DNA from: Chlorokybus atmophyticus
Lineage: Eukaryota; Plantae; Mesostigma and Chlorokybus algae
Direction: 5' to 3'
DNA: 64,000 nucleotides
Assembly (NCBI GenBank): GCA_009103225.1
Contig: RHPI01002615.1
Location: 194,328 to 258,327, forward strand
A program made the translations under genes and the position numbers. Each line of letters starts with the position of its first letter. Positions within the stretch are counted from its first letter, which is position 1. This document shows positions 1 to 64,000 of the stretch, one piece after another. The notes below the pieces were generated by a model that ran no database searches, was not told where the DNA came from, and saw nothing but the letters and a program-made list of their open reading frames with translations.

Positions 1-1020
1 ACGCCCGGCGATTGGGTGGGGGCACCTCCTCGCGCTGGCCATCGTTATGATGCGTCAGAATGCGTCGTTGTTCCGAATGTAGTTCTTTGCTCGGTGCAGA
101 GCATGGTCAGTCTCTTCGTGGTCCAGCCTAGCAGACAAAGCTTGCTGACTTAATCAATTGCAAGGTGGGTACGTCTGTTTCAATGTCTCCTTCACATGCA
201 GGGGGTATGGTGGCCCTGAGCAGTGGATTACGGGCCTTGGCGCGTATACCGACTGCAACGATTAACGTGGCGTGCTTACGAAGAGTGTCATCGTCATATC
301 GTGCATCAGTGGCATCCACCATGTCGGGGTTGTGGTTGCGACTCGGGCCATCAGCATCAGTGTTGCCGATGCCTAGCTTGTAAGTAATGGTGAAGTCGTA
401 TTCCTGTAGCAGTAAAGCTCAGCGAGCATGCTTGCCTGGGAGTTTGTTGCTGGTGAGAAGCTATTGCAGAGTCTGGTGGTCGGCGATCAGCTCGCATTGG
501 TAGCAAAAGAGAAATGGCCGAAAGAACTAAATTAAGGCCTAAACAGCTGCGAGCTGCTCCCCTTCATAGCTGATGTGTTGGCTTCCGTAACGTTATTGCT
601 TCAAATGGCGTAAGCAATGGCTTGTTCTTTGCCCTTGTTGTACATTTTGGCAAAGCACCGCACCCAACTCAAGCCGGCTCCAATCCATATGAAGGATAAA
701 AGCTTGCTGTAGTCAAGGCGCGCTAGGATGGGGGCCAATTGCAGGTGGCTCTTTAGTGCCTTGAAGGCCTGCTGCTCGGCTTCTCCCCAATGCCAAGCGA
801 TGACTTCCTTTAGCAAGTCATTAAGGGGTTTATCCAGCCTGGAAGAAGTGAAGGACGAACCGACGGTAGTAGTTGGCCAGACCAAAGAAGGCATGCAGCC
901 GCGAGATCTCCGTGGGTGGTGGCACCTTCAGCAACGCATCCACTTTTACCTGCTGCACCATTACTTTGTTAGGGACAATGCGGTGGCCGAGGATTTGAAT
1001 CTTGTCAACAAAAAACACCG
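1..1020 (-). mobile_element. Degenerate Ty3/Gypsy pol fragment (RT C-terminus, RNase H, linker to integrase)
   Basis: Minus-strand translations ILGHRIVP..VQQVKVDALL, FFGLANYYRRFV, PLNDLLKKEV-like, and LLLQEYDFTITYK..DADG match the RT/RNase H of the element at 22450-23160. Contains stops and frameshifts. Confidence 0.85.
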
Positions 1021-4000
1021 ATAATTTTAACACCCCTAATGTTTTTGCTAACGCCCTATATAATCACTCCATTTACTGTTTGACGCGTTTATCGCGTGAA
1101 TTTCCATGCGTTACGCACATTTGGTACGATCCCGGCCAAACGCAGAATGCGAAATTTATCCATAAATGGAATGAAATTTTCTGCCGTTGCATGGAAGATA
1201 TGATATAAACCATACTCCCATAAACAGCACCATACATGGTACGCCTGCAGTAACCATATAAGGTTTGGTTACAGGCCATGCATGCACCGTATGTGGTGGC
1301 ATATATAATACAAGCCATAATCCTGACATGTTACACCGTATACGTTGTGTGTTCATGCCATAGCAAGGCTGGTGCAAAAAATGAACCATGCGTGGTTCGC
1401 TTTTAATCCACCGCCATACGAGGCATATACATCTTTATGACCATGCACGGCGTCACATGTTCACCACCATATGCGGTGTATGGGGCGCAGCCATGTATGC
1501 GTGCGTGTTAGCCATACCTCTTGTATATGCTGCCATGCATGTCTTCAATATTTGACCCGATGTGGCCAGAACCATGTATGGCCATAGGTGGTGTGCTTGT
1601 TAGCCATACCTCTCGTGGATTGCTGCCATGCATAGTCTTGATATTTGACCATGTGGCCATAATCATGTACCACCATAGCTGGTGTGCCCACATGCGTGTA
1701 CATGGCCTTAATGCATGCCATACGTCCCGAATGACTTTACTTGCCAGTACATGGTGTCATCTTGCCTATGCATTGAGACAATGGCGATCAATGTTGGTAA
1801 TCACTTCAATGGAATTACTTGCCAACAAAAATTGGCAGGCCTATTGTTGCATGCGCATAACGGCAGTCAATGTTAGAAATTGAACAAACTGACTTGAGTG
1901 TGATATTACTTGCCAATAAGCGGCAGGCTTGTCAATAAATGCGCACAATAGCAGCCAGTGTGAATGTTGCAACACTAGTAGCAAATGGCGTGTGTTCATA
2001 TTAGGCTGTAATAATTTCCATTGTATTGCGCGCTTGACCGCATTCTCTAAGCATGCCCGGCTAGTGTATGCAAGTGTGCATATGCAATATAAAGGCAGTT
2101 GCACAAGGGTGGATATACAGTGAGAAGTTGTACAATCTATGTAACCTGTACACAGATAGCAGTCTTTAAGAGTCAACTGCCAAACAGGCTAGGTCTTTTG
2201 TTTTGGGTGTGGAGGGGGTGGGGACAGCAGCGAGCTATGAATGCTTGCTTGACTTGGCAGACGCTTTGAGCCTTTAGTGGGTAATTTCCCTCCGGTCTGC
2301 GACGCCCACGTGACATACCGGCTGCGGTACTGGCGCTTGGAGTCTTTTTGCCCTTCTTGGACCCGTGCTTTGCTCGAGTGGTTTGGGCGCTCGTGTTGGC
2401 ACCGCTGCCATCACCCCGATCTATCTCGTAGACTAAAATGCGAAAAATTGAGTCAGCATCTTCGTTTCTTTGACATGCACGTTGTTCAACTAATCTTGAG
2501 ACTGCGCAAGCAGATTTAGCACAATCAGCCGAGAGCAGCTGATTGCAACAACAAGTGTTAATTGTGAGCGATGAACGCACGCACCGTTTTTAGCGCGTTG
2601 CTTACGGCCATGCGCTTGCCGTCCAGCTGGTTATATTTTGCTGTGGCGGCCGCTAAACGAATGTGCAGGTTGCCTTTCTCGTTGGGCGGTGCCATTTTCA
2701 GCGCTTTAAACGCCACCATGCTCTCTTGCAAGGCAGTGGCCCTGCGAGTGCTTAGGCTGTCGCGCTGCTCAGTCAGTTCTTGGAGGGGGGCCCTTGCCAG
2801 CCTGCCGAATTCATCAGCTTCAAAAATTCCGTCCTGATGCAATAAAGGGTGTCGATCTGTTGCATCAGACGTTAAGCACAGTGAATTAATTACATATGCA
2901 TGATGTGGGATGTGGGATGAAGGCAATAATTTTTTACCTGCCCTGTGGAAAATGAAAAACTCTTGATCTTGCAGAGTTTGGTCTCGTTCTCAAAAAACGA
3001 TGTAAACGCCTGCATTAACATTGTATAGATATGCATAATACACCTGCATGCATGCATGCTGGCTTGAAGACTCAGTGTATGATGTGGACGATGACTAGAC
3101 TCTGCATGCAGCGTGCAGCGTTTGTGAGGTCGCCAGTGGGATGAAATGGAGTTTGCACGCGTGTATGATGCTTGCATTACGACCGAGAGAATGTTGGTGA
3201 CTGTGCATGTACACGTGTAGGACTTGTGACACTTGCAGCAAAGCCCTGTTCATGCAACTGAGAGGGGATGTCGGTGACTGTGCATGTACACATGCAGGAC
3301 TTGTGGATAATGACCAGACTGTGTGTGCAGCGTGCAGCGTGTGCAATGTTGACAATGATTTGGTTGAGGACAGTTGGCTCGCGTGCCTGAAGACAATAAA
3401 CTCATGTGAGTGTGAGCGCACGTGAGTGCATGTAACTAGTAGTGAGAATGGAAAGGACATGTAATGCAGTCATGCAAGTGAAATTGACACGAGTGCCAAT
3501 GTAGCGCGTGCTATACTACCGCTTGCAGCTTGCAGCGTGCAGGAGAGACATGCAATCTATGCATCAAGCACGAGCACCTCCACGGGCGGGAGGGCCGTGA
3601 CGTCTACTGATTGGGGTGAAGGGGGGTCAGGGGTATGAGGCTAGTGGCGGCTAGCCTCTCTCTGCACCCCCTCTCTCTGAGCCTGCCCACCAGGACCACC
3701 TATCCCACGCCCATCTACGCGCGCTCCACCATTCACCTGTGGAGCCACCTCGGCCACTGCATCTGCAGACGCTTGCCCAGCCTCGGGCTGATCACGTGAC
3801 TGAGCATTGTGGTTGCCCGTGCTGCTGGGGTCGACTACACCGCCGCCCGCAACAACTGCGCCAACAGCCATTGTTGCCGAAGGCAGCAGTGCGCGAGAAT
3901 CTCAATACTCTCAAGTCAAAACCAACCCTGAGCTGACAGCTGTCATCTCTGTCAAGCCTAGAAACGCATACATTGATAGCCATCAGTGATGTGACTGGTG

Positions 4001-4449
4001 GGTAGTTGTTGTTGGCGGTAGCAGCCAGGCTGGTTGAGGAATTTAGGGGGCGGCGGCGGCGGGGCAGCTAATGGTGTCGTTAATCATCTTCCACCTATCA
4101 CCACTAACTATCGACAGGCGGCCATGGATCAGGTAAGGCTAAGCAATCTGGTGCAAGGCGTGTATGAAAAGACAAAATGTAGCTTTATGTCAGCGTAGTA
4201 GATGAACAAGATGTGCACCTTTCATGCAAGTGCAAGTATGCGTGAGACTATGAGGCTATCTGTGCGCGTTGCAAGTGTCATTGAACCAGATGTGTAGTTT
4301 ACGTGCAAGTAACATGTATGCAACACAATGTGTGGCAATCCCTGCATGCATGTGGCATGCTTGCACCGCATTGTTGGCCTGTGCATACATGTCGGAAGTG
4401 TCGTTGAACCAGATATGTACTTTGCATGCTGTCGACCAGTTTGCAAAGT

Positions 4450-4684
4450 TGTCGGGCCTGGCAAGTGTGTCCCTCCGGGTCGATCCCAACTGTATTGCCA
4501 TCATGAAGATTGGTGCCAGTCCTGTGGATTGTCAGTTGATGTAGCTGTATAGCATGGAAGGCGAACAATACCCCCCTGGCTGTACCTATGTGCGGGTATC
4601 ACACCTGTGATGAGGCTATCATGTAATACAGTGTGGCATGGTGTGTGATTGCATGCTGACAATGCAAGCGGGAGCAAATATACA
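4450..4684 (-). repeat. B-type terminal repeat (LTR-like, 235 bp)
   Basis: On the minus strand it starts TGTA right after a poly-G tract plus GGCT and ends CCCGACA. Same position, near-identical length and same last 7 nt as 24950-25185, but the internal sequence is highly diverged. Confidence 0.65.
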
Positions 4685-4698
4685 AGCCCCCCCCCCCC

Positions 4699-4855
4699 NN
4701 NNNNNNNNNNNNNNNNNNNNNNNNNNNNNNNNNNNNNNNNNNNNNNNNNNNNNNNNNNNNNNNNNNNNNNNNNNNNNNNNNNNNNNNNNNNNNNNNNNNN
4801 NNNNNNNNNNNNNNNNNNNNNNNNNNNNNNNNNNNNNNNNNNNNNNNNNNNNNNN
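4699..4855. other. Assembly gap flanked by C runs
   Basis: Run of N inside the putative polypurine tract. Confidence 0.95.
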
Positions 4856-5939
4856 CCCCCCCCCCCCCCCCCCCCCCTATGAATTGAGGAAGTATTTGCT
4901 TTGGTGAGCAGCACTCAGCGAGAGTAAGGGGGACCATGGATGCGGCAATCTTCACACCATTACGCCTCAAGGGAACAGTGTTCGTTGGAGGATCGAGATT
5001 GTGTTATTGCCAACCGTTGTTGCAGCCGCTGCACAACATTATAAGTGCATCATCGTCGGCACTGTCGCATTTCTCACAACGCTTGTTGCGGCTTGATTGG
5101 GGGTGCTGAACGATGCCAAAGCTTGCAACGTGTGGAAGGTGACATGAAGGACAATTCTTCATGTTGTTTTTAAGTCGCTCACCGTTGTTGCCGAGCAAAT
5201 CCAACACTTCAAAGAGAAGTACCTTCAGACATTGTGTAGATGACGCGGTCGACGCTAATGTCCAGAGTGTCCTTGATCTGCGTCATGCGGTAGACATAGT
5301 CGCCCGCTTCGAAGCGGCGAGTGCGCTGTTTGTAGGACCCACTGCAGATGCGCTCGTAGCGCAGCGTGTCGCGGTGCTGGGCGATGTGGAGGTTGCCCAT
5401 GGCCATGGGAATGATGTGAGCAAACAGGTAGGTGCGCAGCTGCATGTCGTGCAACATGGCCACATGGTTGTCGAGGTTGGCCAGCACGGGCTCCACTTTT
5501 TTCTGTGCGCGAAAGGGAAGCAACGGCTCTCAGCCAAACAGCAGTCGATACGGGCTGTACATGCGCCAGGAGGCTTGCTTGGACAATCGGTAGCCAAGTG
5601 CAAGCCAGGGGAGGTAGTCATCCCAAGTGCGCTTCTTGTGGTCGATGACGTATTTGCGCAACGCCTACTTGATGGTCTAAACAGTGCGCTCTGCCAGACC
5701 ATCTCCTTATGGGTGGTCGCGTGAAGTGCGACGATGGTCAATGTAAGAGCGATCCAACAAGGTGTCGAACTCTACTCCCTGGTCGAGGATGACTTCAGCA
5801 CATGAGCCGAAGCGACTGAGCACATGGTCAAAAAAGGCCTGAGCGGTTTCTCTGTTGCTCTTGTCGGCACGGGGCACCGACTCGATCCACTTGCACAAGT
5901 GCTCCATCATGACGCGGATGTGCTTGTTGCCACGAGCTG

Positions 5940-6402
5940 TGTTAAAAAAGCTAGCAACACATGTAGCTAAGGCTGATGCTGGACATGCACACACACAACG
6001 CTACAGCCGCGAGGGCATACGCAAGAGCAACACGCTCACTTGATTACAACTAAGTCAGGGGCTTTTATACCCGCTGCAAGTACACCTGTCTACTTTAGGA
6101 GCAACTGTGTACGCTACACGTTATCTATTATCATGAACGTAATTGCGTGATGTAGCTACTAACTACAACATCTTTCTAACAGGCTAAGCCACGCGCCATA
6201 AGGTGACGTATCCACTAAGTTATGAGCGTTCTTCTGCGCGCCTGGCCGTTGCGCCTAAAACCTTCTCTTCGACTAGAGTCTCCGTCTAAAACCTTTTCGC
6301 ATGGTGTCCACTCCTGGAACCATTTGATGGCTAAACCTTCGGAGCTGACGCCTATGCTTGTATAGAGGGCAAGACTGACCGAATATAGTACTATCCTGAA
6401 CA
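5940..6402 (-). repeat. Copia 3' LTR
   Basis: TGTTAA...TGAACA, roughly 80% similar by eye to 11379-11852. A short purine-rich GTGGGAG precedes it on the minus strand. Confidence 0.85.
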
Positions 6403-6439
6403 CTCCCACGCGGGCAGCTTGTCCTCAAGCCTCGAGTCT

Positions 6440-9400
6440 CTGCTCCTGCATAATTACTTGCAAATGCACAGTCCCAAACAACACACATGACACTTGAGCG
6501 CTGGCAATGCCTTTGTCATGAAGTCTCAAAGCATGGCCTCGGTGTTGCAATACCAGAAAACAACCTGCTTCTTTGTGACTCTGTCACGGACAAAGTGATG
6601 CATGACATCAAGGTACTTTGTCCTTGCTGAGGCGGTGGGATGCTTCAGCAACTCAATGGCGCCTTCGTCGTCGCAGTGGATTGTGATGCACACCTTTAAC
6701 TCCTCCGAATCTGCCTTCAGCTTGCAAAGCCACGATGCCTCCTTTATAGCTGCTGATGCTGCCGTGTACTCAGCCTCTAAAGTGGATGCCGATGTGGTTG
6801 GTTGCCTGCTAATTCAGCTCACAATGCCTCCATTTAGCTTGAAGACATAGCCGGTGGTGGACCTCCTGCTGTCAAGGCCACCTGCAAAGTTTAAGTCGCA
6901 GTAGCCCTTCAACTCAGAGCTCCAGCTCCCGAACTTGATGCCAATAGTAGCACTCCCAGCAGCATAGCGAAGTACACCCTTTGCAGCCTTCTAGTGCTCC
7001 ATGCTCGGTGCAGACATGTAGCAAGGACTGCAACAGCACGTGCAATATCTGGACGTGTGCACACTGCTAAACAGAGCATGCTGCCTACCGGTTTACCGTA
7101 TGGGTACTTGGTCTTGTCAAGAACCTCCTCAACTTTCGCCTTGACGAGGTGGGTGCCGAGTGCAAGTGGAGTGGACTTGGTCTTTGCCTTCTTAAGCCCA
7201 AACTTGGTGACAAGTCTCTTCACCATCTGCTCCTGACTGATCTTGATGGTGCGCGCCGCTCTGTCGCGCTCAATCACCATGCCAAGAAACCACTTGGCCT
7301 CTCCAAAATCACGCACTGAGAATGCCTGCAATGCCTTCTTTGTCTCCAAATTCTTCATATGCTTGGCGGTGATGATGATGCCATCCACATACACCAATAG
7401 ACCTTCTTCTCAGGGTGGAAGAAGAGTTTAGGGTCTGCTGAGGACTAAAAGCCAAGTGCCTCCAACTCTTTGGTGAGGCGGATGTGCCACATGCGTGATG
7501 TCTCAGCGCATCCAACGCGTTGATGAGCTTGCAAACATTGCCTGGCTCCCCTTCTTCACATCCTGGTGGTTGCTGGATGTGGATCGCTTCCTCAAGCTCT
7601 CCAAAGAAAAAGGCAGTCTTTACGTCGAGGTGGTAAAGCTTCTAGTCTTTAGCCGCAACAAAGGCAAGCAATGTGCGGAATGTGGCATGCTTACTTGCAG
7701 GCGCAAGGACCTCATTGACGTCTACGCCTTTTTGTTGCAAGAAGCCCTTTGCCGCCAGCTTTGCCTTGTAGCGCTCTATGTTGCCTTGACCGTCTCTCTT
7801 CACCTTGAAGACCTACTTAACAGGGATTGGTTTCTCGCCTAAAGGTAGCTTCTCAGCTACCCAGGTTTCTTTGGCATGGAGTGACGCGATCTCCTCGTCC
7901 ATGGCTTGCAGTGCCTCCTGGTATGTACTTAGCTCCTCTATGCTGTCTCCCTCTTGACACACGTTTACAAGTGCCTTGTGGTAGAAGTCAGGACTTTTCC
8001 TCTCCCGCTAAAAATAGCGACGACCAGACGCCTGCTGCTGCTCGCCTGAAAACCTTTGCGGCGCCAGAAAGTCTTCAATGATGATGCATGTCTCGCCAGA
8101 AGCCTCCACTCTCTCAAGGACCGGCTTGTGGCTGTGCCTCATTTTCATTCTCTTGAATGAAACATGCTTCTGGTAGTGACCCCTCGTGGAACACCACCTC
8201 TTTGCTGATGATGATCTTGTGGCTCTCTTGTAGCAAGATCATGTATGCCTTTGAGCCTGGTTTGTAGCCAAAAACTTTTTTCTTGCTGACTGGCCGGAAC
8301 TTGTGCCGTAGCTGCTTTGGCACCAGTGCATATGATGTGCAATCAAACACACGCATACCACTCACACCTGGTGCAGCTTCATAGAAGAGCTCCCACGGTG
8401 TCTTTTAATCAGAGCTCACAGATGACCGATTGCAGATGTAGTTGGCAGTGAGGACGGCCTCCTTCCACAAAGAGTCCTCAAACTTGCAATTGTCTAGCAT
8501 AGCCCGCACGCTCCAATAGGGTTCGGTTCAGGCGTTTAGCCGCTCCAATTTGCTGCGGAGTGTAGGGCGCCGTCTTGTCTCATGTCTTATGCCTTTGCTG
8601 GCGAAGAAGTCCTTGAACTGGGCATTGATGTACTCCCCTCCTCTATCATTGTGCATTGCCTTCATCTTCTTGCCTGATTGTGACTTCAGCAATGCTATGA
8701 CATTGCGCACAGTTCCTTCACATCCGACTTCAGGGACAGAGGATGAATGGACAGCTTGCTGTAATCGTCGAGGAAAGATGCAAAGTACCTTACCCTTCCC
8801 TTCGCTATAATGCACATAGGCCCGCATACATTCATATGCACCAACTCGCCTGGAACTCCAAAAGAAGATGACGGGAACGGCATCCTATGCTGCTTGGCCA
8901 TGGCACAGAGTTCACACAGCACACCTGAAGACGCCTGAAAGTCTTCCTTGCGGACGTGGATGCCCTTGACCATGTCTTCATCCACTAGGTGTGTGAGGTT
9001 GTTGTAGCCAAGATGCCCGAACCTCCTATGCCAAAGTTCAGCGGCTTCCTTCGCCTTCACCACGTTGGCCTTGATGCTATGACGCTGCTCCACGATGTAG
9101 AGCCCTTCTTGCGCGATGCCAACCATATGCACAACCTCATCCATGAGCACAAAGCATCGACCCTCCCAGATGATGATCTCAGCCACGCGCTTAGCAACCC
9201 TCACAAAGAATAGACTAGCAACAGCCCTAGAAACGTGCAGAACCTCTCTCTATAACACCTCTCTCACGCTATCACCAACCTTGGAATGGAGCCGCACTTT
9301 ACCCACGCCTCCAGCCTCCAGCATGTGACCTTTGAAGCCCTCCACCTTCTTTGTGGTTTGCAGCTTCCTGTAGTTCTGCATGACCTCCATGTGCGGTGTA

Positions 9401-11290
9401 AGTGCTGGTCGCATCAAGAGTCTATCGCCCATGATGTGGTAGACATCTCCCTTGATGCAGTGAAGGCAACGTTCTTCATTTTATGCCGGTCGTTGCCACT
9501 GGGTTTGGTGCTGGCTCCTTGCTCTCGTTAGCGCTTGCGACAATCTCTCACAATGTGACCCTTGAAGCCACAACAATTGCACGAGAGGTTCATGTGCCTG
9601 ATGTTGTTGTTGCCGCTTATGCCTTTATTTTTCTCTTCATGATTGTAGGGTTTGTTCTTGTTTGTGTAAAAGGCGACAGCGTCCGCGTGCTCATCCTTCT
9701 TCACCACATGTTGCTCCACAAGCAATAAGTTGGGCAAGACATCGTCCAGGGTAGAGACGGAGGTTGTACTGGCTATCATGGCAGGACTACCAGCAGGTAT
9801 GAAGTCGTCACCACTCTGCTAGAGACATTGTCATCTAGCAGAGTGGTGACGACTTCATACGTGCTGGTCAAGAAGGAGGGTGAGCCCATTATCAAGTATG
9901 TTGCGCGTGCAAGAGAGCTGTGGGCAAACCTCAACAGCGTCGGCCACAAGCTGGTAGAGACGGAGGTTGTACTGGCTATCATGGCAGGACTACCAGCAGG
10001 TATGAAGTCGTCACCACTCTACTAGAGACATTGTCATCTAGCAGAGTGGTGACGACTTCATACCTGCTGGTCAAGAAGGAGGGTGAGCCCATTATCAAGT
10101 ATGTTGCGCGTGCAAGAGAGCTGTGGGCAAACCTCAACAGCGTCGGCCACAAGCTGGTAGAGACGGAGGTTGTACTGGCTATCATGGCAGGACTACCAGC
10201 AGGTATGAAGTCGTCACCACTCTGCTAGAGACATTGTCATCTAGCAGAGTGGTGACGACTTCATACCTGCTGGTCAAGAAGGAGGGTGAGCCCATTATCA
10301 AGTATGTTGCGCGTGCAAGAGAGCTGTGGGCAAACCTCAACAGCGTCGGCCACAAGCTGGTAGAGACGGAGGTTGTACTGGCTATCATGGCAGGACTACC
10401 AGCAGGTATGAAGTCGTCACCACTCTGCTAGAGACATTGTCATCTAGCAGAGTGGTGACGACTTCATACCTGCTGGTCAAGAAGGAGGGTGAGCCCATTA
10501 TCAAGTATGTTGCGCGTGCAAGAGAGCTGTGGGCAAACCTCAACAGCGTCGGCCACAAGCTGGTAGAGACGGAGGTTGTACTGGCTATCATGGCAGGACT
10601 ACCAGCAGGTATGAAGTCGTCACCACTCTGCTAGAGACATTGTCATCTAGCAGAGTGGTGACGACTTCAAACCTGCTGGTAGTCCTGCCATGATAGCCAG
10701 TACAACCTCCGTCTCTACCAGCTTGTGGCCGACGTTGTTGAGGTTTGCTAGATGACAATGTCTCTAGCAGAGTGGTGACGACTTCATACCTGCTGGTAGT
10801 CCTGCCATGATAGCCAGTACAACCTCCGTCTCTACCAGCTTGTGGCCGACGTTGTTGAGGTTTGCCCACAGCTCTCTTGCACGCGCAACATACTTGATAA
10901 TGGGCTCACCCTCCTTCTTGAGCGCACTCAACTACTTGCTGAATGTAAGCTTTCTGGCGTTGTTCTTGGCTTGAACATTGATGCAAGCTTCTCCCAAGCT
11001 TGCCTTTCATCTTCACATGCGGTGAGCATGGGAAAGTGATGCGATTTGAAATTCAATACAAGCAACGACTGTGCTTCTGCTAAACGCTCAGACCACACAA
11101 TATTCTCCCCAGGTATTGGTGGTGGTGCCTTCAGATCCACGTACTTCCACATGTTCTTGTGGATGAGAAACGCCTTCGTCTCCACACACAATGTGATGTA
11201 GTTGTTGATGTTCAACTTCGCGGTCAACCCCTTGTTGTAGCTAGCCTCCATCTTTGCCGCGCATGCTCCTCTCCAGCAGTTGGCACCCAA
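6440..11290 (-). pseudogene. Copia gag-pol, disrupted by many stops and frameshifts
   Basis: Motifs as listed for the element; no continuous ORF. Confidence 0.9.
9751..10925. repeat. 203-bp tandem array of a gag segment, each unit containing a fold-back, ending in a long inverted repeat
   Basis: Unit start GTAGAGACGGAGG at 9751, 9954, 10157, 10360 and 10563. Perfect 27-bp arms at 9797-9823 and 9834-9860 around GACATTGTCA. Confidence 0.95.
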
Positions 11291-11364
11291 GACTCTGCTA
11301 CTCATAAGCTACCGTAGTGTAGTAACCAGTAGTGTCTGCTTCTATCACACCCTTGACACGTGGT

Positions 11365-11378
11365 GTGGGCCCATAACC
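11365..11378 (-). promoter_or_regulatory. Primer-binding site complementary to the anticodon region of tRNA-iMet
   Basis: Minus strand reads GGTTATGGGCCCAC immediately after the 5' LTR. Plus-strand GTGGGCCCATAACC equals the internal sequence of plant tRNA-iMet. Confidence 0.9.
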
Positions 11379-11852
11379 TGTTGAATAAGCTATCAACACA
11401 TGTAGCTAAGGCCGATGCTAAACATGCACACACACAACTTTACAGCCGCGAGAGCATACACAAGAGCAACATTTTCACTTGATTACAACTCAGTCATGGG
11501 CTTTTATACCCGCTGCAAGTACACCTGTCTACTTTAAAAGCAACTGTGTACGCTACACGTTGTCAACTAATATAAACTTAATTGCATTACGCAGCTAACT
11601 TCAAGAGCTTTCTAACAAGCTAAGCCACGCGCCAAAAGGTGACCTAGCCACCAAGTTATGAGTGTTCTTCTGCACGTGCCTGGAAGTCGCGCCTGGAACC
11701 TTCTCTCCGCCTTGAGTCTCCGCCTAGAACCTTCTCGAATGGTGTCCGCGCATGGAACCTTCTAGCGGCAAAACCTTCGGAGTTGACGCAAGTGCCTATA
11801 AGGGCATATATATGGTGGGCAAGGCTGACCGGTTATAGAGATAACCTCAACA
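11379..11852 (-). repeat. Copia 5' LTR with TATA box and HSE-like motifs
   Basis: TGTTGA...TCAACA. Minus-strand TATAAA at 11503-11508. GAAnnTTC at 11696, 11727 and 11755. Confidence 0.9.
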
Positions 11853-13450
11853 TATACGGCGCGACTCTGGATCGATACCCAATGGTGTGGCTGCCATTGC
11901 GTGTATTGCAGCGCAACGTGCCTGCGTAAGGTCGTCGTAGTGGGCCAGGTTGGACGGGTTCTGGCGTGGCAACCGTTGTGGTGCCCCGTCCCTCTGGTTT
12001 CTCACCATCCCAAACAGGGAGAGCGCGTCGTGACTATATATAGGTATATATAGATATATATAGGTCGGCGTCGGCGTCGGCGTCGGCGCGGGGGCGAGCG
12101 TCGTCAGCCTCACGCTGTGGAGGCCGGTTCTTGCCTCGATAGCCATTGCCTTCCTTGTGGGCTCCCGTATTGCCGCGGTTGGCATGTTGTTATTATTATT
12201 GTTGTACCCATTGTTCGGCCTAAACTCCGCGAACTCCGTGAACTTGGCATAACACACTATTTCCAAGTGACCAATTTTGTGGCAGTAATCACATACCAGA
12301 GAGGCGTATTTCTCAGCACATTCATTTTGATAGTGCCGTCGCGATTACAGCGATGGCACATGACTGGAGCCAGAGCGACGTGAGCTGCACGAGGTGGTGC
12401 CTTTTATGGCGGCCTCGTACGCGGCTGATCTCGTGCACACTCTTTGCGGCTTGGCTCAGGTGCTTATGGGGCTGAGAGCCGTGAGACAGTGCGGGTGCCA
12501 TCCAACACTGCCTTCTCTCAGACTTATTGGACGTAATAAGACAGTGCAGCTGCTGATGCTTGCTGTAGCGTATACCCGCGTGGATGAGTACCGTTCAGCG
12601 TCATGCGAACACTGTTGCGGAGCGTTGGCTCGAGCTAAAATACGTACACCATCGATGCTTGCTCTTCCGTCAGCACACGACAGACTGTATCCGAGAGTAG
12701 GCCTTCCATACGGGCATACATTTGAAAAGGGTCCTTGTTGGCCTTGCGTATCAAGTGGCGCAACTCTTCAACCTTGTAGCTGGTTGAAGGGGGAAATGTA
12801 CGTTGAAAAGCTGCATGCAAGTCCGCAAGGGGAGACACGGTACGGGCCACATCAATGGGAAGGGTGGCAGGGCGCAAAGTAACAGATACAGCGGACATTG
12901 TGCTACCCGACATTGTAACAGGGCCAGGGGTTGGTGGCAGACTCGCAGCTGTGTCTTCCGCTGTGAGTTGATGTGTCTGCAACATAATGGCCATGCGCTC
13001 ACACAATGTTGTCAAGCGAAGATCAGAGCGGCAATCTCCTCAGCTGTGTTGTCTGTAATGTTCATTGCGGGTTCTAATGTCTCAGCTTGCTGGCTAATGG
13101 TGCGCATCATAGCAGCAAACGGCCAAGGACCGTGACATGCAATATTGGGGTGGTAGGGGCGGTAACTGCAGTTCCTGTGCGTGGACTAATGGCGACTATC
13201 TTATGCAGAGCAACAACTGACCTCAAGACTAAATGGGCCTTAAAGTCCAGGTACTGCGTGGACATCTAGAATAAAAAAAGCTCTGTCCCGGCATTACTGC
13301 TCTTGTGGGCGAGGAAACGCCATCTTGGTCTTATATTTGATGAACTCGTCAAGTGCCAGGACGGTTAGAGAAGCGCAGGGATGAGGAAGACCAGGAGTGC
13401 TCCATCTCGTCGTCGTTCAAATCGTTGTCACCATCAGGGATGACCGAGGT
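11853..13450 (-). mobile_element. Degenerate gag of a second Gypsy subfamily
   Basis: SLRFS..LDEFI, SPLADLHAAFQRTFPPSTSYKVEELR..DPFQMYARMEGLLSDT, HVALAPVMCHRC and CDYCHKIGHLEIVC, homologous to the gag at 16322-18124. Confidence 0.85.
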
Positions 13451-14001
13451 GTACTGCCGGTGAGGAGTAGGATGTTAGGAGCTGCTCCTTAGGGACGAGC
13501 AAGAACCGTGGCTGCTTTCAAAGAATGAGCGCGGACTGTGATGGCTGGCGTAGTCTCTTGCGGTGTTAAAGTTGCTGCGCTCGTAGGTGACGTCCGAGCT
13601 CAGGTTTTAGCTGTCGAAGTCGCGCGAACCTTCATCGTCAATGGTTTTGCTAGCAAGTCCCTCGTAGATGTGTTCCCCCTCACGAAATTCCCTACTCATC
13701 AAACTGATGCTGGACATGATAGTAAAATGCAGCATAGCGTGTGTATGCTCTTGCGGCTATGTCGCCGATACTGTTCACTTCGCCCGCAAGTGACTATGCA
13801 GTCCACTATATGGTGACAATGATAACTAATCATTGAATGCCTTGAGGTGTAACTTAAAATGTAAGATGTAATGTAAGAGTGCATAATCCAAAATTGTTGC
13901 CTATGCTGGCCAGGTGGTTAGCCAATATCAATTGCAGACGTGCCATTAAGGCACTCAGTTGTTGATGCTCATTGATGTGCTCATCTTGAGAAACGAAATA
14001 C

Positions 14002-14107
14002 GCGTGACCGGTGAGGTTGAGCACCCCGGGTGCTCAATCTTACCGGTCACGCCTATTCCTTTCACTATAGCCAATGCTTGCTTCTCGCAGCAATAGCATT
14101 GGCTATA
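14002..14107. repeat. Two adjacent long hairpins
   Basis: 24-bp arms at 14002-14025 and 14029-14052 (two G:T pairs). Perfect 13-bp arms at 14066-14078 and 14095-14107. Confidence 0.9.
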
Positions 14108-14149
14108 ATAAAAGGTGGTAGGTGTTCAAGTGCCCGAGTCAGATTGTCT

Positions 14150-15518
14150 TCGAGGTCTTTATGAGGGTCCTCGGATGTAGTGCGGTAGTACTGGTTATTA
14201 ATAACCTCCTGCAAAGCTTTTTTTCACACTTTGTTTAATTTGTGCGGAGAGGGCCACCTCGTTATCATGGGTATGGGGTGCCTGGCCGTAGGCAAGAGCC
14301 AACTGCTTGCCAAACTTTTAAGTCTCATTGGAAGGTTGCTCATCATCATCCGGCAAGTCTCGACGTGGGCAGCCCCTGACCAAGTTGCGTCATTACGTCT
14401 ACATCTGGCCTTACCGTTGTGGGTGCCCTTAAATGCAGGCAAAAAAGTTTGTGTCGGAGGGAAGCACAGGAGTTGACCTACGGGGTTGGTGTTGAACAGC
14501 TTGCATGGCGTTGCGCCACGCAGCTTGACGGAAGTCCTGTAGGACTGGAGGTGTGGCTGCAAGGGCCGGCAAAAGACGAATAGCGAGCATGGCCTCACGC
14601 CAAACAGTTTGTCGTTGCTCGTGCAGCTGCTCCGGTGTGGGTGCTAGCGAGGCCTCTGCCATTAGTGAATCAACCCCGGGCCGCTGCGAGGGTGGAGAAG
14701 GATACCGGCTCGGAGGTGGGTGAGCGAGGAGGTGAGCGTCGCGTTGCCCTGACTGATTGCGTGAAGTGGGTGGCAGTGCAAGTGGCAAACTAGTTGCTGT
14801 TAAGGAGGTCTTCCAGCTAATCCCTTCGGCTGCGTAAGTCCTTATTTCCTACGAGCAGCCCATCTCTTTCGCCCTGAAGGCTGGTGTTGCCTTTGAAAAC
14901 GGAGGCAACCTTAGCTTCATGCTTGCCCCCGGCCTTGTTGCTATTAGCAGGGCCGGCTTAGCCCTTGCCTTTCCACTTGTTGGTGTTGTTGATATTGTTC
15001 CTATGGTCAGCACTAGCGCCGGCTGGAGAGGTTTCTGTTTTTGGAGCTTCCCTCAGAGCTTTCCTCTGGGAATAGTGTGTAGCACACTACCTCAAGGTGC
15101 CCGTCCATGCCGCAATGATTGCGGTGGGCATCAGCGCGTTGCACAGGGCAGTCTTTGATGAAGTGCCCTTCTTTCCCACAACGATGACAGGTCAGGTAAG
15201 AATTGTCTTCCACTCGCACAACGGCGTGGGCTGTGCGTGTGTGCTTGGGTGGTGCCGAGGTGAAGGCTGAAGCGGTGCCGCTGCTGCAATGCGCGAGGCC
15301 ACTAAATTTAGCACCATGCTCTTGCACAGGATCTTCCTGCGAGTACACGACGCGCATGTATGCCTGGTACACGGTGTAGTTGGCGACGCCGTTAAGGTCA
15401 ACCTTCACATGTTTGCGCGGAGGTGGGTCAAGATTCTCCACGAACACCCGCGTTTATTGATAAGGATTGAGGAGAGGCATCTCGTTCAGGGTGGTGTCCT
15501 CAACCAGATTGACAATGT
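14150..15518 (-). mobile_element. Degenerate gag C-terminal half of a third Gypsy subfamily, cut at 15518
   Basis: IVNLVEDT..VFVENLDP, CHRCGKEGHFIKDC and HCGMDGHLEVVC knuckles, followed by an unrecognised disrupted ORF. Confidence 0.75.
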
Positions 15519-16111
15519 TGTCATGCCTATCGCCCGGGCATGCCAGTCGTCATCGGGCATGCCTACAGCGAGACCCTCGCCCGGCTTACCAGCATGGCGA
15601 CCCGCGCGCGTCACTGACCAGTAGCTAGGTCATGTCTTTAGAGTAGCTCATGACCATAGCCTACATAGGCACCGCGCGTAGCTGTTCAGTTGTGAGTTCA
15701 GTTATAAGTTAGGTTCTATATCCTGTGGAAGTAGCCTCGATATGACCGTTAGCTTATGTTCTGGACAGTCATGAGTTGACCTGTATAAGTAGGCACAGTG
15801 TTCACCGGATCAGCTGGTGACACTGTAAGTGAGAAAGCTAAGAGCTTGTGAAGCCACTTGAACAACGAAACACGCCGTCCCGGTTCCCCAGAATCCCCTC
15901 ATCGTGTGAGAGCCTGTGCATGTTCTTGTGCACTGTGCTTGTCCTTGTTGTGAGCTTGGTGTACTTGGTCGCGGGGTGCTTGTTGGCATCAGTTAGGGCA
16001 TAGCATCCACGTGTTGCTTGCTCATTCACCTCACTTAACAGTGTAATTTCTCTTCCACTCATGCAAAGAACTGTGTAAACAGCGCTACCTATAGTAGTGG
16101 CTTGTTGACTT
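15519..16111 (+). repeat. Segment A (5' terminal/leader), copy 1
   Basis: Begins TGTCATGCC. About 98% identical to 25188 onward over the first ~165 bp, falling to roughly 80% after ~330 bp. Contains several hairpins. Confidence 0.9.
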
Positions 16112-16321
16112 ACACTGTCACCCTCTTTGCTCAAGTGAGTGTAGTTGCAGGCTACACATCAGCATCGCAATCTGTAGTTGTACACATCTTAGTGCAGTGT
16201 TGTCACCGTCATCGCATAGCGCGCACAAGCACTAGTGTGTTGGGTGATAGCAGCATTGGAGATCCCACTGTAGAGCACAAACACTCTACCCTTCATCCAC
16301 TTTCACCATCGCATCAGATGT

Positions 16322-18124
16322 ATGAGCAGGCCCACCCCTGTCTCGCCAATAGAAGAATGGAACCTCAACAGCTGGAGCCCAACCTCCAACCTTACCTACG
16401 AGCGCGCAAGTGAAGGGAGCGATTACCGTAGCAGCAGAGGCTCACGCCCCGTCTCCGGCTTCACCTCCTCTCACTCCACTCCTCGACAACGAGCATCTCC
16501 ACCACCGTCGGACAGTGACGACGAGGAGATGGAGCCTTCCAGCTCAATCAACTCCCTACGCTTCTCCGGATGCCCTGGCACCACTTCACTTGACGAGTTC
16601 ATCATCAAGTTCCACTCCAAGATGCGGCAGCAAGCCCTCAAGGGCAAGGACTGGACAGATGAGGTATCATTTCATGTGTCTGCTCAATACCTTGATCACG
16701 AAGCACATGATGTGTGGAAGTCCGTCGCTGAGTTGCACGAGATTGATGGCTATGGCGAATTGGCCAGCACAATATCCTCCACGTCACTGCATAGCCCATC
16801 GGTTACTGTCCCTATAACAGCGGCCCCGCCAGCCTCAGTCACGGGTCTCACTCTAGCTGCAGCCACGGAGAAGGCAGAGAATGAAGAAGTTGAGGTGGTA
16901 GTGGCCTCATTGACTCCTGCAGAGATCGAAAGCAAGAAGGCCGAGCGCCGGATCAGGATACTCAACCGCACCGCTGCCATCATCAGGGAGCAACAAGAGG
17001 AGCAGCAAGCTGCAGCATTGGAGATGGGTACGCCCCTGCTATCAACACCGAACTCGCGCGCTCCAGCGGGAGGCAGTGTTTTCACCCTCGGCTCAGTGGC
17101 ATTGCGTGCACCCGCGCTTACGGTGGGCGCGGCCATGTCGGACTCCCCGTTGAAGGACCTCTACGCCGCACTCCGGCGCACCTTCCCACCTCAAACCAAC
17201 AGCAAGGTGGAGGAGTTGAGGCGTTTTCGACGGAAGCCCCACGAGGACCCTCTCCGACTGTATTCACGGTTGGAAGGGTTGCTTAAAGACACTGACTACA
17301 AGATCGTCAGTGAGGAGGCGGCAGCAGTGGTGTATGTGGCCGAGTTGGATCCCACCCTGAGCAAGTCAACGCGCCTGACGCTGAACTACAGCAGGCCCCT
17401 CGGCTACACCCTCAATGAAGCTTTTGAGACTGCGCAAGCCATCCATAAGCGCGCAGTGTATGAGAAAGCGGTGCTGGATACCAACCGCAGTGCCTCGCGG
17501 CCTATGGTAGGCACAAGTGCAGAGCCTCTTCGGCGGGACCGCAGCCGAGAGCCGCAAGGCATCCACAACAAGGATAAACGGTTAGCTCATGTTGCCCTTG
17601 TGGCTCCAGTGCTGTGCCATCGGTGTGGTCGACATGGCCACTACCAAAAGGCGTGCACCGAAGATTACGGCAACCTTGTGTGCGACTACTGCCACAAGAC
17701 GGGACACTTGGAGACAGTATGCTGGCTCAAGTTCCCTGAGCTGCGGCCCTCTATTGGCTACAACAACGGCAACAACGCTGTTGGCTACCGCGGCAACAAC
17801 AACAACAACAACGGGGGCTACAACAACAGCAACCACGCTGGCGGCTACAACAATGGCAACAACGCTGGTGGTCGCAACAACAACAACAACAACAACGCTG
17901 GGGCCCGCAAGGAAGAAGCTGGCTACAGAGGGAAAAACCGCCCTCCACAGCACAACGGACCTGAGGGACGTCCTCGCGCTGGAGCTGCTGCTGTAAAGGC
18001 ATCAGCCAATCCACCAGCTATTGACCAAGTGGCAGCCCTGATGGCGCGCGTGGCACAGCTGGAGGAGAACAAGGAGCAGGACTATCATTCCTGCTATGCT
18101 GCTAGGTGGGCATTGATGGCATAA
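16322..18124 (+). pseudogene. gag: Gag with two CCHC zinc knuckles and an N/G-rich tail
   Basis: 600-aa ORF with CHRCGRHGHYQKAC and CDYCHKTGHLETVC. The TAA at 18122 corresponds to CCA in the sister copy (~27474), so the ORF originally continued. Confidence 0.9.
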
Positions 18125-18559
18125 AAACGGGATAGGGACACTCCCACGCCGTCACGCGTACAACCATCAAGACGTGCGCGCAGGGAAGCTGACGCGTCGT
18201 CAACAGCGGCATCGTCGGACGCCACAAGTGGTGCTGCCTCGGCGGCCACAGCCACTGTTGGGACAACGCCGTCGGCGACACCGTTGGCGTCCACACCGAC
18301 CACGACAGCAGGTGTCAGCACTCTTGGCACCACGCTGTCCCCGGTGATGGAAAGCACCCACGCCGCAACAACCATGGTCGTTGGGTTTGTGGGTGGTGAA
18401 TCCACCACTCCTGCCTCCATCGAAGCGACCACATCGGCCACAACAACTGCCACCCTCACAGCCGCCACCTCAGTAATGACGACTGCTGCAGGTGCCACCA
18501 CAATCGCCTCCAGTAGTGCTACCGCACCCACTACACCACTTCCTGAGATTCGAACGGCA

Positions 18560-20100
18560 CCGCCACCAGCGCTTGACGTCATACAGCAAGTGCCATGCGG
18601 ACCACAAGCAGAACGCGCCTGGGCGTCCGTTCTACGCAACGTGGAGCCCACCACCATTGCGTACGGAGCAGGGGGCAACGCACCACGCGCGTGGCACGCG
18701 ATGATCGCATCTTGCCCCTACCACCTCCAGAGTACCACACACTGCCGGAACCCACACAACAGCAGCTGGAGGATGTAATCCTCGCCGGCACTGCACCAGA
18801 GATGAGGGATCGTCTCTTCGGGGTCACCTACCAGCGACCTGCAGTGTTAGAGCTGGTCATTCAGTTGTTCTTAACGTTACACGCACGATTACAGGGCGCA
18901 CCCAGTCAAACGCGGCAACCCATGCCCGCTCAATAGATCGACTTCGAGCCCTCGCCACTGGACCCACTCGGACTCCAGCGCCACAACATGCAAGACCTCG
19001 TGGTCACCATGTTAGACATTGCGCTAGGCGCTGATCTCGCTCTCCGGGGGCTCACTCCAGGCAGTCGTCAAGAGCGGTTCTCTGCCCTCGAACAGGCACA
19101 TCGTTATCAGGTGGACCAAGCTGCCCAAGTGGACGCGCGCCGACAGGCGTACGAAGCAGCGCACGCCGTTATCGTATTAACCGTAGCCCCGGCAAATGTT
19201 GCCAGCGCCTCCACGGCGCTGACCACAATGTACTCCACGGCGGTCGCCATCGAACAGCCAAGACAAGCAACTGTTGCAGACTAAGCGAGGGCCTTGGCGC
19301 AACAATTAAGGGGGGTAATCGCCCCGCTGCTGCCTCTTTTGGTCGAAGACATACCTGAGGATCAACGCGATGCAGGGCGAGGGTACCTCACCCCGCAAGG
19401 GGACACCACACAACGAGGAGGAGCTGGTATGGTGGGGGAGCAACAACTCCGTACCGCACTCATTTGGCAAGCAGTCATGTTGTACAGGCCTGAGGGCAAC
19501 ACATTAAGACAGATAATGGGGATGCGAGAGGGCAGCGCCGCTCGAGCCCGTCTCATGACATGGCTCGTTGCCAATCACCTGGCTGTCCCCCTGTTTGCCT
19601 TTGGCAACCGAGCATCATGGTTGAGGGCATTCGTTTGTTCGCTGCAACAAGCATACGACGAGGCTGCCACCACAGCCCCGGACACGCTGGAGGGAGTGCA
19701 AGAGGCAATGCTGCGGCTGCCAGGGGTGGAAGCCGCACGACAACGGCGGCGCATCGCCATTGCTCATGAGCTACACACACAGCAGACTGACCTCCAGCGC
19801 ACCCTACGCGCGCGCGCCATGACCGTGCTCGATGTTGGAGTGGTACAAGGAAGGTGGGATGCCTACGGTAGGGAGCTTGCGAGTCCCCACCATCACCCAC
19901 GACATGCGGCGACAGCTACTACGCGCCGTATATCTGCAGCCCATGCCTCAATATCATCACTGGACCGACATGGACACCGAGCCCACGGCTACGTGGGAAG
20001 GGACGTTGGTCAGAGAAGCGGCTCATGCTGTCCGATGGACGTACACCGCGAAGCAAGCTGAACGCGAGGCAGGCCCACAAACACCGGGTCCGCCGGGGTT
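18560..20100 (+). pseudogene. Unknown conserved region between gag and protease
   Basis: Conserved with 27890-29350 at the protein level (DQRDAGRGYLTPQG, LFAFG.R..WL.AF, GRWDAY, LLRAVYLQPMP, LVREAAHAVRWTY). Confidence 0.8.
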
Positions 20101-20299
20101 TCCTCCACAGCCATTGGGTACACCCGCGGGCATGATTCCATCTTCGCAGAGGCTGCATCCACCTGCGCCGCCACCACAACCGGCGCCGGAACCTCCAGCA
20201 CCGAGGCCCCCCCGTGTCTACCAACACCACGACAAGGTCGGTTCGGCAGAGGGAGAAGGCAAGGAGGGGCTCTCCGGCACCAGCAGGCAGAGGAGCTCT

Positions 20300-20800
20300 G
20301 GCTGCAATGCGCTCAGCACCCCCAGTTGAGAGAACTGAGGCAAAGGTACAGACAGCTTGGATGAAGAGGCTGCGCATCAACGCCAATGCTGCCATGGTGG
20401 CCAACCAAAGCAAGCACGTTACCATTAACGGCCTGGCACCTAAGCGAGTAATGTTGGACACCGGAGCACAGCCTGTCATTATCGAGCGCTTCCTCGCGCG
20501 GTCCCTCGGCATAACCAGCTCCGACTTGGTGCCTTGCCCGTACGTGTTGGACACTGCCACAGGTAGCCGAGATAAGGTGATGGGAGTCACCAGGGAGGCC
20601 TTTTGCATTCGTTCAACAGAGCTGGACTGAACCCACACAACCGAGATCGTCCAGCAATGTGTGATCACCAATGCCGGCTCCTTCGACTTTGTGTTTGGGC
20701 AGGACTTCAACTTCCCTGTGGGCATGGGCCTCGACTGCTGGACAGAGCGAGCGTGGTTTCGGCCACATTGGGATGAGGATGACGGAGAGGTGCAGGGTTT
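20300..20800 (+). pseudogene. Retroviral-type aspartic protease
   Basis: RVMLDTGAQPVII (LDTG at 20454-20465) and downstream FDFVFGQDF (LG.DF-like motif). Confidence 0.85.
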
Positions 20801-21183
20801 CTCGCCTCTTAAGTTGGTCGCGCACGCGCGCCCAACGCAAAGTGGCTGCTGTGGCCACACGCGGCCACGCCCGCACACGGGAGGCTGCAACGGCCACATA
20901 CGACGGCGCTCGGACGCAAGTCGCTGCTGGAGCCACGGCCCCGTGTCGATCCGTTGACTCCTCTCCCACCCCGTAAAACGAGGAGCAGGAGGATGCCACC
21001 GTGGAAGTAGCATTACAAGACCCAGCTGAACGGCGCTGGCGCGCACAGATGGACGCACACGTCTTGCTCAGCCATCCACTGATCACCACGCGCTTCCCCA
21101 ACTACTGAAGCCACAACAAGGTGCAGGACCACCATATGGTGGTCACCGGAGTGGTGGAGTTCCACACCTTTTGCAGGCAACAG

Positions 21184-21570
21184 GGCATCACAGTGTTGGA
21201 GCTGTTTGGAGGCATTAGCAGTGGTCTTGCCGCGGTCCTCAACACGGGTGTGAAGGTTGTCAAATACTATTACTGCGACCCAGACCCACACGCGCAAATG
21301 GTCCTCAATCAACCCGATCAGCCCCGTCGCGCACTCCCCACATTGGTGTCCTACCCGGGCTCCTACGCATTTCGGAACGGTGGAGACGGGATGGTGTTTA
21401 ATGCGACCACCAACAGGCTGGAGGAACCCAACGCACGCGAACGTGGACGCGCCATGGGGTTCTTCCCCAACAGCATCACGGGCTCATCGCTGACAGATAG
21501 TCAGCAATGCCAGCTGCTTGGCCGCGCCATGGACCAGAACAGCATGGTATGGCTGCTGGAGCTGAGCTTC
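21184..21570 (+). pseudogene. DNMT3-like C5-cytosine methyltransferase remnant (motifs I-II fused to the C-terminal region with motifs IX-X)
   Basis: GITVLELFGGISSGLAAVLNTGVKVVKYYYCDPDPHA resembles DNMT3 IRVLSLFDGIATG..LG..V..Y..SEV. ERGRAMGFFPNSITGSSLTDSQQCQLLGRAMD resembles [31 protein letters not shown]. Confidence 0.85.
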
Positions 21571-21789
21571 GCATTGCAGGACCGCCACGTGACCTTCGAG
21601 GATCTCGAACACTTGGCTGGGGGGTGGGCTGATCGCGTTGCCGACACCAAGGCAGCTCACACAGCCCTCGAGGTGGTCCACATGGAGGAGCAAGCAGCAG
21701 TGCCAGTGGAGGACATTCCCGTGGTTGCCAATGCGACCTCATGGGACCATGCCATTGGCCCTTTGGCCACAGAAGACACTCGAGAGAGA

Positions 21790-22700
21790 AGCTGGAGGCT
21801 CTCTTCAACAAATGGAGGAGCCAATTCAGCTTCTATGTGAAGGAATTGGGTACATGCTCAGTGTACCAGATGGACATCGAGCTGGTGGACACTGAGCCGG
21901 TGTTCCGGCGGCAATACAGGCTCTCCAAGTTGGAAGAGGACCTGGTGGAGCAGAGATGTAAGGCGCTGCTTGATGCAGGCCTTATCGAAGAGTCTACATC
22001 GGACTTCGCAGCAGCAACCGTCATGCCATTGAAGAAGGATTCAGCAGGCACCTGGACAGAGCGACGCATGTGTGGCAACTATCGCCCCCTCAACAACAAG
22101 ACCAAGCAAGATAGGTACCCCATGCCCACAGCAGAGGGTATCTTTGATGATGTGAGAAACTGCACAGTCTTCAGCATCCTGGACATGCGTCAAGGGTACA
22201 ACCAAATCGCCATCAAGGACGAGGACAAGCACAAGGCCTCTTTCCGGGGCAACCGACAGTTGTACCAATGGAAGGTAATGCCGTTCGGGCTGAAGAATCA
22301 TTCTTCAAGAATGCCCCCGCCAAGTTTCAACACGTCATGGACAAGGCCTTGAAGGGTTTGGACTTCGCGCGGTGCTACATCGATGACATTCTCATCTTCA
22401 GCCGCAGCAACGAGCATCTTCAGCACATCGAAGCGGTGCTGAAACGACGAAGGGAGTGGGGATGACCGTACACCCCGACAAGTGTACCTTCTTCACCCAC
22501 AAGGTGCCGTACTTAGGGCACATGATTGTGCCCCATGGTGTGTATGTGCAGCAGGCAAAAGTAGAGGCTCTAGCAGCTATCCCTGCCCCGACAGACCTCA
22601 CACGTTTGCGCACTTTCTTGGGACTTGCCAACTATCGCCGGTTCGTGAAGGACTTCGCGAAGATCGCAAGGCCCCTCAACGAGCTACTGAAGAAGGAGGT
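21790..22700 (+). pseudogene. Reverse transcriptase
   Basis: RMCGNYRPLN, DRYPMP, FSILDMRQGYNQI, YQWKVMPFGLKN, YIDD at 22376-22387, KCTF..VPYLGH, FLGLANYRRFV. Frameshifted. Confidence 0.95.
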
Positions 22701-22789
22701 GGAGTTCGCATGGAAGGAGCCGCAACAGCTGGCCTTCAAGGAGCAAAAGAGCAGGCTCACCACCGCTCCCATCCTTCAACGTCCGGACT

Positions 22790-23160
22790 ACGCCAAGCCT
22801 TTCATCCTTCACACCGATTGGAGCAAGCTGGGAATGGGAGCGGCGCTGGTGCAGCACGATGAGAACAAGAAGGAGCGAGTGGTGTCATACGCCAGCCGAA
22901 GCAACAACAGCGCCGAGGCCAACTACAGCAGCTACGAAGGGGAGTGCCTCGCTGCAGTGTGGGCCATCTCCTTCTTCCGACCTTTCCGCTTTGGTCGGCA
23001 ATTCTAACTGATCACCGATCATCAGCCCCTCAAGTGGCTGATGACCAACCAACATCTGACAGGGAAACTTGCTCAATGGGCCCTGCTGTTGCAGGAATAC
23101 GACTTCGAGATCGACCACCGCGCTGGCCTCACCAACCAAAACGCCGATGGCTTCAGTCGC
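22790..23160 (+). pseudogene. RNase H
   Basis: FILHTDWSKLGMGAAL, YASRS..EANYSSYEGECLAAVWA, ITDHQPLKWL, LQEYDFEIDHRAG..NADGFSR. Confidence 0.95.
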
Positions 23161-23499
23161 AAACCTCACCTCAGTTGCGTCGTTGGTGCACCAACGACGC
23201 AACCAGAGCTCGGCATGAACTCGTCCCTGCAGCAACAGCCCCCACCATGGCAGTTATGTTTGCTGCTGCCGCGTTGCGCTCAGTGCGGAAGACCAACACC
23301 ACGACCTCAGCAGTGGCAGAAGAGATTCCTGCCCTTGAGCCTACCGGCCCTGCGGCAACCACACCCTTGGGAGACGCCCACGCAGCCAACATTGAAGTCG
23401 ATGACACAGAGCTGGCGCCCACTGACAACAGGCATGACATATGGCGGGACAAGCCATCACTCTCCTTCCTTCAAAGTGGCCAGCTTCCCTCCGGCATGA

Positions 23500-24899
23500 G
23501 TGCCCGAGAGAAGGACCGTGTCAACCAACGCACCCGTCACTATCGATGGGTTGGTGACAAGCTGTATCGCCGGTTCCACAACGAAGACAAGAACGTGCCG
23601 ACACCGGTCACGCGCGAGGGCATCATCACTTCCCTCCACATTGAGCTTGGACACTTCGGTGTCAAGCGTACAGTCAGCCTAGTGAGGGCACAATATTGGT
23701 GGTATGGGTTAACAAAACAGGTGCAGGGGTTCGTTAGCCACTGCCAGCAGTGTGACATGGTACGCGCCAGCCTCAACACGCGTAGCGCTACCTTGCACCC
23801 ACTCCCCATCTCCGGTCTCTTTTACCGATGGGGGCTCAACATTTTCGGGGACTTGGCACCCTCAGCGCGTGGCAACCGTTACATCCAAGTCATGATCGAG
23901 CACTTCTCCAAATGGGTGGAGCTGGTACCATTACCCGACAAGAGCAGCCAGGGGGTGTCTCAAGCCTTTCTCTCTCACGTTTCCAGCCGATTTGGCAGCT
24001 GCGCCGAGGTCATCACTGACCTAAGTACTGAGTGAAAAGGGGAATTCGACACCCTCTTGGACAAATGTTACATCGACCACCGTCGTACCTCGCGTGATCA
24101 CCCTCAAGCCGACGGTCTCGCCGAGCGTACAGTGCAGACCATCAAGAAGGCACTCCGCAAGTACGTGCTGGAGTACGAGAAGAACACTTGGGATGACCAC
24201 CTCCCGTGGGAGGCCCTCGGATATCGATTGTCAAAGCAGGCGGCTCTGCGGGAGTACAGCCCGTACCACCTGCTGTTCGGGCGACCACCATTGCTCCCCT
24301 TCCGTGCGCAGCAGGAGGTGGATCGCGTCGTGAACAACCTCGACGACCCTGACTGGATGCACCACGACATCATCACGCGCGCCGTGCTTTTCGAGCGCAT
24401 CGTCCCCATGGCCTTCAACAACCTGCGCATCGCGCAGCATCGCGACACGCTGCGCTACGAGCGCGTACGCAGCGGCTTCTACAAGGAGCGCCAACGGCGG
24501 TTCCAAGCGGGGGACTTTGCCTATCGCATGGCAGCCACCAAAGACACGCTTGACACCTCCGCAGGCCGCACCGTCTACAAGGTACTCAAAGTGTACCCCA
24601 CAGGGGTGCTGGACCAACTTGGTCAAAACGGAGAGAGGTTGAAGGACAACATGGTGAACTGTGCGCCATGTCATCTTCCTTACGTAGCCGGCTTCGGGCA
24701 TATCCAGCACCCTCGTTCCGCGCGCAGCACACGCTGTGAACGCTGCGGCAGCGCCGGAGACGACGCACTCATGATGCTCTGCGATGGCTGCAACAAGGGC
24801 CTGCATTGCTACTGCCTGGAGCCACCTTTGAACGCGATACCTATGGAGGAGTATTGGTGCGACGATTGCCGTACCAACGGCCCTCCTCACTTGCGCTAG
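23500..24899 (+). pseudogene. Integrase with C-terminal PHD finger
   Basis: HHCC motif (LHIELGHFG..CQQC), core region VITD and GLAERTVQ, and a C4HC3 PHD at 24735-24869. Confidence 0.92.
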
Positions 24900-24949
24900 C
24901 AGCTGAGCTCTAAAGCTGGAACCTCCCCCAGAGCCCAGGGGGGGTGGCT

Positions 24950-25185
24950 TGTTGACTTTGTGTGCTACAGCACAGCATGTACACTAGGGAAAACACCGAC
25001 TCCACCTGCCCGTACTACCCAGCAGCAGCAGACCAGCTGCACAATGCACTTGTCACCATGAGGGTTGGGGTCATCTTTTGCTTTTGCTGCGCGTTACACA
25101 GGTGGCGCAGCAGCATGCCTAGCAAGCATGGCTGTCCATGCAGCTGTCCGAGACAGCGTGACCTTCGACTCCCCTCGACCCGACA
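24950..25185 (+). repeat. B-type terminal repeat (3' LTR-like, 236 bp)
   Basis: TGTTG...CGACA directly after the PPT. About 75% similar to 29358-29591. Confidence 0.85.
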
Positions 25186-25187
25186 GC

Positions 25188-28100
25188 TGTCATGCCTATC
25201 GCCCGGGCATGCCAGTCGTCATTGGGCATGCCTACAGCGAGACCCTCGCCCGGCTTACCAGCATGGCGACCCGCGCGCGTCACTGACCAGTAGCTAGGTC
25301 ATGTCTCTAGAGTAGCTCATGACCATAGCCTACATAGGCACCGTGCGTAGCTGCTTGTGAGTTCAGTTATAAGTTGGGTTCTATATTGAGTGGGGATTTC
25401 CTGTGAAAATAGCCTCGATATGACCGTTAGCTTATGTTCTGGACAGTCATGAGTTGACCTGTATAAGTAGTCACAGTGTTCACCGGATTAGCTGGTGACA
25501 CTGTGAGTGAGAAAGTTAAGAGCTTGTGAAACGACTTCAACTGCGAACACACCTTCCCGGTTGCCAAGAACCCCCTCATTGTGTGAGAGCCTGTGCATGC
25601 TCTTGTGTGCATCGTGCTCGTCATTGCTGTGAGCTTGGTGTGCCTGGTTGCAGTGTGTTTGTTGGCATCAGCCAGAGCATAGTATCCACGTGTTGCTTGC
25701 TCGTTCACCTCACTTAACAGTGTAACATATTTTCCGCTCATGCAAAGGACTGTGTAAACAGCACTATCTATAGTAGTGGCTTGTTGACTCCTCCAACCTC
25801 ACCTACGAGCGGACCAGCGACGGGAGCAACGATCGTAGCAGCAGAGGCTCGCGTTCTGTCTCCGACTTCACTCCGTTCCTGTCCACTCCTCGAGCTTCCC
25901 CACTTTCGTCCGACAGTGACGACTACGAGATGAAGTCTTCCAGCTCAACCACGTCCCTGCGCTTCTCCGGACGTGCTGGCACTACCTCGCTAGTCAAATT
26001 CATCATCAAGTTCCACTTTAAGATGCGACAGCAGGCTCTGAAGAACAAAGACTGGTCAAATAAGATCTCTTTTCACACTGCCGCTCACTATCTGGATCAT
26101 GAAGCACATGATGTCTGGAAGTCTGTTGCTAAACTGCATCGAGTGGATGGCTATGGCAAGCTCGCCAGTACCATCGCACCTGCGTCACTGCACACTCCAG
26201 CAGCCGTCTTTCCATCTGCCACTCCCGCAGCAGTCACCGGGTTGTCCATAGCGGCAACCATTGACAGAGCAGGAAGAACCTGAGTTGGTGATCGTCAACC
26301 TGACCCCTGCAGAGATTGAGATCAAGACGGGCGCACGACGGGCCCGCATCCTAGACCAGCCTGCTGTCATCCTTGAGGAACAACGCACAGCAGCAGTTGA
26401 GGTGGGCACACCCCTACCTATGGCAACAGCTGGCTCTCGTGCGGGAGGCAATGCTTTCACCCTCGAGTTAGTTGCACTGCGCGCACCAGCTATCACTGTA
26501 GGTGCTGCCATCTCTGACTCTCCACTCAAGGATCTATACGCTGCACTTCGTCGCACCTTCCCACCTCAGACCACTAGCAAAGTAGAGGAGTTAAGGCGGT
26601 TCCGGCGCAAGCCCAATGAGGACCCCTACGCCTGTACTCCAAACTGGAAGGGCTGTTGAAGGACACTGACTACAAGATCGTCAGTGACGAGGCGGCTGCA
26701 GTGGTATATGTCAATGAGGTGGATGCCACCCTGAGCGAGTCGACGCACCTGACCCTGAACTGCAGCAGGCCCCTTGGCTACACGCTCAAAGAAGCTTTTG
26801 AGACTGCACAAGCCATCCATAAGCGCTTGGTGTATGAGAAGGCAGTGCTGGACACCAACCACAGCATCTCTCGGCCTGCAGCCAGCACCACTGCCGAGCC
26901 TCTTTGCCGCGAATGTGGCCGGAATGCTCCACCAGCACGCGACAAAGGGAAACGGTCAGCGCATACTGCTTTGCCTGCCCTTGTGCTGTAACATCGCTAT
27001 GGACGGCATGGGCACTACAAAAAGGAGTGCACTGAAGAGTACTCAACTCTGGTCTGCAACTACCGTCACAAGACAGGCCACTTGGAGTCAGTCTGCTGGC
27101 TCAAGTTCCCTAAGTTGAGACCCGCCAACAGCTACAACGGCAACAACTCTAGTGGCTACAACAGCAACAACACTGGAGGCCACAACGGCAACAACTCTGG
27201 TGGCTACAATAGCAACCATACCGGAGGCCATAACAACAACAACAACCATGCCAACGCTCGCAAGGAAGAGCAAAGCTACAGAGGGAAGAATCGCCCTCCT
27301 CAGCGCAAGAGACTGGAAGAACGTCCGCGCGCTGCTGCTGTTGCTGTCAAGGCTCCAGCCAACCCGCCAGCTGATGACCATATGGTTGCCCTCATGGCGC
27401 GTATGACACGCTTGGAGGAAGACAAAGAGCAGGATTACCGCGCCTGCTACTCTGCCCGGTGGGCACTCATAGCTCCAAAGCGCACGAGAGACACCAGTAC
27501 ACTGTCACGTATTCAACCAGCTCAACGGGTTCGAGGGGAAGCCGCAACATCATCAGCAGCCACCTCCTCTGAAGCCACCAGTTGCGCTGCACCAGCAGCG
27601 ACAGTTACACCGGCTATGACGTCAACTTCGTCAGCGTCAGCAGCAACTGCTGCAGTTTTACCACAAGTGGGTATACCAGTGAGCACCGTAACGCCACACC
27701 ACAGGTGAGCACGCTGGCAATAGCCACTGCTGTTACCGACCCTGCAGCAGCAAGTCGCACCGGTCCCGCTCCATCTGCAGGACCACCTGTGTTAGCGAGC
27801 GTTGAGACCACTCTCGCGCCACTGAGCGGCACTCTCGCCACCACCGGCAGTGCCATTGTTAAACCCGCTGCCACTGCAGCGACACGCGCAGCTACATTGC
27901 CCGCCCTCGACGTCACTCAAGCTGTCCCGCGAGGTCAGCAAGCTGAGCGTGCTTGGGAGACCATCATGCGCGGAGCCGATCCCGCTACCATTGCTTTTGG
28001 GCGCGGAAGGGAGCGCACAACACGCGTTGAACGCAGTAACCGCGTTTTCTCACTGCCTGAATATCACACCCTGTCAGCTTAGACTCAGCGGCAACTGGAG

Positions 28101-29591
28101 GATGAAATCCTCGCCGGCACGGCTCCTCCCATGCGAGACGGCTTCTTTGTGGTCAGAACACCTGTTGTACTGGAGTTGGCACTACAACTGTTCTGGACTC
28201 TGCATAACGACATGCAGACTACGCCGTGCTAGCCCGCACCATTCCGTCATAAACCCTTTAAGTCAAGCCCGCTGGACACGTATTGGGACCGGCAACCCAA
28301 CGTACAGCAGCACATCGCTGATACAGCCGACATGCCTCTAGGTGACAACGAAGCACTGAGGCCCCTCAGTACCGTTCGGCTTTATGAGCGCTACACCGCT
28401 CTGAAACAGGCGTTCACCTGGCGACAGGACCAAACGGCAGCAATCAATGCAAGAGCGCAAGCCCTTGCCACTGCTCGCGCTCTAACTTTTCAACCAACAG
28501 TTGCTGGCCCATCATCCAGCACGACACCTCTCGTCGGTGAGCCCGACATTGACCAGGCGAGGGCGCTGGCCCAACAATCCAGGGGGGTGATCGCCCCGCG
28601 GCTGCCCGCCTTGTTGGAGGACTTTTTTGACGATCAACGGGATGCAGGGAGAGGTTACCTCACACCGCAAGGGTGGACACAACGAGATGGAGCAGGTTCA
28701 ATCGGAGAACAGCAACTTCGCACTGTCCTGTTGCGGCAAGCAACTATGCTGCACAGACAAGAAGGCATTGGCCTGAGACGGATGTTGGGGATGCGAGAAG
28801 GTGGTAATGCAGCTCGAGCAAGACTGGTGACTTGGCTAGTCACTAATCACCCCACAGTCCCCCTGTTCGCATTCGGCACCAGATTGTTTTGGTTGGACGC
28901 CTTCCTTCGCTCACTACGGCAAGCCTATGACGAGGTTGCCTCGGCAGCCACTGACACCTTGGAAGGCTCGAGAGGCCATCATGAGGTTGCCAGGGGTGGA
29001 AGCGGCGCGGCAACGCACACGCATCGCAGCTGCTTATGAGCAGCATGTCCAACAGCCAGAGATTTACCTCACTGTGCGGGCACGAGCAACAACGGTGCTG
29101 GAAGTGGGGGTGGTCAATGGCAGATGGGATGCCTACATGGCAGGGATGTTAAGGGTTCCCACCATCACCCACGACATAAGAGCGCGGCTCTTGCGCGCAG
29201 TGTATCTCCAGCCCATGCCTCAGAATCACTGCTGGAGTGACGTGGTCAACAATCCAACAGCCACATGGGAAGCTACACTGGTCAGGGAGGCAGCTCATGC
29301 AGTACGCTGGACTTATGTGGAAGAGCAGGCACGGGAGGCGGGCCCACAAACTTAGCTTGTTGACTGTGTGTTCTACCGCACAGCCTGTACACTAAGGAGG
29401 ACACCGCCTCCACCTGTCCGTGTAATTCAGCGACAGCGGAGCAGCTCCACCAAGCACTCCTCGCCATACGAGCTGGGTTATTTTTTACTTTTGCTACATG
29501 TTATAACATGTTGCAGCGACAGGCCTAGCAAGCATGTCTTTCCCTGCAGCGGCCCGAGATAGTGTGACCCTTGACTGTCCTCGACCCAACA
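25188..29591 (+). mobile_element. Tandem, pol-deleted derivative (segment A - gag - unknown region - B repeat)
   Basis: Collinear with 15519-20080 (SLRFSG, SPLKDLYAALRRTFPPQT, knuckles, DQRDAGRGYLTPQG), then jumps at ~29351 to the B repeat ending CAACA. Confidence 0.9.
29358..29591 (+). repeat. B-type terminal repeat (234 bp)
   Basis: TGTTG...CAACA with a perfect 5-bp terminal inverted repeat, followed by ATGT. Confidence 0.85.
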
Positions 29592-30272
29592 ATGTGGACA
29601 AGCGCACAGCAGTCATGCAAGTGTGTTCGTGTGTGGTTCAAGTGTGCTAAGTAATGCGAGTTGACGTATTGCAAACACTCCCCTAACAGCAAGCTAATGG
29701 ATGCCAACAACCATAATTGTGGTTTTGCAAGGCATGCAAAGTACCGTGTTAAACAGAGGTGATGCAGTTTGTAGGCAACGGGGCGGTGGCCACGCCAAGA
29801 GGTTAACACAAAAATGCGAATAAACAGAGCATTCAAGGGCAAGACAACAGCAGGTTGAAAGTATACGGCAAGGGGATTTAAGCAACAGCTCTCACAAGTT
29901 CAGCTCTCACACAATGAAGCGTGCATGCACGCGGTTCGCCTAGACTCAAGTATGAGTTATGGTAACCTTCGAAAGTCTTGGTAGGAACGCCGCCGCTTCC
30001 GCGCCACTCCGCTTACCAGCAACTTACTACGGACCAATCTCATAGGGTTTGCTTTAGGAAGCTGTCGATGTTGGCCGCCGCCACCACTCTTGCTTTTAAT
30101 TGGCTAACACCATTAGATGTGTCGATGGGTCTTGTCATGCTGTCCGACACCTTGCGAACCGGTTTGACCGATCCACATGGTGGTGAGGGTGCGCAAGGGG
30201 ATTGAGGGGACAATGTGTGCCGAGGGTGATTACCGTGACATGTACGTGTATGTGCGTAAAGATCAAACTGTG

Positions 30273-31684
<1,412 letters not shown>

Positions 31685-32091
31685 GGTCCTTATGCACGCA
31701 TGCACACACGCAGGATGTAGATCTGGTTGCTTGATCCGGAAGGTTGTGAGAGCCTTTTGACCGCAAGTGTGCATGTTTTACGCATGTTACACAAGGCATA
31801 CCAAGGTGACTACATGTGCATTTGCGTTCTTCAGCTATGTCATGGAGCACCGACCGCTGACATTGCGTGTCTTGTGTGCCATTGCACACTGCACCCAATG
31901 CAAAAACACACGGCAACCTCCTGTCCTGCGCAGCATAGCACTGAAAGCAGCATCATTTAGCACTGGCATTCAGGAATAGCTACTCACCTGTATCTCATCT
32001 ACGTCTCTAACTAACGTGCAGCTTCTTTGTTGCTTGTATATTACACAATAAGGTTATCAGCCATCTTCCTAACACAATGCCAGTTGATACT

Positions 32092-33320
32092 TTAAGTGAC
32101 GGTAGCAACACCTTCGAGCTCAAGCCTGCTCGATGATGAGACTTGTGCGCGAGCTTTCAGTATCTGCATTGTGCGTGCGCCGTCGACATAGTGGCGTCGG
32201 CAGACAGGCATGTAAGATTCCTGCCCGCCAATGAGCTCGGTGCGGTCGTCGTTGACAGTACGCAGCGTGAACGGCGCGCGCTCGCCGCAACAAGAGCAAC
32301 GCGCAGCGAGCTTTGTCACGGAGTCGGCCATCGGAACCAGCTCCGTAATTGCCCCAAATATTCGTCTGTGAAGGACATGAACTCAATGGCAGTAACAGTC
32401 ACAACCACAAACACAACTGCAACCACAACCGCAATCACTTGCATGCGTGCGTCCGTGCATGCAGGCGTGCCAACACCCACAACATATGCAATAACATCAA
32501 CGGCTTAATTGCCAGAACTTGTGTAGATGGACAAGAAAGCAAGCGTAAAAGGTGCAGCACAGCGCGGCAACTTGGACTAGCGGGGTGACAACATACCTTT
32601 GAAAGTCCCCGTCCAAACCCGCAACAACAAGCCGCTTGCCATCGTAATCGGCGGCGAGCCTGCAGAAGTCCAACAAGTCCGGAAAGAACTGCGCCTCATC
32701 AATGCCAATCACCTCAGCCTTAAAAGAAATAACGTGTCAGATTTGACCAATTGCAGCATGTGCGGCAAACCAACTGGCGTGCGGCTGCAATACTTGGCCA
32801 ACAAACAAAGATGTACGCTATGAGAGGAGGAAACACTATTGCCACATACTTCAGCGTAGTGACTGCGGGGGAGTAATGTAAGCGAGGGCAGCGCGAAGCA
32901 GGGCATGCGTGTGCCGTTGTGCGCCACAACGTTATCCCGCGCATACCGCGTGTCCTTGCTGGACTTCACCAACAGTATGCGCCTGTAAACACATGTCACC
33001 ATCAACCCAACATAAGCCCAACAAGTGCAAGCACATCCTAACATCATGATCAATACCCTTACCGGCCTGCAACAGCAGCGTCTTTCATACGCTGCAGCAG
33101 AGCGGACGTCTTGCCGGCAAACATTGGGCCGGTGATGATCTCGACATGGCCGCTCTGAATTTGAGCTTGAGCTTCATCATCATCGCCATCTGTTCTACTG
33201 CTGCTGCTGCTGCTGCTGGCCGAGCTCAGCTCTGCTCTTGCTGTGCACACCCTCGCGGCAGTCAGGGACGCGCCCTTGTTGCATGCGAGGGAGGCTCTGC
33301 TGCTGCTACGCATAAACAAC
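32092..33320 (-). CDS. TK1: Thymidine kinase 1 type, spliced, probably with an organellar transit peptide; first exon not located
   Basis: Exons 33063-33320 ([13 protein letters not shown]), 32850-32982 (VKSSKDTRY), 32597-32718 ([19 protein letters not shown]), 32092-32365 ([25 protein letters not shown]). Confidence 0.93.
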
Positions 33321-34745
33321 CTGTGTGAGGACAAGAGCATGAACACATAAAAGCACTCCAACAACCACGATCACAAGGCATGCACGATCTCCCTCTACAC
33401 CCACACCAACAGACATGTTGATGCAGTGCTTGCACAGCTCACTATGTACCGCCGTGTTGCTATGACAAGTATTGACATGCATGCAAAATTGACATTCAAG
33501 CGTCATGGGGCGCTAGTGCTTGGTAAAGTCCGTGCGAAGGTGTGAAGTCGGGATGAAAGCCTGAGATGTATTGTCCACTTACACTTATGGTCTGCCTTGC
33601 ACAAGCTGTGTCATGGGATCAAACTGGACAGCTATAGCAAAGCAGGCCGTAAGTACAAGTGGTGATGGTAAAGTGCAACTGTGTGTGTTTGGATGTGTGG
33701 AGGGAGGGCAGGGGTGCTACCTTCAACAGATGCACTGACGGAGCACCGATGTGGGAACAAAGCAGTTGTTATGCACTGCAGACGCCCAGAACACAACTTG
33801 TTTCAACACTCACAAGTCCATGAAAGAGCATGTAGCTGTTGCATGGACAAGCTACACATGAAACCAGACAAAGCGTGCCTCAGGGCCAGCAGCGCTAGCG
33901 TTCAACTTCCATGGGAGTAATCAAAGTGAAGATCGTCGCGAACGCAACAGGATGGTGAGCTGCTAAGGTGATCACTGCGCTCCATCAATAAACCTACTGG
34001 AATATGATTGAGCAACAGTTAAGGAATGCAAAGGACTGCGTAGCAGCTGCAGTGCAAGCAGCTTCCCATTCACGCAGTCAGCTGCAGTCTAGCTTTTGAG
34101 TGAACACAATTGGTTGCGAAGTATTTCAAAAAAGCCTCCATAAGATTAACTAGTCAACCTGAGCGTGTAAGTCAAGAGCAATTCTCTCTATAAGCACATT
34201 GCAGCTGCTGTTGCTCAAATACACAGCTTTTGTCATGTGTCCATTTGTAAGCAATTACAAGTGGAATTGCAAGGGGTGGCGTCTTATCAGACAGGTTCAG
34301 GCCAGGCTATGGTATGACAGGCCAGACAAGGCCAGGCCAGGCAAATCCCCTTTGCCATACCTGTGCAATTGGATGCCGTGCCACGTGCACGCCCCTGCGC
34401 GCAGCGCCCCCGCCGGAAGAGGAGCCATGACACCCACCACTCCTATGCAACTACCCTCACATGCGTCTCCACAGAAGCAACAACGCCCTTGCCAACCACG
34501 CCGCCACCACCTCCACCGCCGCCGCTGCCGCTGCCGCCGCAAAAAGTGAACCCGCATAGTGGTCAAGTGAACCGTATCAGTATACGTTCATCGATCCGAT
34601 TAACCATACAGCGGTTCACTTTGCGTTCGCTTGCTTCACTGATCCGTTGTGATTCTTGGCCTGGCTTGGTCTAGTCTTGTGGCCTGGTGGAGTGGTCTAG
34701 CGGCGGCGGCGGCGGCGGCGGCGGCGGTGGTGGTGGCGGCGGCGC

Positions 34746-37021
34746 ATGGGCGGGCCGGATGTTGAGGCGGCGGCGGCCGGGGGTGGTGGTGATGTGCGGC
34801 TAGTGGCGGCGGCGGAGGGGAGGTGGGAGCAGGTGAGACGGCGGCAGGAGGAGCTGCTGCCCAGGGTCGCCGCCTTGGAAGCCCAGGTGTGTATTACAGT
34901 GAGATCAACACTGAATAGATACCGTCTCTGATATTTCAGTTGTGCACTTCAGTTTACATGACAAAGTCGAAGCTTGAGGCATGCCTACTATTTGGCTGGG
35001 TTGATGGGAACACACACGCGCACTCACACAAGTATACGCCAGTGCCATTGTTAAACCCGCTGCCACTGCAGCGACACGCGCAGCTACATTGCCCGCCCTC
35101 GACGTCACTCAAGCTGTCCCGCGAGGTCAGCAAGCTGAGCGTGCTTGGGAGACCATCATGCGCGGAGCCGATCCCGCTACCATTGCTTTTGGGCGCGGAA
35201 GGGAGCGCACAACACGCGTTGAACGCAGTAACCGCGTTTTCTCACTGCCTGAATATCACACCCTGTCAGCTTAGACTCAGCGGCAACTGGAGGATGAAAT
35301 CCTCGCCGGCACGGCTCCTCCCATGCGAGACGGCTTCTTTGTGGTCAGAACACCTGTTGTACTGGAGTTGGCACTACAACTGTTCTGGACTCTGCATAAC
35401 GACATGCAGACTACGCCGTGCTAGCCCGCACCATTCCGTCATAAACCCTTTAAGTCAAGCCCGCTGGACACGTATTGGGACCGGCAACCCAACGTACAGN
35501 CTCATCGCAACCTGCATCCCCCGTCTTTCCCCCACTTCCTTCGTACACAAATACATACGCTCATACAACAACATGATACACGCGCACGTCCGCAGATGGT
35601 TTATAGTGCCATGCTTATAGAGGATGCGGTGTAAATGGCATGTTTGAGTAGGTGATGCAGTCGGTGCATGCACAATCTGATACATGTTGATGACCATTTG
35701 CTTCGCATCCCTGTCACATGCGCACGCACGCCGACTCTACCTCAGTTGGCAGCTTTGAGGGTGCAGTCGCCATGCCTTGAGTCGATATCAGCGTCCGGAG
35801 ATGCAGAAGTCGTCAGCGAAGTGCAGCAGAGGTTGGCGGATATCTGCGCCAAGCTCGGCATCCACAGCTGCAGGTAGCTGCGTGTGCGTGTGCGTGTCAT
35901 GCCCACATGCAGTGCTCGTCCATGGTTGTTTATGTTTTCTGAAAACATGGTCTTGTTTGGAATATTGTCCCGACAGGTTCAAGCGAGTGCCGGCGAATTA
36001 CTACAATCAGTCCCTCGAAAGTCGTCGCGAGGCTCTTTCGGCGCCGACAGTGGAACACTTGTGCAAGAGCATTGTCATGGTGAGGCGAGTAGTGTTGCGG
36101 GCATGCTGGTTGCAGCGTGCTTCTGCACGAAAATTGCTGTCACCTGACTGCGTTGGAGTGATTGCGTATTGTGTTGGTAGACAAACACGCAGGCTCCACC
36201 TGAAGTCACCGACTGCAGCGACCCGGAGTTCTCAAAGTATTACATCATCATCATTCAGGTACATGAGACACCAGCAACAACAACAACGTGACGTCGTCGT
36301 CGTCGTTGTTGTTGTGGCGGTGGTGGTGGAAGCTGCTGCTGCTGCTACAATCTTGTGTTCTGCTTGCAGTACGCTGCAAGGCTCAATGCGGAAAAGGTCA
36401 AGGCGTTCATACACTCTATGAACAACGGCAAAGTGTCAAAGAAACGAATCAACAGTGAGCGGGACCTATTGCCATTGTAACACATGCACAGTCAAGTTGC
36501 ATGAGCGTGCCTCGGTATACACGCTCAAAGCGCGTGCTTGTGTGTGTGTGTGTGTGTGTGTGTGCGGCTGTGCGTGCGCATGTGTGTGCCTGTGTGTGTG
36601 CTTGTGATGGCGCAGGTGCGTGTATGTGCGGTGGTGTGCGTGTGTGCTGCGGTACTGATTGCTTGGTTGTGTTCAGTGAGGCTGGCCCCTGAAGAAATGT
36701 CCGCAGAGTTAACCGGCTTTGAGCACAATGCCGTCACGCCAATCGGCACAAAGACACCCATACCAGTAAGTGACAACAACATCACCATTACATGAACAAC
36801 CATTTGCTGTGATGCACACGCACGTGAACACGCGCTCGCACATACGCACGCGCATGCAAGCACTCATTGTGTAGGTGATGCTGTCGGATCGCATTGCGCG
36901 ACTACAGCCGGCGTCCTTCTGGATGGGCGCCGGCGTGGTGGACTTGAAGATGCGTGTAGACGTGGCCGAGTTCGTTAAGGCGTACAGGCCGTTTGTGATC
37001 GACTGCACATATGATGAGTAG
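34746..37021 (+). CDS. YbaK/prolyl-tRNA editing domain protein, spliced
   Basis: Exons give FKRVPANYYNQSLESRREAL..LCKSIVM, YAARLNAEKVK, RLAPEE..ELTGFEHNAVTPIG, FWMGAGVVDLKMRVDVAEFV, matching the plant YbaK-associated family from recall. Confidence 0.85.
35040..35499 (+). repeat. 460-bp copy of 27848-28307 inside intron 1 of the YbaK gene, ending at an N
   Basis: Appears identical by eye, including the premature stops. N at 35500. Confidence 0.9.
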
Positions 37022-37618
37022 ATTGTGAGTATAGTGTGGTTGTTGTAGGGGTTGAGGGGTCATTGCATTCAAAGTGTCTACTATTGTTAGCCAGCTGGCA
37101 GTTGCATAGGTACAGAGTAGGCAGGTAGGTAGGTAGGATCTGTTTTCGGTCTTTACAATGTAGCATCAAACCATTTGCTGGCCACATGCTGACACACAGC
37201 ACACATGCTGACACACAGCAAGAAACCGCAAAATTGGGTTGCGGAGACGCTGCGGTGCAGTGGTATAAATAATGTGTGGGAAGAACAGGAAAAATCAGAG
37301 CTGAGCACACTACTACGCAGCATGTTACTGCTCAGTATCATTCAAGCGTGTAAACATTGAGGCAATGCAGTACACATGAGCTCTCGCCCCAATATACCGT
37401 TGTAGATAACACACTAGAAAAAGGTCGTATACTGCGCAGCGTACGACGTTAAATGTTCAACTGCACAGCGTACAACCCAACGCCAAGCAAGAGCTCATCT
37501 ACAGTACAGACTAGGGTTCAGATATCATGGCATTTGCATACACTTTGCTGTGATTTCCCCTGACCCAAAACCAACACAATTACCTCACTGCTTGCTCCAG
37601 CCAGTGACCTCTTTCCCC

Positions 37619-39324
37619 TCACTGCACCGAAGCCTGGGAGATACTGGCATGTTCGGTCCGCTCTTCATCATTATCATCGTAGGCCGAGCGCAGAGCGCAT
37701 CTGCCGGTGCCTTCGCACACATCGCACTCGGGCGCCCTGCCCGCCACGTGCTCCAGACAGTGATTTAGCCTGTCCTCAACAATTTGCTGCGGATGACACA
37801 CAGGGCGAGGATTAAGTGAATTTGTGTACTGTGAATGAGTGTGTTGAAAGTCGCGGATCATGTGCACGAATGAGGGAGTGGATGAGCAGAGAGCATGTGG
37901 TGGCTGCGTAACTGCTTGCACATGCATGATGGAGGCTATGTAAGAATAAACGAACGAATACATGAGTGAGCACGCACGCACGCACGCATGCGTGCTTGCA
38001 TGCATGCACATGTGCTTGCGTGAGCAAATGGCTGTGCAGAGGGTACAAGCGCACACGTACCGCCATGAGTGGGTGCAGGCCTATAGGCGCGGTCACGAGG
38101 TATGACACATTAGCGTGACGCTTTGCTGCCTCTCGTGCAAGCGCAGGTATATCCTGCAAGGTTTGAATAAAACAACACATCCAACAGACCCGAGGATGTG
38201 TACATGCGTTACTCACCGTGTGCCAGTGTCGCCCGGGCGACAGAAAGTAAGGACTGATCACGACGGTGCGCGCTCCCCGCGCAACGCATATGTCGAAAGC
38301 GGTCGCAATGGACGGCTCCGCCAATTCCTGCATGGTTGGATTAAGCACAATAACCCAATGCTGAGCGAGAAGAAACACCAGGGTTGCACAGAGACAAGAA
38401 CACGTGGGGTTGATGATGATTCTTGATTCTCATTACCATATGGGCCGTTTCGACGAGCGTGCGGCCACTGTGCGCCTTGTAGAGCACTGCGAATGCATCT
38501 GCGGACAGAAGGCTGGTGATCATACAACATCGCACATCAGGAGCCAGCAGGGTGGTACAATAACAAACCACTCTGTCACATCCAGCTTTGCAAGACTGAC
38601 TTGATTGTAAGATGGCTCTGGTTCGTCTCAGTTTCTAAGACTCCTCGATGAGTTGGAAGCTCAAGCTTTACCAAAGCAAGTTGCATACACGACTGGATTT
38701 TTCACTTGAGTGCACATGGATTTCCGCACCCATAAAAGGGACAAGGTCCTACCCGCACACGCACCCGCACACACAAGATGGACACATGCGTGCATGCACA
38801 CGCATGTTTTCATCCTCATCCTCATGCTCAAGAAATACAAGCGTAATACTACTTTCTCCTTTCATACCTAGCAGGTCGTTAGACTCCTTTCTGCGTGAGC
38901 CATGGTCCACCAGCACCACTCCCACAGGCTCCTCAACCCCGCCCAATCCACTTGCCACGCCTCTTGCTGCTGTTGGAAATGAGAAACCACTTGTAACCCA
39001 CTCGTTACTACTGCTATTGCTACTGCTACTGTTAACGCTACTACTAGAGCTACTCGTATTGCAATAGTCACCGCTACTGTCGTTGTCGCTGCTACTGCTA
39101 CTGTTTCTAGCAAGGATATTGCTATCACTGCTGAGCACCGCTGTGTGCTGCCGCCGCCTGGAGCAGCGCCGAGGCAGCAGCGCCGGCTGCGGCCTGGCCG
39201 GCTGGCTCAACGGTGGTCGCTGACGATGGCAAGTTGTAGCAGGCTGGCAGGCCTCCTGATGGAACGCTGACGTGACCGGCCTGGCCGTCGCCGCCGCCGC
39301 CGCCGCCGCCGCCGCCGACGCCAT
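37619..39324 (-). CDS. SIRB: Sirohydrochlorin ferrochelatase (CbiX/SirB family) with N-terminal transit peptide, spliced
   Basis: VVLVDHGSRRKESN, AHMELAEPSI, VISPYFLSPGRHW, DIPALA, LVTAPIGLHPLM, CDVCEGTGRC. Confidence 0.93.
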
Positions 39325-39775
39325 GCAGTGCTACGTTTAGCACACTACACACAGCACACTCGCCTAATGCATGGCCAGTGTGGTTGTGGTTGTGGTTGTG
39401 GTTGTCATTGGCATGGACGGCGGCAGAGGTGAGACACTGCTGTCCTCGTCCTCGTCCTCGCTGTCGTCGTCGTCCTGCCTCTCGTCGGCAGTATACGGCA
39501 GGCCGTGGCTTGCCCAACCTAGCGAGCGAGCTGAGCAGCGCTCACAACTTGCGGCTTGCCAGCGAACTCGGTTGAGTTGGTGGATACGAGTGTACAGAAT
39601 ATGCAACGCGCAGTTGAGACATGCACGCCACGTGCAACCAATGGCAAGCATACACAGTTGTTGCAATCCACAATGTCGCCAACACATCGTGCAGGACTTG
39701 CATGTTGTCAACATGCTTGTTGCTTCGTCCATCCCGTACACTCATATTCATCATTACACTCACATTCATCATGGA

Positions 39776-39922
<147 letters not shown>

Positions 39923-40194
39923 TGAAGGCTGCAGGCTTGCTTTCCCTTGAAAACACTACATTGGCACGTGATTCAGTCCATTACCGCATTACACCAAGGC
40001 ACATAGTTGCCACACATGACATATATCCAACCCAACCGCACGGCTAGCATTGCCGCATTACACAACAGCATAGTCCTCCTAATCCCTACACAATAAACTT
40101 GTATATAAACTTGTATGTATACCCACTATATCAACAACCACAGCTAGTCAACAGCTTCACAACAGCAGTATTGAATCCCACCCTCCACCACTGG

Positions 40195-42354
40195 CTACCT
40201 TGCACCCTCCATCATCCCCGCCGGCACCCGTTCAGCGTGTATATCTTTGGGTACGGGTCCCGTGTGTATGGGCGCATTCGGCACCTCCTTTGCGATGTGC
40301 CTCATGCCGTCACCCTTGTCCATGCGCTGCGGGACAGGCGCGCTCGCAATTACTGCCGGAGCGGGGGCGGAGGCGGCGAGCAATGCGGTGGGACGCCGGA
40401 CGGCTATCTCACGTGCCTTGGAGAGAGATGAGGAGAGGTTAGAGGGGTTGGGGTTGAGTTGTTGTTGTTGAGTGAAGGGAGCGACACAACTTGTGTTGCA
40501 CGGATTTGCGTGTATGTGCGTGTGCCAGTGTGCGTGCGTGCATATATATACGCACAAACACTGGCGCATGCACACGCACGCAGGCACACGCGCGCGCGCG
40601 TGCACACACAATGTCATAAAGCACTTTGTGTTGCCACTCACCTCTTGACAGAGCGCGCAGTGGTGGCACAAGCATGCCGTGCCCAAATCTCCAAGGCAAG
40701 GACTCCTATCATAGAGCGCAGTAACCTCAATCAGTCGATAACACACGCAGGTTACTCTTACAACACCCAACATCACACATCCTCAGATCTGCTTGCCTGC
40801 TCTTGCGAAGGTTATATCTCTCTCGCATGCGCGTTCTCCAACGCGAAGTCAACAGTGGCGCGCACCCCACAACGCACCCGCCGAGCAAACAATGCATAAG
40901 ACAGAAGCGGTTGCATCGCACGGGCGCGGGACCCAAAACCTGGACAAGGAAAGCTTAGTTGGGTAAGCAAGTTGGGCGTGGTTGGGAAGTGGTAATGTGG
41001 TTACATCTTCGCGGGCGATGAGAGAGCCAACTGTGGGTCTTCTTCTGTCTTCGCGGAATGCTTGGTCGATGTTGCGGCCGAAGAGCAGACACGGACACCA
41101 AAAGCCCAGGCAGCCTGTGTGCATGTGTGTGCGTGTGTCCAAGGGCGCATGTGTGGGCGCGTGTGTGTGCAAGTGTGCTTATAGGTGCACGTCTTTCCCC
41201 CCAAGTGTGTGCATGAGTGTGCGTCATGTGAGGGAAACTGTGTGACACAAGCTACGCACACGCAGGAGCTCGTGTGTGCGTGCATGCATGCTCACGCGTG
41301 ATCATGCGCCATACGGCTTGCAAATGTTATTTGAAAACAACCAGAGAGATTAAATAATCCAGTCGTACATATTTCCATGTGGCTGCAGCACGACCACAGC
41401 ATGGACCCGAACGGCAGCGGCCTCGAGCTTGAGGCCCCTTCCTGCGACCTCCTCAGCTCCTCCTGATACTGCAACGCTTGCTCTTTCTGCAGCCTCGCCA
41501 CTGCAGACAACAACAACCACACGTAAGAACACAACATACACCCCATCCAGTGATGAGCTTCACAACGCTCTACCCTGCCTGCGTCTGCTGTTGGCTTCTC
41601 GATCACCAATGCGGGCGTTTGTTGACCGTTTATTCCCCTCATCGCAACCTGCATTGGTATGACGCAAACAAGCACTATGTGTACATGTGTGTTTGGAGGC
41701 TGCAACCACTCCCTCTCCCTCTCCCTGGACTTGCTTGCTCAGGCAAGGCATAGTGTAGTGAAGTCTCAGTAATGTGACAGAGTGAGTTATATTCTACTAC
41801 TGCTGCACCTGTGAGGCGGCGTTTTCGGTGACGCACACGGGGCAGTCGCATACGGGCGCGTTGGCGCCAAACACGCTGGAGCTCAAATGGGTCTTGTACT
41901 GTGTAAAGGCCTGCGGGGAAGAGGAGATCCACAGTGAGTGAGTGAGCGATCGTTTAAGTGGTTGCACTGACAATGGCTTGATTGGTATAACCTATCAGCC
42001 ATTTGCTCCACCAATCACGCAGCCAATGTGATCAAGTGAGTCAGTTTGTGAGCAAGTGGTGCGTTCATAAGCAACTGACTACCAAGTCCAACAAGCAAAG
42101 GTAAAATCTTGCTTAGACGTTTATAATTCAATCTGGAAGCGTTCCAACAGTTGTGCTGTAAGCGTGCATGTGGACTAGTCCACACGACTGCTTGCATGCA
42201 TTCACGCATTCATTCCCTGTGACAGCCTCCCCGGCATCACCTGTGAGGACTCCTCTGCTCCAGTGACAGACGTACTGGTGGCGGTCATATCGGCTGTCTC
42301 ATTGTCCGTGCGGCCATTGTCCATGTTCTTCACCATTCCCATCGCCGCCGCCAT
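40195..42354 (-). CDS. PLAC8 / cell-number-regulator family Cys-rich protein, spliced
   Basis: LWSCCSHMEIC, GFWCPCLLFGRN, DLGTACLCHHCALCQE motifs. The exact exon set is approximate. Confidence 0.8.
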
Positions 42355-43155
42355 GTTGTAATGCAGCTCTGTCTAGCGCTGCCGTCCAGAGACTTGCGCA
42401 CTACTGTATGGAAAGGTCTCAATCAAGCCAAGAAGGGTTCAGCCGTATGTGTCCACTACCGCCACCGCCGCCGCCGCCGCCGCCGCCACGTGGATGCTGA
42501 TTTCAGTCATCACTTGCTGACGTCAGCACAAGGCAGATTCTGTTGTGCGCAGGGCACAAGCGCCTGCCGCACTTGCGCCCAAATTCGACACTGAATAACA
42601 AAGGTTGCGACAGTTGCATAATGCAACTTGCATGGCCATACCCCTTACAAAACAGTGTTGTACACCTACGAGCTCATGCTTTGCGGTTTGCAGACAGCCT
42701 GCCTTAGCGGAGGTTGGCAGTGCGTACAAGAAAGGTGCTGGTTTGAGCAATGGAAACGTCTTGCAGTGGATCAGTGAACAATGCATCAGTCTTGTACACT
42801 ATGGCTACTACAAATGCATGTCATGCAGAAGCATGATGCATACGTATGCGCCCAGCACACACATACCAGCACACCCCTTTTGTACACATACATGTGTGCA
42901 TCACACTCTCATGCATGCCACAATCCTTCCCATTCTGTTTATTATACACATAGCACATTAACAACGCGACGATAGCAACTTCCGTACATGAGCTAGACTT
43001 GTAACCTGTTACTAGTTCAACGTATTGCAGTGCTCAAGCTGCAACTGTACAGAAGGGGTGGAATAGGCATTGTGTGCAGATAAGACCGCCATGGTGAAGT
43101 TGAAACACAATGATTCACATCATGGGCCAAAGGGCTGTCTGTGCTGGAAGACAGT

Positions 43156-44405
43156 TCAAGGCTTCTTGTCTTTGTCAGGATTGTTCTTGAGCAGATTGTA
43201 GTTGAGGGCAGTAGCAAACAGAATCCTGCACAGAGTTTCAACAGTGGTTTATGCACAGTAACGCACAGATATACAAATATCAATGTCGGACACAGACAAG
43301 CGTCTCACGCAACATCAACAATCCACTAACCAAAGACACAATGCAAGCTTACCAGCCAAGGTAAGGAATCATGAGGTTGGAGGCTGTGGTGCTGACTGGT
43401 CTGAAGAGAGCGATACATGACGCAACACCGATGTCCATTGCAACAATGTCCGCCAATGCATTGCTCTACACAATTTGGAAATCAGCTGGCAGCACATTTT
43501 GCATCCTGCAATATGACGCATAAGTGCGCATGCAATACAAGACTCACCATGTCATGCTTGCCAAAGAACAGGGGAGTCCACATAAAGTTGGCGACCAACT
43601 GTAGATGGAAAGATTGTTAGAGCAAGCGGTGTCACAACAAGTAGTTGCAGTTTTTACAGATTTACCTGAGCAGCGTACATCCCTAGAGGCAGCGCCTGTT
43701 GGGCCCAACCTGTTGACGGATGCAAGCATTGAGTCCACACAACTTACAGGCATGGACCAGTCAAGGCCTATGTACACAAACCTCCTTGCTGCCAGACAAG
43801 GTATGAAGCATATCCCATTGCGCAGTACAGCGCCGTCCACATAGGGGCAAATATCCAGTCCTGCACATGGTTTTCAGTCAGCTCGGCCTAGCTTTGTGTG
43901 GCAAGAAGAAGGTCGCATACTGCCTCCTTACAACGCCATCGTGAATGCATTGGTACAACCAGTTACTGCTACACTTTTGATCAAATTTGCGTGACTGGCA
44001 AATGTTATTGCGATGATGCAATTACCATCACAAAACCAGCAGGCAACTGCTGATAACCATTATCACAAAGCTTCATATGATCACATACGGGTCAAGCACA
44101 TGCATGCTTACCGGTGGGTTCCATGAAGGCTTCTTCAGGGTTTTGTACCAGCCTGTATTTACCATGGCCCCAGAGCAAGTCAGTAGTGAGCAACAGACCT
44201 ACTTGTAAGCAAGCTGTTCATTGCTGCCTTGTGAGCGGCGACGGCAAGGACCCGTTTTTTAGAACCAAACTTAATCATCACATGGTCAATTACGCAAGGA
44301 TTGACAACCTTTCACAGCCTTTGCGCTGGCTGGAGCGCCGATGAAACCGGCCGACACCGGAATGCCGATGGCAATCACCAGCGGCAAGCTGATATGCGCA
44401 CCCAT
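43156..44405 (-). CDS. TSPO: Translocator protein (TspO/MBR family), spliced
   Basis: Reassembled exons: [16 protein letters not shown].., [67 protein letters not shown]. Confidence 0.93.
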
Positions 44406-45284
44406 GACTGCTCTGCTCTGCACGCAAGCAAGTGACCACATATAGCGATCCGTTTCAGTACCAAAGTTCTCACGCAACCAACTTGCGGTTGCACGCGTTG
44501 AGACGCATGCAAGTGTGCTGCTAGGTGAGTGTTTCTTCTCGCAAGCAGGCAGGCGTGCACCAAGTGTTAAAAGTCGACGAAACATCTGTTCTACCTTCAC
44601 GCACCCGTGAAAAGACTAACCAAAGTGCGGACAAACGCATAGCGTAAAGCATGCACCCTTGCATTCCAGCGGACAACACTGCAGCATCCATGCACGTGTC
44701 ACTGCCCTTGCTCCACTTCTCAGCAGTGACTTACTATGCTAATCAAATGGCCAAGCATTGATCACCATCAAGAAGCTCACCGCTTTACCGAAATCACCCC
44801 ACTGCCGCCGCCGCCTCCGTCCCCGTCGCCAACACCACCGTGACTGCCTAGTAGGTCCCAGCGCATGGCACTCCTCAATGCTTCAGTGCCAAGCTGCACT
44901 GCACTCCATTGACTTGCAGGGTTGTTTGCTTGGGACTGATAGCAGCTGGGGTCGGCGGTGGTGGCTGGATTGGAAGGTGTCAACGAAGGTGGTGTGGGCC
45001 GCTTTGGGCCGAGCGCTGTTGCGCAGGAGAGGTTTCTCTGCCCTGCCTGGTTTGGGTAGTCATCAACTTGGCGTTGTGGCTTGCTGGTCCGGTTTGGCGG
45101 CTTTGGCTTGCTGCTTCGCTGTGGCACATGTGCTAGTGTGCTTGCATTGCGCTGCCCCAACTCTGGTGAGGGTTTGGGCTCTGCACAGACGGGCATGGGC
45201 AGAAGGAGGTAGCATCGTGGTGTTGGCTGTTGACAAGTAAGATCAAGATAAACGTTGCGGGCGTGGTATTGAGGTTTTCGCGCC

Positions 45285-47457
45285 ATGGGTTTCAAGTTGC
45301 AGTCAATAAGCCGCTTCGACGCCTTTGCGCGTACGGAGGACCATCTCATGCACAAAACCAACACGGGAGCCGTGGGTGAGTTTGCTCATTGTTTGTTGTG
45401 TTGTGGCAATGATAACGATTTCCGCTAGCATGCGTCGTTGTTGGCAATGATCTATGAAGTGGCCATGTGTGACAGTTTGTTTCCTGGGAATGGTGTCCTT
45501 GTTTATAATGCTACAATTTAATCAAGGGTATATTGCAGCAATACACCCTTGTGTACTGATGCAGTACACAAGGGTGTATTGCGTCAATTGCTGACCGTGA
45601 TTGTGTTGGCGCCTGCAGTCACTCTCATAGGTATTGTGTTGATCGCCATCCTGTTTGTGCACGAGATGTCTTTCTACTTGACACCCACTACGCAACATGA
45701 GGTAACAAAGACAGCCTATATTGTTGTATCCGTAATGAGGCGCCATCTTGGTTATTGTTGTTGCAGTAGTTGCCATGATATAAGGATGCTGCTTCAACCT
45801 GTTTGCACTGGCAGATGTCTGTTGACCTGACTCGCGAGGAGAAACTGTCCATTTTTGTTAACATGTCCCTTCCCAGTCTACCATGCCAGGGTAACGATTT
45901 CTGCATGAGCTTGCAGTGCGGTAAAGTATTTGAACTTAATTGATCAGCACCTAAATCATATTTTCCAGACTATTGCTGTGTTAGCAGTTACAGTAGGTGC
46001 ATGCCTTGCATCACAAATAGTGATTATGCTGTGGCAGTGCTTAGCATGGATGCATTGGACATGTCTGGACAACATGACGTCGACATTGGTGGCGACATCT
46101 TTAAGGTATACTTGTGTATCTCTGTAACGCTCACGTCTGTTATTGCAAGCTTTCTCTGTACATCGTATGCCAAACATCTGATAAACATGCCAGCTCCTCA
46201 ATCAGGCACGTCTCGACAGCTTTGGTCAGCTCATACCTGGGGGACTGGTTGTGCATGATGACGACCATGACCACGGTATTACAAACCGATGTTGCAAGGT
46301 TACGTCACCCAATGGGCTGATGTTTCCTGGATGCTGAACTTGATTACCCAACTGCGCTGAATGCCGGTGGCACAATTTTGCAGGCGGCTCCAGTATGTTT
46401 GGGCAAACCCAGCAGGAGTATCTGAAGGAAGTCAGTGTCATTCAAACAGCACTTGCGGCAGGCGAAGGCTGCAGGGTAAAACGTTGTTGCTGAACCTAGT
46501 GGGCTTATTACTGTGGTGCAATTTGCATTACACACAGCTGAACTTGGAGTTTGGCATGGCTGTGACAAACGTCTCACATGGCATGGCTGTGTGCAGGTGT
46601 TTGGACACTTGGATGTTTCGCGTGTGGCGGGGAACTTCCACATCTCCGTGCACGGGCATAGCATGCCGGTGTTAGAACAGGTATACCGTCAATCAGGACA
46701 ACAGCATTGACTATGCATTGCAAGTGGAGCTTACATGACCGTGCAGGTATTTGGTGTTGCGGGCAAGATCAATGTGAGCCATAGTATACATTCCATGTCA
46801 TTTGGGCCACCTTATCCTAGCATGCACAACCCTCTGGATGGATTTGATCGTATCCTCGATGAGTTGCACGCAGGCACCTTCAAGTACTTCTTAAAGGTTA
46901 GTCCAAGGTTACAGCATTGCACCATTGCTTCACTGTTGGTCTATTGCTAGTATCGACTCGCCTCCACTTTGCAGATTGTGCCGACAACCTACAAGCACCT
47001 ACATCAAGGTATTGTTGCCACAAACCAGTACTCCGTCACCGAGTACTTCAGCCCGACTACAACCACCGATCAAAGCATTCCTGGTCAGCTAACTGTGGTT
47101 GTTAGGCTCTTGCAGGTGCTGTACAGTCCAACAGAGTTACATTGTCATCTTGTCGCTAATGTTTGCCGCCCTGCAGCTATCTACTTTGTTTACGACTTTT
47201 CACCTATTACGGTGACCATCGCGGAAACCCGCAAGTCGCTTGCACATTTTCTCACGCGCCTGTGTGCGGTTGTTGGCGGCTCATTCGCGGTCACAGGTAA
47301 CGCCGCGTTTGCAACGCGTATTATTGTGTTGTGTTAGTTGTCTTTTTTATCAGAGTGGGTCGTCCCTCGCTTTGCTGACTTGTGCGATTGTCTGGCAGGC
47401 ATGCTAGATAAGTGGATATACCGGGTAGTCACAGCCTTGTCTGGACCCTCAAAGTAA
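45285..47457 (+). CDS. ER-Golgi intermediate compartment protein (ERGIC3/Erv46 family), spliced
   Basis: RFDAFAR..TGAV, MSVDL.RGEKL.I.VN.SLPSLPC, MDALDMSG, RVAGNFHIS, NVSHSIHSMSFG, FKYFLKIVPT, TNQYSVTE, YFVYDFSPI, FLTRLCAVVGG. Confidence 0.92.
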
Positions 47458-48983
47458 TTACGCTCGGCCCACGTTGCGGTACATGTCGTCAACAGCATGC
47501 GCGAAGGCTGCACAAATGCAACTTGCTCATTGCAAACACTTGTATTGTCATGGTGTTTGTTCTATCAATGCCAAGTGCCACCAGCTGGTGTAAGAGTTTA
47601 GTAAGTGGCATTTGTTCATCCATACTCTGGTGTACAAAATTCAAAGGTGCTATTGCGCCCATGCTGTTTGCGGTGAGCACACATGCCAGTCATGCTCATG
47701 CAGCAACTATGCTCGCACCTTAGTCTCATATACCAAAGCACCGGGTAACGCACCTATAACATCACTAGTCCAACAACTACCATGGCTCCACCCCGCTAGT
47801 CATGCACGCATGCATTCAAAGTCAGTCACCTGCATCATTTATGGGCAGTAGCGCGTGCTTTTTCACTTTTGGGTTTTCAGCTGCGGCAGGTCCAAGAAGG
47901 TAATGTTTTTTTGTTCGTTGTGATGGCAAGCGAGAACATGCACATCATCTGGTCAATACAACTTCATTCCAATCAATCACGATCCCCATTTTGTATGGTG
48001 ACCGGCCATAGACCAGAGGGTCAATTGCTGCTGTAACCGCCTAGTACAGTGCAAGAAAGCGGAGCTCATCGCTGCAACGCCTGCAAACTATCAGGAATGG
48101 CTGGAGAAGAAGCGTGAGCGTCAACATTAGGCTAGAGCTAGAATGCTTGGGTCACCAATGTCTGAAAATGAAATTGGACATACAGTATACAGTATACACC
48201 TTTTCCCTCTGCTGCAGGTGACACCCGCTGCTCCTCTGCCTGCCCTACCTACGCTCTTGCACTTGCACTTGCATTCACGTAGCCTAGCCTAGGGAAAGCC
48301 CCTGTAGCCTAAAGGCGGTGGTGTGAATAAATTGTGGTGCTCTATGTGTTATGCTTGTGTTTGTGTATGCTTGGCATAACATGTGCATAATGGTTTATTT
48401 GAATCCCCTATACAGTGCAATGAGTGACATGCATTTGAATCTACTACATACCTCAAATGTTCTGTTACATATTCTCCCTCAGCATCCAAGGTTCCTCTTG
48501 CCTTCTCACGCCCTCCCCTCCTCATCACTCTTCCACAATTACAGTATACTACACAGAACACTTTGCAATCCCAAGCGCATCTTCGCAAGGATGGCACTGC
48601 ATTGCAAAGCCACACGCTTGACCTGAGTTGCATCAGTGCCCGGCTCTACCTGAACTGGCAAACAACCGCGCTCTCTACACATACAAAACACATAGGATCA
48701 AAATGCAATGCACACTCAAAACGTCTCCAGCATTTTGGATCGTGGGTTCGACCAGCTTGAGGCATGCAACAACCTGTGGCGTTGGGCTGATTGTGCAGTA
48801 TACTGCGCAGCAGTGACTGTGCAAGCTCTGTGCAGTACATGACTTACTGGTACTGCTTGCAAGACACAAGCAACAATTCAGGGGGAGGGGTTAAGGAGCC
48901 TCGGAATATCTATCTGTACAGCAACACACCACAGATTCTTGTTCTCGACCTGTGACGCAATGGCGAAACACAACTCTCCAGCC

Positions 48984-50478
48984 CTAGAATGCCTCGCGAA
49001 GCGACTGCTCAAGCACCCTCACGCGCGTGGCAAGCGACAGGTCTATGTGCTTGTCGCCAACATCGACCACCAGACCTCCAATGATTTCGCGATTAACCTG
49101 TCAGTGCATGCATGAGTACAAATGCACATACTGGCGGGAATGTTTGGAGTTGAATAGGTTTTGTACATAGTGCACCAGACTGCAAACTCATGTACGTGTC
49201 ACACGCCCAAGCCAAAGCGTGCTGTAATGAAACAAACCAAGCACACAGCCATGATTGCACGTTGCTGGCCACATCTCATACCTTTGTTTGCAGCTTGATG
49301 GTTTGGCCCTTTTCCACATAGTCGCCAAGCGCGGACTTCACTTCATTCAGCTCCTGGTCCGTGAGTGGATCGGCTGAAGTCACCACCGCTTTAACCTCAC
49401 CGCGGTATGCGCGCAGGATGTCCTCAAACGCCTGCACACAAGCCATCAGTGGCATAAGAAGCATGTTCGACAGTACTGACTACAATGTAACCTTGCTACT
49501 GCACTTGGCAATAAACGCTAGGATTGTGTAATGACAACCAACATAACGCAAAGTGGCTTGACCGTCTCCTTGAAAATGCAACTGTCAAGGCTACCATAAC
49601 AAGTGCTCGTGCAGCTGCTCACATCACAGCAAATTGTGTTACATTGACGACCTAGGTCACTGTCCTTGTGTGTTGCTCTGCTTGCGCTGCGCGCACAACT
49701 GGTGCATACATAATGCTGACGAATGGAGGTAGCATACGCAGTGTTGGATATATGTGCATATGCTACGGGGTCAACCACCACGACCAGCAGTGCGCAGTGC
49801 GGCAATGCAACTGTTAGCAACCATACCTGCCCACTGAAAGACTCAGCAAACAAATCCAAGATTTAAAAAGATGCAGACTACTCGCCATGCATGCAAGCAG
49901 GCATCAGCCACAGTCATGGCTGCTGGCAATCCCATGCGCGTAACAAGTTGACTTTACCAGACAAACCATTGAAGCATTATACACGAGCAATGCAGCATTG
50001 CAGTTTGCGTCAACTAAATCTGCGATCCGCCACGCACCTCGATAACCTTCAAGGTTTGAGGCAACCGGCCATGTTCTGCGAGGGTGCCAAAAAACTGCAC
50101 AGTGACGGGGTTGAGCTTGAGACTGTCAAGCAACTTGACGATGGCCTTGGCTTTGTCCTGTTTGGGGACGCTGGGGTCCTTGAGGAAATCCCTGAACGTT
50201 TCGTTGGACTTAGCGAGCTCGGCCAGGCTCAGGAGATCGCTCTCCACGGCGTTGAGATTGTTCTTATCGCCGGCGGCATAGTACAACGCCGTGGCGTAGC
50301 GCCCCTCCAGGCCGAACAGCCTCAGCGGCAAAGGCAGGGAGTGCTCCTTCTTGGGGATCACCTCATCTGTGGCATAGCTACGCCGAGCGGCGACGACACC
50401 GGCAGCACGGCCCGTGGACAGCGACGATGACGATGTCGCTGCCCTCCGCAGCAGCGTCACCGCCGCTCCCCGCAGCAT
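48984..50478 (-). CDS. ATP5O: Mitochondrial ATP synthase OSCP (delta) subunit, 3 exons
   Basis: LFGLEGRYATALY, FLKDPSVP, LAEHGRL, GEVKAVVTSA.PL, IIGGLVVDVGDKHIDLS. Begins with a mitochondrial-type presequence. Confidence 0.95.
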
Positions 50479-50535
50479 GCTTGCCGCCGGCCCCTGCGGC
50501 CACGACCTCAGCCCCACCACCTGGCAGCCACGCTC

Positions 50536-50786
50536 AAACCCTAATGCAAAGCAGAAACACCGGCTAAAGCTAACGCATGCAGATGCCAAATGCAGTTCCA
50601 TAGAGTCAGTACAGGCATGTTTCCGGCGTAACTATGTACGTAACCACTTGTAGTGCTTTTCTTTTGTTTCATTCTCTTACCCAGTCAGCAGAGTCTTAGA
50701 AGGGCTTTGGTTCGTTGTTGGACTGCCCGTTTGTTAGAGCGGCTTACTAACCGAGTTGAAACCGTTCAGCACCAAAATTAGGGTTT
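50536..50786. promoter_or_regulatory. Bidirectional promoter with two oppositely oriented telo-boxes
   Basis: AAACCCTAA at 50536-50544 and TTAGGGTTT at 50778-50786, between divergent ATGs at 50478 and 50874. Confidence 0.6.
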
Positions 50787-50873
50787 GGCTCAGCTGGGCG
50801 TTGGCGTCGGTGTCGTCGCAGGCGTTGTCGGCATCGTTGGCGTCATTGCGATTGATCTTGTTGGGGGCTCGGG

Positions 50874-52754
50874 ATGTACGGCTTTGAGGCCCTCTGGTTT
50901 AACGTCAAAGATGGGTTTCCGGAGGCTATCGTGCGGGGCATGCGGGGAGGGCTGCTGACGGCAGCAGACTACAACGCTCTGTGCCAGTGTGAGGGCTTGG
51001 ATGACATACGTCTCCATTTACAGGTACACCTTGCTTGTGGGAATTGTTTATTGTGTTTTCACTCCCTTGATACCCGTCCAAGCTGTTTCTGTACGTATCA
51101 ATCTCAGTGATTACTGCCCAACCACGCAAGGTCTTTGGCTCATCCTGACCGCATGTGTGTCAACCAACAAGTCTGCTCGGAGAGGATTTGTTGTCTACAT
51201 TTCAGAACTTTCTTTGTTTGCAGTCTTAGGTAAATGCGGTTTGATCTATTTGCTGTTTGGAAATGCATGTAGCGTGCAGCAGTTCGGTTGTGACAGCACA
51301 GACTATACCTCATGATACACACCTAGCAATGCTCCATGTGGGCCAGCTGTCAACTTTCCCCACTGGCGTTGAAGTGCGTGGTATACGCATCATTGACGTA
51401 AAATGTGTCTTACGAGCCACACACAGGATGGAGGCTCTGTTGTTTTCTGTCGGTCATCACTTGAGCCTTGCTATTATGTATATCACAAGTAGTACATGAT
51501 GGTGGTACTCGCCAGGGCACAGACTATGGACCGGCGTTGCAAGCGGCAGAGACATCAGGCGCCAGTTTGCAGCACACGGCGGCTCTGGTTGACGCGTGCA
51601 CAAAGAAGCTTGTGTCGGAGTGGCGCTACCTGCAGAGCGTGGCGACGGGCAACCTCGCGCGCTTCCTCGAGTACTGCACGTATGGTTACATGATCGACAA
51701 CGTGGTACTGATCGTGACAGGCACTCTACACGAGCGCGATGTGCAGTCGCTGCTGGACAAATGCCACCCGCTCGGCGCCTTTGACTCAATGGCCACACTG
51801 GCTGTTGCCCAGTCCATCCGCGAGCTCTACAGATTGGTGCTTGTGGACACACCTCTTGCGCCCTACTTCTCTGAGGTGTGTTGCTTTGTCGTGTACATTG
51901 AGTGTGCGGTGGAACTGCAGGTTTTTGTGAGCGTACGTGCTGAGTTTACTGCTTATAGACACTGTGCGTATGTGTTGATGTGGGTTTTGTTGTCACAACA
52001 TTATTGTGAGTGCAGGTTGTGCCCGCCTCAGAAGATCTGGATGAGATCAACATTGAGTTGATGCGCAACGGCCTGTTTAAGGCATATCTGCAGGACTTTT
52101 ACAACTTTTGCAAGTCTTTGGGTGGTGCTACCGCGGAGCTCATGTCGGACCTGCTCGCGTTTGAGGCGGACCGGAGAGCCCTCAACATCACCATCAACTC
52201 CATCGGCACGGAGCTCACACGTGATGACAGGCGCAAGCTTTACTCGCAGTTTGGACTTCTTCACTCGCACGGCCATGAGGCTCTCGCTGGTTGCGATGAC
52301 TATGATCAGGTGTGGTGTTGCGATAGATTGCTCTGCATGCATGATGCAAGTTGGCTTGCATCATACACCTCACTTACATTGAACTCTATGACCAGGTCCG
52401 GGGTGTCATGGAGCAGTATCCGCCATATGCAGCCATTTTCTCGCGCCTGTCATATGGAGAGACTCAGATGCTTGATAAGGCACTGTATGAGGAGGAAGTG
52501 AGGCGCTGCGTGCTTTGCTTCGAACAACAGGTGTGTATTGAATCATGCGACAAGTCGCCATCGACCGTAATGTCTGCAACACATGGCACTTCATTGCATT
52601 GACGCTCTGTGCTGTGGTGCAGTTCCACTACGCCGTTTTTTGGGCGTATCTGCGGTTGCGAGAACAAGAAATCCGCAACCTGATGTGGATATCTGAGTGC
52701 GTTGCTCAAAACCAGAAGTCACGCATTCACGATGGTGTAGTATACATCGTGTAA
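50874..52754 (+). CDS. VHA-d: V-type H+-ATPase subunit d, spliced
   Basis: [106 protein letters not shown]. Confidence 0.97.
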
Positions 52755-53437
52755 CAGGTGTAAAAACTTGTAAGTCTACCGTGTTGCCATTGATGTGCTG
52801 AACCTGCCGCTCGCTTGGTGATGCGGCGTTAGCCTTCAACTCAGCTGTTGCGCTATAGCACTGCCGCATTCACTTGCACTCAAGGCAATTCCTATGACTA
52901 ACTATGTGTGCAGAACTTGTTGAACATGCACCAGCAGCTGTTGCACTCGAATGCAACAGGTGCTGGCGCATTCGGTGCAACATCTGCAGTTGCATTTGTG
53001 TGCAACAGCCACTGGCGCATGTCTTGAAGGTTTTGTACCGCTTTCTTGTGGGCGAATCCTCTGACAAGTTCAGCAATTTCAGGGCTGTCAGCACATGGAG
53101 CCACCATGTGCTGACACGATACATGACAAACAGTAAGTTGAAACCCCACCACACCGCACGCATGACACATTGCTGGAGTTGTTGAGAGTGTGGGTCAGTC
53201 AGTTACTCAGTTTTGCCTCTGATACTACCAACAGGTCACATTGAGGGGTTGCACGCGCACCATGCAAGCTGCAACCAGCATAGCAAAGTTCCACATTCGA
53301 AACTGGCAGCACAAAGCAGAGCAGAAAGGGTAAACCCTGTACTGCACACTGCTTGGGTACCACAAGCTACCACAAATGCAAACAAAGCAGAGAGGAAACG
53401 GTAAAACCTGTACTGTACACTCCTTGGCTACCACAAG

Positions 53438-55169
53438 CTACCTACGCCGTGTGCTTGCAAAAGCGGTAGCTGTGCGCATCTCGCTCGTGCTGGGCTCATC
53501 CGCACGAGTCGTTGTATGAGATCGGGTCTCCGCCCTTGCACCCGTGCCTGTATTACCCCACCCAAACCACGAGCGCGATCGCGCCGTATCCGTCGCACGG
53601 TAGTGTTGCTGCGTTTGAGCATACCCGGGCCTTTCCATCATGCCACGAGGCCTGCCAAGAAGATATCCCAACCCCAACCCGCCCAATATGCCACCCCAAC
53701 CCAGCCCCGCATCCATCGGCCTTGACGATGCAGAGCGGTAGTTGTTGTTGAAACCGCCACCGAAACCACTGCCAGGGAATGCTCCGCCCCCGCCAGGACC
53801 GAAACCGCCTTCATCGTAAGGGGGCGGCGGTGCCGTAGGGCGATAATCTGGCGGCCGGTCGGTGCTTCTCCTTACTGACGGTGTACCTGGCCATGGGAGT
53901 CATGAGTGGTTGCCATGAAGCTGAGTGTGTTGTGCAGGATAGCGGGACCCAACTTGATGTGCACGAGGATGCCCACTTACAGCATACAACTATATGCATT
54001 GAGTGGCAAAAGGTGCAATGACATTGACAGGAGCAGCATTCATCTGCATGGCTCTCGCCTGTATGTGCGTATGCAGCGACACGTCACTCACCTTGTATGC
54101 AGGACTTCCACATGCCGTACGCAATGGCAGCCAGCACAACGTACAGGAACCAAGTAGTTCCGGAAGAAGTCTCGCTGTCACCTTTGTCGCTTTTCACCTG
54201 GTTAAAGCCAAGCTCAAAAGTCACCTTCATACCAACCAATGCATGCGACCAAGTCAGCATTGCATACACTTTGTACAACAACATGCGAGCACTTGCACAA
54301 ACACATGCACAACACGTTATCAACGCACCCACCTGTGAACCACTTTTGCTACTCTGATAGTCTGCGCGTGGCGCACCGACTCGCTTCAAAGAGTATTCAA
54401 GGCCACAACTGCCCTCAAGGATGCGGGCATCGTCCGGAGAGTCATAACCCTGCGCAGGGCGGGCATCAGCAAGGAAACCGCAGCGCAGGCTTTGCTTGTA
54501 TAACAACCTCCAAGTTGCCTGCTTGCCTCGCATGTCACAGTAGTGGAGGAGAAGCGAAGGTGAGAGGGCAGGTCTGCCTCGCAGCGCCACTGCGCGTTGC
54601 GCCCATCTGAGCCGACATTTGTACACTGCACCACATCTGCACCAAAGCAAAAGGCATGGATTTTGTTATGGCTTCGTCCACAGCAAACAACGCCCAACGC
54701 GACCCTCAAGTACAGTAGCCGGAGCATCAACAGGCACTACTGTCTCTTGACAGGTCGATACACAACAGCATGCACAAGGCACAACACGACTGACCCAACC
54801 CAAGCCGACGTGCCTTGAATGTCACTGGTGTGGCCGATTACCTCATACCATGCTTACGCATACAAGTGTATAAACAACTTCCAGCAAGCTAACCAATAAA
54901 GGGTTATTGCACACAGCGTAGCTTATGTACTGGTGCTTACCAGGCTCATACTCGCACCCTTGGAGGCACTTGAGCTGCGGGACAGGGGCGGTGCGCCTGC
55001 TGGCGGTGTACTCGCCCCGGCGGAGGGTCAGCGCCTTCACGTCGTCTATCATGACTGCTCGGTTGTAGGGCGTGTAACCCCCCAGCGACGGCGCCGTCCA
55101 CGTCAACGACAGGAGCAGCAGCCATGCCAACAGCCAGCCCAGCTGCCGCCCCCGCACGCTGTCCATCAT
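53438..55169 (-). CDS. SARAF: SARAF/TMEM66-like membrane protein, spliced
   Basis: Signal peptide, V..LTLRRG..T..RRTAPVPQLKC, VVQC.N.G.DG..QW.C.ADL, VTCEGYDSPDD..IL.GSCGLEY.L, a TM segment, and C-terminal RTATAFASTRRR. Confidence 0.88.
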
Positions 55170-57024
55170 GCGGGGGGCGGTGACCACCAACACCTTTTCA
55201 GCCAAGTGCTTTCTCCTTCGACCTCGACCAAGGAAGCTGGCAAGCCCGCAGCGGAGCACAGCCGGCAACCGACAGTAGCAACGACGGCGCTGAATAGACG
55301 ACCAACACCCACGACAACACTGCCCGACCTTCTCACGCGTCGACAGTGAGTGCACCATTGCGAATTGCATACGCCGACATATATCAACGTTGAAAGTCAG
55401 CGCGTCAGCCAACCAATGGCGTCAAGGCATCATGCAACATGCATCGCGGTCACGTTTGCAACGCTGCATGTGCACATGTGGGCCACCCCAGTGTTTTCAT
55501 TGCAGCATAGCAAAATAAGTGATTGAAACTTTTGTGCACTTAGCTCGGTTGAAACACGTCATCAACAACATCATCATTTATATTGTGAATTTATGCATTG
55601 CATAACCATCAACATGAGCAACACATACGATGGAAAAGCATCACATGATAATATTTATGACGAAAAATCTACAAAAATTGAGAGAATATGATTGTGAAGC
55701 ATGACTTCGTCTTGCATGGTACTTCTCATGTCATACTTGCAATTTGCAACAACTTATTGGTTTGTAATAATGCATGTGCGTTGTACTGATTGTGGAATGA
55801 TATCGATAAAAGCACTTATATGCATCACCACAGTATTTTTGTGACGATAAGTTCTCTGAGCATATGCACATGCATATGCAATTTGAAAAATCTCATTACA
55901 GCTCTTGTATAGGTCATGAAAGTTTTTTGCATAGTGTAATGCAAAGCACATAAACATGTGATTAATACATAAACGTAATGCACGACTGAGCATAATTAAT
56001 ACAATACTTATATCTTCATAAATGTGCATAAATGTTATTTACATGACGCGACGTTGTACATACATGTTCACACGACCGTATATGGCAATCCGCGTATGGC
56101 AATCCGTGATGTCACCTATAACTTGTTATATAGACATTAAATTTCACAATATGCTGGTACAACAATGGAGTAATGCATAATTATGCGATTTCACGCACAA
56201 TGTGCAAATACGAAGTTGGGATAATTGATGGATTGTAGTATACCCAAACAATAGCAAATCACAATGTACAACACGTTGTGGGGCTACATATTACACGTGC
56301 AAAGTTGATCAATCTGACAATGTTGATTTGTGTAACTTACAGTGTGTTGTAGGCTACAACACTCATGTGCGATGGGGAGTGCAATGCATACAGCGTCACT
56401 ATACCTCACAATCTACTTTGCCGTGGCTGTTTGCCATACAAGTAGGGTACAACAAGTGGGGTGTATACATGCGCGTGCGTTTGTGTGGAGTGTTGAAGAG
56501 TACCACTTCTTAATCGCTGTCATACACGTGCACATCCGCGCCAACAAAAGTATGTTGTTTGTATAAGGGGTATGGTACTATGCGAAGTGTGTATTGTACA
56601 TCGACAGTGTCCATGCATGGGCGCATTGCGCTTTATATATGTTATGTACACATATGTCACGCGAAGGTGCACATGTAGCCATCAATTTAGTCACATACAA
56701 TACATACACGGTGTCCAATTAAATGTGGTCACATGTTTTCTGTATATTCTATTCTAAGATGTTACACTGCTGATTCGAGATGTTTACACCATGCATATTC
56801 GTTTGTGTGTGCACATACATTGAAGCACTAATCTGTGCCACACATGCGCCATCATGCGGCTGCATTTACACACGCAAACAAAGCCAACCAGCAAGATAAA
56901 AAAATACATGGTTGTATACACCAAAGGGTTGGATAGAGGCCCAATGTTACAAAGTGCAAGCAGTGATGGCAAGGGCGGCATTGGCATGGAGGGGGGAGAG
57001 GAGGGGGGGGGGGGGGGGGGGGGG

Positions 57025-57046
57025 NNNNNNNNNNNNNNNNNNNNNN
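57025..57046. other. Assembly gap in a G-run
   Basis: Run of N. Confidence 0.95.
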
Positions 57047-57871
57047 GGGGAGAGTTAATTACAAATCGCATTACAATATAACACGTTGTGGTACAGCAAA
57101 TGCTAGGAGTGGTTACAATGCATAACTTGCATACACACGCGTAGAATGAAGTACAAGGGGTAATGAGGCAATATGAGTCACACAACATGCATTGCGTATG
57201 TTGCTTATTGTTGCTTAAAAGGTGGTGTAGAGGAACAGCTTGATTACTATGTTGTGTTTAATATTGGGTGAATAAAACATAAAAAGAACATGTACTTTCT
57301 TACACTTAGTGTTATTGGTCATATATGCCATGCAGCAAAAACCACTCACCAAGTGTGGCAGGCTACCTTGCACAGCACGCCACACATGTTATATGGTAGA
57401 CAATATGTCATACCATCATAGACACACCTTACCCTTATGAGGTAGAGAGAAGCATATTTGGGCGTGCAGCATATTACAATGTGCGCACACAATGTTCATA
57501 TATAAATTGCCCGACCAATTAGGACATGCACAAACATGTTCTATTGCAATTGCGCTATAGCTATATATGCATATACATGCAAATAGAAGCGTGCAGTTGA
57601 TTAAACTAGCATGCATGCACATGGTGACTAGTGTATCAAAGCTGCAAGAAGAAACGTGCATGTGCAAGTCAACCCGTGTATGATAGGAAGTGTAGACATC
57701 AGATGTAATGCTAGCCCAATGGTGAGATATATGATTTGAGATGTGTGCATGTCAGCGTTGTTACCACGCGTTGTAGCACATCATGCATGCGGACTTGGTG
57801 GCATACCACTTTTGTGTACACATGACATCAAGCACAGCTACATCATGTGTGCACCCTGCGGAGGGCGGGAG

Positions 57872-58038
57872 NNNNNNNNNNNNNNNNNNNNNNNNNNNNN
57901 NNNNNNNNNNNNNNNNNNNNNNNNNNNNNNNNNNNNNNNNNNNNNNNNNNNNNNNNNNNNNNNNNNNNNNNNNNNNNNNNNNNNNNNNNNNNNNNNNNNN
58001 NNNNNNNNNNNNNNNNNNNNNNNNNNNNNNNNNNNNNN
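57872..58038. other. Assembly gap
   Basis: Run of N. Confidence 0.95.
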
Positions 58039-58482
58039 GGGGGGCGGGGATAAGCAGGTGATCAAGCTTTGCTTGGATGTACACACCAACCTACCATTCA
58101 GGCTTCTGTCTACTACACAACACGATGTCTACAATACACAAAGACCAGTGTTATATAACACGCCCTAACAGCACCCGAGTGCTGTTGAGGTCAGCAGCAA
58201 AGAAAATGCTGCCACCAAAGGCAGCAAGGCATTTGCAATACACACTCCTAAACCAAAGCCAATCCCCCCAAAAAAAAGTCTTCACCCATCCCCGCTCCAA
58301 ACCGTAGGCTGGCAGCTTCATAACGCCGCATGGCTTTATGGCCGCACAACAACTGGACAAACGCTCTCAGCAGTAGTAGCATACAAGCCATAATGAGTCG
58401 CCCATTCTCTCTGTACACGTAGCCATCCATCCGCTTTAATCACCGCCATGTTCTATAAACACGCCAGTCAGTCCCGCTTGAA

Positions 58483-60166
58483 CTAATCCACCATGAGATG
58501 AGAGAGCATGATTGCCGCTGGCGGCCCGCGCTTGGCGTACTCGCGTTCCACAGACATATCTGAAGCACTCTCGGAAGGAAGCTTGCGCTTGAGCGTTGCA
58601 ACTGCGGTGCGCACGCCTACCAAAGCGAGGAGCGCTCTCAGGAAGAAGACATGCATGGCAATGCATACTATCCCTAGCTGTTGAAATGATCATCACTGTA
58701 GGGCTCTGCGACCTGCTAGTAACACACGACATCTAGCTCAGCTGCTGCCAACTGCAACCTGCTTGTTGATCAGACCTACGTGACCTATATGAGCAGTATC
58801 ACTCACCTTGAGAGGGAGCAGAACTGTGCAGCTGCCCTTGCTGCTGCAGCTCCTGAGTTGAGTGACTCCAGCCGTCCACCCCTGGAGGCATTGGCGATGG
58901 TGATTGCCTGCTGCTTGTGCTAGTGCGCGTCAAGATTTCATCATGGAAAATGCCCTGAGATGCGTCCACCAGCAGCTACACACAGGCACACGTACACATA
59001 CTGAGTCAACGAGGTCGAGTACACAATAAGTACAAGGTACACATAATGAGTCGGGGCTTACAAGGCTTACAAGAATGCACGCAGACAGGTCAATTGTAAC
59101 ACAATGCAGCACAATTGTACCTGGCGTATCTGACTGTCCTTAGCAACGTCCAAAGGAGTCTGTCCGTGGCGGTTGGCAGTGCTGAGGTTCTCACAGCACC
59201 GCAGGAGGTACTGCACCAGCTCCACGTGGCCGAACTGAGCGCTATAATGCAGAGGCGTCATACCTTTCCTTGTCTTACTGTCTGGTCTTGCTCCAGCTTG
59301 CGCCAACAGCTTCGCCACCTGCAACACAGACACCTACAGTCAAGCCCAAGTAACTTCCCCTTATAGGCAAGCCTTGCACCTAAGGACCCGAAGCTCACAT
59401 GCAACCTCAAGCATGCTCACCATCAGATGCAAGCTGCAATCTTTTTGCATGTGTGCGATAAACAGCTCTCACTATGTGCAGAAGTTGGGCAACCGGCTCA
59501 ACTGCAACTGAGTAGTGCAATAGAAGAGCCACGAAGCCTACCTCCAAATGTCCCTTCTGCGCAGCAAAATGGAACGCTGTGACATCGTCTGCGGCTGGAG
59601 CGCTAACATTGGCACCAGCGAGAAGCAAGGCCTTCACAACAGCGAGCTGCCCCGACCAACTTGCTAAGTGCAACCTGTGCAACCACGATGTCTTCACTTA
59701 GCCGAGTTCTACAATGACAACACTTGCAATTGCATTTGCAGAAACCGAGAAAACCATTAGCACCAAGCAACAATTGCTGCTGCCACACCATGGTGTGGCA
59801 GCAGTGGCGAAGCTGAGAAATTGTTGCTAAAAGGCGATGACTGTGCTATTTGCACTGCCGCTCCGGTCGCACCACATCTACTACCTGCTAATCTATGCGT
59901 GAAGTAAGCAACAGCCTCCCAACAAAATACAGTATGCAAACAACCACCCGGCATGCACGAGTCTGCACAATCACCAGCAAACCGTAACAACCAAAGTCAC
60001 TGTCACAGTCACAGTCACATACAGCCTGAGCAAGGGATGTCGTCGCTTACGGAGTGCGGTTAAGCTTGTCGCGTGCGTCCACATCAGTGCCCGGTTGAGC
60101 TAGTATCCGCTGCACGTCCTCTAGGTTGCCCGCTCTGGCAGCGGCATGCAAAGCCGTTTGCGCCAT
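58483..60166 (-). CDS. Ankyrin-repeat protein, spliced
   Basis: MAQTALHAAARAGNLEDV..DARDKLNRTP, LHLASWSGQLAVV, TAFHFAAQKGHLE, GMTPLHYSAQFGH, GQTPLDVA. Splice phases of the last exons are consistent through to the stop at 58483. Confidence 0.85.
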
Positions 60167-63038
60167 GTCCACCAGGCCGACACCCACACGTTCCAGCTGT
60201 CGCTGCTTGCACCCCCGAACTCCTGCTAACTTGGCTCACGTTTCGGCGAGCAGACTCCCACCGACACCGACACCGACACCAACTATGACAACACCTCTGA
60301 GGCCGGCTGCGCCTATTACTTGCTCAACTAACGCCCTGGCCAGCTATGCATGCAGATCGGCGAGGGGCAATCAACACGCTCACAACACCCAGTCGGCGGC
60401 GGATGGGGACAACTACCTCCAAGATATCTTGCCTATTCTCTTCCCTCCCCCACCCCCCACCCGACCACCGCCGCCGCCGCTGCCCACAACTACTTGCACA
60501 GCATGGCGCACCAGGGACGCATTCCCACTTTAATGGACCCCACCATGAATCTGGGAGAAGACGAGGGGCGAAGCTCTGAGCTAATGATTCGTGATTGACC
60601 CCAACGTCGAAACTGGCTTCGCATCATTGCGTTACCTGGTCTGCCCTATGCTCTTTGTTCACTCAGCGCGAATCGCATGATCTAAATCTAATCTTCCTCG
60701 TAGTACGCTTTATGCGATTTGTTTTTGTGAGGTTTTCCCAGATTCGCCGTCTTTGAGACGCGCCGAGATATGTACTTTCAAGAGTTTCCTAGATTTCCTG
60801 CGTAGGGGGGTACAGGCTTGCGTGCTTTTGTATGTCAAGTCCGCTTTTCTTATGTCGCTTTAGCAAAAGCGCAGCAGCTGGCAGCGAAGGTTCAATCGAT
60901 GCGATGCCAGTAGCGACAAGCTCTGTAACCGTAGTTTGTGTAACCCTGTTAGCGCTTCTGCCAGCTTCTGGTGGCTTCGTGAGGCTGAGCCTCGGGTTAA
61001 GCCACGCGCAGCGTGGTTAGGAACAGCCATAACGCAGCAACATTCTCTCTCTTTCTGGCTCACTCATCGTGGTCGCAGGACTCTAGTACCAAAAGCGACA
61101 ATCATGCAAAAGGGCAGGCAAATATCTGTCTAATCATTCGCTGACCCGCCAGTATGTCAGTGACTTATAGCAGTCAAACCCTAGCCTGACCGCGGCGCAG
61201 CTTTGATCTGGCTTGCGGCGCGCTGGTTAGGGACGATATTTTGGGGCTGGGTCCGATCACTGAAGCCCGAGATCAGGGCCTTTACAGGGCAGATAGGGCC
61301 CTAATTACCCCGGCATGGGTTCCGGACCCTTCTCTCTGAATCCAAACCAAATCACCCGATCCGATTGCCTCCGTCCCCAACAGATCGCATTGTCTAGGTA
61401 CGGGTACGGAAATTCTATCACCCTCCAGCACTTGACCCATGACGTGAACGTCTAGACTGTTAGGCACTGAAACATGCATGACAGATGAATGACACTGAGA
61501 TGGTGACGGCGCCTTTGGTCCCCAGCCTTGTAGCCTACAGGTTGTGTTGCGCGCTGGCATTGCTGCTGTACAAAAGATGCAACATGCACATGGTATAGAG
61601 TCGGGTAGGAAATGCTCAGTCATGCATACACACATATATGATTGGCAAGACAATACGGAAAATCTTATCACACAAAGGGCCTGGGTTAGGTACTCTCATA
61701 TACTATGTGCAAATGCAAGGCAGGGCAGTGAGCACGAGCAAGCAGGTAGCACAACCAACCCACCAACCTGAGCAAGCAGGCGTTGGGTTTAGCAATAGTA
61801 GTTAGGGCAGTGTAGGGCAGGTAGAGCGCAAGCAACAACAGCAACAGCAGGGCAGGCAAGGCGGGGAGAGCGGCAGGTGGTGTTTGGTGATGTCCTGTTG
61901 TATGAGTGCAAGATTGCTGCCGCTATAGCCACTATGCATCCATATACCCATGGCATTGCATTGCATATAGGATCACTTAGCATAAAGTAGTATGATGGCC
62001 CCGGGTATAGCGTACTTATAATTTGCTTGTTTTGCTTTGTCTTGCTATTCTGCTGCATGTGTCGATACTATATGCTTCATGTGTACAAGGATAGTATGCC
62101 ACATATACCGCACACAAATCACATAGTGTGTGCACGGACTACATGTGTGCAATATTTGTACGGATCATACCCTATGCATAGCGTACATCTCCCCTACCTG
62201 CCTTTCAACCTGCCTTTCCCTCTCGCTTCCTCTGGTTGCTGCAGGTAGATGCGTAGTGCTGCTAAACCTGCCTGCCTGCTGCAGCGGCATTGCTGCCTTG
62301 TCACTCAGCGCATAGCACATAGCACAAGCCCCATAGTGTCATGGTGCTTAGGTTGCTGGCTGTGCTTTGAGTTAATTGCTTTGTGTTTATGCGTTTATGT
62401 TGTGAGTGCTTGGCCCTTGGGTATAATCGCGTGCATGCAAGTCCAGCTACATACAACCTGCCTATGATTTACTGGTTGGTTATGTCGTTGGTGGCTGCTA
62501 CTCGTACATCCTTATGCACAACATTTGCATAGCACATAAGGCACTTGGTGCGATGTAGATTATGTGAAGGCCCCGGGTGTAATAGTTGTGTTTACTTGTT
62601 CATGCTAGCTTGTTCTTGTATACTATGTGGCTATACGCTGAGCATGTGTGTTTGACTTGAAATGACTACGATGTATACCCTATACAACGACTAATATCTT
62701 ATACGAGGTGCATTGGGCTTGTTGCTTGATTGACGCTAAGGCTTTGTCACTGGAGTTTCATGTGTATAATAAAATCAAAGGTGCTATTGTGCACGTTTCG
62801 TATAACGAGTTGCAGTTGTGCAACATGTGTCTTATGTCAATAGACTCATGAACGAGTTATTACAAGCAACCATTTCATGCTCAATTGACCTTATTTTACC
62901 TAAGATGAATGCGCAATAAGCAACATAGGTCTTACCATGGCAAGTCGACAGTAGTCAGGTTAACTTATGAAGCTGCCACTTTCCACTTAGTCTTAACGTA
63001 GAGATCCTATCCATGCTTATTGATATACAATCAATGCT

Positions 63039-63642
<604 letters not shown>

Positions 63643-63760
63643 CGAAAGGGGGGGAAGAGCATTCCATATAGCAATATGCAGTAATTAGGTGCTATGCATC
63701 CAGCACATCGCTGCAGTCTGTGCCGATCTGCAGACAGTCTACACATACTGCCAGCTGATG

Positions 63761-63920
63761 TTATGTAGCCGCAGTCACTCTGAACAGTTTCACTGTATCA
63801 CCACTGAAGATAGGAGGATACTCTGTGTCTTGTGTCTTCAAATAGATCAGTGACCACAGGTAAGCACTAAACCACAGATTGGTGAACTCGTTGGCTTGAA
63901 ACTTGCGCGTCACAATCTGC
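63761..63920 (-). CDS. Possible terminal exon of a gene starting beyond the window
   Basis: A CAG acceptor is followed by an open frame IVTRKFQANEFTNLWFSAYLWSL..AAT*. No family recognised. Confidence 0.25.
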
Positions 63921-64000
63921 CAAGAAGCACAGCCAGTACACAAATCAGAAAAGCACAAGTCTTGGTGGCATTGCTCCAACTGTCACTCCATGGTGACACA

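Follow-up and report, generated by a model that had tools for sequence, protein, structure and literature searches.

A Pol-borne DNMT3-like methyltransferase remnant in a dead Ty3/Gypsy element of Chlorokybus atmophyticus, and its relatives across green algae

The element and its surroundings

The sequence analyzed here, which we refer to as the window, is a 64,000-nucleotide (nt) stretch of Chlorokybus atmophyticus DNA (contig RHPI01002615.1). It includes a gene-dense host region (32095-59697) that encodes thymidine kinase, a CbiX chelatase, an ERGIC-type protein, ATP synthase OSCP, V-ATPase subunit d, a SARAF-like protein, and an ankyrin protein. Five exons of the V-ATPase subunit d gene (50874-52751, plus strand) are 94 to 100% identical to the EukProt entry jgi/Chlat1/1076; the exon at 51516-51878 matches it at 100% over 121 amino acids, the next best match being at 74 to 75%. 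Chlat1 is the JGI code of C. atmophyticus, a green alga of soil and freshwater that belongs to the early-branching streptophytes. Several other stretches of the window are likely assembly artifacts: a 1.4-kb poly-C run (30278-31684) and a poly-G run (39776-39919), both beside Ns, a GA run of 595 nt (63041-63635), and a near-exact 463-nt copy of 27845-28307 that lies beside an N at 35037-35499.

The window also holds retroelements of more than one kind. A minus-strand Copia element (5940-11852), with LTRs that are 82% alike and a near-perfect 203-nt tandem and inverted array in its gag (9750-10921), is nested in an integrase-PHD fragment of a related Gypsy element (4917-5939). Minus-strand fragments of Gypsy RNase H and zinc-knuckle gag lie at 149-1018 and 14300-15518, and it is into the second of these stretches that the element of interest (15519-29591) has inserted.

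This insertion runs from an initial TG to a final CA and lies between two identical copies of a 4-nt target-site duplication, ATGT (15515-15518 and 29592-29595, plus strand like all features of the element given below). Its ends were fixed independently of the duplication, by repeat alignments. The repeats are laid out as A1-coding-B1-A2-(3.6-kb relic)-B2, which also fits a tandem of two subfamily units; no conventional LTR pair with a tRNA primer site could be defined at the element. Repeat A1 (15519-16110) starts with TG, carries a TATA-like site (15784-15789), and is 89% identical to A2 (25188-25789). Over the first 296 aligned nt the two copies are 97% identical and over the last 291 nt 87%, with the TATA-like site just ahead of this drop; the repeats suggest that only the first part of A was copied at the latest insertion. 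Repeats B1 (24950-25185) and B2 (29358-29591, the right end of the insertion according to the repeat alignment) both run from TG to CA and are 77% identical. B1 and A2 are joined via two letters, and a 12-nt motif from the end of each A copy occurs again across the start of B1. Directly ahead of B1 lies a purine-rich tract (24930-24949), recognized by direct reading of the sequence and presumably PPT-like in role. Between A2 and B2 there is a diverged second gag-plus-spacer relic without pol (25790-29351), 72% identical to 16383-18251 and 70% to 19279-20082.

The coding part follows the Ty3/Gypsy order of protease (PR), reverse transcriptase (RT), RNase H (RH), and integrase (IN), and its full order is Gag-PR-DNMT-RT-RH-IN-PHD. 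A Gag-like open reading frame (ORF) with zinc knuckles (16274-18124; 616 codons from stop to stop) has a weak zf-CCHC match (E 0.01) and aligns by tblastn to residues 139-358 of a related protein, P0001 (E 3e-9). It is followed by a degenerate spacer (18125-20360), of which a 70% identical copy lies at 28551-29351. Its tested ORFs had no Pfam match and the intact relative P0009 has no counterpart to it; the spacer is likely a broken extra coding region. This 2.2-kb region between gag and protease is about 70% conserved in the second unit (27939-29351), and it may possibly represent an extra ORF of the subfamily. Next come the aspartic protease (20361-20783; Asp_protease_2, E 1.1e-7), with its LDTG at 20454 and a stop at 20628; reverse transcriptase in three frames (21756-22527; RVT_1, E 9.4e-9, and tblastn to P0002); RNase H with a stop at 23005 (22711-23166; RT_RNaseH_2, E 2.8e-31); and integrase with its C-terminal region and a stop at 24033 (23406-24734; Integrase_H2C2, E 4.4e-15, and tblastn to P0002 residues 757-1250). 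A PHD finger (24735-24869; PF00628, E 4.2e-9) ends Pol, which terminates 9 codons further on.

The methyltransferase segment and its missing core

A first-pass annotation made from the letters alone had read the segment between the LDTG-bearing protease and RT as a cytosine methyltransferase of the DNMT3 type. The peptides it cited do lie in a single open frame there, within an ORF at 21109-21840. The profile search it proposed as a check had a split outcome. A Pfam scan of the segment alone returned nothing at E ≤ 1 and a PDB sequence search no meaningful match, but a family hidden Markov model (HMM) of 324 positions, built from relatives, scored the real ORF at 147 bits versus 9.1 for the top of 1,000 shuffles. 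The failure of Pfam and PDB on the segment alone reflects the deletion of its core and not an absence of homology. Compared with the intact relative P0001, the segment aligns (E 5.5e-27) as two blocks that correspond to residues 856-898 and 1097-1203, with a gap between them. The family HMM likewise matches in two pieces, positions 1-42 at 21181-21306 and 237-323 at 21301-21561, and in six frames of the whole window it had no match beyond 21181-21561.

The N-terminal block of the remnant (21181-21306; E 1e-12) holds motifs I and II, and the C-terminal block (21307-21561; E 1e-30), where the family profile was aligned to DNMT3A 245-286, holds the end of the target-recognition region and motifs IX and X. 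Motif I thus comes first and motifs IX-X last, the normal, non-DRM order. Motif numbers are the customary ones, and motif positions were set by the alignment of the family to DNMT3A. The motifs named in the first-pass annotation are present, but it makes no mention of the roughly 194 profile positions (43-236), the catalytic motifs among them, that are missing in between. The loss, of about 195 codons, is in frame, and its junction (21306-21308) shows 3 nt of microhomology. Judged from these alignments, the deletion has taken motifs IV (with the catalytic cysteine), VI, and VIII out of the window copy. Since these motifs are deleted, this copy cannot methylate, and the earlier suggestion that the element might do so fails for it; its Pol is further broken by stops and frameshifts, giving nine lesions besides the deletion.

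Sister copies were followed in contigs from two public sequencing runs of two studies, X1 and X2, mostly 90 to 99% alike to the window; none of the sequencing-run matches listed was an RNA data set. Runs X5 and X6 yielded no aligned contig and run X3 none at the junction, and these three were left out of the evidence. Contigs at a depth of 33 to 47 in both runs exit the window sequence behind 21308 and re-enter it before 21306, so that three letters fit either side. The 30 loose letters per side, read by eye, are in frame and resemble the core-flanking residues of P0001, and one X2 contig (record 10) has 488 extra nt at the junction. The sister copies thus likely keep the enzyme core that the window copy has lost; the core is visible 30 letters deep per side, and the catalytic cysteine of these copies is presumed.

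The same contigs bear on the reading frame. The three RT lesions of the window copy, a 2-nt insert at 21782, a 14-nt insert at 22293, and a shift near 22440, are absent from sister contigs, the two inserts from high-depth ones. Sister contigs also have no stops at 20628, 20974 (altered in both runs), and 21106, and in X1 only, an additional 2 nt at 20817 bring protease and DNMT into the same frame. Because sister copies are free of the 2-nt slip, which had been predicted near 21785, DNMT and RT formed one ORF, as had also been proposed; in P0009 the two likewise share a single ORF. By this comparison, the window copy has decayed, and the usual form of its family has PR, DNMT, and RT in a single frame.

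A misassembly at the deletion, with the locus in reality intact, appears very improbable. Such an error would be in keeping with the other artifact-like stretches of the window and with the junction itself, which no contig bridges among the 16 pieces listed of 41. Logan contigs, however, drop rare variants, so that a single-copy junction need not show up, and both the microhomology and the nine other Pol-killing lesions argue for genuine decay. We conclude that the segment is almost certainly a DNMT3-like remnant within the Pol of a dead Ty3/Gypsy copy.

Relatives with two domain orders

A search of longer proteins found 4 relatives among 2,397 candidates, 3 of which carry PF00145 (E ≤ 5e-4). 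The relative P0009 is one ORF of 2,300 amino acids that carries Gag, PR, PF00145 (E 1e-8), RT, RH, IN, and PHD in the order of the window. With its DNMT as query, 63 proteins were recovered among 2,131 candidates, and a profile run against 1.84 billion representatives gave at least 150 relatives, the best 150 of which all cover the DNMT; larger totals from that search are inflated, as part of the integrase is in the profile. That the window copy alone took up a piece of a host DNMT3, by a single capture or as a nested insertion, would suit a segment so short and without a Pfam match by itself. Yet the longer form in sister contigs, the domain order of P0009, the whole domain in 63 and in at least 150 relatives, and DNMT and integrase trees that each split by architecture on one branch leave this explanation with a negligible chance, and we consider it ruled out. 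The segment is thus a feature of the whole family.

The DNMT3-like identity proposed at the outset is borne out by these relatives. A 74-row family profile scored E 1.4e-23 against DNMT3A, compared with 6e-13 or weaker for DRM-type enzymes and 3e-9 for HhaI. An AlphaFold model of the intact relative P0304 (pLDDT 96.9) had DNMT3A as its top Foldseek match (E 7.4e-21, TM 0.71/0.80). The family domain is thus DNMT3-like, with a predicted DNMT3A-like fold in an intact relative. The catalytic domain of human DNMT3A (PDB 6w89 and 2qrv) is its best match by both sequence profile and fold, at 22 to 24% identity, but the retroelement domain lacks PWWP and ADD and is longer in the region ahead of motif IX. 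A viral-contig scan gave only distant C5-methyltransferases (best E 7e-16, 25 to 44% identity, among the best 80 of 487), with no close viral source of the domain apparent among them.

Of the 202 relatives, 188 have the motif IV cysteine, with truncated proteins among the misses, and the conserved motif IV cysteine and motif VI glutamate are found in 24 of the 27 relatives with the window's order; the motif VI glutamate is invariant in 74 aligned relatives. Motif IV mostly reads Glu-Cys instead of Pro-Cys, and its final residue is Gly in 24/27 proteins of the window's type and Asp in 112/128 of the second type described below. In 25 loci the domain is complete, every one of them of the second, chlorophyte-type architecture; for their closest nonidentical pairs, dN of the DNMT was 0.08 to 0.15 with dS saturated or 2.5, values like those of RT and integrase. 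In these chlorophyte-type loci, then, the substitution pattern points to purifying selection on the DNMT.

Two architectures could be distinguished among the 202 proteins. The DNMT follows the protease or precedes RT, as in the window, in 27 of them, and follows RNase H or lies just before integrase in 128; the remaining 47 were too short to place, and P0029 and P0071 were left unplaced, with the protease far upstream. The second order was also seen in the DNA of metagenome loci, often in a single frame. The window's order was absent from the best 35 of 54 metagenome loci, and none with RT or RH had it. We looked up 24 proteins by name. The seven named proteins of the window's type are all from streptophytes (Klebsormidium nitens GAQ93235.1 and six from Closterium), and the three that were both named and placed in the second type are all from chlorophytes (two from Haematococcus lacustris, one from Hariotina reticulata).

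In an integrase tree of 54 rows, the two architectures fell on opposite sides of one branch (support 99/91). The DNMT tree of all 198 usable rows was split in the same way (support 87), as was a tree of 41 rows (99/100) comprising 21 window-type and 20 second-type sequences, 17 of the latter drawn randomly. Both the window remnant, whose row fills 39% of the columns, and GAQ93235.1 lie on one side of the 99/100 branch with 19 other window-type rows, as seen in the kind of phylogenetic comparison with Klebsormidium that the first-pass annotation had suggested. Because the integrase and DNMT trees have no outgroup, they show two lineages and not one origin.

Elements of the second type (proteins P0016-P0072, P0105, P0019, P0020 and others; loci L081-L104) often continue beyond the PHD finger with a Tudor-like stretch (PF21743, E 9.5e-5 in P0079). 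Their C-terminal domain has DPWxGxG and SP(W/H)F-like motifs, and the tail exceeds 200 amino acids in 51 of 87. The tail of P0105 is placed by Atlas near N6-adenine methyltransferase clusters (score 0.94 to 0.95). Second-type elements may act on both 5mC and 6mA, and would then be separate from the EpiLTRs described in the part of a recent report available to us (10.64898/2026.05.21.726589).

The chances seem to us evenly balanced that all of these elements belong to one ancient Gypsy lineage, which would have acquired its DNMT3 before the chlorophyte-streptophyte split, or moved across it, and kept the domain since. Streptophyte members (Chlorokybus, Klebsormidium, and Closterium) would then carry it in the PR/RT position, and chlorophyte members (Haematococcus, Hariotina, and many metagenome contigs) in the RNase H/integrase position, with Tudor-like and adenine-methyltransferase-like parts after the PHD.

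Known elements and possible roles

A precedent in Klebsormidium, which had been named in the first-pass annotation, does exist: KnitGypsy-Dnmt3 is described, in the accessible part of the 2018 paper, as a capture in the K. nitens lineage (PMC5890265). According to the same text it is, like the window element, a streptophyte-algal Ty3/Gypsy whose Pol includes a Dnmt3-like domain in unrearranged form, and its repeats follow a DIRS-like A-coding-B-A-B order, compared with A-coding-B-A-(relic)-B here (PMC5890265). We infer that GAQ93235.1 (P0368), in which DNMT follows PR and which has a match to each block of the remnant (E 2e-15 and 1e-7), is a KnitGypsy-Dnmt3 copy. The two elements differ in genus, with about 42% identity; the window copy has no catalytic core and has a 3.6-kb gag relic between A2 and B2. 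Since its domain groups with GAQ93235.1 and the Closterium proteins, the window element joins the published Gypsy-Dnmt3 kind. As in that kind, the DNMT lies inside the Pol ORF without introns in P0009 and in sister contigs, the window copy itself being frameshifted. The window locus is a dead copy of the kind described in 2018.

Other known systems are more distant. SymbioDIRS-Dnmt3 of Symbiodinium likewise has a Dnmt3-like domain in the Pol ORF, in two domain orders, but belongs to the tyrosine-recombinase DIRS elements of dinoflagellates, as far as the accessible text goes (PMC5890265), whereas the window element is a Gypsy with a DDE integrase; we rejected a SymbioDIRS type upon finding an H2C2 plus rve integrase. 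EpiLTRs of Cymbomonas and Euglena are also LTR elements with a cytosine methyltransferase and a chromatin reader, but in the text available their DNMT is sister to DNMT4, is joined with DAM and a chromodomain, and is called distinct from streptophyte Gypsy-DNMT3 (10.64898/2026.05.21.726589), in contrast to the DNMT3-like domain and PHD found here. An EpiLTR or DAM-LTR was rejected as well, as ORFs of the element had no Pfam match to an adenine methyltransferase or chromodomain and Pol ends after the PHD. Chlamydomonas Gypsy-7a_cRei and REM1, compared by description only, are green-algal Gypsy elements whose Gag-Pol has a PHD too, but for which the accessible description names no methyltransferase (PMC9940879).

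Gypsy-DNMT3 elements were still listed for streptophytes in 2025 (PMC12344493) and 2026 (10.64898/2026.05.21.726589), in the portions available. Our literature search, largely of freely accessible papers, found nothing on DNMT-bearing retrotransposons of Chlorokybus, Closterium, or Haematococcus and no publication on a green-algal Gypsy with both a PHD finger and a DNA methyltransferase. Nor was the form with DNMT in the RNase H/integrase position found in print, which is weak evidence of novelty.

Taken together, the best explanation is that the locus holds a gutted DNMT3-like remnant in a dead Ty3/Gypsy element whose intact copies likely methylate their own new cDNA, a reading to which we assign a probability of roughly 0.8. 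For the intact copies specifically, self-methylation of cDNA is the likeliest single role, although we would put it at about even odds. Pol would be packaged into particles and then cleaved by its protease, and the DNMT, freed or still tied to RT, would use SAM to place 5mC, probably in the CG context, on double-stranded cDNA before or during integration. The PHD on integrase would read histone tails and pick the insertion site, and the new copy would arrive pre-marked like host chromatin. This role is suggested by the position of the DNMT in Pol, by the conserved catalytic residues, and by the activity of a DIRS-borne Dnmt3, for which de novo CG methylation in yeast is reported and cDNA methylation proposed in the accessible text (PMC5890265). 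Weighing against it are the negative yeast result for KnitGypsy-Dnmt3 and the absence of extra CpG depletion in the element, both given below.

In the same family and the same dead copy, the DNMT could instead act once the element has integrated, with the insertion site or host chromatin as its target and the PHD-bearing integrase as its guide, which we regard as possible but doubtful. The PHD finger at the end of Pol would suit such a role, as would the second architecture, where DNMT adjoins integrase and could remain joined to it, and the 2018 paper, in its accessible part, raises effects on insertion-site chromatin (PMC5890265). In the window's own architecture, however, RT and RH lie between DNMT and integrase, and the PHD is absent in 6/9 window-type relatives with a long enough tail.

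Retention of the domain for a noncatalytic role, such as cDNA or RNA binding or a decoy for host DNMT3 partners, seems less probable still. KnitGypsy-Dnmt3, the sole Gypsy-borne copy tested so far, produced no methylation in yeast, which would be expected of such a role; in the text available its authors deem the result inconclusive because DNMT3B failed too (PMC5890265). Also compatible with it are the Glu-Cys form of motif IV in place of the usual Pro-Cys and the finding that CpG is no more depleted in the element than in its host background, with an observed/expected ratio of 0.69 to 0.94 in its coding parts versus 0.76 in the gene region; in related loci this ratio is variable, 0.28 to 0.98 without a host control. 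Nevertheless, the cysteine, the Glu-Asn of motif VI, and the arginines of motif VIII are among the best-conserved columns across relatives that are only 30 to 45% identical.

The value of the finding lies in its range, which adds Chlorokybus as an early-branching streptophyte alga, as well as Closterium and, with a second DNMT position, chlorophytes. Related elements have a distribution among green algae that extends well past the single alga of the original description, and over a hundred intact ORFs carry the domain. If the reading as one ancient lineage is true, it would supersede the published capture in the K. nitens lineage, and the chlorophyte members would be dual writers of 5mC and 6mA. 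The puzzle is that of a retrotransposon carrying an enzyme that hosts use to silence retrotransposons, and this question becomes easier to test now that there are numerous natural variants with an intact ORF, some of them from algae that can be grown in culture, for instance Haematococcus.
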